From positions 1 through 53,737 of the IMG/VR virus record IMGVR_UViG_3300045988_128558: 53,737 nt of DNA, one strand, 5' to 3'. A program made the position numbers and the translations under genes. This document shows positions 1 through 53,737 of the stretch, piece by piece. Source of the stretch: a virus. Numbering within the stretch: the first letter of the stretch is position 1; each line of letters begins with the position of its first letter. The notes below the pieces were generated by a model, which saw only the letters and a program-made list of their open reading frames with translations, had not been told where the DNA came from and searched no databases.

Positions 1-55
1 TGGAACTCGGGGCGCTCTTCGCTGGTGCGGTGCGAGACGATCTTCATGCCTTCGG
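1..55. repeat. 55-nt terminal direct repeat identical to 53683..53737; the contig represents a circular or circularly permuted complete genome
   Basis: Read directly. The first 55 nt (tggaactcgg...ccttcgg) recur exactly as the last 55 nt, which looks like an assembler k-mer overlap. Confidence 0.95.
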
Positions 56-64
56 TGAGCGGCA

Positions 65-532
65 TTAGTCCTCCTGTAGGGCGAGAGCGACGTAGAGTCG
101 CCCGGAGCGGGGGGTCTGGTAGACGTCGATAATCTCTCGGATGTAGCGACCTGAGTCAGTGCTGACTACTTCCCCAAGGAGCTTACTAGAATCCTTGATG
201 CAGTCGAGGGGAACTCGCCCGGTGTGACCGGCCTGTAGCACGCGCAGGAGCAACTTGCCGTCTTCCTCCGGTCCGAAGCAGACTTCGCGGATCATCACCT
301 CATCGAGGTTACCGTTCAGGTAAACGGATGCGTAGGGGAAGCGGGCGAACGCCACGGCTCGGGTGTAGGCGTGGAGCGGGTACTCGCACTTGTCGGCTTC
401 GCCCTCGGTCAGCGTCAGCAGCTCCGGGTCGATGAGGCTTTCCATGTGCTCTCGGGTTTCCCCGGAAAGCTCCGAGTAGTTGCGCAAGGCTTCAAAAGGT
501 ACGAGGGTGTTGCGGTCGTATTTGGTGGTCAT
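65..532 (-). CDS. hypothetical protein (155 aa)
   Basis: ORF with normal amino-acid composition in the co-oriented leftward gene block. Its TAA overlaps a possible ATG of the next gene (TAATG at nt 63-67). Confidence 0.75.
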   Translation of the reverse strand: MTTKYDRNTLVPFEALRNYSELSGETREHMESLIDPELLTLTEGEADKCEYPLHAYTRAVAFARFPYASVYLNGNLDEVMIREVCFGPEEDGKLLLRVLQAGHTGRVPLDCIKDSSKLLGEVVSTDSGRYIREIIDVYQTPRSGRLYVALALQED

Positions 533-535
533 GAG

Positions 536-868
536 TTATCCTTTCTGGTTTCGGGTGCTGTCCCACCCAATCAGGTAGTGGTGGGCGTCTTGGAGCGAGC
601 GGCGTCGCACGACGGGGTCGTCACACGCTGCTGCGGTGAGGAGGCGGGAGCAAGCCAGGGCGTGCTCGGTGCTGTGGAACTCGTCTGCGTTCATCGTTAC
701 CATTGCGGCAGAGAAGTTGAGCTCTGCTACGTGCTCGTCGTCCACCTCGTGCTGACTCAAGGCAAGAGCGGTGATTCCAGCGCGGACTTGAATCACGTCG
801 AGGAAATGAGCTCCGGGGTGCAGGTTCCAGACGTCGCGGAAGGTGGCTCGCCACCCGTCGGGGAGCAT
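536..868 (-). CDS. hypothetical protein (110 aa), paralog of 913..1302; preceded in frame by TAG and a 14-codon remnant
   Basis: MLPDGWRATFRDVWNL aligns with MPDVWADAVHRVWTL of the neighbouring gene. The ATG at 868 directly follows an in-frame TAG (869-871). Confidence 0.7.
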   Translation of the reverse strand: MLPDGWRATFRDVWNLHPGAHFLDVIQVRAGITALALSQHEVDDEHVAELNFSAAMVTMNADEFHSTEHALACSRLLTAAACDDPVVRRRSLQDAHHYLIGWDSTRNQKG

Positions 869-912
869 CTAGGCCATGTACTCGCGGTTCTCGTCGTTGT
901 ACATGTAGGGCA

Positions 913-1302
913 TTAGTCTTCTTCCTTTCGTAGGGTGTTGCGCCACTCCTCAAGCCTGTTGTGTGCGTACCGCAGTTCTCGGACGCGGATTGCCCACTCG
1001 GTGTGGAGGAAGGCGGCGATGAGCTGGAACACGACCTCGGATTGTAGCTTGTGGGGGAACTGGTCGGCGTGCTCCTCGACCATGCACATTGCCGTGACGA
1101 GCCACGTACTACGGATTGGGTCCCCCTCGTGTACGCCCGGCTTTAGGGTGGTGAGCTTGTCGATGCTCCAGAGGGCGTTGTCCCAGTCCACGTCGGGTGA
1201 GTCGGGGCTCAGGGTCCAGACGCGGTGTACGGCATCCGCCCAGACATCCGGCATGGCCTTCTTGATGCGCTCGCGATTTTCGTTGGTGTAGAAGTCGGTC
1301 AT
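913..1302 (-). CDS. hypothetical protein (129 aa)
   Basis: ORF 913..1335 trimmed to the ATG at 1302 (MTDFYTNENRER...), which overlaps the TAA of the upstream gene by 1 nt. Confidence 0.7.
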   Translation of the reverse strand: MTDFYTNENRERIKKAMPDVWADAVHRVWTLSPDSPDVDWDNALWSIDKLTTLKPGVHEGDPIRSTWLVTAMCMVEEHADQFPHKLQSEVVFQLIAAFLHTEWAIRVRELRYAHNRLEEWRNTLRKEED

Positions 1303-1523
1303 TAGTTGTCCTTCTTGTTCGGTCGGGGTACCCACGCCAGCAGGGAGCGTAGCGGAGGGTACTTGCGCCGGTCAGATGCACGGCGTAAGTAGGTGTATCG
1401 GAGGGTGCGCACCGGAGGCATCTTCGGTACGGGGTAGGTGGCAACGCTCGGTGCGTCGTAGCGCCAGGCGTCGTCGGCGTTGAGCTCGCGGATGCGGGCA
1501 TCGTGTTCGGATAGGGTGGTCAT
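1302..1523 (-). CDS. hypothetical protein (73 aa)
   Basis: ORF 1302..1700 trimmed to the ATG at 1523 (MTTLSEHDARI...). That start is preceded by GAAAGGAAACC, the SD type used across this arm, and the longer form would overlap gene 1535..2521. Confidence 0.6.
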   Translation of the reverse strand: MTTLSEHDARIRELNADDAWRYDAPSVATYPVPKMPPVRTLRYTYLRRASDRRKYPPLRSLLAWVPRPNKKDN

Positions 1524-1534
1524 GTGGTTTCCTT

Positions 1535-2521
1535 TCATTCGTCTAAGGTGTCGAAGTGTTTGAGAACGGTTATTCCAATAGCACTGAGGATAGAGGCTAC
1601 CCCGCAGGCTACGGCGAGCTCCGAGCTGTACGGGCCTTGGGTTGTGTAGATGAGGCAGATCCCCACGATAGCCAGCAGCTCGACCGCGACGAGAGCCCAT
1701 CCCCAGAGGTTGCGTCGCTTTCGCTCGGGTGCTGTCTCCGGCTCGGTATCGGGCTCAGGTGCCTTATGTTCCAGCTCAAGCATTGGCGTAGGCTCCGGTT
1801 CAGTCTCGCCCTTCGGTTCGGATTTCATCCAGTGAAACACCTTCGGCAATGGCGGTACTAGCACGGCTACCTTCTTCTTCTTGCACTCCGCGCGTTCTTG
1901 ACGCTCGATAGCTTCGATTGGTGCGCCGTAGTAACCCCACACGATGAGTGAGTCATCGAAAGCGGAGTCCGAGGCACTGGGCTCTACGTAGATACCAGCG
2001 TCCTGGAGGGTTCGCCTTACTCTCTCGCGGGCGTCAGCGAGGCCCCATAGGGAGGCGTCTTTCTTGGGTAGGAGTGATAACACCCTGCCGAGCGTACCTA
2101 CCCCGACGAGCTCTCGGAGGTCAGTTCGCCCCTCGAAGGCGTTGTGGGGAGCGTTGTTAGTGACATCAGCTCCGTGAATGTGGGCGTATCGGTCGTGACG
2201 CCGTTGCTCCTCTAGAAGCTGTGGCAGGTTGAACTCAGCTAGAACACCTTTGCGATTTCGGAGGGAGAGCACTGTGCCGTCCCACTGAACCGTAGTGCCT
2301 TGGGCGGGGTCGGAGGTCCAGTTGGCGCAAGTAGGGATCTGGCTATCTAGCCACTCACGCAGCCTATTCCGCTCCTCCGAGCTGCTATAGTACCCAGAGG
2401 TACTGCTGTAAAAATACCTCTCGTAGTTGTTCTGACTGTAAGCCTCCATCAAGGCGACGACCTGCAAGAACCGAGCGGCTGTCTCAAACTCGTCCTGGGT
2501 GATGGTGTAGAAGTCTGGCAC
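1535..2521 (-). CDS. membrane-anchored hypothetical protein (328 aa; two C-terminal hydrophobic helices)
   Basis: C-terminal segments LWGWALVAVELLAIVGICLIY and LAVACGVASILSAIGITVL follow a Glu/Pro-rich linker. Confidence 0.75.
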   Translation of the reverse strand: MPDFYTITQDEFETAARFLQVVALMEAYSQNNYERYFYSSTSGYYSSSEERNRLREWLDSQIPTCANWTSDPAQGTTVQWDGTVLSLRNRKGVLAEFNLPQLLEEQRRHDRYAHIHGADVTNNAPHNAFEGRTDLRELVGVGTLGRVLSLLPKKDASLWGLADARERVRRTLQDAGIYVEPSASDSAFDDSLIVWGYYGAPIEAIERQERAECKKKKVAVLVPPLPKVFHWMKSEPKGETEPEPTPMLELEHKAPEPDTEPETAPERKRRNLWGWALVAVELLAIVGICLIYTTQGPYSSELAVACGVASILSAIGITVLKHFDTLDE

Positions 2522-2523
2522 GT

Positions 2524-3315
2524 CTACTTCCCCCGCTTCATGAGTTGTCGTGCTTCTGCTTCCAGTGCGAGCGCGTCGAGCTCGGCTTCTGCCTGCTGGT
2601 CACCGCCGAGCAGTCGGTCTGCGGCGACTTCGTTACGTCCGCGTGCCTCGGCTAGGAGCTTGGAGTCGGAGCGGAGGGGTGCGGAGCCGGAGAGCTTGGC
2701 TCGGGTGCCGGAGACGGACTCGACCAGCTCGGCGGTCTTGGTGAGTAGGTTGTTGGTCTGCTCGGTGACCAGCAGGGCGTTGAGGTTCGTCTCCTGGGCG
2801 GTGAGCACGCGCTCGATGTCGGTCAGTACGTCGCGCTGTCGCTCTAGCTCTTCTTCGAGAGTGTCTGCGGCAGCTTCGTTGCTCTTCATCTGCACGATGC
2901 GGCGGTGTACCTCCGGGTCGCTCGGCTCGCCTGCCCAGTCCTCAATTTCTTTCCGAAGTCGGGCGGCGGCGTTGCGGTTGTGGTTGCGCTCGCGTTCGAG
3001 TCGGTTGCATCCTTCTACGACTTTGCCGTGGTCGAGCCGGAGCGCGGCTACGTCGGCCTGTAGCTTGGTGATGTCGGGGTTGTTAGTAGCCATGTAGAGG
3101 TCAGCTCCAATCAGTCGTAGGTAGAGGTGGGCTTTGGGGGTGTAGGGTGCGAACGTCACCAGGGCTTCGTAGCAGGTTTTCTGGATCTGCGCGGAGTCGA
3201 ACGTGGACAAGTTCCCGGCGAGCCAGGACTTGAGCTTGGGGTCGCCGGTGGTAAGCCAGGTTCGGCGCAGGTCGGAGAGGGCGAAGAGCCAGTCGGCGTT
3301 GTCGGGGATGTCCAT
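2524..3315 (-). CDS. hypothetical coiled-coil protein (263 aa)
   Basis: Long Ala/Glu/Leu/Arg-rich heptad-like stretches. The stop lies 2 nt before the next start. Confidence 0.75.
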   Translation of the reverse strand: MDIPDNADWLFALSDLRRTWLTTGDPKLKSWLAGNLSTFDSAQIQKTCYEALVTFAPYTPKAHLYLRLIGADLYMATNNPDITKLQADVAALRLDHGKVVEGCNRLERERNHNRNAAARLRKEIEDWAGEPSDPEVHRRIVQMKSNEAAADTLEEELERQRDVLTDIERVLTAQETNLNALLVTEQTNNLLTKTAELVESVSGTRAKLSGSAPLRSDSKLLAEARGRNEVAADRLLGGDQQAEAELDALALEAEARQLMKRGK

Positions 3316-3331
3316 GTCGTGTCCTTTCGGT

Positions 3332-3436
3332 TTAGGCGGTAAGGATGTTCAGCGGCGTGACTGCCAGTAGTAGAGCCAGTACCAGCGCTCCGTTGAGCAG
3401 GAGCAGGTGGGCTTCGTCGGTGAGCGTGCTAAGCAT
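3332..3436 (-). CDS. possible small membrane peptide (34 aa, MLSTLTDEAHLLLLNGALVLALLLAVTPLNILTA)
   Basis: Hand-translated and below the ORF-track size cutoff. The ATG overlaps the TGA of upstream gene 3436..4158 (TGATG), and the peptide has a hydrophobic core. Confidence 0.4.
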   Translation of the reverse strand: MLSTLTDEAHLLLLNGALVLALLLAVTPLNILTA

Positions 3437-4158
3437 CAGTACCTATCCAAATCAAACGGCAGTTCATACATTGAGATGATGTAGGGTTCGCCGTCCACTT
3501 CGCCCGTTTCGAGTACGTAGCGCCCGGATTCGGTGTACCAACCCTTGAGCTCGGGAAGCTTGTTCGCGGGGACGCGGAGGTAGGGATCTTGGAAGTCGAC
3601 GAACTCTAGGGGCCGGTCGTGCGCGTCGTAGACGGTGGTGCGGATGCCACGGTGGATTCGGTACACGTCTCCGTATTCGCCCATCTGGTACCCGACGGTT
3701 CGTCCTGTGTGGGTTTTCAGCAGCTCCTTGAGGTAGTTGCGGACGGTGCGGGGTTCGCCCGACTCCTGGAGCCGTGTTTGGGCGGCAAAGAATTGATTAT
3801 CATCTGTGTTTAGGAAGTCGAAGGTGACGATGCGGTGTACGAGCACGGCGTGTAGTTCGTCGCTGAGGGGGTAGTTGCCGCGCATCGTGACGTTGTTGCG
3901 TAGCAGCTGGTAGGTGTCGGTCTTGGTGAACTTGCGGGCGAGGTCGAAGCCGTAGCTGTTCTTGAGCGGGTGGGCTTCCTTAGCTCGTTCGTCTTGGGCA
4001 CCCGTGCTGAGCATGAGGTCGAAGTGCTCCTCCCATACGTCAAAGGAGATGTACCGTTCCGGGTTGGTCTTGAGGTCAAACAAGCCTTTCAGGTAGGCGG
4101 AGCACCACTGGTAACGCTCGTGGTAGGTTTCGCTGATGTCTTCGGGTACGAAGCTCAT
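3436..4158 (-). CDS. hypothetical protein (240 aa)
   Basis: ORF with balanced composition. Its start overlaps the upstream stop by 4 nt (ATGA). Confidence 0.75.
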   Translation of the reverse strand: MSFVPEDISETYHERYQWCSAYLKGLFDLKTNPERYISFDVWEEHFDLMLSTGAQDERAKEAHPLKNSYGFDLARKFTKTDTYQLLRNNVTMRGNYPLSDELHAVLVHRIVTFDFLNTDDNQFFAAQTRLQESGEPRTVRNYLKELLKTHTGRTVGYQMGEYGDVYRIHRGIRTTVYDAHDRPLEFVDFQDPYLRVPANKLPELKGWYTESGRYVLETGEVDGEPYIISMYELPFDLDRY

Positions 4159-4532
4159 GAGTTATTCTCCTCGGGTAGGGGGTGTAGGGTGATGAGGTGT
4201 TCCCACTTCTTGCAACCGAGCATGTCGTTCTTCAAGACGTTGTATGCGTACTCGCGGATGGAGTCGCAGGTAGGCTCGGGGCGCTCGGGTCGGTAGGCTT
4301 CCTGTTCGCCTACACGTTCCTTCCAGTACCACCAGTGGGTAGTCCAGAAGTTTTCGCCACACTCAGTGCATTTGGTGTCGGCGGCTACTTCCTCAGCCCA
4401 CAGCAGGGGTTCGTGGAGGTACCGCTGGGTGTCTTCGAGCTCAGAGATGATGTCCTCATATGTGCCGTCGAAGGTCAGCGTTTCGTGGTGCTTGAGAGTG
4501 TTCACCGTCAAGCGGTATTTCTGTTCGGTCAT
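4155..4532 (-). CDS. hypothetical protein (125 aa)
   Basis: ORF in the co-oriented block. It contains a Cys pair (CTEC) and a Trp-rich segment. Confidence 0.7.
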   Translation of the reverse strand: MTEQKYRLTVNTLKHHETLTFDGTYEDIISELEDTQRYLHEPLLWAEEVAADTKCTECGENFWTTHWWYWKERVGEQEAYRPERPEPTCDSIREYAYNVLKNDMLGCKKWEHLITLHPLPEENNS

Positions 4533-4595
4533 GATGTGTTCCTTATCGGTCGGTCTTGGTCAGTAGTGCGAGGAGGAAGCCGAGGTAGCCCACGG

Positions 4596-4979
4596 TCAGT
4601 CTCCCTTCCGGCGGCGGGGGAGGTGAGCACCCAAGACGGGGGTGATACCCAGCACTACGGAGGAGACGAAGGAGAGGGCGGCGAGAGCGTCTCCCTTTGA
4701 CACTCCCCAACTTATCCACCAGCACAGGCAGACAAGGGCTTGCGCCGCGCCAGCTAACATGCCGAGGATGGAGAGGAGGAAGTAGGAGAAGTAAGCGCTG
4801 GAGGTTTCTCCTTCGGCAACTTCGCCAGACATCTTGGCTTCCTTGTCGAGGGCTCGTAGGGGACTGAGGATGAAGTATCCAGCCGCCACGTTTACGACAA
4901 GGAGCACAGCCAGCACCACGAGCGGGTGGACGAGCCGGGCGGCAGACTCGAAGCTGAACGTGTTGAGCCAGTCAATCAC
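4596..4979 (-). CDS. integral membrane protein (127 aa, about 3 hydrophobic helices)
   Basis: GTG start 2 nt after the upstream stop. Hydrophobic segments include LVVLAVLLVVNVAAGYFIL and FLLSILGMLAGAAQALVCLCWWI. Confidence 0.65.
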   Translation of the reverse strand: MIDWLNTFSFESAARLVHPLVVLAVLLVVNVAAGYFILSPLRALDKEAKMSGEVAEGETSSAYFSYFLLSILGMLAGAAQALVCLCWWISWGVSKGDALAALSFVSSVVLGITPVLGAHLPRRRKGD

Positions 4980-4981
4980 GG

Positions 4982-5512
4982 CTAACCGACCTCCTGAGCC
5001 ACGCGCTCGACCAGCACGAAGCTACCGAAGGGTAGGCGGGTCTTCACGGTGGCGCCGCCTGCAATGGTTGCCTCGTCGCCGTCGCTCTCAATGTAGCGGC
5101 AGATGCGGTAGTGCCCACGGTACGGCAGGTCTGACAGTTCGCCGTCGAGGATCGTGTCGGGTCGTACCTCACCGCGCACCTTGAGGTTGCCGAGGTTGCC
5201 CGCGGAGTTATCCAGGTGAAGCCACAGGGCGCGCTCGCCGTTGAGAAGGTCGAGTCCGTAGGGGGTGAGGGAGGCGAGGAACAGCTCGGGGGAGTCGGTG
5301 TCTTCGCCCAGTGCCAGCGGTAGGTTGGTGTCGGAGGTGCCGCGCACCTGTAGCATGGCGGTTAGAATCTCGTCGGCGGTGGCGTACAGGGGAATCGCTC
5401 CCAGCGCCGCCTGGATAATCTCGGGTCGCTCGAAGGCGGCGAGGTAGGGGGAGTACGCCACGTCGGGGGTATCGTCGGTGAAGCGTAGAGCGTCGAAGGT
5501 CTTTACGGTCAT
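4982..5512 (-). CDS. hypothetical protein (176 aa)
   Basis: ORF in the co-oriented block with balanced composition. Confidence 0.75.
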   Translation of the reverse strand: MTVKTFDALRFTDDTPDVAYSPYLAAFERPEIIQAALGAIPLYATADEILTAMLQVRGTSDTNLPLALGEDTDSPELFLASLTPYGLDLLNGERALWLHLDNSAGNLGNLKVRGEVRPDTILDGELSDLPYRGHYRICRYIESDGDEATIAGGATVKTRLPFGSFVLVERVAQEVG

Positions 5513-5524
5513 GGGGTGTGTTCC

Positions 5525-6052
5525 TTACTTGTCGTTGTTTCGGCGGAAGACGTGGGTGATAACGCCGTCCCCACGGGCAGAATGGATGTGTCCATACGGG
5601 GCTGTTCCCCACGGGTCGCCGGTATTCTCGTAGCCGGGCAGAGAGCGGATAAGCTCGCGCTCGTAATCGTCCAGGAACCACACCATGTCGTCCATTTCGT
5701 GCAGTGCCCACAGCACCGCGTTCTGGAAGGCGGGGACGTGCTGACCGGGGGTGAAGTGCGAGAAGTTATCGCTATCGTCCGGTGCGGTGCCCTCGACTCG
5801 CTCAACGCGGTTGTGAAGCGGGGTACCGTCGAACATTGCGGTGTCCAGTCCGTCGCAGAGGGTCAGCTCGCCGGTGTGCTTGGTCACCGTGTCGCCTGCG
5901 TAGGTTGTGACTTCGCAGGGTAGGTCGGTGAAGTCTTCGGTGAACCACGGGATGCGGAACTCAACCACCGCGTACTTCGGTTCGTTAGCCAACGCGAACC
6001 ACCGCCTTACACACCACGTCGCCGTAAGTGTCCAGCTCGAAGCCGAGGTCAT
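5525..6052 (-). CDS. hypothetical protein (175 aa as drawn; start uncertain)
   Basis: The ATG at 6052 overlaps the upstream gene by 68 nt. An in-frame TTG at 5992 would reduce the overlap to 8 nt. Confidence 0.6.
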   Translation of the reverse strand: MTSASSWTLTATWCVRRWFALANEPKYAVVEFRIPWFTEDFTDLPCEVTTYAGDTVTKHTGELTLCDGLDTAMFDGTPLHNRVERVEGTAPDDSDNFSHFTPGQHVPAFQNAVLWALHEMDDMVWFLDDYERELIRSLPGYENTGDPWGTAPYGHIHSARGDGVITHVFRRNNDK

Positions 6053-6917
6053 CAGCAGAGCCGAGCACCTTCACGTGGGAGTCAAGGGAGACAGTACCCC
6101 ACAGTCCGGTGTTAGCAAGCCCAATCATTAGCTCCGTTCGGGCTGCTTCGGGGATACGGTACACAGTCTCGCGGCGGTAAGGACGCGCGGGGGAGCCTGA
6201 ATATACTACTTCGGAGCGGTCAAGGAAGCCGTCGGTAACCCAGGTCTCGCGGGCGGAGCCTACAACTTCGGGGTCATAGAAGAAGCCGTCCATGTCCCAA
6301 TCCCAGAGCATCATCTGGAAGTGTGCTTCCATGTCCCAGGTCTCGGGGCGGAGCAACACTCGCACCTCGCGCCAGCGTCCGGGGTGTACCCAGACACAGG
6401 GCTTACCGTCTTCGGTGGAGCCGGGCACCAGCTCGAACAGGTCATGTACCTGTGACAGGTAATCCTCACTCAGCCCCGACCAGAAGTCGGGTACCGCGTC
6501 GGCGTTGCTGTCGGGTTCGTCGCTGATGGGCACCACGGGTAGGTACAAGCCCTTGCTCTGGAGCCATTCACGCGCCGTTTCGTCGGTCGAGTAATCGACA
6601 ATCAGGCTGTGGTAGAAGCTGGACAGAGCCTCGCAACAATCGTCGGTGCCGCCGATAAGCCGGGAACACAGCTCACGCCATAGTCGGTCTTCTTCCGCGT
6701 ACAATTCCTCGTCGGTGTGCCCGGCTTCTTCGTACTCTGCCAGGCGTTCGCCCATCTCTGAAATTTCGCCGTTCATATGGGAGCCAAGGAACAGCGCGTC
6801 GGGCGTAGAGTCCGTGCGCAACGTGAGATGGTCGTTCAACTCATACTCAAGCAACAGGGGGAACGGCTCGAAGCCAATACCGTATGAGGTGGTGGATATG
6901 GGGGGCATGGTGGACAT
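5985..6917 (-). CDS. hypothetical acidic protein (310 aa)
   Basis: ORF 5985..6932 trimmed to the ATG at 6917 (MSTMPPIST...), which is preceded by GAAAGGA 6 nt upstream. It is the first gene after tRNA-like element R1. Confidence 0.75.
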   Translation of the reverse strand: MSTMPPISTTSYGIGFEPFPLLLEYELNDHLTLRTDSTPDALFLGSHMNGEISEMGERLAEYEEAGHTDEELYAEEDRLWRELCSRLIGGTDDCCEALSSFYHSLIVDYSTDETAREWLQSKGLYLPVVPISDEPDSNADAVPDFWSGLSEDYLSQVHDLFELVPGSTEDGKPCVWVHPGRWREVRVLLRPETWDMEAHFQMMLWDWDMDGFFYDPEVVGSARETWVTDGFLDRSEVVYSGSPARPYRRETVYRIPEAARTELMIGLANTGLWGTVSLDSHVKVLGSADDLGFELDTYGDVVCKAVVRVG

Positions 6918-6975
6918 GGTACGTCCTTTCAACTAGGGGGTTACAGGGGAGCGCCGCTCACTACAGGGGCGCTAG

Positions 6976-7034
6976 TTCCCCGGCGCGGAGTCGAACCGTG
7001 CCTACGTGGTGAGTGTAGCCAACCGTGGCGGGGA
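6976..7034 (-). ncRNA. tRNA-like element R1 (59 nt, no canonical anticodon arm)
   Basis: Minus strand reads TCCCCG-[27 nt, with ACGGTTGG and a small hairpin CTAC/GTAG]-GCACGG TTCGACT CCGCGC CGGGGA A. That is a 6-bp acceptor-like stem plus a 6-bp T-like stem (one A.C mismatch), a T-loop heptamer TTCGACT and discriminator A. Confidence 0.55.
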
Positions 7035-7066
7035 TACCGGAAGGGATTATCGGTTATGTGCGGTGC

Positions 7067-7345
7067 TTACTTGGTTACGGCGGGGTGAATCACCTCCAAT
7101 CCGTCGGGGATAGGGCGCGGCTTCTTCGCCGGGGTAGAGGTAATCACCGGGCGGTCATCAACGAACTCAACCGAGTCACGGAAGACCCGCAGGGTGTACA
7201 GTTCTTCGCGGGCGTGCTGTAGTTCGCGCTGTTGCCAGATGTACAGGGCAAGCACACCGGCGGCTATTATCAACACCACCACCGAAGCAATGAAGATAAG
7301 GGCGGGGATAGTGTCCAAGGTGTATGTCCTTTCTAGCATTGGCAA
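7067..7345 (-). CDS. small membrane protein (92 aa; alternative ATG at 7339)
   Basis: TTG start in the ORF track, with an ATG two codons downstream. One strong hydrophobic helix: IPALIFIASVVVLIIAAGVLALYIW. Confidence 0.65.
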   Translation of the reverse strand: MPMLERTYTLDTIPALIFIASVVVLIIAAGVLALYIWQQRELQHAREELYTLRVFRDSVEFVDDRPVITSTPAKKPRPIPDGLEVIHPAVTK

Positions 7346-7803
7346 ATTTCTTCACCGTCCGTATTCATAATCTCGACGCATCGGTCAATCTCATCAAGGG
7401 GCGCGCCGAACAGGGCGGAAGTCCAGCTGTCACAGCGCAACGCGAAGGCGTCAAGTTTCAGCTTCAACCCGAACAGAGAGTCGCCTACATACGGTTCCGG
7501 GTCGGGTTCGTATTCCTGTGCGCCGCGGATAAAGAGCACGTCAATGTCAGGTGCCAGCTCTTCCGGCACCCAATCGCGCACATAGGATTCTTCGATCTCG
7601 TCGCCCGCTTCCTCTCGGTGCCAGGCGATAACCGCGTAGTACTTGGTCTTGTGCAGGTCGCCGTAGGTACCGTCGCGGTTCGGTAGACGGTACGTCGAGG
7701 ACAGCAGGCGCACCTTGGGTGCAATACCGGCACGCGCCAGAGCAGCTACAGCCTTTCGGAAGCCCTCGATACGGGACGGGGGGATAGTGGGGTAATCAGT
7801 CAT
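7333..7803 (-). CDS. hypothetical protein (156 aa)
   Basis: ORF preceded by GGAG 8 nt upstream of the ATG. Confidence 0.75.
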   Translation of the reverse strand: MTDYPTIPPSRIEGFRKAVAALARAGIAPKVRLLSSTYRLPNRDGTYGDLHKTKYYAVIAWHREEAGDEIEESYVRDWVPEELAPDIDVLFIRGAQEYEPDPEPYVGDSLFGLKLKLDAFALRCDSWTSALFGAPLDEIDRCVEIMNTDGEEICQC

Positions 7804-7824
7804 TAGTCAATCTCCAATCCTGCA

Positions 7825-8130
7825 TCACTGAACGCCTTGCGTACCGCGCCGTCGCCGGTCGATACCGGCGGTAAAGGTGTAGAGTTCACGCGCTTCGGAG
7901 CGGCGGAACTTTGTAGGGTTGGTAAGACCCAAGGTATCCAGCACACCCATAAAGCGGCGGTGCTGTTCAAAGGTGATACCGAAGGTACGGCGCGCCGTCC
8001 ATTTGTTATCGCGGACAAACACCACCGCGAGGTTGTGCAAGCGCCAGCGGTCTAGTGCCTTCTTGAGTTCGCCGCTCTCAGCGGCGGCGAGTATTGCCGC
8101 GCGGGTATCTGCATGAGGTACCTTGTACAT
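7825..8130 (-). CDS. hypothetical protein (101 aa)
   Basis: ATG at 8130 preceded by GGAAGGAAACC. It is the first gene after tRNA-like element R2. Confidence 0.7.
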   Translation of the reverse strand: MYKVPHADTRAAILAAAESGELKKALDRWRLHNLAVVFVRDNKWTARRTFGITFEQHRRFMGVLDTLGLTNPTKFRRSEARELYTFTAGIDRRRRGTQGVQ

Positions 8131-8180
8131 AGTGGTTTCCTTCCAGTAGGGGGTTACATAAGCGCCAGGGATAGCGCAAG

Positions 8181-8223
8181 CGCCCGCCGGTGGAGTCGAA
8201 CCACCGGGTATGACCGTCCGGGC
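8181..8223 (-). ncRNA. tRNA-like element R2 (43 nt)
   Basis: Minus strand reads GCCCG-[GACGGTCATAC]-CCGGTGG TTCGACT CCACCGG CGGGC G. The 5-bp and 7-bp stems total 12 bp, with T-loop TTCGACT. Confidence 0.55.
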
Positions 8224-8231
8224 TGTCCAGG

Positions 8232-8846
8232 TTACGCCTGGGCTACGGGGTATTCACGATAGATTTTCGCCGCGAAGAACACTTCATCTCGACCAGCGAA
8301 GCGGGGCTTGTGTTCGTCTGGGCACGCCCCGGTAATCTCAAGGTTCCATTCTTGGTTGGTACCGAACAGGTCGTTGAGCTTACCATGTACGCCCCATTCC
8401 AGAGCGCCCTTGAACTCAGAGCTGGACATCACGGCGCGGGTGAAGTCTTCCCAGAAGACCGCGGGTTCGCCATTTTCACGGTGAATGTCGTTTTCAGGGA
8501 ACACACCCACAAGTTCCGGGCGGTCGCCCGGTTCCATGTCTGAATCATTCCATACACCGAAGTTATCAAAGAACTCTTCAAAGGCGGCGGGCGGCTTCAC
8601 CTCGCTACCGTAGATGTTGTCGAAGTCGAAGTCATCAAACTCATTACCGGCGTTGCCATAGTAACCGAACTCACTGATAAGATTTTCCACCGCATCACCG
8701 CTGATGTCAGGGCGCGGTAGAAGTGACCATTCCGGGTAGTAGCACCAATCGGTGTACTGATGGGTACAGTCCACCACCAGGATTACGTCGAACTCAAGGC
8801 GGGGTACCAACCCTTCATCAGTGGGACGGTGCGTAAGGTTGAACAT
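8232..8846 (-). CDS. hypothetical acidic protein (204 aa)
   Basis: ORF preceded by GGAAGGAAAT. It is the first gene after element R3. Confidence 0.75.
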   Translation of the reverse strand: MFNLTHRPTDEGLVPRLEFDVILVVDCTHQYTDWCYYPEWSLLPRPDISGDAVENLISEFGYYGNAGNEFDDFDFDNIYGSEVKPPAAFEEFFDNFGVWNDSDMEPGDRPELVGVFPENDIHRENGEPAVFWEDFTRAVMSSSEFKGALEWGVHGKLNDLFGTNQEWNLEITGACPDEHKPRFAGRDEVFFAAKIYREYPVAQA

Positions 8847-8892
8847 GATAATTTCCTTCCAGTAGGGGGTTTGGTGCGCTAGGGTGCGCTAG

Positions 8893-8938
8893 TACCCGCC
8901 GCCGGAATTGCACCGGCGCAAAGCCACTACGGGCGGGC
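8893..8938 (-). ncRNA. tRNA-like element R3 (46 nt)
   Basis: Minus strand reads GCCCGCC-[CGTAGTGGCTTTGC]-GCCGG TGCAATT CCGGC GGCGGGT A. The 7-bp stem (G.U at 1:72) and 5-bp stem total 12 bp, with heptaloop TGCAATT. Confidence 0.5.
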
Positions 8939-8947
8939 TGTCCAGGG

Positions 8948-9478
8948 TTACGCCCAGACACCGGGGGTTAGGGGTTTACCGTCGAGCTTGAGCGGCTTTT
9001 CTGAGGTTAGGTGGAAGTGGAAGAAGTGGTTGCCGTCGCCGTCTACAGACCAATAGTGGCAACTCTCGCCAATGGTGGTTGATACGCGCTTACCGAAGTT
9101 GCGGCGGATAGAGTCCATGAGGTCGTTCACAACCGGGGCTACGGTACCGCCCTTTTTGAGGTCGGCAACAATATAATCGAAGAAGTCATCAGCGCGTGAC
9201 GGCTTAACACCTTCTTGCCAGCCCTCGAAACCGACGAAGTTCAGCATGTCTATTAGGTCAGCAGGAAGCCCAACACGTTTTGCGGTGTGCTTGCGTACGG
9301 TAACGCCCGCCTTGGTGGAGAATTGGTCGAAGACGCCAACACTAATCCATTCACCGCTTACATAAATCCGACGTATGAACTGAGTGGCGAATCGTAGCAC
9401 ACGCGGGTTAGGGTCGCGCTTGACCTGTTCACGGCTCAACTTGACGATTACGGGGTAGGTATAGGTATGGGTGGACAT
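8948..9478 (-). CDS. hypothetical protein (176 aa), paralog of 10073..10570
   Basis: Motifs shared with the 165-aa paralog: TYPV, DLIDM, VKPxRxDDFF, ADLxxGG, C(D/H)YW and HFxHFxL. Confidence 0.8.
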   Translation of the reverse strand: MSTHTYTYPVIVKLSREQVKRDPNPRVLRFATQFIRRIYVSGEWISVGVFDQFSTKAGVTVRKHTAKRVGLPADLIDMLNFVGFEGWQEGVKPSRADDFFDYIVADLKKGGTVAPVVNDLMDSIRRNFGKRVSTTIGESCHYWSVDGDGNHFFHFHLTSEKPLKLDGKPLTPGVWA

Positions 9479-9528
9479 AGGGGTTTCCTTCCAGTAGGGG
9501 GGTATGAATACGCTATGGATAGCGTGAG

Positions 9529-9575
9529 TGCCCCGGTGTGGAGTCGAACCACACCACCGCTAACCGTAGCGGGGC
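9529..9575 (-). ncRNA. tRNA-like element R4 (47 nt)
   Basis: Minus strand reads GCCCCG-[CTACGGTTAGCGGTG]-GTGTGG TTCGACT CCACAC CGGGGC A. The two 6-bp stems total 12 bp, and the linker can form GCTA-CGGT-TAGC. Confidence 0.55.
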
Positions 9576-9593
9576 TACCGGGTGTACCGGCGG

Positions 9594-9956
9594 TTAGTTA
9601 TGGGTGCGTACCGTAGCGGTAGCAAGTACGGGGTAACCGAAGCCGTGGACGAAACCGCGCTCGAAGATGACACAGTTGCCCGTGGGATTGACCTGTAGCG
9701 CGGTGAACTTTTCGATATTGCCCCCGGCTTCCTGAATCAAGGTATCAGGAACGACATTGTGAGGATTCTTGAAGTCATGGTTAGCCATACGTAGCAGGCG
9801 CTCTTCGGCAGCCACTAGTGCCCCCGATAGACCGGATCCACTGTGGATATTGATAGGCATACCCCACGTATGCCAGCCATAATCCTCACGGTACAGCCCG
9901 GCGGTTCCGTCGGTATCCACGATTAGGTACATAGGTATTTCACGGGTAGTAGACAT
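9594..9956 (-). CDS. hypothetical protein (120 aa)
   Basis: ORF 9594..10052 trimmed to the ATG at 9956 (MSTTREIPMY...), preceded by GAAAGGAAACC. The longer form would read through element R5. Confidence 0.7.
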   Translation of the reverse strand: MSTTREIPMYLIVDTDGTAGLYREDYGWHTWGMPINIHSGSGLSGALVAAEERLLRMANHDFKNPHNVVPDTLIQEAGGNIEKFTALQVNPTGNCVIFERGFVHGFGYPVLATATVRTHN

Positions 9957-10015
9957 AGGGGTTTCCTTTCGGTATGAGGTATGAGGTATGAATACGCTAC
10001 TAGGGATAGCGTGAG

Positions 10016-10064
10016 TGCCCGCCGTCGGAATTGCACCGGCGGTTAGACCCAAGCTAGGGCGGGC
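10016..10064 (-). ncRNA. tRNA-like element R5 (49 nt)
   Basis: Minus strand reads GCCCGCC-[CTAGCTTGGGTCTAACC]-GCCGG TGCAATT CCGAC GGCGGGC A. It has a perfect 7-bp acceptor-like stem, a 5-bp T-like stem with one C.A mismatch, and a D-arm-like TAG-CTTGGGT-CTA. Confidence 0.5.
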
Positions 10065-10072
10065 TGTCCTGG

Positions 10073-10570
10073 CTAAGCAGGACGGGGGTAAGTGGTGTAG
10101 TGCCTAATCTTTTCGCCTTTGAGCTCCAAGGGTTCCGGCGATTCTAGGGTGAAGTGTGCAAAGTGTACGCCGTTCTCAGCCTTGACCCAATAGTCACAGC
10201 CTTCACTAACGTTAGTGCTCACGTCTTCACCGAAGAGGTCGCGTAGCGCGCAGTCGAAGTACAGACCTGTGTCAAGGGTAGAGCCGCCTTCTACAAGGTC
10301 GGCAAACGCCCAACCAAAGAAGTCATCTTCACGACCCGGCTTTACGTCTACAATTTCGCCGTTTTCGTCAAACTCGACCATGTCGATAAGGTCGGTATAA
10401 TCCGCTTCTTCGAGAGCTTCACGGTGCGACATGTCAGGGTTGAACGCAAACAAAGTAGTCCAGTCGTAATGACGGTTGTTCACGTAGAGCTCTGCAACGC
10501 CCCCCGTGTATTTCGGGTCACGGTAAGCAACGACGGTTACGGGGTAGGTAAAGGTCTTAGAAGTGGACAT
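10073..10570 (-). CDS. hypothetical protein (165 aa), paralog of 8948..9478; first gene of the leftward operon
   Basis: See 8948..9478. The ATG at 10570 is preceded by GAAAGGA. Confidence 0.8.
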   Translation of the reverse strand: MSTSKTFTYPVTVVAYRDPKYTGGVAELYVNNRHYDWTTLFAFNPDMSHREALEEADYTDLIDMVEFDENGEIVDVKPGREDDFFGWAFADLVEGGSTLDTGLYFDCALRDLFGEDVSTNVSEGCDYWVKAENGVHFAHFTLESPEPLELKGEKIRHYTTYPRPA

Positions 10571-10620
10571 AATAAGTCCTTTCGATAGGGGGTTAGAAAG
10601 CTCGACAGGGTGTCGATACG

Positions 10621-10678
10621 TTCCCTAATGGAGGCTCGAACTCCATACCCGCTACGCGGGCGCTCCAACAGCTAGGGA
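10621..10678 (-). ncRNA. tRNA-like element R6 (58 nt) in the 5' leader of the leftward operon
   Basis: Minus strand reads TCCCTAG-[26 nt, with GTTGGAG and hairpin CCCGC-GTA-GCGGG]-TGGAG TTCGAGC CTCCA TTAGGGA A. The 7-bp and 5-bp stems total 12 bp, and TTCGAGC is a canonical T-loop sequence. Confidence 0.55.
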
Positions 10679-10749
10679 TACTTTTACCTTTTCCCATTAC
10701 ACTATTCCGTTATCAAATATCAAGTTCGGCTATGTGCCTTATGTCATTC

Positions 10750-10778
10750 AGTATATCAGGTCTTAGACAGCTTGTCAA
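10750..10778 (-). promoter_or_regulatory. leftward promoter P-a: TTGACA-17 nt-TATACT
   Basis: The minus strand reads TTGACAagctgtctaagacctgaTATACT. The -35 box is the plus-strand tgtcaa at 10773-10778 and the -10 box is agtata at 10750-10755. Confidence 0.75.
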
Positions 10779-10827
10779 GTCCTTCTATCTGAAATTATTT
10801 CGACCGGGATTTTTCCCGTTCGTGATT

Positions 10828-10856
10828 AGTATATCAACTCTTTATCAGTTTGTCAA
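10828..10856 (-). promoter_or_regulatory. leftward promoter P-b: TTGACA-17 nt-TATACT
   Basis: The -35 box is the plus-strand tgtcaa at 10851-10856 and the -10 box is agtata at 10828-10833. It has the same architecture as P-a. Confidence 0.7.
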
Positions 10857-11030
10857 ATCGTTTGTTTTTAGTCTCTGAGTCTCCACGCAAACGAACACGT
10901 GCGTACACCCCGCCCCGTGCGTAACGGTTTTTCGGCTTTGGGTATAACAACTTTCCCGCGCTAGGCGGTACTACCAGGCGACCTAGGGGCTAAAAGCCCC
11001 AGCGACAAACTTTATTTAGTTGATATGAAT

Positions 11031-11059
11031 ATCGTAGCAAGCTCTAGACAGCTTGTCAA
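11031..11059 (-). promoter_or_regulatory. leftward promoter P-c: TTGACA-17 nt-TACGAT
   Basis: The -35 box lies at 11054-11059 and the -10 box at 11031-11036. It shares the block tctagacagcttgtcaagtc with P-a. Confidence 0.55.
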
Positions 11060-11108
11060 GTCTTAGCTAGATATTTTCTCAACCGCCCGTTTCAGCGGCT
11101 ATGTGAAT

Positions 11109-11138
11109 ATCATGCCAGAGCTTTTAACACTTTGTCAA
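11109..11138 (-). promoter_or_regulatory. possible leftward promoter P-d: TTGACA-18 nt-CATGAT (weak -10)
   Basis: The -35 box lies at 11133-11138. It shares cggctatgtg and aatatc blocks with P-a and P-c. Confidence 0.35.
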
Positions 11139-11186
11139 ACTATTTTAGTGTGAAGTGCATCACTTTTGTTAGCTCTTTTACATAAG

Positions 11187-11486
11187 GCGCGCATACGCGC
11201 GCGTAGTGTAACACGTTGCTATGGTGGTGTGCAAGTGGTAGTAGTGTGGTGTTGTACACATTGTGTAGTTTGGTGTGTACGTGTATGTGAGTGTGTGCAT
11301 GTGTATGTATGTGTGTATGTGTGCATGTATGTGTATGTGTGTATGTGTGCGTGTAAGTGTATGTGTGTATGAGTGAGTAAGCGCGCATTAGTGTGTGTAT
11401 ATGCGTATGCGTGTGTATGCGTGTATGTAAGCGTGTGAGAGCGCGCGTTAGTGCGTACACGTGCGTTTACGTGCGTTTACGTGCGA
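11187..11486. repeat. GT-rich, strand-skewed alternating purine-pyrimidine low-complexity tract ending in 10-bp tandem repeats (gtgcgtttac)
   Basis: Read directly. There is a perfect Pu/Py alternation of 64 bp at 11291-11354 and another of about 38 bp at 11391-11428. There are gcgcgc blocks, and 11451-11486 reads gtgcgtacac gtgcgtttac gtgcgtttac gtgcga. Confidence 0.9.
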
Positions 11487-11629
11487 GGGGGCGGGGGGTA
11501 TCCCCTTAGCAGCAACTTTTCGCTCCGCCGGGTTCTGTCGCTCGACCTCTGAACCGTAGAAAAAGTACGAGGGCGAACATGTGTTCTACGTGAGCTGGAA
11601 CACCAGAAGATATGTTCGGCACACAAAGA

Positions 11630-11682
11630 GGGACCCCCACCGTATTCTCCCAAGGCCCCGAGGAGAATACGGTGGGGGTCCC
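11630..11682. other. perfect 21-bp stem / 11-nt loop hairpin upstream of terS
   Basis: gggacccccaccgtattctcc (11630-11650) and ggagaatacggtgggggtccc (11662-11682) are exact reverse complements. Confidence 0.9.
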
Positions 11683-11703
11683 GGTCAGATTCTAGCACAC
11701 AGC

Positions 11704-11709
11704 TATACT
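11704..11709 (+). promoter_or_regulatory. candidate -10 box (gcTATACT) for the rightward structural operon
   Basis: TATACT lies 39 nt upstream of the terS ATG. The same gcTATACT string recurs at 40314-40321 and 40417-40424. No good -35 is visible. Confidence 0.3.
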
Positions 11710-11747
11710 GGAGACTGCGGGACCCCGCCCGCACAGTTCACAGAAAG

Positions 11748-12221
11748 GTGCCCAAAATGGGAGGAGCAGGAAACAACCGAAGCCGCCGCGGAAAGTTCGA
11801 GGTGGCAAAGGCAACCCCCGTTGTCATCGACCCCGCAGAGCAGCCGAGCCTGGAGCAGATCTCACCTAACGTTGAGTGGCTACCCCCGACCATTGAGTTC
11901 TGGGAGTCGCTTCCTGAGCACCCCACGTTCCAGACAATGACCAGAGCGCAGTGGTATTCTGCAGCGCTGTCCCTCGCCGTGCCGTACAACGAGGCCCTGA
12001 CGAAGCTCCTCAACGGGCAGCCCTCGACGCGCGCCTCCGAGGTCTACACCTCCCACGCGAAGGACTACGGCCTGACCCCGAAGGCTATGCTCGGTATGAA
12101 CATCGAACTGCTGACCGCTGCCGAGATGCAGCAGCGCGTGGATGCTTCGCGACCGCAACTGCCGCCAGCGCTGGGTAGCCCCTCCCGCACCTACGACGGA
12201 CTACGACTGGAGGGTAAGTAA
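11748..12221 (+). CDS. terS: terminase small subunit (157 aa)
   Basis: Sits immediately upstream of terL and is translationally coupled to it (TAATG). It has a basic N-terminus and the typical size. The call rests on position. Confidence 0.6.
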   Translation: MPKMGGAGNNRSRRGKFEVAKATPVVIDPAEQPSLEQISPNVEWLPPTIEFWESLPEHPTFQTMTRAQWYSAALSLAVPYNEALTKLLNGQPSTRASEVYTSHAKDYGLTPKAMLGMNIELLTAAEMQQRVDASRPQLPPALGSPSRTYDGLRLEGK

Positions 12222-15010
12222 TGGACATCTTCGGCAACGCACCTGTGGCCGCTGGCTTCAAGCCGGAGTACCCCGGCGAGTTGCCCACCCTGGGCTTCGA
12301 GGCGATTCACTGGATGACTCAGTTTCTCGCCCGCCCGACGGTCACCCGGTACGAACCGTTCTCCCCGACGCGCGAGCAGGCAGAGTTCCTACTCAAGTGG
12401 TACCAGCTGGACCCCATCACTGGGCAGCGCAAGTACCGCCGAGGCGTGATTCAGCGCCCAAAGGGATGGGGCAAGGCTGAGAGCCTGGATAACGTGGTGC
12501 CCACCCCGAACGGCTATAAGCGGTTCGGGGATCTGCGTGTGGGCGATTACGTGTATGGCGCCGACGGTAAGCCTACGATGGTTGTTCAGGTACACCCCAT
12601 CATTGAAGACTTCGGATATACCGTGACTGCTTCTGATGGGTCTGAGGGTGTCTTCCACGAGAATCATACGTTTGTGGTGCAGGAGTTTACGGGCTCTGGT
12701 CGGAAGCTGGTTGAGCGGTCTGTTGGCGATATGGCTGCTCGCGGGATGATTCACCCCCGCGCGCTAACCAAGGGTCGCACCAAGGCGTCTAAGCCGGGTG
12801 TATCCCGGTTCGCTTTGCAGGAGCCGCCCGCCTTGTCGAACCCCGGCAAGGAGCTACCCGTAGACCCGTATGTTCTCGGTGTATGGCTTGGCGATGGTGA
12901 CTCGGATAGTGGCCGGGTGACTTTTAACGCTGATGACCAGGAGCATATGACTACCCGCATGGGGGTGACGGAGCTACGCCTGCAGTGGAATGACGCGCAT
13001 ACGGCAGCGCGCGCCACTGTCCCCGGACTGATCTCTAAACTACGTTCCCTCGGGGTGCTCGGCAACAAGCATATTCCTGCGGGGTATATCCGCGCATCTA
13101 GGACTGACCGCTTGGAGCTGCTGCGCGGCCTCATGGACTCTGACGGACACGTAGAAACTTCGGGTGTTCGGGCGGAGTATTGCACCACGTCCGAGCGTCT
13201 GGCAGAAGGGGTTAGGAGTCTCCTGTTTTCCCTGGGCTACCGCCCTACGGTACTTGTCGGCGTGGCCAAGCTGTATGGCCGTGAGGTTTCTAAGAAGTAC
13301 CGGATTCGTTTCCGTCCTCGGACGGAGGATCCTGTGGTTAGCTTGCCCCGTAAGGTTTCTCGTATCAAGCCCTTGGTTAGGGCTCAGCAGCCGAGGGTTA
13401 TCGCTGATATTCGCCGGACGGAGCAGAAGGTGCTGATGCGGTGCATCACGGTTGAGGCTCCCGATGGTCAGTACATCACCGGCAGGAGCCATTGGGTGAC
13501 GCACAACAGCCCGTTCCTGTCCGCGATCGCTGCGTTCGAGGCGCTGGGCAATTGCCGGTTCGCTGGCTGGGACGCTAACGGGCGACCTGTCGGCGCGCCC
13601 TGGAACGCAGAGCGTAAGGTAGAGATCTCACTGCTGGCAGTCTCGGAAGACCAGACCCGCAACGCCTTCGAGCCGATGAAGGAGATGATGGGAACAGACC
13701 ACCTGGCGGCGTACTACCCCGGCTTGGAGGTCATGGAGACACGTATCTTGCTCCCCTTCAACGGCATGATTAAACCCCGTACCGCGAGCGCGGCCAGCTT
13801 CGAGGGTACCCCGCAGGTGTTCACGATTGCTGACCAGACCGAGACGTGGCTACCGAACAACGGCGGTGTGGAACTAGGCGCGGTGGCGAAGCGAAACATG
13901 TCCAAAACTGACGGCACGCTGCTTGAGGCTCCTAACGCCTTCGTACCCGGCGCGGGCTCCTTCGCGGAGCTGACGTGGGAGGCATACCAGAAGGCTATCG
14001 CTGGCGACTCGTTCCGAGACAGCATCTTCTACGACACGAGGGACTGGGGCGAGCCAGACCTGGATGATCCGAACAGCGTCATTGCTGGTCTTGAGCACGC
14101 CTACGGTGACTCCCTTAAGTCTGCGCACGGGTGCCGCATCCACACTCCCCCCTGCGGCGTGGACGGTTCCCCCTACCCCGGTGGCTGGGTGAACATCAAC
14201 GGTGTACTCGATGATGTGTTCGACCCGGCGACGACGCTCTCGGACGCGGCTAGGTATTTCGGCAACAAGCCTCACGCCGCTGCAGATGCCTTCCTGGACA
14301 TGAGCCAGCTTGCCGCCGCGACGTTCTACGACCTAGAGGCGGCAGGCATCCAGCCTCCGTCCGCGCGCGACAAGATTGTGCTCGGCTTTGATGGTTCGTG
14401 GGGACGTAGCAAAGGCATCACGGACGCGACCGCGATCGTGGCGATGCGCGTCTCGGACGGTCTATCCTGGGCGGTGCGCATCTGGGAACAGCCGGACTCT
14501 GCGGAGGGTCGTGACTGGGAGCCTCCGCGCCAGGAGATTGACGCAGTAATGCGCCAGACCATTCAATCCTTCGATGTCGTGGACGCGCTCTTCGACCCGT
14601 CCGGCTGGGAGACAGCGGCGGCGGAGTGGGAGAATCTGATTTCCACCCGGCGAGTGGAGCGCCAACAGCTCAGCACCATAACGAAGGCACCTCCCCGCTA
14701 TGGTTCGATGATGTGGCGCGGTAACCAGCTCTCCGCGGTGGCCGCGGCAACCCAAGCCCTACGCATCGCGATCATCGAGAAGGAAGTAATGATTACCGGC
14801 TCCTCCGACCTGAGCCGCCACATCTTGAACGCGGTGTACCGCGAGACACGCGCGGGTAAAATTCTGTATAAGGAATCCCCGAGTAGCGCCCGCAAGATTG
14901 ACGCGGCGTATGCCCTGATGCTGGCGCACCAGTCACGACTGCGTGTGCTGGCTAAGGGCACGGGAGCAGACCAGACGCGCGGTGTCATGCAGCCGATGCG
15001 TATTAGATAG
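12221..15010 (+). CDS. terL: terminase large subunit precursor (929 aa) interrupted by an intein in the Walker A / P-loop
   Basis: The N-extein ends ...RPKGWGK and the C-extein starts SPFLSAIAAFEAL, which restores GWGKS. The size after splicing is about 585 aa. The gene lies between terS and the portal gene. Confidence 0.85.
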   Translation: MDIFGNAPVAAGFKPEYPGELPTLGFEAIHWMTQFLARPTVTRYEPFSPTREQAEFLLKWYQLDPITGQRKYRRGVIQRPKGWGKAESLDNVVPTPNGYKRFGDLRVGDYVYGADGKPTMVVQVHPIIEDFGYTVTASDGSEGVFHENHTFVVQEFTGSGRKLVERSVGDMAARGMIHPRALTKGRTKASKPGVSRFALQEPPALSNPGKELPVDPYVLGVWLGDGDSDSGRVTFNADDQEHMTTRMGVTELRLQWNDAHTAARATVPGLISKLRSLGVLGNKHIPAGYIRASRTDRLELLRGLMDSDGHVETSGVRAEYCTTSERLAEGVRSLLFSLGYRPTVLVGVAKLYGREVSKKYRIRFRPRTEDPVVSLPRKVSRIKPLVRAQQPRVIADIRRTEQKVLMRCITVEAPDGQYITGRSHWVTHNSPFLSAIAAFEALGNCRFAGWDANGRPVGAPWNAERKVEISLLAVSEDQTRNAFEPMKEMMGTDHLAAYYPGLEVMETRILLPFNGMIKPRTASAASFEGTPQVFTIADQTETWLPNNGGVELGAVAKRNMSKTDGTLLEAPNAFVPGAGSFAELTWEAYQKAIAGDSFRDSIFYDTRDWGEPDLDDPNSVIAGLEHAYGDSLKSAHGCRIHTPPCGVDGSPYPGGWVNINGVLDDVFDPATTLSDAARYFGNKPHAAADAFLDMSQLAAATFYDLEAAGIQPPSARDKIVLGFDGSWGRSKGITDATAIVAMRVSDGLSWAVRIWEQPDSAEGRDWEPPRQEIDAVMRQTIQSFDVVDALFDPSGWETAAAEWENLISTRRVERQQLSTITKAPPRYGSMMWRGNQLSAVAAATQALRIAIIEKEVMITGSSDLSRHILNAVYRETRAGKILYKESPSSARKIDAAYALMLAHQSRLRVLAKGTGADQTRGVMQPMRIR
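12476..13507 (+). mobile_element. intein with LAGLIDADG homing-endonuclease domain (about 344 aa) inside terL
   Basis: Block A-like (A)ESLDNVVPTPNGYKRFGDLRVGD, two LAGLIDADG motifs (LGVWLGDGDSDSG and LLRGLMDSDGHV), block F/G RCITVE...HWVTHN, then +1 Ser. The N-terminal junction is ambiguous: Ala at 12476 or Ser at 12482. Confidence 0.8.
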
Positions 15011-15021
15011 GAGAAGAAGAT

Positions 15022-16563
15022 TTGCTGATTTCAAGCGACCTCATCGGGGAGCCCGGCTCGGACGCCTGGTGGATGAACCGCCTCGGCACCATCATGTCCG
15101 CGCGCACCCCGCACGTGTACCGGATGCTGGAGTGGTATTTCGGTAACGCACCCATGCCCGACCTGGACGCGATGGTGGACGACAAGACGGCGGCGGCGTA
15201 CAAGCGCCTGGTGAAGCTGTCCCGCATGAACCTGGCGTCCCTGCTGGTGGATGCGCGCCTACCCCGTATGCGACTGAGCGGCGCGCGCACTACGGCGGAC
15301 GACTCCCCGAACGGTGATGACGTGGTGGCGGAGCTACTACGTGAGCAGAACTTGAACGTGAAGCTTCGCCTGGCGTGGCGCGATGCGCTGGTCACCGGCA
15401 AGGGTTACATCGTCTCGACGGTGGGCGGCATGATGCACTCATCCCCCCTGAACACGGTGTGCGTGACTGATTCGTTCGGTAACGTGGCGGCGGCGATGAC
15501 GGTCTACGTTGATGAGATGACTCAGGAGAACGTGCTTCTGCTGGCGCGCCCTGGGTACGTCCGCGAGGCGCGCTCCTCGACCGGAATGTGCGTGCTACCG
15601 AACGCTATTTACGAAGCGAAGAACGGCGGCGCGTTCAAGCCCGGATTGTTCGCTAACGAGGACGCTAAGGTGTGGTCGATGATGGCCGACCGATGGGAGC
15701 TTGGCGAGCCTTCCCCCACGGGGACTGAGGGTGTGCCGGTCTACGAGTTCGCTTATGATCGCGGTCTGCTCAAGAAGCACGAGGCGTCGATGCTGCGCAT
15801 CAACCAGATTCTCCTGCAACGCAGTGTCATCTTCGCTACGCAGGCGTTCAAGCAGCAGGTCATCCTCGACGCGCCCATGACTGACGAGAGTGGCAGCCCC
15901 ATTGACTACTCGAAGATTCAGATGGATAACTCCCCCGGCTCGCTATGGTTCCTGCCCCGAGGCGCTAAGTTCTGGGAGTCGTCCACGGCTGACACCTCCC
16001 CGATGCAGGAGGCGCTACAGGACGAACTGCGCAACCTGGCCGGTGAGTCCCGTACTCCGCTGTTCATGCTGAGCTCTGACTCGGTGAACGCATCGAGTGA
16101 GGGTGCGTCCGCACAGCGCGAGCTTCTGGCGTTCGACATCGAGGAGCTGGAGGATTTGTTCACCGAAACGTTGAAGCGCCTGATCTCGGATGCACTGATT
16201 GCGCGCGGTGAGACGGATCGTGCAGACCGTGCGCAGATGCGCATCGAGTGGGTGGACCCGCGCCGCCCGTCCCAGCTGGAGCGAGCAACGGCTATCGCGG
16301 CAGCGACCGGAGCGGGTATCCCCCTGGACACGGCTCTGCGCAAGTTCGGCGGCTTCACCCCCGATGAGGTGGAGGAGACGATGCGTGAGGTTGGCGTGGG
16401 CAAGCTCATCGACACGCTCTCCTCGAACGTCGCGCCTCTGGAGAATCCGTACCCAGAGGTAACCCCCGGCAAGGAGGAGTCCCCGGCAAGTAGCACGGAG
16501 GTTGTGGACACTGCGGTGAACTTCTCTCCCGACGCTAACCGCATCTCGAAGACGGGCGCATAA
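15022..16563 (+). CDS. portal protein (513 aa)
   Basis: TTG start 8 nt after AGGAG. The call rests on position directly after terL and on size. Confidence 0.75.
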   Translation: MLISSDLIGEPGSDAWWMNRLGTIMSARTPHVYRMLEWYFGNAPMPDLDAMVDDKTAAAYKRLVKLSRMNLASLLVDARLPRMRLSGARTTADDSPNGDDVVAELLREQNLNVKLRLAWRDALVTGKGYIVSTVGGMMHSSPLNTVCVTDSFGNVAAAMTVYVDEMTQENVLLLARPGYVREARSSTGMCVLPNAIYEAKNGGAFKPGLFANEDAKVWSMMADRWELGEPSPTGTEGVPVYEFAYDRGLLKKHEASMLRINQILLQRSVIFATQAFKQQVILDAPMTDESGSPIDYSKIQMDNSPGSLWFLPRGAKFWESSTADTSPMQEALQDELRNLAGESRTPLFMLSSDSVNASSEGASAQRELLAFDIEELEDLFTETLKRLISDALIARGETDRADRAQMRIEWVDPRRPSQLERATAIAAATGAGIPLDTALRKFGGFTPDEVEETMREVGVGKLIDTLSSNVAPLENPYPEVTPGKEESPASSTEVVDTAVNFSPDANRISKTGA

Positions 16564-16565
16564 CC

Positions 16566-17555
16566 ATGACCACGATGGGAGATGTCGCCAACGGCAAGTC
16601 CGCGCGCACCCGCTCCCTGGTGGATGCGCTCGTGCGCTGGCTCTTCAATCTGTGGGAGTCACACACGGATTTCAGCGACGCGGGAACAGCTGAGCTGATT
16701 CGCGATTCGGTGGATGCCGTGGAGGAAACGCTGGTGCGCGCTCGCCAGGAGGAGGACGCATACCAGGAGGTTGTGTTGCGCGCGCTTGGTCGTCGGTTCC
16801 CTGACGGCGTGCCGCCTGCGGACCGTGAGCTGTACCCGCGTCAGAACAAGATCCCGGAGGAGGTGTGGGCGCGCCCTGTCTTCGTTTACCGCAAGGCACG
16901 GCAGGAAGGGGCGAGCCCTGCAGAGGCGAAGTTGCGCGCGCTCGGGCGAGTGCGTGAGCTGGCAGAAGCAGATATTAAAATGGCTCAGCGCGAGCGCGCC
17001 TCCCGCATCCTACAGTCTGCCGCCCCGCAGGGGGTTATCGGCTATCGCCGCATCATCCACCCGGAGCGTTCCAAGACGGGTACCTGCGGTCTGTGCCTGG
17101 TGGCGGCGAACCGTGTCTATTCCACCGGCGAGCTGTACCCACTGCACACAGGGTGCCAGTGCGAGGTTCTGCCCATCACCGAGGAGCACGACCCCGGCTT
17201 GCACCTGAACCGCGAGGACTTGGACGCTATCTACCGCATCGCAGGCTCCACCGGAGCGAGCGACCTATCGAACACACGAATCAAGGAGTACGTCTCGGGT
17301 GAGTGGGGGTCGGTGCTGCGCAAGCACGACCGCTCCACGGCTTCGGGTCTGTCCCCGAGGGACGAGAAGTTCGCCCTGCCCGAGGAGGATGCACAGCGCT
17401 ACTCGCGGGTGTCCGACCCGGAGCGTATGGTGCGCCGTCTGAACAAGTCGCGCAGTGAGCTTGAGGGGTGGGAGTCACGCCGAGGCTCCGCGTCCCGGTC
17501 GCGCAAGAGCAACCTGGAGAAGACGCTGGAGTACTGGGAGAAGATGGCAGGATGA
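16566..17555 (+). CDS. MuF-like (SPP1 gp7 family) minor capsid / head morphogenesis protein (329 aa)
   Basis: Follows the portal gene. It contains the family-typical C-proximal motif ...CGLC...PLHTGCQCEVLPI. Confidence 0.7.
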   Translation: MTTMGDVANGKSARTRSLVDALVRWLFNLWESHTDFSDAGTAELIRDSVDAVEETLVRARQEEDAYQEVVLRALGRRFPDGVPPADRELYPRQNKIPEEVWARPVFVYRKARQEGASPAEAKLRALGRVRELAEADIKMAQRERASRILQSAAPQGVIGYRRIIHPERSKTGTCGLCLVAANRVYSTGELYPLHTGCQCEVLPITEEHDPGLHLNREDLDAIYRIAGSTGASDLSNTRIKEYVSGEWGSVLRKHDRSTASGLSPRDEKFALPEEDAQRYSRVSDPERMVRRLNKSRSELEGWESRRGSASRSRKSNLEKTLEYWEKMAG

Positions 17556-17941
17556 TTACTCTAGTCACGGGCGCCCCGGCTTCGGGAAAGAGTACCTATG
17601 TGCGGTATCACGCGAAGCCTGGCGATGTTATCATAGACTTGGACAAAATCAAGGAGTTTGCGCGCGGAGACGAAAAGTTGGCGGCGCGGCTCCGTACAGC
17701 GTTTGAGAACCGGATGCACACCCTCACTCAGGATGTGTGGGTGGTCCGAACCCTCACGAACCCGGCGGACCGGGAGCTCTACATTCGCAGGCATCACGTG
17801 GCGCGGGTGGTAGAGTTGCGTGCGCCGGGGGAGATTCTTCATTCCCGAGCAAGAGGGCGTGGGGACTCCCAGGAAGTTCACGAGGTCATCGACCGCTGGC
17901 TTGACCAGAACCCCGGAACGGGGAGCACACCGGAAAGGTAA
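17552..17941 (+). CDS. P-loop NTPase / small kinase-like protein (129 aa)
   Basis: ORF 17468..17941 trimmed to the ATG at 17552, which overlaps the MuF stop (ATGA). The N-terminal Walker A is MITLVTGAPASGKST. Confidence 0.7.
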   Translation: MITLVTGAPASGKSTYVRYHAKPGDVIIDLDKIKEFARGDEKLAARLRTAFENRMHTLTQDVWVVRTLTNPADRELYIRRHHVARVVELRAPGEILHSRARGRGDSQEVHEVIDRWLDQNPGTGSTPER

Positions 17942-17943
17942 TC

Positions 17944-18510
17944 ATGGAGAACGAAGCAAACTTCACTATCGAACCGGAGCCCAAGGCGGTAGACATCTCC
18001 CAGGTCGGAGAACAGCTCGGCAAGGAAGAAGACGCACCCAAGGGTGGCACGGATTGGAAGCATCACTCCCGGACCTGGGAGCAGCGCGCTAAGGACTCGG
18101 CACGAAAGGTGAAGGAATTGGAAGACGCACTAGCAGCACAGAGTGCAAGCACAGACGCGACTGACCAGCTGGCAGCATTGCAGGCGAAGGTCGCGTCGCT
18201 AGAGGCTGACGTGGCCGAGAAGGAGTTCGACAACCTCTTCAACCAGGCTATTCAGTCGTCGGGTGCATTGCATCTGGCAGGGCTCAAGGAAGGACTCAAC
18301 CGAGAAGCCTTCCGCGCCGAGGACGGTTCGTGGGATTCGGGGAAGCTGAACGCCTACATCTCCGGTCTGGTGCCTGCTGCCGCTACTCCCGCTCCTGTTT
18401 CTCCTGGACTCCCGCAGAACTTCTCGCAGGGTGCGACCCCCTCCACTAAGGATGAGGTCGCCTCTGCTAAGCATCTTGCGGGTGTTATGAAGCAGAAGAA
18501 TCTCAAATAG
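17944..18510 (+). CDS. capsid scaffolding protein (188 aa)
   Basis: Acidic and Ala/Glu/Leu-rich with coiled-coil character. It lies upstream of the major capsid gene. Confidence 0.7.
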   Translation: MENEANFTIEPEPKAVDISQVGEQLGKEEDAPKGGTDWKHHSRTWEQRAKDSARKVKELEDALAAQSASTDATDQLAALQAKVASLEADVAEKEFDNLFNQAIQSSGALHLAGLKEGLNREAFRAEDGSWDSGKLNAYISGLVPAAATPAPVSPGLPQNFSQGATPSTKDEVASAKHLAGVMKQKNLK

Positions 18511-18522
18511 AAAGAGGCAAAC

Positions 18523-18924
18523 ATGCCCCGCATCAAGCGTGTGGATTACCGCATGTCTGGTCCGAGCTGGCTGCTGGAAGGCAAGGCACGCGACCACGGC
18601 CAGACCGCGATTTACGATCCCGCAAACTTTACTGAGGTGATCGCCAAGTACAAGTGCATCCCCTCGGGTTACCCTGTGCTCTTCGATGCACGCGGTAATA
18701 TCACCCCCATCACCGCAGCGAACGAGACTCCCGATGCACTGGTCATCTGGGATCAGAGCGCTAAGCCTGGCACTGGTAAGCAGGAAGTCGCTGTCCTGGT
18801 TCACGGCGCTGTCTACCACCACCGCCTGCCCAAGGTTATTGTCGGCGGCGAGGAGAAGGTTCTCGAAGTGGATAAGACCAAGAAGACCCCGCTGATTTAC
18901 CTGTACAAGGAGGCTGACAACTAA
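18523..18924 (+). CDS. head decoration-like protein (133 aa)
   Basis: Small gene between the scaffold and major capsid genes, coupled to the capsid gene (TAATG). The arrangement resembles lambda gpD/gpE; the call is by synteny. Confidence 0.5.
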   Translation: MPRIKRVDYRMSGPSWLLEGKARDHGQTAIYDPANFTEVIAKYKCIPSGYPVLFDARGNITPITAANETPDALVIWDQSAKPGTGKQEVAVLVHGAVYHHRLPKVIVGGEEKVLEVDKTKKTPLIYLYKEADN

Positions 18925-19964
18925 TGGCTGAGCTGTGGCATGACGCCGTAACCCCCCGCGAGCTGACCCTCGCGGTGCGCGACTTCGCAGGCGAGTACCT
19001 GGAGGCTGAGCGTAAGAACGGCCACCTGACCTCCTACCTGCCGGAGATTCAGGTACCTTCTGACTCTGTATCTCTGTCTGCGCTGGCTCCCTCCCGACAG
19101 GGTATGGCGCTGAACCGTGCGCTGGACGCTGAGACTACCCGCGGTTCCTCCGTGGCGGCACGCAAGATGTCGTTCGACCTGCCGAACCTGTCCCACGCGG
19201 TGCCTATCTCCGAAGCCCAGCTGCTCGCGGCTGGTCTGGGTACGTCCCCCTTCGCGGAGAACTACATCGCGGACGCGGCTGTGGCAACCTTCAAGGCTAT
19301 TGACGCTACCCTGGAGTGGCAGCGTGGTCGCGCGCTGACCACCGGCAAGACCCCGCTGATTTACCCCGGCGGCCAGATTCTTGAGGACGATTGGGGCCGC
19401 GACGCGCGTATGTCCGTCACCGCTACCCAGCTGTGGAGCGACCCGAACGCGCCGGTGCTTGACCACCTGCGCGATTTCGTGGAGGCATACCGCCTGGTGA
19501 ACTTCACCGAGCCGGGTACCCTGGTCATCTCTAAGAAGATTCGTGACCTGCTGCTGCGCAACAACCAGATCTTCAAGATGATCTACGGTACCAACGCTAC
19601 TGCGCTGGCTGGCATCATCATTGGTATGGATGCTGTGAACCAGGTTCTCAACGTAGTTGGTCTTCCCACCGTCGTTGTGTACGACCGCATCGTTCGTAAC
19701 CCGGAGGGTGTGGACGTGCGAGTGCTTGACGAGGATCGCATTTACATGCTTCCGTCTGAAGGCTCTACCGATATGGGCGCGACCTTCTGGGGTCCCACCG
19801 CTACCTCGCTGGCTCTGGGTTGGAACCCTGCAGAGGGCGCAGGCATCTTCACTGGTATGCGTCGTAACAACACCATCCCCGTTGTCACTGAGGTTGTCTC
19901 GGACGCACTGGCTATGCCCGCGCTCCACAACCCGAACCTGGCCTTCACCGCTAAGGTTCTCTAG
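18924..19964 (+). CDS. major capsid protein (346 aa)
   Basis: Position after the scaffold and decoration genes, appropriate size and strong codon-like composition. A 335-aa antisense ORF here is rejected. Confidence 0.8.
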   Translation: MAELWHDAVTPRELTLAVRDFAGEYLEAERKNGHLTSYLPEIQVPSDSVSLSALAPSRQGMALNRALDAETTRGSSVAARKMSFDLPNLSHAVPISEAQLLAAGLGTSPFAENYIADAAVATFKAIDATLEWQRGRALTTGKTPLIYPGGQILEDDWGRDARMSVTATQLWSDPNAPVLDHLRDFVEAYRLVNFTEPGTLVISKKIRDLLLRNNQIFKMIYGTNATALAGIIIGMDAVNQVLNVVGLPTVVVYDRIVRNPEGVDVRVLDEDRIYMLPSEGSTDMGATFWGPTATSLALGWNPAEGAGIFTGMRRNNTIPVVTEVVSDALAMPALHNPNLAFTAKVL

Positions 19965-20140
19965 TGGCTAAGGCAGCGGATACCCTGTACATCGCTGGTC
20001 GGTTCATCCTGGCTGGCGAAGAGATCCCTGCCGAGCTGGTCCCCCTCATCACCAACCCCGGTGCTATTGAGGGGGACATCACCGCTCCGGCAAGGTCGCG
20101 AAAGCCGCGTACCAAGAAGGAACCCGTAGAGGAGGCGTAG
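19964..20140 (+). CDS. small hypothetical protein (58 aa, MAKAADTLYIAGRFILAGEEIP...)
   Basis: Hand-translated and below the track cutoff. The GTG overlaps the capsid TAG (taGTG), and its own TAG overlaps the next GTG, so it fills the gap exactly. Confidence 0.5.
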   Translation: MAKAADTLYIAGRFILAGEEIPAELVPLITNPGAIEGDITAPARSRKPRTKKEPVEEA

Positions 20141-20580
20141 TGGCTAATTTGGTCATCACCCGAGAAGAAGTTGAGCTAGAGCTGGGCGACTTGCCGTTGG
20201 CTCGTTCCCTCGACCTTATCGAGGGAAAGATCAAGGCCGCTATCGCAACCCTCCGCGGAGTCTGCCCTCGCGTGGACCGCTTGCTTGCATCCGACGCACC
20301 GCTGAGCGAAGTCGATGAGCTGAACATCAAAACTGCGGTCATCAACTCTGTCAGTCGTTTCATGCGAAACGATATGTCCGGGTACCGCAAGGAGGAAGAG
20401 TCCAGCTACGCCTACGAGCGCGACCCGCTGTGGTCGAGCGCGAACCTATGGTTCACCGACTTGGAGCTCAAGGCGCTCAAGTGCAACAGCATCGACGGGT
20501 GTACCGCCTTCGGTACCATCCGCACCACCCTCTCGGAGCCTTACGCTTCTGGGTGGGGTTTCTCTGGTGGGTGGTGCTGA
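20140..20580 (+). CDS. head-tail connector / adaptor protein (146 aa)
   Basis: Synteny after the capsid gene, with gp6-like size and an N-terminal helical region. Confidence 0.6.
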   Translation: MANLVITREEVELELGDLPLARSLDLIEGKIKAAIATLRGVCPRVDRLLASDAPLSEVDELNIKTAVINSVSRFMRNDMSGYRKEEESSYAYERDPLWSSANLWFTDLELKALKCNSIDGCTAFGTIRTTLSEPYASGWGFSGGWC

Positions 20581-21059
20581 TGAGCCTGGTTACCAATCCC
20601 CGGCATGTGGTGAAGGTGTACCCGGCAATCAAGAAGATGATGCCTGATGGCGGTGGCGGCATTGGCTGGTCGGACGAGCCGTTGCTTATCCGGGGCAATG
20701 TTCAGCCGCTTGCTAGTGATAACTTGAACCGTACCGCCTCGACCCGTGATGAGTATTATGGCGAAACGTTGGCGACTACGGCGGTTATTACGACCCCACC
20801 CGGCACGTGGGATAAGGCGCGGCAGTCCCTCCCCGAGGAGTTGCGCGAGGGTTTCCCCATCGACGCGCTGGTGGTGTTCGATCCCAACCAGTACACCACT
20901 GTGCTTGGGGTGCGAACCCCAACGGGCGGGCCGCCGTTGGTCTACCAGATCAACGCGCGCGAGGTTCTGTTCCGTATGGGGCGACACACCCAGCACGATA
21001 AGGTTTCTTTGTATCGCGGCAATGATATTCACCGTAAGTTCCTGGAAGGAAAGGTCTAA
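20580..21059 (+). CDS. head closure / head-tail joining protein (159 aa)
   Basis: ORF 20430..21059 trimmed to the ATG at 20580, which overlaps the upstream TGA. The call is by synteny. Confidence 0.6.
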   Translation: MSLVTNPRHVVKVYPAIKKMMPDGGGGIGWSDEPLLIRGNVQPLASDNLNRTASTRDEYYGETLATTAVITTPPGTWDKARQSLPEELREGFPIDALVVFDPNQYTTVLGVRTPTGGPPLVYQINAREVLFRMGRHTQHDKVSLYRGNDIHRKFLEGKV

Positions 21060-21568
21060 TGGCACGACGAGACGGAATCGAGCTGTACGACTCCAACGCC
21101 CGGCACATCAGTAGCCGGTTGTCCATCCAGACCACCATCCTAGATGACGTGGCTGACGACATCCGACGCGAAGCGCGTCGCGCGGCGATGCCGTATCGAA
21201 AGAGCATCGGGGACTCGTATGTCGATCACTTCAAGGTGAAGACTGACCGCTATACCGGCAAGGGTCGCCACAAGCAGTACCCGGTGTACGACCGACTGGT
21301 GGTCAATGACCACTACGCGGCACACATCGTGGAGCTGGGTATCGGCAAGGACGTTATTCACTTCTCGGACGGACGCGAGCAGGAGGTTACGGAGCTGCAG
21401 CGCGGTCACTTCTTCCTGACCGGCGCGGCCGCAAAGGTGGTAGGAATGAAGAAGCTTCGCCGTCCCCGTCCTGCACTGCGACCGGCAGATTGGGACAAGC
21501 GCGATGCACGCCGCGAGATCAACAAGGGCACTGGCTTCCGTCACAACGTTCTGCGAAAGGGCAAGTGA
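21059..21568 (+). CDS. HK97 gp10-like neck / tail-completion protein (169 aa)
   Basis: TAATG coupling, with position and size typical of this slot. Confidence 0.55.
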   Translation: MARRDGIELYDSNARHISSRLSIQTTILDDVADDIRREARRAAMPYRKSIGDSYVDHFKVKTDRYTGKGRHKQYPVYDRLVVNDHYAAHIVELGIGKDVIHFSDGREQEVTELQRGHFFLTGAAAKVVGMKKLRRPRPALRPADWDKRDARREINKGTGFRHNVLRKGK

Positions 21569-22002
21569 TGGAACCTGCAAACTCGGCGGTGTGGCTTCAT
21601 ACCGTGCTCGAACGAGCGTTCCCCGGCCACGTCATCAAAGACGTCGGCTCGGGGGAGCTTCCCGAATGGTACATCCAGCAGCACGAGATGATGTCCTCCT
21701 TCGATGAGGTGGACGCGGAGGATACGCTCAGTATCTCCCGCCGAAGCTTCCGACTGCGCGTGTACGCGCCGACTTCATTCGAGGCGACGCAGCACGCATC
21801 CCGCGCTATCGGCGCGGTGCGGCAGGCTGTCAAGGACCAGGTAACCGCTGGCGGCCTCACCGGATGGTCTTTCTCCCTGTGGCAGGCGCCCGTGGAGAAC
21901 TTCAAGGTCACGTCCATTAAGGCGACCATCGGAGCGCAGGTAGACTGCTCATTCTCTGTGAAGTTCCTGCACACCTTCGATGAGCTTTTTGGGCTTGGCT
22001 AA
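21568..22002 (+). CDS. tail terminator protein (144 aa)
   Basis: ORF 21490..22002 trimmed to the ATG at 21568, which overlaps the upstream TGA. It is the last gene before the major tail protein. Confidence 0.55.
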   Translation: MEPANSAVWLHTVLERAFPGHVIKDVGSGELPEWYIQQHEMMSSFDEVDAEDTLSISRRSFRLRVYAPTSFEATQHASRAIGAVRQAVKDQVTAGGLTGWSFSLWQAPVENFKVTSIKATIGAQVDCSFSVKFLHTFDELFGLG

Positions 22003-22026
22003 AACACTAATTAGAAAGGATTTCTT

Positions 22027-22749
22027 GTGGCTCGTCATAAGAACTACGACCCGGCTGATGTAGTCGGCGTGAACTGGGCAACCGTTCTGGTTGGCACTAA
22101 GGGTCCGGCAACCCCGTTCCCGGACATCAGCAACTTCAAGTTTGAGGATGCTACGACCTATCCGACTGGCTTCGTCCCCATCGGTCTGACTTCGCGAGAA
22201 AGCCTCCCGTCAGTCACTACCGACGGCGGCGAAGAGACTGTCCTGGACACCGCGGAGATGAAGAACGTGGAGTCGCTGACTTCCGGTAAGTCCTTCTCCA
22301 TCGCGTTCACCGTTCACTCCCTCAACAAGAACACCCTCAAGATCGCGTTCGGCGGCGGCAAGGACGAGTCCCAGCATGTTAAGGGCTCTGGCACCAACAC
22401 CCAGATTATTCAGGGCATCAGCTCGGGCGACAACTCGCTTGAGCTCCCGGTTCTGATTATCTACTCCGGCGGCGGTAAGAACGTCGGCCTGTACTGGCCC
22501 CGTGTCAAGGTCAGTGGTGGTACTCTTGCGGATGTCTCGATGGAGTCGCTGATGGCTCTGAACTTCACCGGCAAGATGCTACAGCCCACTACTGAACACC
22601 TCAAGGAGATTACCAAGGTGTTCACCCCCGGCGGCTCGCACGAAGGATTCCTTATCAAGCCTTCCGCTTCTGCGGTGACCGCAAACGCGGTTGTGGCACT
22701 GGAGGGCGGCGACCCCGTATCTCCGGTATCGCCGGTACCGGGCGGCTAA
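22027..22749 (+). CDS. major tail protein (240 aa)
   Basis: GTG start after AGAAAGGA. It sits immediately upstream of the G/GT chaperone pair and is followed by a strong terminator. Confidence 0.75.
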   Translation: MARHKNYDPADVVGVNWATVLVGTKGPATPFPDISNFKFEDATTYPTGFVPIGLTSRESLPSVTTDGGEETVLDTAEMKNVESLTSGKSFSIAFTVHSLNKNTLKIAFGGGKDESQHVKGSGTNTQIIQGISSGDNSLELPVLIIYSGGGKNVGLYWPRVKVSGGTLADVSMESLMALNFTGKMLQPTTEHLKEITKVFTPGGSHEGFLIKPSASAVTANAVVALEGGDPVSPVSPVPGG

Positions 22750-22787
22750 TACGTAGCGCCTCTACGGGCAAGAGACGCTATAATAAT

Positions 22788-22820
22788 GGGAGCAGAGATT
22801 CGTCTCTGCTCCCATTTTCT
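22788..22820 (+). terminator. intrinsic terminator after the major tail gene
   Basis: gggagcagaga-ttcg-tctctgctccc (11-bp stem) followed by attttct. Confidence 0.8.
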
Positions 22821-22842
22821 ATGTACATGAAAGGACGGATCC

Positions 22843-23253
22843 TTGACTGAGATCAACCCCTCGCTTCCCCCCGTCTACGCTGACCAGCTGGCGGAGCTTC
22901 ACACCCCCGAGCAGGCAGATGCTATCGCGCTCGCCGCTGCTGCCGAGAACACCCCGGCACCCGCTGAGGAGCCTAAGAGCTACCTCGAACTGCCCGGCCA
23001 CGACCTGCTGATTCCGCTGGAGAAGCTAAAGACTAGCGACAGCTTCCGACTCTACGGCGCGTTCTCTGTTGTGCTGGAGCATGACACTCAGTCGGCACAG
23101 ATGTTTGCCCTGGCAGACTTCCTGGATGAGAACGCCTCGAAGTTCATCTCGGCTGAGCGCCTGGCAGATTGGGAGTCCTTCGCTGTCGCAAAGAACAACA
23201 ACGAAGTTCTCGACCTGCTCATGGCCTACTTCGCAGAAATGGGAAACGACTAA
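22843..23253 (+). CDS. tail assembly chaperone (gpG-like, 136 aa)
   Basis: TTG start after GAAAGGACGG. It lies between the major tail and tape measure genes and has a slippery site near its 3' end. Confidence 0.75.
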   Translation: MTEINPSLPPVYADQLAELHTPEQADAIALAAAAENTPAPAEEPKSYLELPGHDLLIPLEKLKTSDSFRLYGAFSVVLEHDTQSAQMFALADFLDENASKFISAERLADWESFAVAKNNNEVLDLLMAYFAEMGND

Positions 23254-23738
23254 AGCTTCTTCGCCTCGCGCGACGGGAACCGAGCCTCGCTGCTGATTTC
23301 CTTGTCCTCTACGGTATCAACCTAGAGGAAGAAGCAATGCGTCTGCCCGCCTACATAGGTGGAGCGCTCCTCAAGCGCCTGACCTTCGAGCCCCGCTCGA
23401 TGTTCCGGCACGAGGTGCGATTCGAGGTTCTGCAGGACGAGCGTGATATGCCGGAACCCCCGGATTTGAGGACGGAAGCCGAGAAGGAGCGTGCGCAATA
23501 CGACGCACTATTCGGCTACGGCCTCACGGAGCAGCGCCTAACTTGGATTCTGGAGCGGCTGATGTCGTTCCAGGCAATGTACTTCTCGGCTAACTCGCCC
23601 AAGGGTGCCCGCCAGATGGAGCGGGACGAGATTCCCACGCCGGATAAGCTAGTCACGAAGAAGCGCAAACCTACGCCTACCGATTTGCTCAGGCTATACT
23701 ACGGAGGCGAGGAAGAAGATGACGAGCCCGCGGCCTAA
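22843..23738 (+). CDS. tail assembly chaperone -1 frameshift fusion (gpGT-like, about 298 aa)
   Basis: After a -1 slip at 23241-23247 the reading frame becomes that of ORF 23169..23738 (...EMGN|RLKLLRLARREP...). That ORF has no plausible start or RBS of its own. Confidence 0.7.
23241..23247 (+). promoter_or_regulatory. -1 programmed frameshift heptamer G_GGA_AAC
   Basis: X_XXY_YYZ pattern in the zero frame (atG GGA AAC), two codons before the gpG-like stop (TAA 23251-23253). Confidence 0.7.
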
Positions 23739-23789
23739 CCTCTCCGGTTGGCAGGCGGGCTCGTCTGTGTATGAGAGTAAGGAGGATAC

Positions 23790-26700
23790 ATGGCTCTCGG
23801 AAGTTTTGAGGCCGGTAAGGTACACATCCGTGTCCTGCCCGATGCCTCGGGATTCAACCGCAAGCTCCGGCCCGAGCTAATGAAGGCCAAGCGCGATGCT
23901 GAGAAGCTGATGCGCATCGAGGTAACCCCGGTGCTGAACAAGCAGGCGCTACAGCGCATCAAGGCTCAGCTGTCCGGGCTGGGCGGTACCGCAAAGATTC
24001 AGGTGGATGCCGATACGTCGGAGGCCAAGCGCAAGCTGGACGAGGCGGCAGAGGACCGCACCTCGACTGTCCACGTGAAGGCAGACCCCGCCGACCTGCA
24101 GAAGAGCCTGGACGAAGGCACCCGCGACCGAGGCGTGCGTGTTCACATGGAGGGCGACTCTGATGACCTGGAGCGCAGTCTGCGCCGAAGCACCCGCGAC
24201 CGCGGCGTGAAGGTCAAGACCGAGGCGGACTCCCGCGACCTAGAGAAGAGCCTGAACGAAAGCACCCGCAACCGTTCAATCAAGCTGCCCTTGGAAGCTG
24301 ACTTCGACCACCTGGAGAAGCGCCTCAAGAAGGCGACCAAGGAGCGCAAGCCCCTGCGTATCCGTATCCAGGAGACGGTGGAGAAGTACGACAAGCTGGT
24401 GGACGCCGGTAAGGACGACCACCGCCCGTGGAGCCAGCGCTTCGGGGATGAGTTCGAGCGACTGCGCCAGAAGTTCAAGGAGTCTGAGCGCATCCCCCGG
24501 TCGTGGAGTGAGGCCTGGCAGAAGTCGCTGACCTTCCTGCGCAAGGATAAGGATATTGACGAGTTCCTGCGCAAGATCTCGTATGCCCGCACCGAGACGA
24601 AGAAGCTGCGCGAGTTCTTCCGTGAGCGCCACGAGCGCCGTTCGGGGATTAGCTCGTCGGACGGGGAGGATTCCTCTAGCCATTCCGTAGACACCGGCAA
24701 GGTTCGCACCGGGGGACTGCGCGACACCATCACCCGCTCGGTGACCTCTATCCGTTCCTTCATTGACCAGGTTCGCTCTGCAGAGGGGCCGCTGTCTTCC
24801 CTGCGTAACGCCCTGAGCAAGGGTGCGCAGTCGTTCAGCGATTTCTACTCGCGCGTCTCCGAACGCGCCCGCGAGGCGTTCGAGCGTATGAAGAACTGGA
24901 TTACTCGCTCGAACGTGGACGACGAGTCCTTCGAGCGCTCCGGCAAGGTTCTTGATGCCTTCAACAAGAAGGCAAAGGATAGCGCGGACAAGTCGCTGTC
25001 CCTGTCCGAGCGTATCTCCCAGCGTATGCGCCGTATTGCCGATGCGACGGTGGAAAAGATTCACTGGATCACCTCGGGACAGTTCGATGACGATGACGCG
25101 GAGGACGTTACCAACCGCTTCTTCGACGCCTTCGAGAAGGGTATCTCCAACCACGATAAGCCGGACTTCAAGCTGTCCGACCTCGTGGATTTCAGCGACG
25201 ACGACCTGTTCCGACGCGCTGATGAGCGCCTGCAGGATTATCGAAAGCGCCTGCAGGACTTCGAGAAGCAGAACCGTACCCTGATTCGCAAGATCGCGAA
25301 CTCTGCCTCCTTCGACGCGGCACGCGGCACGGAAGCCTTCGACCAGATGAACGCGCGCTTGCAGGAGCTCGCGCGACAGGCGAACCTGGCTCGTAAGAAT
25401 CTGCAGGCGATGGACAAGGCGATGCGTGATGCTCGTCGTAACGGCATCTCCAAGAAGGACCCGGCGGTGGAGGACGGCTCCTCGCCGCTGATGGGTGTGC
25501 GCTCCCTGCAGCAGAACAACGCTCTGCTCGATGAGGCACGCCGCCGCTTCGCAGACCTGGCTGACCAGGCGGAGCGACTGGGCAACATCGACATGGCGCG
25601 TGGTCTGCGCGAGTCGATGGAGGCCGTGGGCCGCCAGATTGAGCAGAACCTCAAGAATCAGAAGCTCTTCGGGCAGGCTCTCTCCGAGACGGATCGCGAG
25701 CGCAACCGTAAGGTCGCGCCTAGCGAGCGCCCGTCCTCTCCTCTCGATGCGTTCCCGCAGACTCAGGTAGACTTCGGAGACTTCTCCGAGTCCTTGGCGA
25801 AGCTGACTTCGCACATCAAGGAACTCAAGGAGGAGCGCGCGAAGATCTCGTCGGAGCTCAACAAGGCGGTACAGTCTGGCGATGTTGAGGGCGTAGACCG
25901 CCTGGAGGGTGCCTTCGCCAACTTGCGTGACCGCCTCCGCGAGGCGCGAGAGCAGATGGACTCCCTCAATTCCGCGCAGAAGGTCTTGAACTCGCCGGTG
26001 AACATCGGCAAGGGTCTACTCGACCGACTGCGCGGGGACAACAGGGGTGAGCCTATCGAGATTCCGGCTGAGGTAGACCTTGACGACACGGCGGCTAAGG
26101 AGCAGCTGAGCCACCTGACGGAAGATAGGGAAGTCACGGTTAATGCGGACGCGGATACGGGCCGCGCCCGTATGAAGATGGCATCTCTGACCCGCCCCCG
26201 GCACGTGCTCATTTCGCCCGAGTTGAACAAGGCCGCCTTCGTTAAGGTGGCAACGGCGCTCGCGTCGCTGTCCGGTGCGCGTGCCGCGTTCGACTTCACG
26301 AAGAAGTTTACGGACTTCATCAAGGACATGGATAAGAACCTCGGTGAGCTGGTCAAGCTGGCTTCGGTTATCTCTACGCTGACGGCGGGCTTCACGTCCT
26401 TGACCTCGCACGTCTTCGCGCTGGGTCGCTCCCTCGTCACCATGATTCCTGCGCTCTACGCTGTCCCCGGTCTGGTGGCCTCGTTCGGCGTGGCTACTTG
26501 GGCTACGGTGAACGCGCTCAAGAAGTGGGACGAGAGGATGAAGGACGTCAATGACCGCTTCAAGGACCTGAACGCTCGCGCGGCCAATAAGTTCTGGGAC
26601 GCCTTTGAAACCCCGATGCGTCGCCTCATCAACAACCTGTTCCCGGCGTGGGAGCGTGGCTTCCTCAACATGTCCGAGGCGATGGGTAATTTCTTCGTCA

Positions 26701-28964
26701 AGGCGATTGAGGGTGCGGAGCGCTACGCCTCGCAGGGCGGCATGGACCGCATTTTCGACTCCATGACTAAGGGCGTGGAGTCGATGTCTCGTGCCATGGC
26801 ACCTTTGACCGAGGGTCTGCTGCGCTTCGTGGAGATTGGCGTATCCTACTTCCCGCGCTTCGGTGACTGGTTCACCGACATGGCGAATAAGTTCAACGAC
26901 TGGACCAAGACAGCGGATATCACCTCCGCGATCGACAAGGGTGTCCAGGCGATGAAGGACTTGTGGCGTGTCGCCGTCGAGACGTGGAATATCTTGGATG
27001 CTATCTCCAAGGCGGCGACGGCAGCTGGCGGCGCTACGCTGGGCGACTTCGCAGATGCGCTGGGTCGTCTCCATGAGCGCTTGGAAACCGTGCAGTCCCA
27101 GTGGATCCTGACCACCCTGTTCAAGGGCGCTAACGATGCAATGTTCGAGCTCGGCAAGAGCTTCGAGATTATTTGGGATGCTCTCAGCCGCACCGCTGAT
27201 AAGGTGGCTACGGTTATGAGGAGTATTTCGGGCATCGTCAATGCCTTCGTGGATTTTATAACCCGGGCCTTCTCCGATACCCGCTTCTCGGATGAGTTTG
27301 TTCAGGCGGTCGAGGACGTGAAGACGGGCATGGAACAACTGGCTCCGCACGGCTCCGCCCTCGGTTCGGTGCTCGGTTCCATCTCATCGGTGGTTGGCAC
27401 TATGGCGAAGGAGTTCTTCCCTATCTTCGGCACGGTGCTTGAAGAACTGTCCCCTATCTTCCAGGATCTCAAGCGTGCTGCGGAAGCAGTCATTCCTGTG
27501 CTGGGGACCTGGCTGAAGGATGCTATCAAGGGGATTGGTGATGTGGTGGAGCCGATCGTCAAGAAGTTCTCGGATTGGGTGGAGAAGAACCCGGAGTTGG
27601 CGGCAACGCTGGGCATCGTTGCGGTGGCTCTTGGCGGCATCCTAGCGGTCATCGGACCCGCTATCGGTGGCATCGCGGGCGCGATTGGGACCATCACGGG
27701 CCTGTTCAGCGGCGTCGGCACGGTGATCGGCGCGTTCTCCGCCGGTGGCGCGCTGGAAGCTGTGGGTGCGGCGGTGGCCTCCGCAGCGGCACCCATCGCT
27801 ATCGCGGTGGCGGCAGTGTTAGCTTTGGCATTCGCGTTCAAGTACACCTGGGACCGCTCAGAAGAGTTCCGTAAGAACATCGAGTCCATCGGCGGGCACC
27901 TCGAAGAGGCCGCCGCGCCCTTCATCAAGTTCTTCAACGATCACTTGAAGCCCGCTATCGAGGAGGCGTGGGGACACATTCAGAACGCCTTTAAGAAGGT
28001 GGGTGACGGTATCCAGACCTTCATGGAGGGCATCTCGGACTTGGCTGACGCGATAGCCCCCATTCTGGCCCCGGTCGCAAACGTCATCGTAGCGGTGTTC
28101 GGCCCCATTCTGGAGGCTATTATCGACAACGCTTCGCGACTCTTCGAGCACATCTTCCAGGTCGTCGGCAGTGTCTTCGGCGCTATCGGTGAGATCTTCA
28201 AGGCTATCGCTGCCCTACTGCGGGGGGACTTCACCGGAGCTCTGGAGCACTTGAAGAACGCCTTCTTCGACGTGTTCGACGCAATCTTCAACTTTGTCGG
28301 CGGAATCATTCGCGCGATCCTGCTCTGGCTCAGCACTACGGCGGGCCGTATCCTGGGGTTTGCGCGTAAGGTCCCCGGCATGGTGTGGGACTTTATCAAG
28401 GGAATCCCCGGGCAACTGGCCAAGGTGCCGGGAATGATTATGGACGTCTTCAAGCGCCTGAACCTGTTTAATTCAGGGCATAACCTCATCACCAGCTTCG
28501 GCAAGGGCATTGTGGACGCCTTTAAGAATGTTAAGCAGTGGACTCTTGACTCGCTCAAGTGGCTGCGTAGCCTGTTCCCGTTCTCCCCGGCTAAGCGTGG
28601 TCCGTTCTCGCGAAGCGCCCCCGGTGGATACCTCGACACCTCGGGTAGTAAGATGATGCACGACTGGGGTAAGGGCATCTTGTCTCAGCAGGACTTCCTG
28701 TCGGACAGCATCAGTACCATGATGGAGGAGATCAAGAGCGACATCGACTTCGACATCGCCCCTGCGATCAGCACGCAGAACATGGACCTGGGCTTCGATG
28801 CGCGCGGCGACGTGCGCCTGTCGGGTAGCTTGACCGGCAGCCTGGAGACTGCGCTGATTAGCGCCCTGTCCAGCGGTGTAGAATTGAGGATGGCAAAGGA
28901 TACCGGACGCGCGGTGCTCGGCTACAGCGAGTCCGCGATGCGAGCCAGCCGCTCTAGCTGGTAA
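23790..28964 (+). CDS. tape measure protein (1724 aa)
   Basis: It is the largest gene and follows the G/GT pair. It has a coiled-coil N-half, a Gly/Ala-rich hydrophobic segment (about aa 1270-1340) and five 24-aa tandem repeats near the N-terminus. Confidence 0.9.
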   Translation: MALGSFEAGKVHIRVLPDASGFNRKLRPELMKAKRDAEKLMRIEVTPVLNKQALQRIKAQLSGLGGTAKIQVDADTSEAKRKLDEAAEDRTSTVHVKADPADLQKSLDEGTRDRGVRVHMEGDSDDLERSLRRSTRDRGVKVKTEADSRDLEKSLNESTRNRSIKLPLEADFDHLEKRLKKATKERKPLRIRIQETVEKYDKLVDAGKDDHRPWSQRFGDEFERLRQKFKESERIPRSWSEAWQKSLTFLRKDKDIDEFLRKISYARTETKKLREFFRERHERRSGISSSDGEDSSSHSVDTGKVRTGGLRDTITRSVTSIRSFIDQVRSAEGPLSSLRNALSKGAQSFSDFYSRVSERAREAFERMKNWITRSNVDDESFERSGKVLDAFNKKAKDSADKSLSLSERISQRMRRIADATVEKIHWITSGQFDDDDAEDVTNRFFDAFEKGISNHDKPDFKLSDLVDFSDDDLFRRADERLQDYRKRLQDFEKQNRTLIRKIANSASFDAARGTEAFDQMNARLQELARQANLARKNLQAMDKAMRDARRNGISKKDPAVEDGSSPLMGVRSLQQNNALLDEARRRFADLADQAERLGNIDMARGLRESMEAVGRQIEQNLKNQKLFGQALSETDRERNRKVAPSERPSSPLDAFPQTQVDFGDFSESLAKLTSHIKELKEERAKISSELNKAVQSGDVEGVDRLEGAFANLRDRLREAREQMDSLNSAQKVLNSPVNIGKGLLDRLRGDNRGEPIEIPAEVDLDDTAAKEQLSHLTEDREVTVNADADTGRARMKMASLTRPRHVLISPELNKAAFVKVATALASLSGARAAFDFTKKFTDFIKDMDKNLGELVKLASVISTLTAGFTSLTSHVFALGRSLVTMIPALYAVPGLVASFGVATWATVNALKKWDERMKDVNDRFKDLNARAANKFWDAFETPMRRLINNLFPAWERGFLNMSEAMGNFFVKAIEGAERYASQGGMDRIFDSMTKGVESMSRAMAPLTEGLLRFVEIGVSYFPRFGDWFTDMANKFNDWTKTADITSAIDKGVQAMKDLWRVAVETWNILDAISKAATAAGGATLGDFADALGRLHERLETVQSQWILTTLFKGANDAMFELGKSFEIIWDALSRTADKVATVMRSISGIVNAFVDFITRAFSDTRFSDEFVQAVEDVKTGMEQLAPHGSALGSVLGSISSVVGTMAKEFFPIFGTVLEELSPIFQDLKRAAEAVIPVLGTWLKDAIKGIGDVVEPIVKKFSDWVEKNPELAATLGIVAVALGGILAVIGPAIGGIAGAIGTITGLFSGVGTVIGAFSAGGALEAVGAAVASAAAPIAIAVAAVLALAFAFKYTWDRSEEFRKNIESIGGHLEEAAAPFIKFFNDHLKPAIEEAWGHIQNAFKKVGDGIQTFMEGISDLADAIAPILAPVANVIVAVFGPILEAIIDNASRLFEHIFQVVGSVFGAIGEIFKAIAALLRGDFTGALEHLKNAFFDVFDAIFNFVGGIIRAILLWLSTTAGRILGFARKVPGMVWDFIKGIPGQLAKVPGMIMDVFKRLNLFNSGHNLITSFGKGIVDAFKNVKQWTLDSLKWLRSLFPFSPAKRGPFSRSAPGGYLDTSGSKMMHDWGKGILSQQDFLSDSISTMMEEIKSDIDFDIAPAISTQNMDLGFDARGDVRLSGSLTGSLETALISALSSGVELRMAKDTGRAVLGYSESAMRASRSSW

Positions 28965-28982
28965 GGACGAAAGGAGATAGGG

Positions 28983-29882
28983 GTGGCCTTCACGATGGAC
29001 ACCAATATTCCGCTTCTTAGCGGGCTGGATGGTTTGTTGTACGACGCCACGGTAGCGGTGTTGAATGGTAGGGTCCTCCCTATCGCCTTCGGCGAGACGA
29101 TCACGCACTCCTACGAGGGCGCGCGGTTTAACACGTTCACCTCAGCCCGAGGAGTGCGCAGTATCTCGTACCGCGGGGACGCACCCCGCAACTTGTCGGT
29201 ATCCCTTCGTATGCCCTGGAAGTATGTTGCCACGGTGCTGGGACTGGAGAGTGTACAGCGTGACCCGATATATGTCATCTCCCCCCTGGCGCGCCGCACC
29301 AACGTTCTTCCCCCGTGGTTCGACTGGAGCGATGTCCGGACAGGTAACCACCACCTGCTGGTACACCACGAGTCGAATCTGAGTGGCTTCGCCCGCTCAC
29401 TGAGCGATATCGCCTATACCGGCACCGCTACCTACGGCCCCTTCGTCATGGATTCCATCAGAACCAAGAGCGCGAATATATACGGGCGCGAGGCGTCAGT
29501 CCCGACCGGGGCCACGTACAGGTTCCGAGCGGGAACCCGATCGTCGGGAGGCAGTATTCTGAGGGCGGTAGGGCTAATCGGGTTTGATAGCTCCGGCAAT
29601 AAGGTGTGGACCTCCCCCTTCATTGAGGCCAGCGGAACCTGGGGGGTGAGGACCTCGGCGGAGTTTACCATCCCGGATACCGTCGCCGTAGTGCGTGACT
29701 TCTATGATGCATCGCTAGTGTCCTTCTCCCCGATGCAGCTGTGGATCGGCACCCACGAGCCCCCGCCCTCGCCGCGCATGGGCGGAACGTTCCAAATTTC
29801 TGATCTCAGTTTCACCGAGGCGCCCAGCACCAAGGCGAAGCTATATGATGTCTCCTATACATTGAAGGAGGTGGCTCCGTGA
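28983..29882 (+). CDS. distal tail protein (Dit-like) / minor tail protein (299 aa)
   Basis: GTG start after AGGAG. It is the first gene after the tape measure gene. Confidence 0.6.
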   Translation: MAFTMDTNIPLLSGLDGLLYDATVAVLNGRVLPIAFGETITHSYEGARFNTFTSARGVRSISYRGDAPRNLSVSLRMPWKYVATVLGLESVQRDPIYVISPLARRTNVLPPWFDWSDVRTGNHHLLVHHESNLSGFARSLSDIAYTGTATYGPFVMDSIRTKSANIYGREASVPTGATYRFRAGTRSSGGSILRAVGLIGFDSSGNKVWTSPFIEASGTWGVRTSAEFTIPDTVAVVRDFYDASLVSFSPMQLWIGTHEPPPSPRMGGTFQISDLSFTEAPSTKAKLYDVSYTLKEVAP

Positions 29883-32404
29883 GCCAAATCTCTCATACGA
29901 TTACGTCTGAGGCTCTTGAGTGGAAGGGCATTTTCCTCCCGGTTTCGGATGTTGTGGTGACGCATGAGTTCTCGCCGCTGCCCCCGGAGGTCTCCCCCGG
30001 TAGGCGAACCCCCCTCACCGTGACGTGCACAGCCCGCAAGAAGGCCTCCCCTACCTACGTGATGCAGACGCCTTTTGAGGGGGGCGCCCCCGAACAGGGG
30101 GATGCGGTGACTCTGACTCTGTTTAAGCGCTACGGCGATGAGGGGGGTACCAGGTCGCATCCACTGAATCTGGTGGTTGATGAGGTTGAATACGACGGCG
30201 ATAATCTGTCACTGCGTCTCATCCAGCGTGTCGATGCCTTCACCATACCGATCTCCATGTCCCCGTGCCCGCCGCACCACACCCGGTATTGGGCTGCCCG
30301 CAGTGATAGGTTCACCAAGGAGCAAATCGGGGACGCAGGGGAGACACGAAGTGTAAACCCGTCTCTTCGGTGGCCCCTCTACTACGCGCTCCGTGCGGGC
30401 GGGTACTCGGTGACACCTCCCCCGCTCCCGACGATTCAGCTTGATCTGCCCCTGCAGGGCGCGTACACCACGAACACGTGGGATAACCCGTATTACTCGC
30501 AGAACGCAGATCGGGATGCGGCGATTCTGTCGAGCGCCAAGGCGATCGACTTTTTCCTGGATCCTCATAGGTTTGGGGCGGCCAGCGAGGAATCGGAGGG
30601 GGTTAATGGCATCGGATTCTCCGGCGAGTTGGCGAGGTCCCGTGCGGGCAAGGATGGGGCCAGCTCTCCGTCTGCTGCGACGTACAACGGGGTTTGGTTT
30701 ATGACCGAGGGTATTGCACAGGTAACCCAGGGTAAGGAGCGCGTGGATATTAGCGCCCGCCCCTATCATCGGGGGCACACTTTCACTTCCTTTATGATTG
30801 TCCGATCCGAGGACGCAGTGAAGAACCCCGAGAACCTGTACCAGGTGAAGTTTTGCACAGACACCCGGCGCGGCCTGGCTCTACGGTGGAACCAAGCAGG
30901 GCATTTTTGGGTGTACAGCTCCTCATATGCGCAGGAGTGGGTGGGCTTCTCCCCAGCTTCTGAGTCGGTCGTTATGGAGTTTGACCTGGACAGCTGGAAG
31001 GGGCAGCGCGAAATCACGGTGACCATTGAACAGATTGCCGACCAGGTAACTATCCGCATCGGTACCGTCCATGAGGTAAAGTTCAATACCCCCTCGATCT
31101 CAGGACCCTACGGGGCTACCCCCACCTGGGTAGAAGTGTGGATTCACAACCCATCAGGGTCTGCTGCAATGGGAGTCACGGGCGTTCAGGTCGCCGGTAT
31201 CCCCATGAATGAACCCTACAGGAGTCGGTTTATGGAGGTGGTAAAAGACTACCACCGCTTCACTCCGAAGGCTCGCGTCTTTGCTAACCCCATCCTCCAC
31301 ACCCAGGGAGTGCTCCCATCAGTCCGAGCGAAGCCCGCAGGCGAAGTGCTGGACGACATCTGCAGCTCCGCCGGTCTTACCTGGTGGATTCGACCCGATG
31401 GGGTAGCGGTTGTTGTGCCTCTGGAGGACCTAGAGCGATCCAGCTACGGGCGCACCTACGCGATTAACGTGTCGTCTGATGTGAAGGACCTCAGCATATC
31501 CAAATCCTCCGTGGACGCGAAGTCATCCCTCGAAGTTGAATACGCAGCTGTGGCGATGTGCTCCTTTGAGGAGGCTCGGTGGGTGCTTTATGAAGGCGGC
31601 GGGTTTGCGGACATTGGTAAACCCGTCGAAGTCATGCTCACTGCGGATGAGGCGATTGACTGGCTTGAGCCCGACTTTACCGTGGAGGAAATGTCTACCC
31701 AGGGGTACCTCTGGCTCAAGAGCGGCGTAGGTTCCTTTTATGGGGGTGGCACCGAGTACCAGATGCATTGGTATGACCAGAAGGGGGCCCTGCAGAATGG
31801 GCCGAAATCCTCATCAGCTATGGATACCGACTTCACGCTAACCAAGATCAACCCGTGGAGCGTCCGACTTACGTCTACCTACACCCGGAGCTACCCGCCG
31901 CCGGACCCCGGAGGAGGCCGGTTCTGGCAGAAGGTGAATGAAGGGGCGCTACAGGCTGTGCCTAACCGGGAGAGGCGAATGAGCGCGCTGAACCAGGGGG
32001 CCCCCAGTCAGATTGATGCGGACATCCACGGGCTCCCCATCATCCGTGCTCGCGGACAGCTCAAGCGCGCGAAGAAAACCGGCACAATTGCGGGTAGTGT
32101 TCAGAACAGCGGTACGCTGCAGGTGGGTAGCTGGGACTGGTTGATGGGGTCCAGCTTCGCGCGGTATGCGGGTAACGCTATCGGCCCTTGGGTGCTCCGA
32201 CCCCGACTCCAGATTAAATCCCTCGTCATCCGCTACCGACCCGAGGTGTCCATCGGAGACACGGTGAACATTTACGGAACTTACGGCTCGGAGATGGGCC
32301 GCGCGTTCGACGGGACTCTGACCGGAATCGTGTACTCGGTGACCCATTCACCGAGTGTTGGCGAGACATCTCTCGGTGTGATGGTCAAGCCGCCGAAGCC
32401 CTAA
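29879..32404 (+). CDS. tail-associated (Tal-like) minor tail protein (841 aa)
   Basis: GTGA overlap with the Dit-like gene. It is the second gene after the tape measure gene and is large. Confidence 0.6.
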   Translation: MSQISHTITSEALEWKGIFLPVSDVVVTHEFSPLPPEVSPGRRTPLTVTCTARKKASPTYVMQTPFEGGAPEQGDAVTLTLFKRYGDEGGTRSHPLNLVVDEVEYDGDNLSLRLIQRVDAFTIPISMSPCPPHHTRYWAARSDRFTKEQIGDAGETRSVNPSLRWPLYYALRAGGYSVTPPPLPTIQLDLPLQGAYTTNTWDNPYYSQNADRDAAILSSAKAIDFFLDPHRFGAASEESEGVNGIGFSGELARSRAGKDGASSPSAATYNGVWFMTEGIAQVTQGKERVDISARPYHRGHTFTSFMIVRSEDAVKNPENLYQVKFCTDTRRGLALRWNQAGHFWVYSSSYAQEWVGFSPASESVVMEFDLDSWKGQREITVTIEQIADQVTIRIGTVHEVKFNTPSISGPYGATPTWVEVWIHNPSGSAAMGVTGVQVAGIPMNEPYRSRFMEVVKDYHRFTPKARVFANPILHTQGVLPSVRAKPAGEVLDDICSSAGLTWWIRPDGVAVVVPLEDLERSSYGRTYAINVSSDVKDLSISKSSVDAKSSLEVEYAAVAMCSFEEARWVLYEGGGFADIGKPVEVMLTADEAIDWLEPDFTVEEMSTQGYLWLKSGVGSFYGGGTEYQMHWYDQKGALQNGPKSSSAMDTDFTLTKINPWSVRLTSTYTRSYPPPDPGGGRFWQKVNEGALQAVPNRERRMSALNQGAPSQIDADIHGLPIIRARGQLKRAKKTGTIAGSVQNSGTLQVGSWDWLMGSSFARYAGNAIGPWVLRPRLQIKSLVIRYRPEVSIGDTVNIYGTYGSEMGRAFDGTLTGIVYSVTHSPSVGETSLGVMVKPPKP

Positions 32405-32421
32405 GATGGTACAATATGAGT

Positions 32422-32467
32422 AAGCCCTGCCCCGGCCTCCTAGATTTCGGGGTAGGGCTTATTGTGT
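32422..32467 (+). terminator. hairpin / probable terminator after the Tal-like gene
   Basis: aagccctgccccg-13 nt-cggggtagggctt (13-bp stem with one G.U) followed by attgtgt. Confidence 0.55.
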
Positions 32468-32492
32468 ACACGTAAGACTCCAAGGAGACCCC

Positions 32493-33254
32493 ATGAGCAA
32501 CTTCGCACAGAAGCTCGGCTGGCCCGACTCTGCTACTTTCGTCCCGGCGCTCTCTTCGGTGGCCGACACCACCGAAGACATCATCAAGCGCGTCGTCAGC
32601 AAGGAACTAGCCAACCTCGGTGGTGAGGGTGGCTCAGGCTCCATTGAGGAAGCCCGAGTACGTGCTATCGCAAACGAGGTAGTCACCGCGAAGCTCGCGG
32701 AGGCAGGCCCCGGCATCACCGAGGCAGACGTCACCCGACTCGCTACCGCTGCAGCGCAGGCAGCTGTCCGCGCTATCCCCGCGCAGACCCCCGGCGTGTC
32801 TGCAGAGGAAGTGGACCGACGCATCCGCGCGGCAGTCCAGGCGCTCCCCGCACCCACCCCCGGCGTAACCGAGGCTAAGGTCAATGAGCTGGTGTCTGCT
32901 GCTATCCGCGCTATCCCCGCCCCAGCACCCGGCCTGGACAACGCAGCCGTGACCACTATCGTTCGCTCCGAACTTGCTAAGGCGACTGGTACTGGTGTCA
33001 GCTCCGCTGAGGTATCCCGCCTCATCGCCGCAGAGATCGCGAAGCTGCCCGCCGTGCCCGCTGGTGTGGCAACCGAAACCAAGGTGAGCGAAGCTATCGC
33101 GTCCGCGCTGACCACCGCTAAGACCCAGTGGAAGACCGAGACTCTGGCGGAGGTGGACACTAAGATTACCTCCAAGCTGGCGGCAGCTTCCAAGGCTCCG
33201 ACCGTTCGCCAGGTAAGCCCCGGCGTCCTTGAGATTACTACCTACACCGACTAG
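32493..33254 (+). CDS. minor tail / fibre protein with Ala/Pro-rich tandem repeats (253 aa)
   Basis: About 5-6 repeats of roughly 21 aa of the form PG(V/I)(S/T)EAxV...AA(V/I)xA(I/L)PAP. Confidence 0.6.
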   Translation: MSNFAQKLGWPDSATFVPALSSVADTTEDIIKRVVSKELANLGGEGGSGSIEEARVRAIANEVVTAKLAEAGPGITEADVTRLATAAAQAAVRAIPAQTPGVSAEEVDRRIRAAVQALPAPTPGVTEAKVNELVSAAIRAIPAPAPGLDNAAVTTIVRSELAKATGTGVSSAEVSRLIAAEIAKLPAVPAGVATETKVSEAIASALTTAKTQWKTETLAEVDTKITSKLAAASKAPTVRQVSPGVLEITTYTD

Positions 33255-34273
33255 TGGCGAAGTATGAGATTCTGACCCGCGCGGGAGTTGAAGCCGAAGT
33301 CACCCGTCAGGTCAGTCGATTCGAGACACGCGAGAAGGACTTCGGCTTTAAGTCCGGCGAGCGCTATTACTCTCCCGTCACCTACACGTGGCCGGACTTT
33401 TACAACGGCGCGGCTTCCAAGTGGTCCAAGTTCCTGGAGTTCAGCAGCACCCTCGGTATCGTTCTGCTGAACCGTTCCAGCGGCGACTGGCTGAGCAAGC
33501 GCCCCGACCCAGACTTCGCAAAGCAGGGTGAGATTGCGCTGGCCGCCGGTGCCCGCCGTGTGGCGTTCTACATCAAGACGCGACATGGTGCGATGTTCCC
33601 CGGTATCCCTGAGTCGTACCGGCAGAAGGTGGCGCAGAACCTCAACGTGGGTGTGTCGGCTATCGCTCCGTACACGGAGGACTTCATCATTCGCTCCGCA
33701 AGGGCGGTGAAGGAGGACTACCCCAACATTCCGGTGAACATCTTCCTGGACGAGACCTCGCCCTGGATTGATATGTCCCTGCAGGACACCATCATCGCTG
33801 GGTACACCCGCTTGTACAAGCATCTCAAGCAGGAGCTCGGTCATGACACGCTGGTTATCATCAACCCCGGCTCGAACACCCCGGCAAGCATGATGGATGC
33901 GTGCGATGTCGTGCTCTCTTATGAGTCGAACGCGACTCGCTACCTGGACCCTGCGACGAAGTACATTCACCCGGACCACTACAAGCAGTTCCCGTCGTGG
34001 CGCTTCTGGCACATCATCCACGGCGCCACTGAACAGAACATTGATGATGTCTTCGCTAAGGCGGAGGAGCTGGGCATCGGTCACCTTTACGTGACTGACC
34101 GAACCTTCAAGGTCGGCGCTGGCTCGGAGGATGAGCCGGAGGAGAATCCCTACGACAATCCCCCGAGCGCCTGGGTGGAGAACCGTGTGCGCGCCTGGAT
34201 CAAGGGCGTGCTCCCCTACGAGCGACGCATCGCGACGCTTGAGAAGCAAGTTAAGGAGTTGATGCAGCGATGA
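33254..34273 (+). CDS. tail-associated putative glycoside hydrolase (spherulation-specific family 4 / GH135-like resemblance; 339 aa)
   Basis: The taGTG start is coupled to the fibre gene. The sequence recalls the spherulin-4 family (IFLDE..., GHLYVTD..., NPYDNPPSAW). This is from memory and unverified. Confidence 0.4.
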   Translation: MAKYEILTRAGVEAEVTRQVSRFETREKDFGFKSGERYYSPVTYTWPDFYNGAASKWSKFLEFSSTLGIVLLNRSSGDWLSKRPDPDFAKQGEIALAAGARRVAFYIKTRHGAMFPGIPESYRQKVAQNLNVGVSAIAPYTEDFIIRSARAVKEDYPNIPVNIFLDETSPWIDMSLQDTIIAGYTRLYKHLKQELGHDTLVIINPGSNTPASMMDACDVVLSYESNATRYLDPATKYIHPDHYKQFPSWRFWHIIHGATEQNIDDVFAKAEELGIGHLYVTDRTFKVGAGSEDEPEENPYDNPPSAWVENRVRAWIKGVLPYERRIATLEKQVKELMQR

Positions 34274-36015
34274 GCACTTATCGTGTTGCTACGCTGAACG
34301 CGCAGTCTCGCTTCGAGGGTGACGGCGACGCGGCGGTTGAAGCTATCGCCCGTCGTGTCCTTGCGTCCCAACCCTCCCCTGCAGGCGCTCCATCGCAGTC
34401 TGTGTCTCCCTCTCAGGTGGACGTGACTCTTCCCCCGTACAACGCAGACCCGACCGGCTCGCGCGATAGCCGCAAGGCGATTCAGGATGCTATTGATGCG
34501 GTGGCCGCACGAGGCGGTGGTACGGTGTACCTCCCTGCGGGTACGTACCGTGTGGAAGACCCGTACCTTGAGTTGAAGGGCTTCGTGCTGGTACGGGGCG
34601 CTGGCATGAACTCTACCCAGATTATCGCTCAGCCCCGTAAGCCGGTCACCGGCGAGGCGGCGCAGGATAAGGTGGGGGTGTTCCATACCGGATCGTGGCG
34701 CAAGCGCAAGCAGGACGGTACGATGCTCCGCTTCGGAGTGACCGACCTGATGATTCGCAGTCACCGCTCCGGTACCCAGATTCAGGCACCCCTTGCAGGT
34801 GTCTACGGTGTGCTCTTCAACACCGACCTGGGCAAGAACCCGGCAGACCCGGATTGCGTAGCCACCCTAAACTTTGTTGAGGTGTGGGGTATGGAGGTCG
34901 GTATCGCGATTATCGGCAATGACGACCAGGCGATGAAGTGCTTCGGCCTCAAGGTTCGCCACTCCACCGAAGCTGGGCTTATTGTTGGTAAGCCTCCCGG
35001 TCACCCCGAGGGTGAAGCTGGCGCGGCGGACAACAAGTTCTTCGGCGCGGACATCGGTGGCTCCAACCAGGGTGGCGGCGACCACGCGGGCATTGAGATC
35101 TACACATCTCAGACCAAGTTCACCAATTCGACCTCCTGGTACACCCACTCGAACACCACCGTGGAGAAGCTGTACTGTCTTGAAGGTGGCATGTCGGATT
35201 TGGAGATGGGCGGCCCGAAGAATCCTAACCGCGCGGCGCAGAAGAACGGCGCGGGCTGGTACATCGCGGCCACCAAATGTACCTTCACTGGGTGCGAGGC
35301 ACAGGAGAACGGCGGCCACGGCTTCATCCTCCGCTACGGCGATAACGCTCTGGTCGGTTGCCGAGGTGAGTCGTCCAGCTATGCCCCCACACAGGCTAAC
35401 GCTACCGCGAAGAACAAGGCGGCTGACTTCTACATCTGTGACGAAGGCGCGGGGCACAGCATCATTACTAGCTGTACTGCTGCGCTTGTTCGTCCGTCCG
35501 AGGGCGGCGCGCGTTGGGGATTCTACGTCGAAGGCTGGGTGAACAACCTGGACATCGCGCACTGTACCACGGTGGGTATCCCCAACCCTCCGGGCGCGGA
35601 GCAGCCGGTGCGCCTCTGGCGCGAGCTTGGCGATAACGTGTGCGTTCAGGTGGATAAGTTCACGAAGTCCACCCGACCCAAGGAGGTAGCTAAGGCGCCT
35701 CCGGTGAAGTCCTACGCGGTTGTTCCTGTTGCGGGCATCACCTCGGAGGAAAAGCGTAGCTACGTTGCCGTTGATCCCACGACCGGCCAGGGCTTCCTAC
35801 GCCTGGAGATGACCTGCACGAAGGACTTCGCTGAGGGTGAGGTCATCGCTAACCTGCAGGCAGAGGCACCCGTGCCCTTGTTCGCGGTCAGCGGCCTCGC
35901 CAGCAAGGGTAGCGTGTGGATTCCGCAAGACTCCCGCGAAGTTCGCCACTCAGGGGCAGCGACGGCGGGGGTGAAGATTCAGGCCACCGTCCCGGCGTTC
36001 TTCAAGGTGTCTTAG
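34270..36015 (+). CDS. tailspike-like protein with pectate-lyase-type right-handed beta-helix (581 aa)
   Basis: N-terminal signature YNADPTGSRDSRKAIQDAIDAVAARGGGTVYLPAGTYRV, typical of the Pectate_lyase_3 / phage depolymerase fold. Confidence 0.65.
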   Translation: MSTYRVATLNAQSRFEGDGDAAVEAIARRVLASQPSPAGAPSQSVSPSQVDVTLPPYNADPTGSRDSRKAIQDAIDAVAARGGGTVYLPAGTYRVEDPYLELKGFVLVRGAGMNSTQIIAQPRKPVTGEAAQDKVGVFHTGSWRKRKQDGTMLRFGVTDLMIRSHRSGTQIQAPLAGVYGVLFNTDLGKNPADPDCVATLNFVEVWGMEVGIAIIGNDDQAMKCFGLKVRHSTEAGLIVGKPPGHPEGEAGAADNKFFGADIGGSNQGGGDHAGIEIYTSQTKFTNSTSWYTHSNTTVEKLYCLEGGMSDLEMGGPKNPNRAAQKNGAGWYIAATKCTFTGCEAQENGGHGFILRYGDNALVGCRGESSSYAPTQANATAKNKAADFYICDEGAGHSIITSCTAALVRPSEGGARWGFYVEGWVNNLDIAHCTTVGIPNPPGAEQPVRLWRELGDNVCVQVDKFTKSTRPKEVAKAPPVKSYAVVPVAGITSEEKRSYVAVDPTTGQGFLRLEMTCTKDFAEGEVIANLQAEAPVPLFAVSGLASKGSVWIPQDSREVRHSGAATAGVKIQATVPAFFKVS

Positions 36016-36038
36016 CGGTACACTAGGTAAAGAAAGAA

Positions 36039-36070
36039 GCCCTCACGCGCACCGATTATCGCGTGAGGGC
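36039..36070. terminator. 11-bp GC-rich hairpin after the tailspike gene (possible terminator)
   Basis: gccctcacgcg-10 nt-cgcgtgagggc. An A-rich run precedes it, and no T-run follows on the plus strand. Confidence 0.45.
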
Positions 36071-36140
36071 TCCGGGTAATGCTCCACAGGGAACACATCA
36101 TTGACCGTGATCTATTGTACCATTACCCGAATAGAGGTGT

Positions 36141-37295
36141 ATGTATATGGCCGAGCAGAAGTTCCTCGTCCCCCAGGTCGATGAGCAGGGCCGCCTGACT
36201 GGTGCCGCACTGGAGGGCGTGCGCGAGCTGATCCCCGCTGGTGGCGCCGACGGCTGGACGGCAGAGCGCCAGGCGAAGGCGCAGGGTTTCTGGGTCGAGC
36301 ACTCGACGGAGCCCCCCGCTGAGGAGACTAAGTATGGTGTTCCTGTGGTATGGCTGCGTGAAGGAACCTTCACTGAGCCCACCCCTGTCAAGCCGTACCG
36401 CCCGAACCCTAATTACCGCCGACGCACTATCACCATTCCGCTACAGGCGGGTCTGTCGTGGAAGATTGACGGCGAACCTGCCAGCCCCGGTGAGCACGTG
36501 GTGCCTGGCGATGCTTTCACCCCGGTAGCTGTCACCGCGGAGGCTTCGGATAACTTCAAGTTGGCCGCCCCCGGCTCCTGGCCCTTCCAGTTTGGTTCCC
36601 TCAAGGGCCGAGTACTTGTCGCGTCGGACGTCTTCGCCGGTCGCGCGGGAGAGATTCTGGTCCCGCCGGTACCCCAGGAGAACCGCGCCGGACGCCACCC
36701 TTATGCGATCCTAGAAGGCGCACGATGGAACAACGCTGCAGGCGGTACTGCGGAGGTCCGGTGGAGCCAGCACGGCCTAGGCGAAGCCAACGTTGGTGGC
36801 GTAGTGAAGCCTAGCGGCTGGGAGGTCGGTACCGACGGCGCGGCGGTCAATACTGGTATCAAGAACCTTGAGGCGTCCCTCGTATTTAATACCGGAACCC
36901 CCAACGTCTCGCTTGAGATTGAGGTGTCTGAGGTTACCACTTCTACTCCGTTCACTCTCGTCTTAGGTCAGCCGAAGCGGCTTATGAACTCGTCAAGCAA
37001 GGTAGCCCCCTCGGTGCGAATGAACCCCAACGGTACCTCTGCGATTACCGAGCGGACGCAGGATGGTGATACCCCCTCAACCATAAATGCTGGATCCCCC
37101 ATCGGCGTGTGGCGCTTCGACTGCCTCGACGGTCGAGTGGTCATCACGGCACCTTCCGGTGAGCGCGCTGTGCAGGACTTCTCACCGCTCGATAAGAGCG
37201 AATACGGCCCGTATTCTAAGCTGTTTATTGGTGAGAGCAACGCGGTGAAGATTAAGAGCTTCAAGCTGTACGCTTCTCCCTCAACCACCATCTAG
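36141..37295 (+). CDS. hypothetical tail / receptor-binding candidate (384 aa; alternative ATG at 36147)
   Basis: The call rests on position in the distal tail module, with AGAGGTG upstream. Confidence 0.6.
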   Translation: MYMAEQKFLVPQVDEQGRLTGAALEGVRELIPAGGADGWTAERQAKAQGFWVEHSTEPPAEETKYGVPVVWLREGTFTEPTPVKPYRPNPNYRRRTITIPLQAGLSWKIDGEPASPGEHVVPGDAFTPVAVTAEASDNFKLAAPGSWPFQFGSLKGRVLVASDVFAGRAGEILVPPVPQENRAGRHPYAILEGARWNNAAGGTAEVRWSQHGLGEANVGGVVKPSGWEVGTDGAAVNTGIKNLEASLVFNTGTPNVSLEIEVSEVTTSTPFTLVLGQPKRLMNSSSKVAPSVRMNPNGTSAITERTQDGDTPSTINAGSPIGVWRFDCLDGRVVITAPSGERAVQDFSPLDKSEYGPYSKLFIGESNAVKIKSFKLYASPSTTI

Positions 37296-37303
37296 GAGGA
37301 TGA

Positions 37304-38530
37304 ATGTCAGCAAGCATCAATAGGGGCGGTATGAAGATGCCGCTCCAGCCGCTCGTAAAGAGCGGCGATGAGTGGGTACCTGTCGGGGCTAAGAACGCCT
37401 ACCCGTATGTCATCCCGAGCATTTTTATGCCTGGGAAGTATCTGGGGAAGGGCACCATTTGGCAGCGTGATGTATCTAAGATGCCTCTCGCACCTAACTC
37501 TGCTGCTATGGCGGCCTGGATGCAGAAGAACACGCCGGACCCGTGGGGGTTGAAAGGGGACGGCAGTCGGCCTGGGTGGGGTGTCACCACGTCACTGAAC
37601 ACCAGCGCCTATGGCACCGCCCCGATTGCACTGTACGTCGTGAACTCCCGGCACCCCGCCTGCCCGCGAGTAAACATGGAGACGCGAGGCGGCTTCCCCG
37701 CTATGGACCCGAAGGTTCGGGCGGTGTACAGCCGCGACATCCCCCTTCCTCCGTATGCGCGCCCCGCGCATAATGGCGACCGCGGTATGGCTGTCTACGA
37801 CCTCGGTACGGGCATCATGCGAGAGTTCTTTATGGTGGAGCGTACCGAAGCCGGGGAGTGGAAGGGCGAGATGGGATTCAGCGTGAACAATCCGGGACTG
37901 GAGGACTTGGCGGAAACTAACTACGCTACGGCTCTGCAGGCAGGTTCGAGTGCTGTCGCCCGTATGCACAACAACTTGGGCTTTATCGGAATTAACGAAG
38001 TGCGCGCCGGAGAAATCCAGCACGCCCTAGCCTTCACCTTTGGTGCGGTCGCGAAGGGCAACCCGCCCAGCTACCCCGCCAGCGGAACTGATGGTAAGTC
38101 ACCCATTACCGAGAAGGACAAGTCCCCTGTTCACGGTCAGTGGGGTCGAGTGCGCGCGGATGTAGATCCGAAGTTCAACCCCAAGACCGGGGCACCGTAT
38201 AACCCCCTGACTCAGCTGTTGATTAAGGCGGCGCAGCGGTACGGACTTGTGGGTACGGACACTAACTCGTGGTGCCACGCTTTTAACGCGGAAGACGGAC
38301 AGACCGAGAAGGCTCTCTACGGCGTGGACCCATGGGGTAAGGGAGGTGACCTCCGAGGAGCGCTGGCTGAGCGCTTCCTGGCAGACCCGAAACTCGCTTT
38401 CGACGTGAACGACTTCCCCTGGGATATGACCGAGTGGGCACCGATTGACTGGGGGCGACCCGACACGGACTTTACCCCCCGCCATGCGTTTGATAACGCA
38501 TGGCAGCGTGAGGATAATACCCCGCAGTAA
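37304..38530 (+). CDS. hypothetical protein, tail or lysis associated (408 aa)
   Basis: AGGAGG lies 4 nt upstream of the ATG. It sits between the tail genes and the lysis cassette. Confidence 0.65.
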   Translation: MSASINRGGMKMPLQPLVKSGDEWVPVGAKNAYPYVIPSIFMPGKYLGKGTIWQRDVSKMPLAPNSAAMAAWMQKNTPDPWGLKGDGSRPGWGVTTSLNTSAYGTAPIALYVVNSRHPACPRVNMETRGGFPAMDPKVRAVYSRDIPLPPYARPAHNGDRGMAVYDLGTGIMREFFMVERTEAGEWKGEMGFSVNNPGLEDLAETNYATALQAGSSAVARMHNNLGFIGINEVRAGEIQHALAFTFGAVAKGNPPSYPASGTDGKSPITEKDKSPVHGQWGRVRADVDPKFNPKTGAPYNPLTQLLIKAAQRYGLVGTDTNSWCHAFNAEDGQTEKALYGVDPWGKGGDLRGALAERFLADPKLAFDVNDFPWDMTEWAPIDWGRPDTDFTPRHAFDNAWQREDNTPQ

Positions 38531-38593
38531 GAGAAGGAAGAAACACCATATGCACCTGTTCTCTAATACCCCGGACATGTTGTCGGAGGTGTA

Positions 38594-39040
38594 ATGAAGA
38601 GCGATTTATTCCCGCCGGAGGTCTGGGCACTCGGGGGTGTAATCCTCGGTACCCTAATCCCTGCGTTTTTCGCGTTCATCACGGGTCGGCAGCAGGCCAA
38701 GCATGAGTCGAATAAGGTGCTGATTGAGGCTCTGGAGCGCCGTATTGGTGACCTGGAGAAGCACCTGCGCGAGGAGACAGACGCTCGGCGCTCGCTAGAG
38801 TCCGAGGTTCGCGCCCGCGAAGCCGAGGCGCACTCGACGGCGGACAAGGCGCGTTGGGTGATGAGCATCGCAATCTCGCACATCAACCGGCTCGATGCCC
38901 ATATCGCCGCCGGTTCCCCGCCCCCGCCGCCGCCTCTGCCCGGCGAGGTGGAGGAATGGGTGAGCCGTGAGCTGTGGACTACTAGCTTTCAGCCCGGCCA
39001 CCCTGCTTTAAAGAAGACCAAAGAGAAGGAGGAAGAGTAA
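38594..39040 (+). CDS. lysis-cassette membrane protein (148 aa; one N-terminal TM helix, coiled coil, poly-Pro)
   Basis: VWALGGVILGTLIPAFFAFI is followed by a charged helical region and PPPPPPLP. The gene is coupled (TAATG) to the endolysin gene. Confidence 0.6.
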   Translation: MKSDLFPPEVWALGGVILGTLIPAFFAFITGRQQAKHESNKVLIEALERRIGDLEKHLREETDARRSLESEVRAREAEAHSTADKARWVMSIAISHINRLDAHIAAGSPPPPPPLPGEVEEWVSRELWTTSFQPGHPALKKTKEKEEE

Positions 39041-39942
39041 TGCTTCTGTTGGAGAAGGATAGCCCCCTGGCGGACAGCATCGCTGTATCGCCTAACTTTA
39101 GTAACTCCGGCAGCTACGACCGCAAGTCGAAGTGGGTCGTACTGCACACTATGGAGACTGGCGAGAACAGCTCCATCGCGGAGAACATCGGCGCTGGCTG
39201 GTTCACCAACCCGAACGCGCAGGCAAGTGCTCACTACTGTGTGGACGACAACTCCATCGTTCAGTGTGTGAACGAGGGCGACTACGCATGGGCCAGCGGC
39301 CCGACGGGTAACATGAACGGCATCCAGATTGAAATGGCAGGCCGCGCCGCGCAGTCCCGCGCCGACTGGCTTGACGACTACTCCCGCGCTATGCTGGAGC
39401 GAACCGCTGCCCTGACTGCGGACATCTGCAAGCGCCACGGCATCCCTGTGCGTGTGCTGTCCGATGAGCAGGTGGCGCTCGGCGAAGAGGGCATCACCAC
39501 CCACGCGGCCTTGGCGCGCGTGTTCCGCGAGACTGACCACAGCGACCCCGGCCCCGACTTCCCGTGGGACTTCTTCATGGAGCGCGTACAGGCACACGCA
39601 GGCGGCACTGGCGGCTCGGTCAATGAACCCGCTCCGGCACCCCGTGTAGCGCCCCGTGCGGCATCCGTGGCTCAGGCGGCCCCCGCAGCTCCCCGCCGTG
39701 TGGCGATGACCGGCGTGTTCTACCCGGACCGTGAGCTGGAGGTCAGCCGCGACCTTGACCCGGACAGCCCCGCGGTCGCGAAGTACCAGCCCGGCACCCC
39801 GATTCGCTACGACAGCTACGTGCTGGCGAACGGCTACGCCTGGGTCAGCTACGTGTCCTATAGCGGTCAGCGCCGCTTCGTGGCGGTCGGCCCGGATGAC
39901 GGACAGACCGGCACCACGTGGGGCTCGGGCTTCTTCAACTAG
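39040..39942 (+). CDS. endolysin: N-acetylmuramoyl-L-alanine amidase (Amidase_2/PGRP type) with C-terminal SH3b-like domain (300 aa)
   Basis: Amidase-like segments VVLHTME..., SAHYCVDD, NGIQIEMAG and THAAL...TDHSDPGPDFPW. The C-terminus reads YVLANGYAWVSYVSYSGQRRFVAVG. Confidence 0.8.
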   Translation: MLLLEKDSPLADSIAVSPNFSNSGSYDRKSKWVVLHTMETGENSSIAENIGAGWFTNPNAQASAHYCVDDNSIVQCVNEGDYAWASGPTGNMNGIQIEMAGRAAQSRADWLDDYSRAMLERTAALTADICKRHGIPVRVLSDEQVALGEEGITTHAALARVFRETDHSDPGPDFPWDFFMERVQAHAGGTGGSVNEPAPAPRVAPRAASVAQAAPAAPRRVAMTGVFYPDRELEVSRDLDPDSPAVAKYQPGTPIRYDSYVLANGYAWVSYVSYSGQRRFVAVGPDDGQTGTTWGSGFFN

Positions 39943-39952
39943 GAAGGAAACG

Positions 39953-40306
39953 ATGGACAAGAACTATGATGTGAACGCAGGCAAGCGCCTAGCCAGCTAC
40001 GGCGTGATTACTGCGATCTCCGCTCTGGCGGTGGCCTACGGCATCATCACCCCCGACAAGGCGGACCTGTGGGTAGCGCTCCTCGTGGTGCTGCTGCCGA
40101 ACATCGGCGGTATGATTATGGCTATCCGCAACGTCAAGACTGCGCCGGAGGAGCCGAACCTCGACAAGGTGGCGGCAGCTATTGTCGCCGCGCTGATGGA
40201 GGCTCCCGCTCCGGCCAACCCGCTTGCGGAGTCTGACCACGGCACTGAGGTTCAGGGCATCCCGGGCACCGCTGAGGGACCTGCCGCGAAGCCCACCGAG
40301 CAGTAG
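39953..40306 (+). CDS. holin-like protein (117 aa, two TM helices)
   Basis: ORF 39731..40306 trimmed to the ATG at 39953, after AGGAAGGAAACG. The TM segments are YGVITAISALAVAYGII and LWVALLVVLLPNIGGMIMAI. Confidence 0.65.
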   Translation: MDKNYDVNAGKRLASYGVITAISALAVAYGIITPDKADLWVALLVVLLPNIGGMIMAIRNVKTAPEEPNLDKVAAAIVAALMEAPAPANPLAESDHGTEVQGIPGTAEGPAAKPTEQ

Positions 40307-40470
40307 CAACTCTGCTATACTTGTGGGTACCAGGGGCGTAAGCCCCCACCTGCGCAGGTGCGACGGGCAGCACTCGAAGAGTACAGCACCCGTCATCATG
40401 CCGGTATAGCCACTCTGCTATACTATTCTGGAAGGCTCCTTAAGTTTAAGTGCCTTTCATGTAGAGGAAA

Positions 40471-40504
40471 CCCCCACACCCGAGCTGTCGGTGTGGGGGT
40501 TTTT
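40471..40504. terminator. bidirectional intrinsic terminator where the two arms converge
   Basis: cccccacacc-9 nt-ggtgtggggg (10-bp stem) is flanked by gaaa on the 5' side and ttttt on the 3' side. It lies 1 nt from the stop of gene 40506..41186. Confidence 0.85.
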
Positions 40505-40505
40505 G

Positions 40506-41186
40506 CTATGCCCCGCGAAGGGCGGCCTGGTACTCGCTAATCGCGTGGCTCGGCTCAGCATCATACCCAGCAAGCCACTTCGCCGCCGTCATAACGGCTC
40601 GCATCTGCGCCTTACGCAGGACGTGAACGTTATCGTCCGCAAGGTATTTATCCCACTCGCGGTCCATCTCCACGATGAGCCCGGCAACGCCCGGAGTCGG
40701 TCGCTCGCGAGTCCACATCGCGTACTGTAGGTGGAGCTGTAGACACTTGCGCGCCTTGTCCAAGTCCTCCACCCCGTTCTTGCTCGGCGCGCGCCACAAA
40801 TACTTGAGCGCCGCGCCCGCGAAGTAGGGCATTTTGTTGATGTGTTTCTCCAGGTCCACAAAGAAGATAGGGGCGTAGTGGTTGGGGTTGATAGGATCAA
40901 CCGCCAGGTCAGCGCGTGGTGCTTCTGCTTCCATATTCAATATTCCTCTCTCAATGATGCTTTTGGTTACGGACCCAATCAGAGATAGCTGCTCTGAGTA
41001 GTTGTACCCGTAATCCCATGTTAAGGCTTCGATCAAGTCCACCGCCGCTCGATACGCACGGTCGAGGCATGTTGCACACCGTGAATTGATTGTCTCCCAC
41101 GGCACGTGGCACCCGGCACAGCGGTAGGGGCGGGGGATAGGCGGCGGTGTTCGCGGGGCTGGAACAGAGACGTGACGCATCATCAC
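40506..41186 (-). CDS. DUF3310-like protein with N-terminal Cys-rich (zinc-ribbon-like) region (226 aa)
   Basis: The motif NPNHYAPIFFVDLEKHINKMPYFAGAALKYLWRAPSKNGVEDLDKARKCL resembles the DUF3310 signature (recalled from memory). Confidence 0.6.
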   Translation of the reverse strand: MMMRHVSVPAPRTPPPIPRPYRCAGCHVPWETINSRCATCLDRAYRAAVDLIEALTWDYGYNYSEQLSLIGSVTKSIIERGILNMEAEAPRADLAVDPINPNHYAPIFFVDLEKHINKMPYFAGAALKYLWRAPSKNGVEDLDKARKCLQLHLQYAMWTRERPTPGVAGLIVEMDREWDKYLADDNVHVLRKAQMRAVMTAAKWLAGYDAEPSHAISEYQAALRGA

Positions 41187-43222
41187 TCCTTTCGATAGCG
41201 AGCGCAGTAGTAGCCCTCTGCCGCCAGCGGCAGACCCTCAGCCCAGGGCGGCGCGAGCGGGTTGCCCACTCCTGCGCCCATCAGCTCCTTCATTCGCTCC
41301 ACGGTCACCCCGCCCTCGGCAATGACCTCATCGTGAACGTGCGCGACGACCGGCACGCCCTCTCGGTCTAGGTTCACTAGAGCGTGCGCCAGAACGTCGC
41401 GGGCTACCGCCTGCGTCACGTTCTCAGTCAGTCGCCCGCCGTAGGTGGGGATGACGGCTCGATGGCTCTTGGGGTCGAGGAAGTGCAGAGCTTCCACTTC
41501 CTTATCGAACTTGCGTACAGTGCGGAAGTGGAGCTTATGATAGAGCAGCTCGCGGCCACTGGGCAGCTTGATTGTGACCAGACCGTTAGGCTTCGGGTGT
41601 ACGGTGATGTACTCACCGACGCACCCGGAGCGGTTGCGCATCGCGCGGTCCATGTCAGCCCAGAACTTAGCGATGCGAGGGTTAGCCGCGCGGTACGTCT
41701 GCTTGATCTCTTCGAGTTCAGCGTCGGTACCCTCAGCACCCATCGCCTTGAGCGCATTGATGCCGCCACCGTAGCCCAGGGCGAGGACTGCAACCTTACC
41801 CTTCTTGCGCAGGGGCCTCGCTTCCTCGTAAGGCACGTGGAACATTCGGGCGGCAGTCTCGATGTAGATGTCTCGACCCGCTCGGAACGCTTCGAGCACC
41901 CACTCCTCACCGGCGAGCCATGCCAGTACGCGCGCTTCAATCGCGCTGTAGTCACAGACGGTGAGGGTCTGCCCTGTAGGTGCCATGAGTGCGCCACGGA
42001 TGAGCGGCTTGAGCTCCGAGATGCTGAAATTCTCGGCGGGCTCGTTCATCACGCGATCAACAAACTCCTGCGTCTTCTCGTCGTCGCCAGCAGTGACGCT
42101 CGGGAGGTTCTGCAACTGAACACCACGCCCAGCCCAGCGCCCGGTGTGGGCACCGAAGTACTGGAGGGTGCCGCGAACGCGATTACCAACGCCGAGGCGG
42201 TTCATCATTGCCTTGAACTTGGCAACGCTTGCCGCATTGGATGCTGCGCGCTCTTCGAGGAGGGAACGCACGTCTCGGGGCAAGTCAGTTCGGGACAGCA
42301 GGTAAGCCACGGACGCTTTGTTCATGCTATAGAGTGGTTCGCCCGTGTCCTTGAACAGGGGCTTGGGCGGCGGGGGTTTCAGGTTATACATCTTAAGAAA
42401 CCTGTCTTCCGCCTCCGGGATTATCGGGGGGTCCTTGGGCATCTCCATCACGCCTGCCTCAACCAGGCGGCGGTCCACCCAGGACGAAACCTGGGTGACG
42501 GAGTTGGGATTGGCGAGCCCGGAGATCTCGCCCATGCGCTGCAGGTGCAAGTTCTTAACCGCGGCGGCGATATCCATACACCGAACCGCCAGCTCCGCAT
42601 CTACGAGGATGCCCCGGTCGTTGATACGCTGGTCGGCGTTCCACACCTCGCGCTCACCCTTGGGGAAGCCACCGTATCGGGTGGTCAGCTCCGTGTAGAC
42701 CTCGACCATCGTATCGACATCCTGAATGGCGTAGCGGCAGAACGCTGCCCACTCTTCGGGGCGCTCCTCGGGGGTCATCGCGCGCCCGGTCTTCTTGCTC
42801 GGCACGCAGAACATCGCGATCAGAGCGGTACCGGCAGAGTCCTTCTCCTCCACATGCAGAGCGCGGGACAGGTCAGCCAGGCTGCCGGGGAAGCCCAGAG
42901 AGCGACCCATCGCCATAGTGTCGATGAAGCGCTCCGGGGGGATGAAGGTACCCGGCGCGTAGTTGAAGATGCGCGAGAGCACCAGGCGCTCGAAGTTAGC
43001 GTTGTGCGCGACGAAGGTGACGTGTTCACGCTCGTTCAGCCCACGTAGAGCCCACTTAATCTGCTCCTCACCCTGAGCGATCTTCGTCTCCCCGTCCACG
43101 CCGTAGCGGTAGGTCATGATGAGGGGCGCGAAGTCGGGCGAGGCCATGTACGGGTACGCTCCGCAGTCGCGCAGGTTCACCGAAGAGTACGTTTCAAAGT
43201 CGATGAACATCAATGTTTCCAT
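41183..43222 (-). CDS. family A DNA polymerase with 3'-5' exonuclease domain (679 aa)
   Basis: The N-terminal FIDFETYS is an Exo I motif. Polymerase-domain motifs include RDIYIETA, KVAVLALGYGGG and HVHDEV. Confidence 0.85.
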   Translation of the reverse strand: METLMFIDFETYSSVNLRDCGAYPYMASPDFAPLIMTYRYGVDGETKIAQGEEQIKWALRGLNEREHVTFVAHNANFERLVLSRIFNYAPGTFIPPERFIDTMAMGRSLGFPGSLADLSRALHVEEKDSAGTALIAMFCVPSKKTGRAMTPEERPEEWAAFCRYAIQDVDTMVEVYTELTTRYGGFPKGEREVWNADQRINDRGILVDAELAVRCMDIAAAVKNLHLQRMGEISGLANPNSVTQVSSWVDRRLVEAGVMEMPKDPPIIPEAEDRFLKMYNLKPPPPKPLFKDTGEPLYSMNKASVAYLLSRTDLPRDVRSLLEERAASNAASVAKFKAMMNRLGVGNRVRGTLQYFGAHTGRWAGRGVQLQNLPSVTAGDDEKTQEFVDRVMNEPAENFSISELKPLIRGALMAPTGQTLTVCDYSAIEARVLAWLAGEEWVLEAFRAGRDIYIETAARMFHVPYEEARPLRKKGKVAVLALGYGGGINALKAMGAEGTDAELEEIKQTYRAANPRIAKFWADMDRAMRNRSGCVGEYITVHPKPNGLVTIKLPSGRELLYHKLHFRTVRKFDKEVEALHFLDPKSHRAVIPTYGGRLTENVTQAVARDVLAHALVNLDREGVPVVAHVHDEVIAEGGVTVERMKELMGAGVGNPLAPPWAEGLPLAAEGYYCARYRKE

Positions 43223-43235
43223 GAAGTCTCCTAGA

Positions 43236-43273
43236 GGAAACCCCCGGCACGTGGGTAGAATCCGTGCCGGGGG
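43236..43273 (-). terminator. intrinsic terminator or attenuator between the SSB-like and polymerase genes
   Basis: The minus strand reads CCCCCGGCACG-11 nt-CGTGCCGGGGG followed by TTTCCTCT. Confidence 0.6.
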
Positions 43274-43294
43274 TTAGTGTGGAATAGTTACAGT

Positions 43295-44080
43295 CTACAG
43301 CACGTCGTCAATCGACTCAGCCGAGGAGTATGCCTCCGCACCGTCGTTGCTGACCTCATCCATGTAGTCGCCCAGACCCTCGAAGGCTGCGCCAGCGTCG
43401 CGTACACCGTCCAGACGCTCGCCGTCCTGGGTCTTGAGGACCGAGTTCAGGAAGAAGGTCAGTCCGGTGGAGCCTGCGAAGCGGTAGACGAAGGGCACCA
43501 GTTCAACGAAGCCGTAGTCACCGGAGTGAACCTCTTCGACATCTGCCTTGACCGGGCCGGGCTTGCCGGTGGAGGGGTTGGTACCCCACTTGAAGACAGG
43601 GACAGGGCCGCGCTTTGCCTTCGGATTGACGTTGAAGGAGTAGGTGTTCACCAGGTGGGCGGGGGTCTGCTCGTCACCCTGCTCGTCGTTATCGGTTACC
43701 TTGGTCTTGAGCTGGGTCTTGGAGGCGATGCTCAGTGCGAACTTGTCACGCCAGTGCTTGTTCATCAGCTCTGCCTGCGCCTTGGTGAGTCGCTTTTCTT
43801 CCACCGCCTCAGCGACAGCAAGCTTCACCTTCTCACCCAGAGCGTCCATGATGAGGGTATCGGAGTTGGGGATCGTGTCGTCCTTGCCGATAATCAGCTG
43901 GATACCGTACTCCAGACCCTCAAGCTTCTCGCTGTTGGCGCCCTCCTCTGCGAGGATACGGTTCACGACTGCCTGCGGGACGAACTCGCGCTTGTTGCCG
44001 TCAGCGGTGACGCGAGAGGGGTCCTTGAGCTTGACGTAGGAGAAGCGGACGCGGCCGAGGGTTACTGCATTGTATGCCAT
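43295..44080 (-). CDS. DUF2815-like single-stranded DNA-binding protein (261 aa)
   Basis: The N-terminal ...VTLGRVRFSYVKLKDP... is typical of that family. It lies in the nuclease / SSB / PolA module. Confidence 0.6.
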   Translation of the reverse strand: MAYNAVTLGRVRFSYVKLKDPSRVTADGNKREFVPQAVVNRILAEEGANSEKLEGLEYGIQLIIGKDDTIPNSDTLIMDALGEKVKLAVAEAVEEKRLTKAQAELMNKHWRDKFALSIASKTQLKTKVTDNDEQGDEQTPAHLVNTYSFNVNPKAKRGPVPVFKWGTNPSTGKPGPVKADVEEVHSGDYGFVELVPFVYRFAGSTGLTFFLNSVLKTQDGERLDGVRDAGAAFEGLGDYMDEVSNDGAEAYSSAESIDDVL

Positions 44081-44103
44081 GATGGTTGGTTTCCTTTCAG
44101 TGG

Positions 44104-44550
44104 TTAGATAGTAAGGTTTTCGTAGGCCGAAGCTACTGCCTCTGCCTTGATTTCTGCCGGGCGCTTGTCGCTCTCCGGGGCGAGAGCAAGCTTCCCGGTG
44201 GTCTTGGTGACGAACTCGCTTGCGGGAGTGTCTTCCAGCTTGGAGCCGAGCTTCTTCTCAAGGTTGGTGATGGCTTCCAGCTTCACGATCGTCTGGCTCA
44301 ACCCGTCGGTGCTCACTCCGCCTTCTTCGAGAGCGCGGAGGAAGCCTTCGGGGTCCTCGATGGTTCGTCGAGAAGCGTTGCGCACAACCTTGAGTCCTGG
44401 GAACTGTACTCCGTGGTCATACGCCTGGGTGAGCACGTGCTCCTCCACGTCGGTGAGCCATTTCTTAATCGCCTTGGCGTTCAGGGCGACCATAGCAAGC
44501 TGCTCGACGGTCAGCTCGCCTACTGGTGCGAGGACCGGGGCGTTAGTCAT
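44104..44550 (-). CDS. hypothetical protein (148 aa), resembles the C-terminal part of DUF2800-type nucleases
   Basis: Overlaps the upstream nuclease gene by 8 nt (ATGACTAA). It contains the segment GLKVVRNASRRTIEDPEGF. Confidence 0.6.
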   Translation of the reverse strand: MTNAPVLAPVGELTVEQLAMVALNAKAIKKWLTDVEEHVLTQAYDHGVQFPGLKVVRNASRRTIEDPEGFLRALEEGGVSTDGLSQTIVKLEAITNLEKKLGSKLEDTPASEFVTKTTGKLALAPESDKRPAEIKAEAVASAYENLTI

Positions 44551-45322
44551 CGGTCAGCATCCCTTCTTGTAGGAGGAATCCCCACATGGCGTTTGCTCGG
44601 GCTGAGCACACCGCCTTGGCGGGGCACCACTGGCAAATCTCATCGCGCGGACAGAACGAGCCAGTGGAAGAATTGATCTCTTGTATAGCGGGTAGCACCT
44701 TCGTGTCTACCCAGCTACGCAGTTCGTCCGCAGAGAGGCGAAAATCGCTGTGGCTATGACGGCGCGGCTGGAAGATGTGAAGCTCGACATCCTGGATGTC
44801 GTACACCAGCTCCCAGAAGCGCAGGGCGCCTGCTCCGTAGAGGAGCAACTGCGGATTCTCTGTGGCGGTCACCGGGATACCAGCACCATACTTGTAGTCG
44901 ATAACGTACAAGGTGGTGCCGCTAATGACGATTGCGTCGGCGGTTCCGAAGCACTGCTCGGTCACGAAGACTCGCTGTTCAATCATGACGAGTGCGTTCG
45001 GGTCGTCTCGGAGAATGTCGAGGATGAACTCGACCTGCCCGGAGGCGAAATTCTCCATCTCGGAGATTGCGGGGCGACCCAGCAGCTTCTCGGCCTCTTC
45101 TGCGAGTCGCTTGCGCTCTGCCTTGAACTCCGCGGCAGAGACTTTACCGAGCGCCTGCTTCATTAGGTTCTCCAGCACAGCGTGGGCTAGAGTTCCCTCC
45201 TCAGCCGCCAGGCCCGCTGTCTGCTCGGGTACCTTAGCCGACTCGATGAGGTCGAAGGACTTCGTGCAGTTGAGCCAGCGGTGGCTGGAGGAGGGGGACA
45301 GCTTGGCGTGTACGTCAGGCAT
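44543..45322 (-). CDS. PD-(D/E)XK (Cas4/RecB-like, DUF2800-type) exonuclease (259 aa)
   Basis: N-terminal LSPSSSHRWLNC, core VIDYKYG, and C-terminal Cys cluster CPRDEICQWCPAKAVC. Confidence 0.7.
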   Translation of the reverse strand: MPDVHAKLSPSSSHRWLNCTKSFDLIESAKVPEQTAGLAAEEGTLAHAVLENLMKQALGKVSAAEFKAERKRLAEEAEKLLGRPAISEMENFASGQVEFILDILRDDPNALVMIEQRVFVTEQCFGTADAIVISGTTLYVIDYKYGAGIPVTATENPQLLLYGAGALRFWELVYDIQDVELHIFQPRRHSHSDFRLSADELRSWVDTKVLPAIQEINSSTGSFCPRDEICQWCPAKAVCSARANAMWGFLLQEGMLTDD

Positions 45323-45668
45323 CCGCGCTGTTCTTTCGGTTGGCGATCTCGCGCTCCAGCTTGCGCAGGATGTCGGCGCGGTCTGCTACCGGAACCTCTG
45401 AGACGCGGGAGAAGCCGCGAGTGGAGAGCACGGTCTGCACAAGCGCTTTTGCCTGCTCCCCGGCGAGCTCCTGCAGCTCCAGGACGGCTGCCCGCATCTG
45501 CTCAAAGGTGACTTCTCGGGTGGGTGCGGGAGAGCCGCCGTTCTCAAGCGCTTCAACGCGCTTCGTCAAATCCTCCAGGGAGGCAGCGATGGACTGCAAC
45601 TCCTTGATAATGATGGTGGCCGCGTCCGTCATGGCGGCGGCGCTTGCCTCAGAGTTGAGGGGAGTCAT
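45315..45668 (-). CDS. hypothetical helical protein (117 aa)
   Basis: ATG preceded by GAAAGGAAAAG. Confidence 0.65.
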   Translation of the reverse strand: MTPLNSEASAAAMTDAATIIIKELQSIAASLEDLTKRVEALENGGSPAPTREVTFEQMRAAVLELQELAGEQAKALVQTVLSTRGFSRVSEVPVADRADILRKLEREIANRKNSADA

Positions 45669-45692
45669 GATTCACTTTTCCTTTCATGTAGA

Positions 45693-45752
45693 GCCCGCTT
45701 GAGGCGGGGTGATTCCAGTATTGCACCGGAACCGCCACCGTTTCAAGCGGGC
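45693..45752 (-). ncRNA. 60-nt composite hairpin (R7) related to the R3/R5 tRNA-like elements
   Basis: The minus strand reads GCCCGCTTGA AACGGTGGCGG TTCCGG TGCAATA CTGGAA TCACCCCGCC TCAAGCGGGC. It has a 10-bp outer stem and an inner 6-bp stem with heptaloop TGCAATA. Confidence 0.45.
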
Positions 45753-45772
45753 GTTGGTGAGATAGCCCACGC

Positions 45773-48193
45773 TTAATCAGCGTAGGTGACACGGAAGACG
45801 GTCTGCGAGCCGTAGCAACCGACTCGCTGCCTTCCTTCCTCCTGGACCAGCACACCCTTACGGGTAAGGCTGACCAGGGCAGCTGTGATGCGGTTCTGGT
45901 CGCGCAGAGACATGTCGGGCAGACCCTTACGCATAATCTCCACCCACACAGCGGCAGGTGTGATGAACGAGCGGGAAGCCGTGGGCACAGACTTATTCTC
46001 CATGCCCATGCTCTCATCCTGGAGCCATTGAATACGCTCGGGCAGGGACATACGCTCCCACGCCACAGGCACCGGGGACTCCAGCGCCTCGGTGATGGTC
46101 GCCACGAGGTTGTCTTCCATCGTGTGCGACTTTCGAGCCTGCTCTGCCAGCACTTCCTCTGCCGGAGAGAGCACGGGGCGCTCGCCGTCCTGGTACAGCG
46201 CCACCGCTTCTGCCCACACCTGGTCCACGTACTCAGGGGTGTACTTATCGAAGTCCATCTGCTCCAGAACATCGACAATGAGGAAGCGGCGGTTGCCGTC
46301 ACGCTCTCGTAGCATCATCGGATCATTGGTGGTACCCCATACGACCCATCGGCGTGGTACTTCCGTAGCCGAACGGTCATACGGCAAGCGGTACACGTCC
46401 CTCTGCCTGGTCAAGAAGTCCTTGAGCTCGTTGAAGTCGGCGTTGTTCAGGGCGTGGCCCTCATCTGACACCATAATCCACGAGCGCGAAGCTGAAATGA
46501 GCGTGTCCTTGTTCTGAATGTCGCCCAGGCTGGCGGTGTACCCGCGCGCCATGCGTTCAATCCAGGTGGTCTTACCGACACCCTGCCCGCCGAAGAGGAT
46601 AAGGGACTGGTCTACCTTGCATCCGGGCTTGAACGCACGGGCTACCGCGCCGAGCAGGGCACGCTTGGCGACCATGCGGTTGTACGGGGTGTCCTCAGCA
46701 CCAGGTAGGCACGTCTCCAGGCGGGGTATGCCGTCCCAGGTGAGGCTCTGCAGGTACTTTTTCACCGGGTCGATGCGCCGCTCACGGCGCACGCGCCCGA
46801 GAAGGTCGTCCACTCGCTGTCGGGTGACTCGCCGGATCTGGTACTGCCGCTCGATATGGTCTTTCAGACCGCTCACGTCCGCATTATTCACCTGCGGCGG
46901 GCTTCCATCCCTCAAGTCGTAGTCTTCACCCATGATTGCCTCGTAATCACCGCGGACATTCCACCAGAGGGACTTGAAGATGGGGTCGTTCATGAAGATG
47001 AGGTCGTAATTCTCGATGCGGTCTTCGACCTGCAAGGTTTTCTCGTGCCGGATGAGTTGGCTTGTCCAGTCGAGGCTACCAGAGCCCTGTTCCTCGTCTT
47101 CCTCGGACTCCTGAGCAGGCTCAGGCTCCTGCGTGAGGGTCGAGACATCCTCCGAAGCGGTCAGCGGGATACTGGCAGCGTCGGGACGCGCCACGTTGTC
47201 GTAGGCGGCATCTGCCCGGCGCTGTCGGAAGCCCTCGTGCGTGGCCAAGAAATTCTTCATCGCCAGAGAGGACGGAGAGTGGATGACTGCGCCCTCGTAC
47301 CCTGCATCTAGGGCTCCGAATTTATGGATTCGGACTAAATCGAAGGCGTTCTGTGCTCGACCGCTCGCCGGGTCGCTTCCGTGGTTGGAAAAATACAGCA
47401 AAGGGGCGTCCGGCAGTGGACTCATACCGGGAGCGGAGCTCTTATCGGCATGAATGTACCGGAAGCGGCTTCCCACGCGCTCGTAGGGGAGCTTGAAGAC
47501 CTCAATCAGCTCATCGAGGTCTTGGTAGTGCTTGCAGAACTCCCCGGCGATGCCCTTGAGCGTCAGCGGGTCCTTCTTGCGCACTCGACCGAGGGATACA
47601 ACGCCCTCGGGGGAGTCCGGGGCGCTCTGGAACAGCGCACCGGAGGCCAACGGGCGGTTCAGCTCGCTTCCGTACTCGTACAGGCTCTCGTCCTTCGCCG
47701 CGGGAGTGAACATGATCTGGCTGGGGGTGGCGCTCGCCGCGTCGATCGCCGCTTGAGGCACAGCGCGCATGATTTCACGCACGATGCGGGTGTACACGTC
47801 GGGGGTGACCATCCCATCCAGCGGAATGAGCACCCGGTACGAGGGCTTCTGAGGGGAGTGCGAGAAGGTCGTGTGCCACAGCACCGCCACGTCATCCAGG
47901 TAGCTCAGAAGCTCCGTGAAGCCCTCTGCGGAGGCTCCGTCCAGGTCGAGGGTGATGACGCTACGACCAATCACGTTGTCGCCGCTACGGTGGTGCCCGC
48001 GCAGCTCGCCGGGCAGGTATGAGCGAGCGTTCTTCTGCGTTCCGGGCGAGCGTAGCATGTCGAGGAAGTCGTCAAGGCTGTACTGCAGGGCTGTGGTGTT
48101 CGCGCTGGTGCCCTGTGCGAACTCTACGGGGAACCGCTTCTCGGTGCGGATGTCTGCGGCCACCGTAGTTGTTGATGGGGAGAGTACGGACAT
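45773..48193 (-). CDS. bifunctional primase-polymerase (PrimPol-like N-domain) / VirE-type P-loop helicase (806 aa)
   Basis: The N-terminal region has ITLDLDG...VLWHTTFSHSP...YRVLIPLDG and the C-terminal region has Walker A LFGGQGVGKTT. Confidence 0.75.
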   Translation of the reverse strand: MSVLSPSTTTVAADIRTEKRFPVEFAQGTSANTTALQYSLDDFLDMLRSPGTQKNARSYLPGELRGHHRSGDNVIGRSVITLDLDGASAEGFTELLSYLDDVAVLWHTTFSHSPQKPSYRVLIPLDGMVTPDVYTRIVREIMRAVPQAAIDAASATPSQIMFTPAAKDESLYEYGSELNRPLASGALFQSAPDSPEGVVSLGRVRKKDPLTLKGIAGEFCKHYQDLDELIEVFKLPYERVGSRFRYIHADKSSAPGMSPLPDAPLLYFSNHGSDPASGRAQNAFDLVRIHKFGALDAGYEGAVIHSPSSLAMKNFLATHEGFRQRRADAAYDNVARPDAASIPLTASEDVSTLTQEPEPAQESEEDEEQGSGSLDWTSQLIRHEKTLQVEDRIENYDLIFMNDPIFKSLWWNVRGDYEAIMGEDYDLRDGSPPQVNNADVSGLKDHIERQYQIRRVTRQRVDDLLGRVRRERRIDPVKKYLQSLTWDGIPRLETCLPGAEDTPYNRMVAKRALLGAVARAFKPGCKVDQSLILFGGQGVGKTTWIERMARGYTASLGDIQNKDTLISASRSWIMVSDEGHALNNADFNELKDFLTRQRDVYRLPYDRSATEVPRRWVVWGTTNDPMMLRERDGNRRFLIVDVLEQMDFDKYTPEYVDQVWAEAVALYQDGERPVLSPAEEVLAEQARKSHTMEDNLVATITEALESPVPVAWERMSLPERIQWLQDESMGMENKSVPTASRSFITPAAVWVEIMRKGLPDMSLRDQNRITAALVSLTRKGVLVQEEGRQRVGCYGSQTVFRVTYAD

Positions 48194-48253
48194 GTTATAA
48201 TCGCTCCTAAAGTGGTCTTATATGTTTTGAGTCACTGATGTGGTTGGATGTCG

Positions 48254-48282
48254 CCCCCGGAGTTCATAGCTCCGGGGGTTTT
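48254..48282 (+). terminator. plus-oriented hairpin plus T-tract inside the minus-strand gene block
   Basis: cccccggag-7 nt-ctccggggg followed by ttttcctttgtg on the plus strand. On the minus strand no U-tract follows. Confidence 0.5.
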
Positions 48283-48298
48283 CCTTTGTGTGCCCATT

Positions 48299-49684
48299 CT
48301 ACACACTTGGGCCGTCGTCTTCCTTCTTGAGGTAGTCCAGGAGAGCCTGCTGTGCGTCCACCTTATGCGTCAATCGTGCGTAAACGTGCTCGTCAATTGA
48401 GTTCGGAACCTCCAGGATGTGAATAGTCACAGGGTGCTCCTGTCCACTGCGGTGAAGGCGCTTATTGGACTGCAACCACGCCTCACTGCTCCACGGCAGA
48501 GACAGCCAGACGGCGATGTGGCCGCCCTTCTGCAAGTTCAGACCATGACCGATGGACTCGGGGTGCGCGGCAAGGATGGGAATCTCGCCGTTGTTCCAGC
48601 GGTCTACGAAATCCTTGTCCTTGACGGTGCTCACCAGCGCACCAAGCTTCGGGTGCGCCTTGAGCATCTGCAATTCAGCGGCGAAGCGGTAGAAGACCAG
48701 CACCGGGGAGCCATTGGCGGCTTCCACCAGGTCCTCCAGCTTGTCGAGCTTGGCGCGGTGAAGCACCGTGAACGGGCGCTCAGCGCTCGCTGGAGCGTCG
48801 ATGTCGGCTTCATGGTACAAGAAGCCGCTGGTGATCTGTGAGAGCTTGCTAGAGGCGACAGCGGCGTTCTGAGCGGAAATCTCCTCGCCCTCCGAGGCGA
48901 GCCAAACGCTCATCTCGTCGCGCATCCGCTTGTACGCCTTCACTGCGGTCGCCGTCATGCGTACCGGGTGAGTCACGTAGGTGACCTCGGGCAGCTCGAC
49001 GCGACCCTCCGTGCCCTGCGAGAGCACCAGGTGCTCGATTGCCTTGTAAATCTTCTTCTCCGACCCTGCCTTGGGTAGCCACTGGGTGAAGTTTCCGAAG
49101 CGCTGGGACGGAAGGAAGAAGCGCTCGCGGTACGCGGTCAAGGTGCGACCTAGAGCCAAACCACCGTCCAGCAGTTTGATCTGGGAGTACAGGTCGAGCA
49201 GACCCTTCGGGGTGGGGGTGCCAGTCAGACCCCATACGTGGTCTACGAAGGGCGTGATGATGGAGGCGCCCTTGAAACGCTGCGTCGCTTGGTTTTTGTA
49301 GCCGGATAGCTCGTCGATAATGAGAGTCTTGAAGTAGCCAGAGGCTGCCTTCTGCGCGGCCTCAGCCAGGTTCTCGCGGGAGATGATGGTCAGGTCTGCG
49401 TCCACGGCGAGGGCGGCGGCGCGCTTCTGCGGGGTGCCCTTCACGACGGTAATCGACAGGTGCGGTGCCCAGATGTCTCGCTCAGCCCCCCACGTGAACT
49501 CAGCGACACGCTTCGGGGCGACGACGAGTGCGGGCAGGTGGTCACGGGTGAGGGCGCTCAGGCACGTTGCGGTCTTGCCCAAGCCCATGTCGAGGAAGAG
49601 AGCCTTGCCCTTGCCGGGGCGGTGCAGGAAGTCCACGGCCTCGGTCTGATACGGGCGCAGCTTCAAGATAGGGTCGGTGGTCAT
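48299..49684 (-). CDS. SNF2-family DEAD-like helicase (461 aa)
   Basis: ORF 48299..49849 trimmed to the ATG at 49684, after AAAGGA. Motifs are LRPYQ, motif I DMGLGKT, motif II DELS, and a C-terminal helicase domain. Confidence 0.8.
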   Translation of the reverse strand: MTTDPILKLRPYQTEAVDFLHRPGKGKALFLDMGLGKTATCLSALTRDHLPALVVAPKRVAEFTWGAERDIWAPHLSITVVKGTPQKRAAALAVDADLTIISRENLAEAAQKAASGYFKTLIIDELSGYKNQATQRFKGASIITPFVDHVWGLTGTPTPKGLLDLYSQIKLLDGGLALGRTLTAYRERFFLPSQRFGNFTQWLPKAGSEKKIYKAIEHLVLSQGTEGRVELPEVTYVTHPVRMTATAVKAYKRMRDEMSVWLASEGEEISAQNAAVASSKLSQITSGFLYHEADIDAPASAERPFTVLHRAKLDKLEDLVEAANGSPVLVFYRFAAELQMLKAHPKLGALVSTVKDKDFVDRWNNGEIPILAAHPESIGHGLNLQKGGHIAVWLSLPWSSEAWLQSNKRLHRSGQEHPVTIHILEVPNSIDEHVYARLTHKVDAQQALLDYLKKEDDGPSV

Positions 49685-49700
49685 GATGCGGTCCTTTCGT

Positions 49701-49997
49701 CTAATGTTCGCTGTCGCGGTCTGCGAGCCACTGCGCCACGCCTTCATGCCCGTAGAGCACAGCGACGTTCGCGCCGATGGTGTCGAGTTTACTGATGATG
49801 TGTTTCTGTCGGGCGGAGAGGCGTCCGCCTCGCGCTCGCTTGAGTTCAAGGAACCAGACAGCCCCGCCGGGTAGGATAACGATCCGGTCGGGTACCCCCG
49901 TCTCCGAGGAGAGGAACTTGTAGCTCAGCCAATGGCGCTTAGCGCACTGTTTCACGAGGTACTTCTCGACGTCCTTTTCGAGGGGGGTGTTGGTCAT
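49701..49997 (-). CDS. VRR-NUC domain nuclease (98 aa)
   Basis: ORF 49701..50072 trimmed to the ATG at 49997, after AAGGAG. It contains the motif GVPDRIVILPGGAVWFLELK. Confidence 0.65.
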   Translation of the reverse strand: MTNTPLEKDVEKYLVKQCAKRHWLSYKFLSSETGVPDRIVILPGGAVWFLELKRARGGRLSARQKHIISKLDTIGANVAVLYGHEGVAQWLADRDSEH

Positions 49998-50025
49998 GCT
50001 CTGGCACTCCTTTTCGGCGGTTCCC

Positions 50026-50397
50026 GAGAAAAGTATATAAACTTTTTTAGTTTTAGCGTCATTTAGCGCCAAACCCCTAGTCAGAGCGTTTTGACCCTAG
50101 ATTTTTTTAGGGTCATTTTAGCGTCACTTTAGCGTCACTGACGCTAAAATCTGGATTTGTGGAGAGGTAGCTCACGTGGTTTTCTACCTGATGTGAGCGT
50201 GGTCACTAGGTGTAGTGTCGTCGGTCACAGAGGCTCTGTTTTCTGTGTGGGCTACTTCACCTTTGACTCTAATTTTAGCGTCATTGACCCTAAAATGACC
50301 CTAAAGTGACGCTAAAATTTTTTAGGGTCAAAACGCTCTGACTAGGGGTTTGGCGCTAAATGACGCTAAAACTCGCGCGTACGGAAAGTTTATATAG
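50026..50397. repeat. iteron-dense region with 50-bp perfect inverted repeats; candidate replication origin or operator array
   Basis: The arms 50050-50099 and 50323-50372 are exact reverse complements. There are about 12 exact and 2 degenerate copies of TTAG(C/G)GTCA / TGAC(C/G)CTAA in both orientations. The outer flanks are AT-rich (aagtatataaac / aagtttatata). Confidence 0.85.
50032..50037 (-). promoter_or_regulatory. candidate -10 box (TATACT) of a leftward promoter overlapping the outermost iterons
   Basis: The minus strand reads aaATGACGctaaaactaaaaaagtttaTATACTtttc, upstream of the VRR-NUC gene. The -35 is weak (ATGACG) and the spacer is 19 nt. Confidence 0.3.
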
Positions 50398-50417
50398 AAG
50401 TTAGCCAGTAAGCCCCG

Positions 50418-50448
50418 GTTCGAGGGTACAGAAAAGCCACCCTCGAAC
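50418..50448. terminator. perfect 10-bp hairpin downstream of the HNH gene
   Basis: gttcgagggt-11 nt-accctcgaac. A T-rich run follows on the plus strand only. Confidence 0.4.
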
Positions 50449-50480
50449 TTCTGTTCATGGGTGGCTCTCCCGTTATTTCC

Positions 50481-50924
50481 CTAGTCGCTTTCGGTACCCC
50501 TACCGTTAGCGCTTCCTAGTTTACCGGAAGCCTTGTACTTACTCCAGTCGATGCGAGCGCCCAGCGGTGCGTCCTTGCGGAGGATTTCTCGCCCGCCCAG
50601 ACCTCGGACCGTCTGTCCCGACATTCGCCTAAGCCTCTGCAGGCTCTCGCGGTTCTTCCGGGCCGTCTCAGAGCTGGTCTTGCGCCGGTGGTGGTGCCCA
50701 CACAGCGCGGCGAGGTTGCTCGGGTCGTTGCTCGGCCCGTTGATGTGGTCTACGTCGGTTGCCTTGGCTGTACAGCGCTGTCCGGTCACTGCGTTGGTCG
50801 CCATGCACTGAAAGCCCGCTGCCTTGAGCACATCGAGTCGAATCTTCCTCCATTGTGGGGATTGCTTATAGGTGAGTCCACTCTTCGCACCCCACCCGGT
50901 ACGTTTCTTGCTACGCTTCGGCAC
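50481..50924 (-). CDS. HNH endonuclease (147 aa)
   Basis: GTG start. Contains the motif C...C...DVDHINGPSNDPSNLAALCGHHHRRKT. Confidence 0.8.
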   Translation of the reverse strand: MPKRSKKRTGWGAKSGLTYKQSPQWRKIRLDVLKAAGFQCMATNAVTGQRCTAKATDVDHINGPSNDPSNLAALCGHHHRRKTSSETARKNRESLQRLRRMSGQTVRGLGGREILRKDAPLGARIDWSKYKASGKLGSANGRGTESD

Positions 50925-51351
50925 GGGATGCCCCCTGCGCGGCCTTCAAAGCCACCTCAGCGGCTTCTTCACGGGTTAGACCGCCAACTGAGTACTCAAC
51001 GGACTTTGCGGCGCTCAGGAAGCCGTCAGCGCCTCCGGTGATGGTGCAGACGATGAGTCCTGAGCCGTCGCCGGTAGCGTAGTCCTCGACGTGGGCCACG
51101 TCCGGCACGTTAGAGCCTTCGCCTCGCATCTTCTGCGACAGGGTTAGCCCCGCCCACGCCAGGATGTCCTCTTCCCGCCATAGTCGTCCCTCCCCAAGGT
51201 CCTTGCCCCGGTTGTAGGTCACTGCCGGTGCCGGAAAGTTCTTGCTGTTGAGAGCGTGATAGATATTCGCGCGGGTGTAGCCTGTGGCGGTGGCAATAGC
51301 CTGGATGTCGTAGAGCTTTCCGTGCTTACCGAGGTTCGGGGAGTTAGTCAT
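50911..51351 (-). CDS. helix-turn-helix DNA-binding protein (Xis/MerR-like HTH; 146 aa)
   Basis: The N-terminal LYDIQAIATATGYTRANIYHALNSKNFPAP...WREEDILAW is typical of HTH_17/AlpA-type domains. Confidence 0.6.
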   Translation of the reverse strand: MTNSPNLGKHGKLYDIQAIATATGYTRANIYHALNSKNFPAPAVTYNRGKDLGEGRLWREEDILAWAGLTLSQKMRGEGSNVPDVAHVEDYATGDGSGLIVCTITGGADGFLSAAKSVEYSVGGLTREEAAEVALKAAQGASRAEA

Positions 51352-51946
51352 TGGTTCCTTCCGTATCTTCCACCGTCAGAGTCGCCGTGTAGAGGTCATT
51401 CACGCCTTCCACGGGCTCCGGGGCGGAGAGCTTGAGCTTGCTGAGTGCGTTGGTAAACGCTTGGTTGCGGACAACGGAGCGGGAGCCCCATTCCAGGTCG
51501 TCAGGGAGTTTGATACCTGCCGCCTGGAGCAGTCGCAGTTCCTTGCGTCCTCGTGCGGCCTCGTCCTCGTCGAGGAAGTATCGAGATGCCTTCGCCCAAG
51601 CGTAGACATTGACGATGCTGGTCAGCAGCGCACGGCTGAACGTGGTGGCGAAGCTGTTGAGAATAATGTCGTTGGCGACAGGTCGGATAGCGTTAGCGAA
51701 TCCGATGTAGTCTGGCTTCTCCGCCTGTGGGGAGTACAGGGTGGGCAGTCCGTAGTCGGCGGGGTCTGCGCCGTAGGTCGTCGGCTCGTTGCCCTGCCAT
51801 GAGGGGGTGTATAAGCCGGGCAGGGCAGTGAACGCGAGTTGATACGCGCTCGGGTCGCCAGGCTCCTTGGTGAGCATGGTCAGTCCGGGGCGCTCGGCTC
51901 CGAACGAAATCAGATTAGCTTTGATCCATACGGGGATCTCAGTCAT
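51344..51946 (-). CDS. hypothetical protein (200 aa)
   Basis: ORF in the co-oriented block, with overlapping stop/start codons on both sides. Confidence 0.7.
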   Translation of the reverse strand: MTEIPVWIKANLISFGAERPGLTMLTKEPGDPSAYQLAFTALPGLYTPSWQGNEPTTYGADPADYGLPTLYSPQAEKPDYIGFANAIRPVANDIILNSFATTFSRALLTSIVNVYAWAKASRYFLDEDEAARGRKELRLLQAAGIKLPDDLEWGSRSVVRNQAFTNALSKLKLSAPEPVEGVNDLYTATLTVEDTEGTND

Positions 51947-52194
51947 TCGTCAATCCTTTCTAGGTCGTCTTCATCGTCCCCATCCCACTCCTCGGTCATC
52001 AGGTCTTCCAGTGCGTTAAGGGAGTCTAGGAACTCGGCAGTGGCTAGGGCGAACGGGGCGGTAGCTTTGGCCAGCGACTCGTCGGGGTGTTCGTTGAGGA
52101 GGGCGAGAAGCCTCACCGCGTTACTTCGGAACGCATGGATTTTATCCAGCTCGTCGTACACGGCGGCGGGGTTTACGGTGATGCGGCGGTCCAT
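51943..52194 (-). CDS. hypothetical acidic protein (83 aa)
   Basis: ORF in the co-oriented block, with ATGA overlap to the downstream gene. Confidence 0.65.
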   Translation of the reverse strand: MDRRITVNPAAVYDELDKIHAFRSNAVRLLALLNEHPDESLAKATAPFALATAEFLDSLNALEDLMTEEWDGDDEDDLERIDE

Positions 52195-52218
52195 AAGCCC
52201 CGCCTCCTTTCTTCGTGG

Positions 52219-52881
52219 TTACTTCTGGAACTCGACTAGTACACAACCGAGGGGACAGCTTGCACTCTTGGGGAGCACAAGTACGACGCGCATCGGGTAC
52301 CAGTCGGGAATTTCAAACTCCTTCCCGAGGAGCGCTTCGTAGCTGGTGCTACGAACCTCCGGGTAGTGGTGCTCATCGAGGGGGGAGAGGAGCGTTTCAG
52401 CCCTCCGTGGCGCACGGGCGACGTCGAACTGGAAGACCTTATTCAGCACAACACGTGACTCTGGTAGCGGGGAGCATCGCTCTTCAGCGACCCTAACGAT
52501 CTTTAGAATCGCGTAGGTCTTCTTATCCCCCTCAATGAGGGGCGTGCGCCCGTAATGCGGCTGCCCGGAACGGGCGTAGCGGTAGGCAAGCTGCCGGATG
52601 GACAGGGAGTCCTCGTTGTATCGCAGTTGGGCCTGCATCCACGGTACCCCGCGCATCTCTTCACGGCGGATTCGGTATTCCAGCGGGTCGGTGGCGTAGC
52701 CGTAACCGCGGAAGGCGGGTAGCATTTCCACCATCACCTCGTACCGGAGGGGTTCACCGGAGCGCACCACCGGGGTGACGCTTGCGATCCGGGCTTCCGG
52801 TACGTGGAGCTCTCCCCCACTGCTGGACGCAACCCGCAGTGATAGTAGGCTACCGGGTTTCAGGTTCAGTTCGGTGGTCAT
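52219..52881 (-). CDS. hypothetical protein (220 aa)
   Basis: ATG preceded by AAGGAGGA. Confidence 0.75.
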   Translation of the reverse strand: MTTELNLKPGSLLSLRVASSSGGELHVPEARIASVTPVVRSGEPLRYEVMVEMLPAFRGYGYATDPLEYRIRREEMRGVPWMQAQLRYNEDSLSIRQLAYRYARSGQPHYGRTPLIEGDKKTYAILKIVRVAEERCSPLPESRVVLNKVFQFDVARAPRRAETLLSPLDEHHYPEVRSTSYEALLGKEFEIPDWYPMRVVLVLPKSASCPLGCVLVEFQK

Positions 52882-52944
52882 CTTCGTATCCTCCTTACAT
52901 GTTCGCGATCCAGTAGAGGAACAGTAGCCACAGAATGAACTCCA

Positions 52945-53034
52945 TTAGTTCTCACTCTCCTTTTCGGCTTCGCTCTCGTAGTACCACCCAGCGAGCATCT
53001 TCACGTCGTGGTAGCTCTTCGGTTCGGGTGTCAT
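52945..53034 (-). CDS. possible tiny ORF (29 aa, MTPEPKSYHDVKMLAGWYYESEAEKESEN)
   Basis: Hand-translated. It has ATGA overlap with the upstream stop and TAATG overlap with a further 16-codon hydrophobic ORF (MEFILWLLFLYWIANM, 52895-52945). Confidence 0.3.
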   Translation of the reverse strand: MTPEPKSYHDVKMLAGWYYESEAEKESEN

Positions 53035-53729
53035 TGTTTCTTCATCTCCTCTTGGTAGTTTTGTTCGATTCGTAGCACTGCGTAGCGCAGGGTTGCCAGG
53101 CTGATGGTGACTCCCTCCGGCACGCGCTTGTCTTGTAGTGCTTTCGTAGCAAGCTTAGCAAGCTTCTCGGAGCACTCGGCCAGCACCTTAGCGGCTTCTT
53201 GCGCGAGGTCGGCTTCGTGCCGCGCTTTACCGGATTCGGCATCCCAGGGCTTGAGCGCGGCGGCCACGATGTCAGGGGATACTACACGCACCGAGCTCGG
53301 GTAGAGGTAGCCTTGCTGTACGACGTTGAGCCAGCGGCGCAGGTAGGGCAAGACTTTGTTCTTGTCTCTGGCCGGGGTGTGGTTCATCAGCACGACGGCG
53401 TGTTCAAGGGTAACGCCTTGGGCGTCTACGCTGTTGCCGCGCCCTTCCTCGGTCAGCTCTTTGATGACGTTTGCGGGGAACCGTCCGACGTTTCGCATGT
53501 CCCCGCTTCGTCCGCGGAGCCAGCCGTTGAAGCTGCCAGGGGATGCCCCGATGATGCGGGTAAGCTGGGCGACGTGGACATGCAGGCGCAGGATGCCTCG
53601 CTCGTCAGCGGCGACTCGGAAGATGAGCGGCATCTTCTCGACTCGCTTCGTGGACTGGACGTACACTTCGCAGGTGGCGATGTGGAACTCGGGGCGCTCT
53701 TCGCTGGTGCGGTGCGAGACGATCTTCAT
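53031..53729 (-). CDS. hypothetical protein (232 aa); probably starts 6 codons further upstream across the contig junction
   Basis: An in-frame ATG lies at nt 63-65 of the duplicated start copy (MPLTEG-MKIVSHR...) and overlaps the TAA of gene 65..532 (TAATG). There is a weak, unverified resemblance to antirepressor-type DNA-binding domains. Confidence 0.75.
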   Translation of the reverse strand: MKIVSHRTSEERPEFHIATCEVYVQSTKRVEKMPLIFRVAADERGILRLHVHVAQLTRIIGASPGSFNGWLRGRSGDMRNVGRFPANVIKELTEEGRGNSVDAQGVTLEHAVVLMNHTPARDKNKVLPYLRRWLNVVQQGYLYPSSVRVVSPDIVAAALKPWDAESGKARHEADLAQEAAKVLAECSEKLAKLATKALQDKRVPEGVTISLATLRYAVLRIEQNYQEEMKKQ

Positions 53730-53737
53730 GCCTTCGG

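What the first reader, a model, noticed from the sequence alone, without database searches (positions are those of the whole stretch)
6933..10680. Six anticodon-less tRNA-like structures punctuate the early leftward operon
Six intergenic or leader regions on the transcribed (minus) strand each contain a 43-59 nt element built like the top half of a tRNA. The elements are R1 6976-7034, R2 8181-8223, R3 8893-8938, R4 9529-9575, R5 10016-10064 and R6 10621-10678. Each has a 5' acceptor-like strand, a GG-containing linker of 11-27 nt, a T-arm-like hairpin with a 7-nt loop, a 3' acceptor strand and one unpaired discriminator-like base. The loop is TTCGACT in three elements, TTCGAGC in one and TGCAATT in two. 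In every copy the acceptor-like and T-like stems sum to 12 bp (6+6, 5+7, 7+5, 6+6, 7+5, 7+5), which is the length of the coaxial acceptor/T helix of real tRNAs. The stem sequences differ between copies but stay complementary. Acceptor pairs are GCCCCG/CGGGGC, TCCCCG/CGGGGA, GCCCGCC/GGCGGGT and TCCCTAG/TTAGGGA. T-stem pairs are GTGTGG/CCACAC, CCGGTGG/CCACCGG, GCCGG/CCGGC and TGGAG/CTCCA. This covariation argues for selection on structure rather than simple repeat identity. None has a convincing 5-bp/7-nt anticodon arm and none encodes CCA. All linkers keep a GG (ACGGTT, TTGGG, GTGGC, GTTGGAG), as the D-loop G18G19 elbow contact would require. Acceptor/T minihelices are known minimal substrates of RNase P, RNase Z and the CCA-adding enzyme. 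One reading is therefore mitochondrial-style tRNA punctuation that cuts the polycistronic early transcript into monocistronic mRNAs. Other readings are decoys for tRNA-acceptor-targeting host defences, or recombination boundaries for gene cassettes. I know of no described phage system matching this arrangement.
Basis: partly seen in the sequence, partly recalled or inferred. Interest (0 to 1): 0.85.

Follow-up and report, generated by a model that had tools for sequence, protein, structure and literature searches.

The report
tRNA-like punctuation of phage early operon
An uncultured actinobacteria-type phage and about 60 related metagenomic contigs carry two to six miniature, anticodon-less tRNA look-alikes between their first genes; these probably let the host's tRNA-trimming enzymes cut the long early message into protected pieces, an arrangement I could not find described for any phage.

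Summary
All six elements sit at the stated coordinates on the minus (coding) strand. Each has an acceptor-like stem plus a T-arm summing to 12 bp, a 7-nt T-loop (T54, C56, A58, closing G-C) and a GG-containing linker. ARAGORN and Rfam find no tRNA.

Minor corrections: covariation supports 6+6 rather than 7+5 for R6. R1 and R5 each have one T-stem mismatch. R1 and R6 carry a short hairpin where an anticodon arm would be.

Elements of this kind occur only on the early-operon strand of about 60 related contigs in two clades (72% terminase identity). A covariance model gave 116 hits in 1.16 Mb of related loci, none elsewhere. Stems show compensatory changes.

New findings:
- The base after the discriminator is C in 82 of 82 modules.
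- A hairpin, often holding the upstream stop codon, ends 1 nt before the element.
- A second hairpin starts 3 nt after the discriminator.
- Four tandem sigma-70-type promoters lie upstream, with no terminators.

Best reading (about 0.5, inferred): host RNase P, possibly with RNase Z, cuts at the elements, leaving hairpin-capped mRNAs. Decoy RNAs, uncleaved insulators and cassette-recombination joints remain possible. I rate it a new variant of a known kind; plant mitochondrial t-elements are the closest analogue.

The parts
10750..11138 (-). Four tandem sigma-70-type promoters that drive the leftward operon. Each has TTGACA, a 17-18 nt spacer and a TG-extended -10 box. First hexamers start at 11138, 11059, 10856 and 10778.
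   Evidence: Promoter scan: 10-11 of 12 matches each. No terminator-like site on the minus strand in 6800-11600.
10621..10678 (-). R6, the leader tRNA-like element. Acceptor 6 bp, D-like arm GCU/AGC with loop GUUGG, a 6-bp hairpin with GUA triloop at the anticodon-arm position, T arm 6 bp with loop UUCGAGC, discriminator A, then C.
   Evidence: Across 13 orthologues the acceptor and T stems are 100% paired, and 7 pairs change on both sides.
10602..10616 (-). H2 of the leader module (TCGACA-CCC-TGTCGA). It starts 4 nt after the R6 discriminator.
   Evidence: the outer pair covaries UA/UG/CG.
10073..10570 (-). Early gene 1 (165 aa), a paralogue of gene 3. No family match.
10066..10083 (-). H1 before R5 (GTCCTG-CTTAGC-CAGGAC). 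The stop codon TAG of gene 1 lies in the loop. The hairpin ends 1 nt before R5 +1.
10016..10064 (-). R5 tRNA-like element. Acceptor 7 bp GCCCGCC/GGCGGGC, T arm 5 bp with one C.A mismatch, loop UGCAAUU, discriminator A, then C.
   Evidence: E = 2.5e-10. Orthologues have a perfect CCGGC strand.
9994..10012 (-). H2 after R5 (ACGCTAT-CCCTA-GTAGCGT). It starts 3 nt after the discriminator.
9594..9956 (-). Early gene 2 (120 aa). No family match.
9577..9591 (-). H1 before R4 (GCCGG-TACAC-CCGGT). It ends 1 nt before R4 +1.
9529..9575 (-). R4 tRNA-like element. Acceptor 6 bp GCCCCG/CGGGGC, D-like GCUA-CGGU-UAGC, T arm 6 bp GUGUGG/CCACAC, loop UUCGACU, discriminator A, then C.
   Evidence: E = 3.5e-9.
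9510..9525 (-). H2 after R4 (ACGCTA-TCCA-TAGCGT). It starts 3 nt after the discriminator.
8948..9478 (-). Early gene 3 (176 aa), a paralogue of gene 1. Only five relatives were found among 5.8 billion proteins.
8940..8959 (-). H1 before R3 (GTCTGGG-CGTAAC-CCTGGAC). The stop codon TAA of gene 3 lies in the loop. The hairpin ends 1 nt before R3 +1.
8893..8938 (-). R3 tRNA-like element. Acceptor 7 bp GCCCGCC/GGCGGGU, T arm 5 bp GCCGG/CCGGC, loop UGCAAUU, discriminator A, then C.
   Evidence: E = 1.6e-11.
8876..8889 (-). H2 after R3 (GCGC-ACCCTA-GCGC). It starts 3 nt after the discriminator.
8232..8846 (-). Early gene 4 (204 aa). It is absent from relatives L013 and L018, where a hybrid element remains.
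8227..8241 (-). H1 before R2 (CCAGG-CGTAA-CCTGG). The stop codon TAA of gene 4 lies in the loop. In relatives an unrelated stem (GTAGTGA/TCACTAC, TACAGG/CCTGTA) holds the same place.
8181..8223 (-). R2 tRNA-like element. Acceptor 5 bp GCCCG/CGGGC, T arm 7 bp CCGGUGG/CCACCGG, loop UUCGACU, discriminator G, then C.
   Evidence: E = 5.9e-5, although this class was not in the model's training set; orthologues have CCGUCGG/CCGACGG.
8162..8177 (-). H2 after R2 (GCGCTA-TCCC-TGGCGC). It starts 3 nt after the discriminator.
7067..8130 (-). Early genes 5-7 (101, 156 and about 92 aa). They are tightly packed, with no element between them.
7036..7062 (-). Conserved motif CACCGCACATAACCGATAA plus a weak 4-bp hairpin (ACCG/CGGU) that ends 1 nt before R1. 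The motif recurs in front of an element in the second clade.
6976..7034 (-). R1 tRNA-like element. Acceptor 6 bp UCCCCG/CGGGGA, D-like CC-ACGGUU-GG, a 4-bp hairpin with 9-nt loop at the anticodon-arm position (absent from most orthologues), T arm 6 bp with one A.C mismatch, loop UUCGACU, discriminator A, then C.
   Evidence: (E = 1.2e-5).
6950..6973 (-). H2 after R1 (AGCGCC...GGCGCU).
5985..6917 (-). Gene 8 (310 aa), the first gene of the long run of tightly packed genes that has no further elements.

Best explanation
What is shown. The six elements are RNA structures inside the primary early transcript. That transcript is made from four tandem host-type promoters with no terminators. Each element copies the part of a tRNA that end-maturation enzymes recognise: the 12-bp acceptor/T coaxial helix, a T-loop, a GG-bearing D-loop substitute that could form the elbow, and a purine discriminator followed by C. 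The anticodon arm is missing or reduced to a stub.

What is inferred.
1. Host RNase P cuts at -1/+1 of each element.
2. The upstream mRNA then ends in hairpin H1 plus one unpaired base, usually A. Such an end should resist 3' exonucleases.
3. Either RNase Z also cuts after the discriminator, or the element stays attached.
   - If RNase Z cuts, a 43-59 nt mini-tRNA is released, and the downstream mRNA starts with 3 unpaired nt followed by hairpin H2.
   - If not, the element remains as a paired 5' cap.
   - Either way the 5' end is shielded from 5'-end-dependent RNase E and RNase J.
4. The net effect is that the promoter-proximal, fast-evolving early genes become separate, hairpin-capped mRNAs. 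Functionally this is what RNase III sites do in the T7 early region and what t-elements do in plant mitochondria.

The structure, its conservation, strand, position and flank geometry are shown. Every cleavage step is inferred.
For: 1. Fold and T-loop signature (T54, C56, A58, closing G53-C61) are present in all six elements and in 55 distinct cores from relatives.

2. Compensatory evolution.
- In a sequence-only alignment of 13 leader modules, the acceptor and T stems are 100% paired. Seven pairs change on both sides. 0 of 500 shuffles reach the observed score, and slid controls give 0-1.
- RNAalifold independently recovers a four-arm fold and does the same in the second clade.
- Across 28 cores from both clades, 98% of cells are paired and 80 cells show double changes, against 26 in shuffles. 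This set was picked by a pairing-based finder, so the paired percentage is partly circular.

3. RNA on this strand.
- One-sided changes all give G.U.
- Stems of 51 unique cores hold 38 G.U against 4 A.C (biased, because the finder counts G.U as a pair).
- All 116 model hits in 1.16 Mb of relatives lie on the early-operon strand upstream of the terminase gene. None lies elsewhere.

4. Only what RNase P, RNase Z and the CCA-adding enzyme read is kept. The anticodon-arm position holds nothing, or a hairpin of 4-6 bp with a 3-9 nt loop, and varies between orthologues.

5. Position 74 is C in 82 of 82 modules. The discriminator is A in 64 and G in 18. C74 is one partner of the RCCA contact with RNase P RNA (PMC11143913).

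6. Flank geometry.
- H1 ends exactly 1 nt before +1 in 37 of 53 unique flanks, against 12.8% of random positions.
- H2 starts 3 nt after the discriminator in 47 of 69, against 7%.
- H1 stems differ completely between modules yet still pair.
- Structure this close upstream resembles natural dimeric tRNA precursors with spacers under 5 nt, which RNase P processes (PMC11143913).

7. Transcription context: four strong promoters and no terminators.

8. Precedent: plant mitochondrial t-elements define mRNA ends through RNase P and RNase Z and are CCA-tailed (PMC1920247, PMC11658184). RNase P also cuts phage M3 and C4 RNAs and operon mRNAs (PMC11143913).
Against: - There are no RNA-end data of any kind. 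The host is unknown; it is inferred to be an actinobacterium only from 27-43% protein matches.
- The -1 base is A in 72 of 82 modules, whereas, from my own knowledge, bacterial RNase P favours U at -1.
- H1 leaves only 1 unpaired leader base, while the RNase P protein contacts -8 to -3 of single-stranded leaders (PMC11143913).
- From my own knowledge, C74 may disfavour RNase Z, so 3' cleavage is doubtful.
- Two window copies have a mismatched T stem.
- Most downstream genes need no such signal: no elements occur after R1.
- Within each clade the genomes are close (terminase 96-99% identical), so the independent compensatory events are few.
- The phage encodes no recognisable tRNA-processing enzyme that would tie it to this pathway.
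Confidence: 0.5

Rival explanations
1. Decoy or sponge RNAs. The elements are excised, perhaps CCA-tailed, and accumulate early as abundant mini-tRNAs. These titrate host factors that act on the tRNA acceptor end or elbow. Candidates, from my own knowledge, are abortive-infection nucleotidyltransferase toxins of the AbiE/MenT type and CapRel-type pyrophosphokinases. mRNA punctuation would then be a side effect.
For: - Two to six copies per genome lie directly behind four strong promoters, so they are made first and in quantity.
- Exactly the acceptor/T/elbow part is kept, and the anticodon part is dispensable.
- The purine discriminator and C74 are conserved.
- Neighbouring genes are orphan, fast-changing early genes of the sort that often counter defence.
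- t-elements show that such RNAs can be CCA-tailed (PMC11658184).
Against: - No defence target is identified.
- Stems differ widely between copies, so a toxin specific for one tRNA species would not be mimicked.
- The precise H1 and H2 geometry and the stop codon in the H1 loop concern the flanking mRNAs, which a pure decoy does not need.
- Excision and stability are unproven.
Confidence: 0.15
2. Uncleaved structural insulators and stabilisers. H1, the element and H2 are simply very stable folds. They isolate each cistron's ribosome-binding site from neighbouring sequence, block exonucleases or Rho loading in the 100-150 nt C-rich untranslated gaps, and are never cut by tRNA enzymes. The tRNA likeness would reflect ancestry from a tRNA gene or reuse of a robust fold.
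For: - The modules are densely structured.
- H1 abuts the element, leaving little single-stranded leader for RNase P.
- Constant spacing of 46-59 nt to the next start codon, and a conserved motif CCCCCTACTGGAAGGAAA before three of the starts in the window.
Against: - Any hairpin would serve as an insulator.
- This reading does not explain conservation of the T-loop identity positions, the closing G-C, the GG of the linker, the fixed 12-bp sum in three different splits (7+5, 6+6, 5+7), the purine discriminator or the invariant C74.
Confidence: 0.15
3. Recombination joints for gene cassettes. The repeated modules mainly serve as patches of homology between which early genes are gained, lost and swapped, like the PeSL cassettes of T4-type phages.
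For: - L013 and L018 lack the 204-205 aa gene. In its place they carry a hybrid: the 5' part of an R3-type element joined to the H1 and R2-type element through the shared 9-mer CCCGTAGTG.
- The same 204-aa gene follows an R3-type element in the window but an R1-like element in L002, L021, L024 and L026.
- Gene content between elements varies among genomes whose terminases are 96-99% identical.
- PeSL precedent: PMC2839356, PMC4122927.
Against: - Homology-driven exchange favours sequence identity, yet stems diverge by compensatory changes that preserve an RNA fold on one strand.
- G.U pairs and strict strand bias are RNA-level features.
- The modules carry no promoter, unlike PeSLs.
- Shuffling is therefore probably a consequence, not the selected function.
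Confidence: 0.1

Closest known systems
Plant mitochondrial t-elements (tRNA-like processing signals; Forner et al. 2007, PMC1920247; PMC11658184)
   Same: - Non-functional tRNA-like folds embedded in mRNA precursors next to coding regions.
- A conserved T-arm motif: GGTTCRANYCC matches R1, R2 and R4 exactly.
- No encoded CCA.
- The proposed role is to direct RNase P and RNase Z and so define mRNA ends.
   Different: - t-elements are scattered organellar relics homologous to tRNA genes, with near-cloverleaf folds. Their cleavage and CCA tailing are shown by experiment.
- Here the elements are in a phage, arrayed regularly at consecutive gene junctions behind the early promoters.
- They lack the anticodon arm and have fixed flanking hairpins and an invariant C74.
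- No RNA data exist.
Mitochondrial tRNA punctuation of polycistronic transcripts
   Same: tRNA-shaped units lie between cistrons of one long transcript, so tRNA end-processing would release the mRNAs.
   Different: The mitochondrial units are working tRNAs. These cannot decode: there is no anticodon loop, and ARAGORN and Rfam are negative.
RNase III processing sites of the T7/T3 early region (my own knowledge)
   Same: Several tandem strong host-RNAP promoters are followed by a processing structure in the leader and between successive early genes. The products are hairpin-ended, stable early mRNAs.
   Different: T7 sites are long irregular double-stranded hairpins read by RNase III. Here the structures are tRNA-like and would be read by RNase P and perhaps RNase Z.
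Other non-tRNA substrates of bacterial RNase P: phage P1/P7 C4 RNA precursor, phage phi80 M3 RNA, tmRNA, operon mRNAs (PMC11143913)
   Same: A tRNA-like acceptor/T mimic makes a non-tRNA transcript, including phage transcripts, a substrate.
   Different: Those are single sites that mature one RNA, not a repeated conserved module punctuating an operon. No sequence or Rfam similarity.
Bacterial and mycobacteriophage YrlA (Y RNA-like) tRNA mimics (PMC4201824) and the tRNA-like domain of tmRNA
   Same: Acceptor stem, T arm and D-loop mimic are kept, while the anticodon arm is replaced.
   Different: YrlA and tmRNA replace the anticodon arm with a long functional helix (Ro binding, or the mRNA-like domain) and are stand-alone genes. 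Here the position is empty or holds a stub, and the elements are intercistronic. No Rfam hit to either family.
Repeated intergenic modules of other phages: SAS/ESAS of Cluster K mycobacteriophages (PMC3203893) and PeSL cassettes of T4-type phages (PMC2839356)
   Same: Conserved motifs and inverted repeats lie just upstream of many start codons in non-structural genes. They are associated with variable genes, and with module shuffling in the PeSL case.
   Different: ESAS are 17-bp inverted repeats of conserved sequence and unknown role. PeSLs contain a promoter and a terminator. Neither is tRNA-like. The modules here have no promoter or terminator.

Membership tests
Canonical tRNA (Rfam RF00005; ARAGORN) | Cloverleaf with a 5-bp anticodon stem and 7-nt anticodon loop, detectable by tRNA finders | tested here: not met
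   ARAGORN finds 0 genes in the window and in 38 related loci. There is no RF00005 hit at gathering score, nor at E<=10 in 6500-11500.
Canonical tRNA (Rfam RF00005; ARAGORN) | Acceptor plus T stems stack to 12 bp; 7-nt T-loop with T54, C56, A58 and closing G53-C61; purine-rich discriminator position | tested here: met
   Splits are 7+5 in 51 modules, 6+6 in 21 and 5+7 in 10. Loops are TTCGAYT, TTCGAGC or TGCAAWT.
Canonical tRNA (Rfam RF00005; ARAGORN) | 3' CCA, encoded or added, and aminoacylation | not testable with these tools
   CCA is not encoded; only C74 is present, in 82 of 82 modules. Addition and charging need RNA data.
Plant mitochondrial t-elements | tRNA-like fold carrying the T-arm motif GGTTCRANYCC within an mRNA precursor | tested here: met
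   R1, R2 and R4 match GGTTCGACTCC exactly. R6 (AGTTCGAGCCT) and R3/R5 (GGTGCAATTCC) are variants. All are intercistronic or in the leader.
Plant mitochondrial t-elements | mRNA 5' or 3' ends coincide with the element borders; cleavage by RNase P or RNase Z | not testable with these tools
   No transcript-end data are available.
Plant mitochondrial t-elements | Recognisable homology to a tRNA gene; organellar genome | tested here: not met
   Phage context. No parent tRNA was identified, and no tRNA gene occurs in any related locus.
RNase III-punctuated early operon (T7 type) | Tandem strong host promoters followed by processing structures in the leader and between early genes | tested here: met
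   Four promoters. Elements lie in the leader and at five gene junctions.
RNase III-punctuated early operon (T7 type) | The processing structure is a long double-stranded hairpin of about 20 bp with an internal loop | tested here: not met
   The structures are branched and tRNA-like, with stems of 5-7 bp.
tmRNA tRNA-like domain / YrlA | Match to the family covariance model; long helix in place of the anticodon arm | tested here: not met
   No Rfam match. The anticodon-arm position is empty or holds a 4-6 bp stub.
PeSL regulatory cassettes of T4-type phages | Each cassette has an early sigma-70 promoter plus a stem-loop terminator | tested here: not met
   No promoter-like or terminator-like site lies inside the modules on the coding strand.
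PeSL regulatory cassettes of T4-type phages | Cassettes flank variable genes and mediate their gain, loss and shuffling | tested here: inconclusive
   One hybrid element marks a gene deletion, and different element types precede the same gene. There are too few events to show a general rule.

The most novel reading that the evidence does not exclude
The phage makes a family of excised, CCA-tailed, anticodon-less mini-tRNAs with two jobs. First, they punctuate and hairpin-cap the early mRNAs. Second, the released mini-tRNAs act as early, abundant decoys for host tRNA-acceptor-end or elbow-binding factors, such as defence toxins or tRNA-maturation and surveillance enzymes. That would be a non-coding anti-defence strategy not yet described in phages.
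Probability: 0.12. Interest if true: 0.9.

Novelty: new variant of a known kind. Interest (0 to 1): 0.72.

Why it matters
- If the elements are cut as proposed, this would be the first phage operon found to use tRNA mimicry instead of RNase III hairpins to process its early message. Organelle-style tRNA punctuation would then have arisen independently in a virus of bacteria.
- It would provide a compact, natural, portable module (hairpin, 45-nt mini-tRNA, hairpin) for splitting and stabilising polycistronic RNAs.
- It gives a set of minimal natural substrates for studying how RNase P, RNase Z and the CCA-adding enzyme read the acceptor/T/elbow unit. The set has three different acceptor/T splits and an invariant C74.
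- It flags a class of structured non-coding RNA that tRNA finders and Rfam both miss. This class may be hiding in other uncultured phages.

Tried and rejected
- Megablast and blastn of the region against 50,697 phage records: no match. The phage has no sequenced cultured relative.
- Terminase scan of 185,579 reference genomes: no prophage, so no host name.
- Rfam at permissive threshold gave only noise. This included a weak plus-strand hit of R5 to Plastid-ycf2 (E = 0.15), which I discount.
- Exact-motif scan of viral contigs with CCCCCTACTGGAAGGAAA: three of the seven stretches were chance hits (L004, L006, L007) and were dropped.
- MAFFT of all 48 cores aligned on the linker GG and put the 5' acceptor strands out of register (A6). 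I rebuilt the alignment from 28 cores of similar length (A7).
- The covariance model misses the long-linker leader class (R6), so that class was analysed by orthologue alignment instead.
- Glutamicibacter phage Montesquieu, the best primase match, has no such elements.
- Pfam and PHROGs on the early genes and the replication arm: no tRNA-processing, CCA-adding or RNA-repair enzyme.
- Contig ends that fall at elements (for example L009) were considered as possible RNA ends. I rejected this as assembly breaks at repeats.
- Six literature searches aimed at a phage counterpart found no description of tRNA-like punctuation in a phage; two more were run to locate the SAS/ESAS and PeSL papers.
- Rejected readings: attP sites (six copies, no integrase context, RNA-level covariation); decayed tRNA genes (no intact tRNA at any orthologous site, compensatory changes); recently mobile repeats (sequences differ while the fold is kept).

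Full report
**1. What is in the window**

The window is 53.7 kb with 60% G+C. On the minus strand four sigma-70-type promoters lie in an A+T-rich stretch. Each has TTGACA, a 17-18 nt spacer and a TG-extended -10 box; the first hexamers start at 11138, 11059, 10856 and 10778. No terminator-like site follows on that strand.

Downstream lie eight small genes with no Pfam or PHROGs match. After them comes a long run of tightly packed minus-strand genes. This run appears to continue round the circularly permuted map into a replication module: family A DNA polymerase, VapE-type primase and SNF2 helicase.

The plus strand carries terminase, portal, capsid and tail genes. Terminase, capsid and primase match only distantly (27-43% identity). 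Capsid hits are almost all to actinobacteriophages, and the top terminase and primase hits are too, although hits to those two extend to phages of other phyla. There is no DNA match to any deposited phage. I conclude this is an uncultured actinophage-like virus; the host is inferred, not shown.

**2. The observation**

Five of the six (all but R5) fold, as their minimum-free-energy structure, into an acceptor-like stem enclosing a T-arm with a 7-nt loop; for R5 the minimum-free-energy fold keeps only the acceptor stem, and its T-arm is read from the sequence and from orthologues.

| Element | Coordinates | Acceptor + T | T-loop | Discriminator | Note |
|---|---|---|---|---|---|
| R6 | 10621-10678 | 6+6 | TTCGAGC | A | leader; 6-bp hairpin with GUA triloop at the anticodon-arm position |
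| R5 | 10016-10064 | 7+5 | TGCAATT | A | one C.A mismatch in the T stem |
| R4 | 9529-9575 | 6+6 | TTCGACT | A | mini D-arm |
| R3 | 8893-8938 | 7+5 | TGCAATT | A | |
| R2 | 8181-8223 | 5+7 | TTCGACT | G | |
| R1 | 6976-7034 | 6+6 | TTCGACT | A | one A.C mismatch in the T stem; 4-bp hairpin with 9-nt loop at the anticodon-arm position |

- The loop-closing pair is always G-C.
- No tRNA gene is called by ARAGORN.
- No Rfam family reaches threshold, and the tRNA and tmRNA models do not hit even at E<=10.
- The R1 extra hairpin is missing from most R1 orthologues.

**3. Not chance**

- A strict descriptor gives 8 hits in the window against a mean of 1.6 in dinucleotide shuffles. On its own that is modest.
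- A covariance model (R1) was built from 28 family members. It finds R3, R5, R4, R1 and R2 at E = 1.6e-11 to 5.9e-5, with the next hit at E = 2.3. The R2 class was not in the training set.
- The six elements fill six successive non-coding gaps of one operon (the leader, four gene junctions in a row, then the junction after genes 5-7), all on one strand.

**4. Relatives**

Protein and motif look-ups recovered about 60 related metagenomic contigs. Many, to judge by their sample identifiers (my own knowledge, not checked), come from human-associated samples. They form two clades, with terminase 96-99% and about 72% identical to the window's.

Both clades carry the same kind of element between their first genes: six in clade 1 genomes and two to four in clade 2. 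In clade 2 the stem sequences are entirely different, for example:
- GCGTACA...CCGGG-tgcaatt-CCCGG-TGTACGC-a
- GCCCGGT-cttggtagacac...TAGGG-ttcgatt-CTCTA-GCCGGGC-a

The model gave 66 hits in 623 kb and, in an independent set of loci, 50 hits in 534 kb. Every hit is on the early-operon strand upstream of the terminase gene. None is on the other strand or in structural genes. No true tRNA is present at any of these sites, so the elements are not recent wrecks of tRNA genes.

**5. Covariation**

The cleanest test uses a sequence-only MAFFT alignment of 13 orthologous leader modules.
- Flanks, loops and linker are almost invariant. The substitutions concentrate in the stems and are compensatory.
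- T stem: UGGAG/CUCCA, CGAGG/CCUCG, UGAGG/CCUCA.
- Acceptor: UCCCUAG, UCCCGUG, CCCAUAG, each with its matching 3' strand.
- Acceptor and T stems are 100% paired. Seven pairs change on both sides. 0 of 500 shuffles reach the observed score, and slid controls give 0-1 such pairs.
- RNAalifold, given nothing but the alignment, returns acceptor, D-like arm, central hairpin, T arm and a downstream hairpin.
- It returns the equivalent fold for the clade 2 first-junction modules, which follow a short first gene. There the 4-bp D-like stem itself covaries: AAGG/CCUU against GAGA/UCUC.

The R2 and R1 classes vary little, but their double changes are compensatory: CCGGUGG/CCACCGG to CCGUCGG/CCGACGG, and GCACGG/CCGUGC to GCAUGG/CCAUGC.

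Across 28 cores from both clades, 98% of cells pair, and 80 cells carry double changes against 26 in shuffles. That set was chosen by a pairing-based finder, so its paired percentage is partly circular.

One-sided changes all produce G.U. Stems hold 38 G.U against 4 A.C. This points to RNA of this strand rather than DNA.

Caveat: within each clade the genomes are close, so the number of independent events is small.

**6. New anatomy**

Measurements below come from 82 distinct modules.
- The base after the discriminator is C in 82 of 82. The next base is U or G.
- The discriminator is A in 64 and G in 18. The -1 base is A in 72.
- A hairpin, H1, ends exactly 1 nt before +1 in 37 of 53 distinct non-leader flanks, against 12.8% of random positions. 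In about half of cases its loop holds a stop triplet, and in four of the five gene-following modules of the window that triplet is the upstream gene's stop codon.
- H1 stems are unrelated in sequence between modules, yet all pair: GUAGUGA/UCACUAC, CCAGG/CCUGG, UACAGG/CCUGUA, GUCCUG/CAGGAC, and GCUGGA/UCCAGC against GCUGGG/CCCAGC.
- A second hairpin, H2, starts 3 nt after the discriminator in 47 of 69 distinct flanks, against 7% of random positions.
- The next start codon follows 46-59 nt after the element.

The unit is therefore: H1, one unpaired base, the tRNA-like element, C plus two more bases, H2, Shine-Dalgarno sequence, ATG.

What varies freely is the anticodon-arm position. What is kept is exactly the surface read by RNase P, RNase Z and the CCA-adding enzyme.

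**7. Mechanism**

Shown:
- A conserved, strand-specific RNA fold with tRNA acceptor/T/elbow features.
- It lies inside an early transcript that has strong promoters and no terminators.
- Flanking hairpins keep a fixed distance from the element borders.

Inferred:
- RNase P cuts at -1/+1.
- The upstream mRNA is left with H1 plus one base at its 3' end.
- The downstream RNA either keeps the element as a base-paired 5' end, or RNase Z cuts after the discriminator and it begins 3 nt before H2.
- Both outcomes give ends that known exonucleases and 5'-end-dependent RNases handle poorly (my own knowledge).

Points that fit: natural dimeric tRNA precursors with spacers under 5 nt are RNase P substrates, and C74 takes part in the RCCA contact with RNase P RNA (PMC11143913).

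Points that do not fit well:
- A at -1 rather than U.
- A nearly fully structured leader, although the RNase P protein binds -8 to -3.
- Possible inhibition of RNase Z by C74 (my own knowledge).
- No RNA data at all.

I put this reading at about 0.5.

**8. Rivals**

- **Decoy mini-tRNAs for acceptor-end-targeting host factors (0.15).** This is compatible with the early, high-copy expression and the retained surface. It has no identified target and does not need the flank geometry.
- **Uncleaved insulators (0.15).** This does not explain the conserved T-loop identities, the 12-bp rule or C74.
- **Cassette recombination joints (0.1).** There are real traces. L013 and L018 lack the 204-205 aa gene and keep a hybrid element joined through a shared 9-mer. 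The same gene follows different element types in different genomes. However, compensatory change, G.U pairs and strand bias show that selection acts on the RNA.

These readings are not mutually exclusive.

**9. Comparison and novelty**

- The closest known things by mechanism are plant mitochondrial t-elements (PMC1920247, PMC11658184) and mitochondrial tRNA punctuation.
- The closest by genome logic are the RNase III sites of the T7 early region.
- The closest by fold are the tRNA-like domains of YrlA (PMC4201824) and tmRNA.

The elements fail the defining tests of canonical tRNA, of the Rfam tRNA-like families, of RNase III sites and of PeSL cassettes. They meet the structural test for t-elements but not the ancestry or organelle tests.

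Six literature searches aimed at a phage counterpart found none. I therefore rate this a new variant of a known kind. The structural finding is solid; the function is still to be shown.

Noticed in passing
window 12476-13507 (+), inside the terminase large subunit ORF 12221-15010: The terminase carries a 344-aa insertion right after the Walker A GWGK. The insertion holds two LAGLIDADG-like motifs and ends in HN followed by Ser. This looks like an intein with a homing endonuclease. Related phages with 97-99% identical terminases lack it.
   Followed up: partly
window 11275-11500: A stretch of about 230 bp of imperfect short repeats, with almost no G on the minus strand (CACACATACAC..., ACGTAAACGCACGT...), lies between the small terminase gene and the early promoters. 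Clade 2 phages have a similar purine-poor block in the same place (L037, L041). It might be a packaging, end or origin region. It produced spurious microRNA hits in Rfam.
   Followed up: no
window 7040-7062 (-), and L036, L037, L041, L043, L044, L048, L050: The motif CACCGCACAT(A/T)..CACCGATAA just upstream of R1 is conserved between the two clades, although the rest of the early region is not alignable. It contains -10-like hexamers (CATAAT, GATAAT), so an internal promoter or a protein-binding site is possible.
   Followed up: no
window 8136-8153, 8852-8869, 9484-9501 (-): An identical 18-mer, CCCCCTACTGGAAGGAAA, lies immediately upstream of three start codons. Related forms (CCCCCTAGTTGAAAGGA, CCCCCTATCGAAAGGA) precede two more. 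This resembles the start-associated sequences of Cluster K mycobacteriophages, but the sequence is different.
   Followed up: partly
window 7825-10570 compared with the rest of the minus-strand genes: The element-flanked early genes have lower third-position G+C (0.56-0.66) than the other minus-strand genes (mostly 0.70-0.82). Their content also varies between near-identical genomes. This suggests recent acquisition or fast turnover.
   Followed up: no
L013 2324-2402 and L018 1661 onward: A hybrid module. The 5' part of an R3-type element (GCCCGCCCGTAGTG) is fused, through the shared 9-mer CCCGTAGTG, to the H1 and R2-type element. The 204-205 aa gene between them is deleted.
   Followed up: partly
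window 44104-45322 (-): A DUF2800 / PD-(D/E)XK nuclease is split into two overlapping ORFs, of 259 aa (profile positions 1-240) and 148 aa (positions 251-368). This may be a frameshift, programmed or degenerative, or a genuine split gene.
   Followed up: no
window 10860-11030 (-): The 170 nt between promoters 2 and 3 are G+C-rich and include the hairpin GGGGC-TTTTA-GCCCC. Transcripts from the two upstream promoters would carry this extra structured leader.
   Followed up: no
L075 and L080 (contig BNJT01001839.1, 98,213 bp): One metagenomic contig holds two terminase copies about 49 kb apart. It is a head-to-tail dimer of a clade 2 genome, consistent with a circularly permuted or concatemeric assembly.
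   Followed up: no

What the first reader, a model, noticed from the sequence alone, without database searches (positions are those of the whole stretch)
50026..50397. Iteron-packed palindromic region: candidate origin of replication or operator array
A 370-bp non-coding region lies between the HNH and VRR-NUC genes. It contains two exact 50-bp inverted repeats (50050-50099 and 50323-50372) separated by 223 bp. AT-rich inverted blocks lie further out (aagtatataaac / aagtttatata). The 9-mer TTAG(C/G)GTCA or its complement occurs exactly at 50053, 50107, 50118, 50129, 50139, 50275, 50285, 50296, 50307, 50322 and 50361. A 3'-variant tgaccctag lies at 50092, and degenerate copies lie at 50063 and 50351. 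One pair forms a perfect 9+1+9 palindrome, TTAGCGTCA-C-TGACGCTAA. Neighbouring copies are spaced about 11 bp apart. Iterons, an AT-rich flank and a position inside the replication gene block fit a replication origin. The outermost iteron also overlaps the -35 region of a candidate TATACT promoter facing the VRR-NUC, SNF2 and primase genes. The array could therefore equally be an operator set for a phage DNA-binding protein, for example the HTH protein at 50911-51351. A MITE-like insertion is another possibility, although I found no target-site duplication.
Basis: partly seen in the sequence, partly recalled or inferred. Interest (0 to 1): 0.65.

Follow-up and report, generated by a model that had tools for sequence, protein, structure and literature searches.

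The report
Candidate phage replication origin with iterons
A 330-bp mirror-symmetric block of fourteen copies of one 10-base word sits just upstream of this virus's DNA-replication genes, and is most likely the site where its primase-helicase, a relative of a known self-loading initiator, starts genome copying.

Summary
TTAGSGTCA occurs 11 times exactly, and 14 times within one mismatch of TTTAGSGTCA. All copies lie in 50052-50370, against 0.46 expected by chance and none elsewhere in the genome. They form two mirror-image arms of 7 sites with 10-11 bp phasing around a 123-bp centre, with outer TATATAAACTTT boxes.

The window is a complete circular 53.7-kb genome of an uncultured, apparently virulent siphophage. 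The array lies between a terminator-like hairpin after the HNH gene and the VRR-NUC, SNF2 and primase-helicase operon.

Two-armed arrays with different, lineage-specific repeat words lie upstream of VRR-NUC in at least 12 related lineages, including the cultured Glutamicibacter phage Montesquieu. This rules out a MITE.

The primase-helicase is a homologue of the staphylococcal SaPI Rep initiator (PDB 7PDS, E = 2e-47) and has a confidently modelled C-terminal winged-helix domain. SaPI Rep binds two opposed iteron sets at its origin through such a domain.

Best reading (about 0.55): a lytic replication origin loaded by the phage's own primase-helicase, which probably also controls the adjacent operon promoter. 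An operator-only role is not excluded. It is a new variant of a known kind, of moderate interest.

The parts
50428..50473 (-). Terminator-like hairpin directly after the HNH stop codon. It marks the upstream boundary of the element.
   Evidence: The RNA fold is -40.3 kcal/mol, z = -5.3, with a GGCUUUUCU tail. It appears as inverted repeat I4 and is conserved in 7 relatives.
50385..50396 (.). Right outer box AAAGTTTATATA, partner of the 12-bp perfect inverted repeat. CGCGCG lies next to it at 50374-50379.
   Evidence: I11. The block TAACTTCTATATAAACTTTCCGTACGCGCGAG is invariant in 7 relatives. All TATATA hexamers found in the roughly 8-10-kb stretches examined for three lineages lie within 70 bp of the array.
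50273..50373 (.). Right arm with seven iterons: 50275-83(+), 50285-93(-), 50296-304(-), 50307-15(-), 50322-30(+), 50351-59(-, variant TTTAGCGCCA) and 50361-69(-).
50150..50272 (.). Centre, GC 0.50, poorly conserved in relative L003. It contains the inner inverted repeat GGAGAGGTAGCTCAC (50161-50175 paired with 50247-50261).
50049..50149 (.). Left arm with seven iterons: 50053-61(+), 50063-71(+, variant), 50092-100(-), 50107-15(+), 50118-26(+), 50129-37(+) and 50139-47(-). It mirrors the right arm.
   Evidence: In the inner block all 6 arm-to-arm mismatches fall on motif position 5 or on spacer bases.
50026..50048 (-). Left AT-rich flank, GC 0.17. It holds the outer box TATATAAACTTT (50034-50045) and the candidate -10 TATACT (minus strand, 50037 to 50032). 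The Shine-Dalgarno sequence AAGGAG lies at 50007-50012.
   Evidence: No consensus -35 was found. The -10 matches that of the genome's early promoters.
49701..49997 (-). VRR-NUC nuclease gene, first gene of the operon downstream of the array. It is the constant neighbour of such arrays in all lineages examined.
48299..49684 (-). SNF2-family helicase gene.
45773..48193 (-). Primase-helicase (PriRep-like, 806 aa), the predicted initiator. The SF3/VapE helicase core spans aa 373-719. The C-terminal winged-helix domain spans about aa 741-806 (nt 45776-45973).
   Evidence: PDB 7PDS (SaPI1 Rep1) matches at E = 2.3e-47. In the AF2 model the C-terminal domain has pLDDT about 94. Foldseek top hits are 7PDS chains at E = 1e-11.

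Best explanation
The element is the phage's lytic origin of replication, built like the origin of staphylococcal SaPI islands.

- Fourteen 10-bp iterons (TTTAGSGTCA, centre base free) are arranged as two mirror-image arms of seven. Within each arm they are phased at one helical turn.
- I propose (inferred) that they are bound by the C-terminal winged-helix domains of the phage's own primase-helicase, an SF3/VapE enzyme homologous to SaPI Rep.
- One hexamer would then assemble on each arm, and the duplex would open in the very AT-rich outer boxes (TATATAAAC) or in the centre. The primase domain would prime and the phage PolA would extend.
- The outermost iteron of the left arm abuts the invariant TATACT -10 of the VRR-NUC, SNF2 and primase-helicase operon. 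The same binding therefore probably also tunes transcription of the replication genes (autoregulation, inferred).

Shown here: the array, its symmetry, its uniqueness in the genome, its positional conservation with changing iteron sequence, and the initiator homology. Inferred: who binds, where melting occurs, and that replication starts here.
For: 1. **Statistics.** There are 11 exact sites against 0.46 expected, 14 of 17 relaxed hits lie here, and there are no other clusters in the genome.
2. **Selection acts on the word, not on hairpin pairing.** Across 93 aligned sites from 7 genomes, eight of the ten consensus positions are 90-99% conserved and two are 83-86%. Position 5 is 34 C, 57 G and 2 T. 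In the inner block (50105-50149) all 6 mismatches between the arms fall on the 13 non-core positions and none on the 32 core positions. My calculation gives P = C(13,6)/C(45,6) = 2e-4.
3. **Same architecture, different word, in at least 12 lineages.** Two opposed iteron blocks, usually 2 + spacer + 3-5 per arm, lie 50-830 bp upstream of VRR-NUC.
   - Lineages: AGGGGACA, AGGCGACA, TCAAGCAT, GAGGTACG, AGGAGGCG, GTTATTTG/GAGGGTA, AGAGCATGAAC (including the cultured virulent phage Montesquieu), GAGGGTCG, TGTGACAC, GTGTTACAC and AAAGTTAC.
   - In three lineages the array starts at the stop codon of the primase-helicase gene, which is the SaPI rep-ori order.
4. **Initiator homology.** Residues 373-719 of the primase-helicase match SaPI1 Rep1 (PDB 7PDS) at E = 2.3e-47. 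The model of residues 560-806 has a C-terminal domain at pLDDT about 94. That domain contains helices followed by a beta-hairpin. Foldseek returns 7PDS chains first (E = 1e-11, 262-280 columns), then winged-helix proteins.
5. **Published mechanism for SaPI.** The winged helix in the Rep C-terminal domain binds 6-12 iterons, half on each side of an AT-rich region and in opposite orientation. Two hexamers probably self-load there (PMC9371898).
6. **C-terminal domain conservation tracks the iteron.** It is 86-100% identical among same-iteron genomes, where the adjacent linker is only 35-82% identical. It is 34% and 23% identical to other-iteron groups, where the helicase core is 62% and 55%.
7. 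**Base composition.** This is one of only two low-GC loci in a 60% GC genome.
8. **No lysogeny or partition functions.** No integrase, partition or repressor genes were found.
Against: - No experimental or read-depth evidence of initiation exists. Cumulative GC skew is monotonic and uninformative.
- The centre is not AT-rich (GC 0.50, against 0.41-0.43 in the arms). This differs from SaPI origins.
- In this window the array is 1.8 kb from the primase-helicase gene, not adjacent to it.
- Its constant neighbour is the start of the VRR-NUC gene, and it sits between a terminator and a -10 element. A purely transcriptional role would explain this equally well.
- Covariation between the C-terminal domain and the iteron is loose. 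Groups with nearly the same word (AGGGGACA and AGGCGACA) have domains only 35% identical.
- Two related lineages (L061, L062) show no array within 1.2 kb upstream of SNF2.
- A second low-GC non-coding region (10.6-11.7 kb) could also hold an origin.
Confidence: 0.55

Rival explanations
1. The element is only a transcriptional control region. A phage DNA-binding protein, such as the weak Xis/AlpA-like product of 50911-51351 or another early protein, coats the two arms. It represses or activates the TATACT promoter of the VRR-NUC, SNF2 and primase operon, acting as an early-to-middle switch. Replication starts elsewhere.
For: - The array lies exactly between a terminator-like hairpin and an invariant -10 plus Shine-Dalgarno sequence.
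- The outermost iteron occupies the -35 position, and no consensus -35 exists.
- Arrays in all lineages lie just upstream of VRR-NUC.
- A small Xis-like wHTH-looking gene lies nearby in two lineages.
Against: - Fourteen helically phased sites spread over 320 bp in two mirror arms far exceed what ordinary operators need.
- The far arm, 250-330 bp from the -10, and the second outward-facing TATATA box have no role in this model.
- The candidate regulator has no detectable orthologue in the AGGCGACA lineages (L009, L010, L013) that keep the architecture. Its HTH call is sub-threshold.
- The iteron words of different lineages share a common 5' half (TTAGnG or tAGGsG; my reading of the sequences). 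This points to a conserved, slowly drifting binder such as a core replication protein.
Confidence: 0.25
2. The long palindrome acts as a DNA structure. It would form a cruciform, or a hairpin when single-stranded, and serve as a priming or helicase-loading signal comparable to the ssi signals of plasmids. In this reading it is not a set of duplex binding sites.
For: The single strand folds at -119.7 kcal/mol, z = -22.8. The outer 51 bp of the arms are perfectly complementary.
Against: - Differences between the arms are not compensated. They fall on motif position 5 and on spacers.
- In relatives the arms differ further.
- In several lineages the arms are unequal, for example 9 sites against 2 in L070 and 8 against 2 in L077. 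Pairing is therefore not what is conserved.
Confidence: 0.07
3. The element is a packaging (pac) recognition site bound by the small terminase subunit.
For: Small terminases bind arrays of short phased repeats. Montesquieu is predicted to package by a pac mechanism (PMC9331655).
Against: - terS and terL lie at 11748-15010, about 15 kb away around the circle. They are preceded by their own 1.1-kb non-coding region.
- In three lineages the array lies between the primase-helicase and VRR-NUC genes.
- The Montesquieu record starts inside a gene, so its ends are arbitrary.
Confidence: 0.05
4. The element is a recombination or segregation site: an attP with arm-type sites, or a parC-like centromere.
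For: - TTAGGGTCA tandem pairs flank about 165-bp cores next to tyrosine-integrase genes in unrelated contigs.
- From my own knowledge of plasmid R1, parC also has two sets of 11-bp-phased repeats around a promoter.
Against: - No integrase, ParA/ParM or ParB/ParR was found in the scanned proteome.
- No window protein resembles those integrases.
- The closest cultured relative is virulent.
- No matching prophage was found in 185,579 reference genomes.
Confidence: 0.04
5. The element is a passive MITE-like insertion.
For: It has terminal inverted repeats, its GC content is lower than the genome's, and it is non-coding.
Against: - It is single-copy in the genome.
- It is present in all 7 close relatives, with no empty site.
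- Analogous arrays occupy the same position in lineages whose SNF2 is only 40-60% identical.
- I saw no target-site duplication.
Confidence: 0.02

Closest known systems
SaPI/PICI replication origins bound by Rep or PriRep self-loading SF3 helicases (SaPI1, SaPIbov1, SaPI5; PMC9371898)
   Same: - The initiator is homologous (7PDS, E = 2e-47) and is fused to a primase domain, as in SaPI5 PriRep.
- It has a C-terminal winged-helix domain.
- The short iterons form two sets of opposite orientation.
- The iteron sequence is lineage-specific.
- In some related phages the array directly follows the rep gene.
   Different: - This is a virulent 53.7-kb actinophage-like virus, not a satellite.
- It has 14 sites of 9-10 bp, against 6-12 sites of 5-8 bp.
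- The centre is not AT-rich. The AT-rich TATATAAAC boxes are on the outside.
- In this window the array is upstream of VRR-NUC and SNF2, 1.8 kb from the primase-helicase gene.
- Binding is untested.
Satellite phage P4 ori/crr bound by the alpha primase-helicase (from my own knowledge of the P4 literature)
   Same: A primase plus SF3 helicase plus C-terminal DNA-binding domain in one polypeptide recognises octamer repeats. A second, distant repeat block (crr) is needed in cis, giving a two-block logic.
   Different: - In P4 the two blocks are kilobases apart and are direct repeats.
- No mirror palindrome is present.
- No sequence similarity to P4 alpha was tested here.
SV40 and papillomavirus core origins, loaded by the SF3 helicases large T antigen and E1 (from my own knowledge)
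   Same: Inverted short binding sites at the centre are flanked by easily melted AT-rich or palindromic elements. An SF3 helicase assembles over them as a double hexamer.
   Different: - These are eukaryotic viruses.
- They have 4-6 sites rather than 14.
- The origin-binding domain has a different fold.
- The resemblance is one of logic only.
Iteron origins of theta plasmids and phages (P1 oriR, lambda ori, pPS10/RK2; reviews PMC4980987 and PMC5043065)
   Same: They also have repeated, helically phased initiator sites next to an AT-rich unwinding element. Iterons that overlap the rep promoter give autoregulation.
   Different: - Those iterons are 17-22 bp and mostly direct repeats.
- The initiators are Rep_3/WH1-WH2 or lambda O proteins that recruit a host helicase.
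- No such protein was detected here.
- The lambda iterons lie inside the O gene.
Plasmid R1 parC centromere and promoter bound by ParR (from my own knowledge)
   Same: Two sets of 11-bp-phased repeats flank or overlap a promoter and are coated cooperatively.
   Different: It requires an adjacent parM-parR operon, and none is present. The R1 repeats are direct, not mirror-symmetric.

Membership tests
SaPI/PICI-type Rep-ori system | The initiator is an SF3 (VapE/D5-like) helicase homologous to SaPI Rep. | tested here: met
   phmmer against the PDB finds 7PDS_A (SaPI1 Rep1) at E = 2.3e-47, query residues 373-719. Pfam VapE-like_dom matches at 1.7e-60. The identity of 7PDS was confirmed in PMC9371898.
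SaPI/PICI-type Rep-ori system | A C-terminal winged-helix domain provides iteron recognition. | tested here: met
   This is model-level evidence only. In the AF2 model the C-terminal domain has pLDDT about 94, with helices followed by a beta-hairpin. Foldseek returns 7PDS chains at E = 1e-11 over 262-280 columns, then winged-helix proteins. DNA binding itself was not tested.
SaPI/PICI-type Rep-ori system | Several short iterons are split into two sets of opposite orientation. | tested here: met
   There are 7 + 7 sites in mirror arrangement.
SaPI/PICI-type Rep-ori system | An AT-rich region lies at the centre, between the two iteron sets. | tested here: not met
   The centre 50150-50272 has GC 0.50, against 0.41-0.43 in the arms. 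The AT-rich segments are the outer flanks (left flank GC 0.17).
SaPI/PICI-type Rep-ori system | The origin lies immediately downstream of the rep gene. | tested here: not met
   In the window the array is upstream of the operon and 1.8 kb from the primase-helicase gene. The feature is met in related loci L085, L106 and L114.
SaPI/PICI-type Rep-ori system | Rep binds and melts the origin specifically, and the origin supports replication. | not testable with these tools
   This needs EMSA or footprinting, a plasmid replication assay, and marker-frequency analysis.
Theta-plasmid or lambda-type iteron origin | A dedicated Rep_3/WH1-WH2 or lambda-O-type initiator, with 17-22-bp direct iterons. | tested here: not met
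   No such Pfam family appears among the early and replication-block proteins scanned. The iterons are 9-10 bp and in mixed orientation.
MITE or other mobile insertion | Multiple copies or presence/absence polymorphism with clean ends, and a target-site duplication. | tested here: not met
   The element is single-copy and present in all 7 close relatives. Analogous arrays occupy the same position in distant relatives. I saw no target-site duplication.
attP with arm-type integrase sites | An adjacent tyrosine integrase, and a core identical to a host attB. | tested here: not met
   The scanned proteins include no integrase, although the structural genes at 16566-32404 were not scanned. No window protein resembles the integrases next to TTAGGGTCA pairs in other contigs. 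attB was not searched.
ParR/parC-type centromere | An adjacent partition ATPase and adaptor genes. | tested here: not met
   No ParA, ParM or ParB families were found.
Operator array of a transcription factor | Sites overlap the core promoter elements of the regulated operon, and a cognate regulator gene is present. | tested here: inconclusive
   One iteron sits at the -35 position of an invariant TATACT. The only nearby candidate regulator has a sub-threshold HTH match and no orthologue in the AGGCGACA lineages (L009, L010, L013).

The most novel reading that the evidence does not exclude
These two-armed iteron arrays are a previously undescribed, widespread class of lytic phage origins. A PriRep-type SF3 primase-helicase would self-load on them as a double hexamer. 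This would be a bacterial-virus counterpart of the SV40 and papillomavirus origin logic. The iteron and C-terminal-domain pairs would define replication-specificity groups among otherwise related phages. The element would also act as the on-switch of the replication operon.
Probability: 0.35. Interest if true: 0.6.

Novelty: new variant of a known kind. Interest (0 to 1): 0.45.

Why it matters
Origins of replication are unknown for most phages, and for essentially all uncultured ones.

- If this reading is right, the origin of a large and diverse set of phages could be read from sequence. These are the phages that carry the VRR-NUC, SNF2 and VapE-primase module, and they include cheese-rind and human-associated actinophages and low-GC lineages.
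- The cognate initiator domain could also be predicted.
- This would extend the SaPI 'self-loading helicase plus iterons' mechanism from satellites to virulent phages.
- It would give a natural panel of iteron and winged-helix pairs for studying specificity.
- It would identify a target for phage-encoded-resistance-style decoys and for engineering phage replicons.

Tried and rejected
- **DNA searches of cultured phages.** megablast and blastn of the region and of an 8.7-kb flank found nothing.
- **RNA genes.** Rfam and ARAGORN found none.
- **Literature search for the 9-mer.** It returned only irrelevant hits. No paper linking VRR-NUC/SNF2 phages to an origin was found.
- **IMG/VR pattern scan for the double iteron.** It retrieved the same phage family. 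It also retrieved unrelated contigs where TTAGGGTCA pairs are arm-type attP sites beside tyrosine integrases. I rejected these as relevant, because no homologous protein exists in the window.
- **Reference-genome scan.** It gave 10 hits in unrelated phyla, including a MITE-like (GGTCATTTAG)n palindrome in a Chitinophagales MAG. It gave no prophage, satellite or host clue.
- **GC skew.** It is monotonic and uninformative.
- **CGCGCG box near arrays.** Enrichment is only 2.3-fold, too weak to claim.
- **Covariation between the C-terminal domain and the iteron.** It is consistent with the model but loose, so it is not decisive.
- **Lineages L012, L061, L062 and L076.** No array was found in the stretch examined.
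- **Rejected readings.** The MITE, attP, parC and pac readings are rejected on the evidence given under the rival explanations.

Full report
**1. The observation**

- TTAGSGTCA matches 11 times on the two strands, at exactly the listed coordinates and nowhere else in 53.7 kb. The expected count is 0.46 and the maximum in 100 shuffles was 3.
- Allowing one mismatch to TTTAGSGTCA gives 14 sites inside 50052-50370. It gives only 3 elsewhere, which is the chance level.
- The exact inverted repeat is 51 bp, 50049-50099 paired with 50323-50373. It is the outer part of a 127-nt imperfect palindrome.
- A perfect 12-bp inverted repeat (TATATAAACTTT and AAAGTTTATATA) brackets the whole element at 50034-50045 and 50385-50396.
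- Site spacing is 10-11 bp.

Each arm has the same layout. Reading inward it holds two direct sites, of which the second is always the variant TTTAGCGCCA. Then come a 20-nt spacer and one inverted site, followed by an A/T run. Three direct sites and one inverted site complete the arm. This gives 7 + 7 sites around a 123-bp centre.

**2. Context**

The first and last 55 bases of the window are identical, so it is a circular assembly of a 53,682-bp genome.

- Genes run on the minus strand from about 11.5 kb through the junction down to 40 kb. They run on the plus strand from 11.7 to 40 kb.
- The plus block starts with terS, terL and portal and ends with an amidase/SH3_5 endolysin.
- Four near-consensus sigma-70 promoters at 10750-11138 drive the minus block.
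- The array lies between the HNH gene (50481-50924) and VRR-NUC (49701-49997). A strong terminator-like hairpin follows the HNH gene.
- VRR-NUC is followed by SNF2, an 806-aa primase-helicase, a DUF2800 nuclease, an Enc34-type SSB and PolA.
- No integrase, partition or repressor family was detected.
- No cultured phage matches at the DNA level.
- The closest cultured relative by protein is the virulent Glutamicibacter siphophage Montesquieu, with 38% identity in the primase.

The array and the early-promoter region are the only two low-GC loci in this 60% GC genome.

**3. Selection on the word**

Seven IMG/VR relatives (SNF2 89-94% identical) keep the whole element.

- Over 93 aligned sites, eight of the ten consensus positions are 90-99% conserved and two are 83-86%. 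The centre base is 34 C, 57 G and 2 T.
- Within the window's inner block, all six differences between the two arms fall on that centre base or on inter-site spacers. None falls on the 32 core positions. By my calculation P = 2e-4.
- The duplex word is therefore under selection, rather than arm complementarity. This holds even though the single strand could fold at -120 kcal/mol.

**4. Comparative anatomy**

This is the main new evidence. In relatives with 40-63% SNF2 identity the same position, upstream of VRR-NUC, holds an analogous two-armed array built from a different word.

| Locus | Iteron word |
|---|---|
| L009, L010, L013, L058 | (T/G)AGGCGACAA |
| L048-L050 | AGGGGACA |
| L068 | TCAAGCAT, arranged 2+4 and 3+2 |
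| L069, L070 | GAGGTACG |
| L071 | AGGAGGCG |
| L072 | GTTATTTG and GAGGGTA |
| L073 and phage Montesquieu | AGAGCATGAAC |
| L077 | GAGGGTCG |
| L085 | TGTGACAC |
| L106 | GTGTTACAC |
| L114 | AAAGTTAC |

- The array ends 105-173 bp before VRR-NUC in eight of these lineages, 565-830 bp before it in four, and 52 bp before it in the window.
- In L085, L106 and L114 the gene order differs, and the array starts at the stop codon of the primase-helicase gene.
- Several words share a 5' half (TTAGnG or tAGGsG). This is what one expects if a conserved protein's specificity drifts slowly.
- The pattern excludes a mobile insertion and argues for a cis element with a co-evolving, conserved binder.
- It is not universal. 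L061 and L062 show no array within 1.2 kb upstream of SNF2.

**5. The candidate binder**

- Residues 373-719 of the primase-helicase match PDB 7PDS at E = 2.3e-47. 7PDS is SaPI1 Rep1.
- According to PMC9371898, SaPI Reps are self-loading SF3 helicases. Their C-terminal winged helix recognises 6-12 short iterons. Half of the iterons lie on each side of an AT-rich region, pointing in opposite directions. Two hexamers probably load there. In SaPI5 the primase and Rep are fused, as in this phage.
- An AF2 model of residues 560-806 has a C-terminal domain at pLDDT about 94, with helices followed by a beta-hairpin.
- Foldseek returns the six 7PDS chains first (E = 1e-11 to 2e-9, 262-280 aligned columns). 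Proteins matched through winged-helix domains follow.
- The last 66 residues are 86-100% identical among same-iteron genomes, while the neighbouring linker is only 35-82% identical. They drop to 34% and 23% identity in other-iteron groups, where the helicase core stays at 62% and 55%.
- This fits a specificity domain but is not decisive. Two groups with nearly the same word have C-terminal domains only 35% identical.
It has no detectable orthologue in the AGGCGACA lineages (L009, L010, L013), although a 92-aa protein of similar appearance exists there.

**6. Mechanism proposed**

Early transcription from the 10.7-11.1-kb promoters runs through the junction and stops at the hairpin after the HNH gene.

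The replication operon is transcribed from the invariant TATACT at 50037 to 50032. This hexamer has the same -10 sequence as the early promoters but lacks a -35. In actinobacterial hosts a -10 alone often suffices (my own knowledge).

The remaining steps are inferred:

1. The primase-helicase accumulates.
2. Its winged helices bind the 7 + 7 iterons, and one hexamer forms on each arm.
3. The duplex opens in the TATATAAAC boxes (left flank GC 0.17) or in the centre.
4. The primase domain primes and PolA extends.
5. Occupancy of the outermost iteron, at the -35 position, feeds back on operon transcription.

**7. Comparison and novelty**

- The closest known system is the SaPI/PICI Rep-ori pair. 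Three defining features are met: Rep homology, a winged-helix C-terminal domain (model level), and two opposed iteron sets.
- Two features are not met: the AT-rich centre, and the position immediately downstream of rep. I therefore file it as a variant that works like a SaPI origin, not as a member of that family.
- It also resembles P4 ori/crr and the logic of SV40 and papillomavirus origins (inverted sites flanked by meltable elements, double SF3 hexamer).
- I found no paper describing these arrays.
- That a phage has an iteron origin would not surprise a specialist. The value lies in the breadth of the pattern and in the testable initiator-origin pairing.

**8. Rivals**

- An operator-only role remains possible, at about 0.25.
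- A structural hairpin signal is less likely because arm differences are not compensated and because arms are unequal in some relatives.
- The pac, attP and parC readings lack the required genes or position.
- The MITE reading is refuted.

**9. Verdict**

The element is a new variant of a known kind, with interest 0.45.

Noticed in passing
window 1-55 and 53683-53737: The two 55-bp ends are identical, so the window is a circular assembly of a complete 53,682-bp genome.
   Followed up: yes
window 10570-11750: This is a 1.1-kb non-coding, low-GC region between the divergent early and late blocks. It holds four near-consensus TG-extended sigma-70 promoters on the minus strand (TTGACA-N17-TATACT) at 10750-11138. 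It also holds a degenerate TG-rich microsatellite at 11266-11485, 3.5 copies of GTGCGTTTAC, and a perfect 21-bp-stem hairpin at 11630-11682 just before terS. It is a likely site for pac or cos and an alternative origin candidate.
   Followed up: partly
window 12221-15010: The large terminase ORF is 929 aa and has a LAGLIDADG_3 match at aa 298-347. This is probably an intein inside terL.
   Followed up: no
window 6904-6940, 8117-8206, 8833-8918, 9465-9552, 9949-10041: A repeated intergenic cassette lies between early genes. It consists of a hairpin that looks like a tRNA T-arm (GGTTCGACTCC on the minus strand), followed by a conserved ribosome-binding region and a start codon. ARAGORN calls no tRNA.
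   Followed up: no
L019, L021, L024, L025, L026, L032 (IMG/VR contigs): Tandem TTAGGGTCA pairs at 11-12-bp spacing flank cores of about 165 bp. They lie directly after tyrosine-integrase genes whose N-terminus has the pattern GTVRKRSDGRWEGRY. They look like arm-type attP sites that happen to share the 9-mer.
   Followed up: partly
L121 6860-7350 (Chitinophagales MAG): About 17 copies of GGTCATTTAG and about 14 inverted copies flank a 180-bp palindrome between ars-like genes. This is an unrelated MITE-like element containing the same 9-mer.
   Followed up: partly
L070 2240-2420; L072 2188-2493: In two related lineages a second repeat family (TACGTTATTTGA) lies inside or around the main iteron array. 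This suggests a second DNA-binding protein at these elements.
   Followed up: no
window 50374-50379 and loci L048, L058, L068, L085, L106: A CGCGCG(A) run lies within about 100 bp of the array in several lineages, including genomes of 40% GC. Overall enrichment is only 2.3-fold, so its significance is uncertain.
   Followed up: partly
L013 4460-5190 (also L009, L010): In the AGGCGACAA lineage, about 700 bp with no convincing ORF lies between a terminator and the array. Its content was not examined.
   Followed up: no
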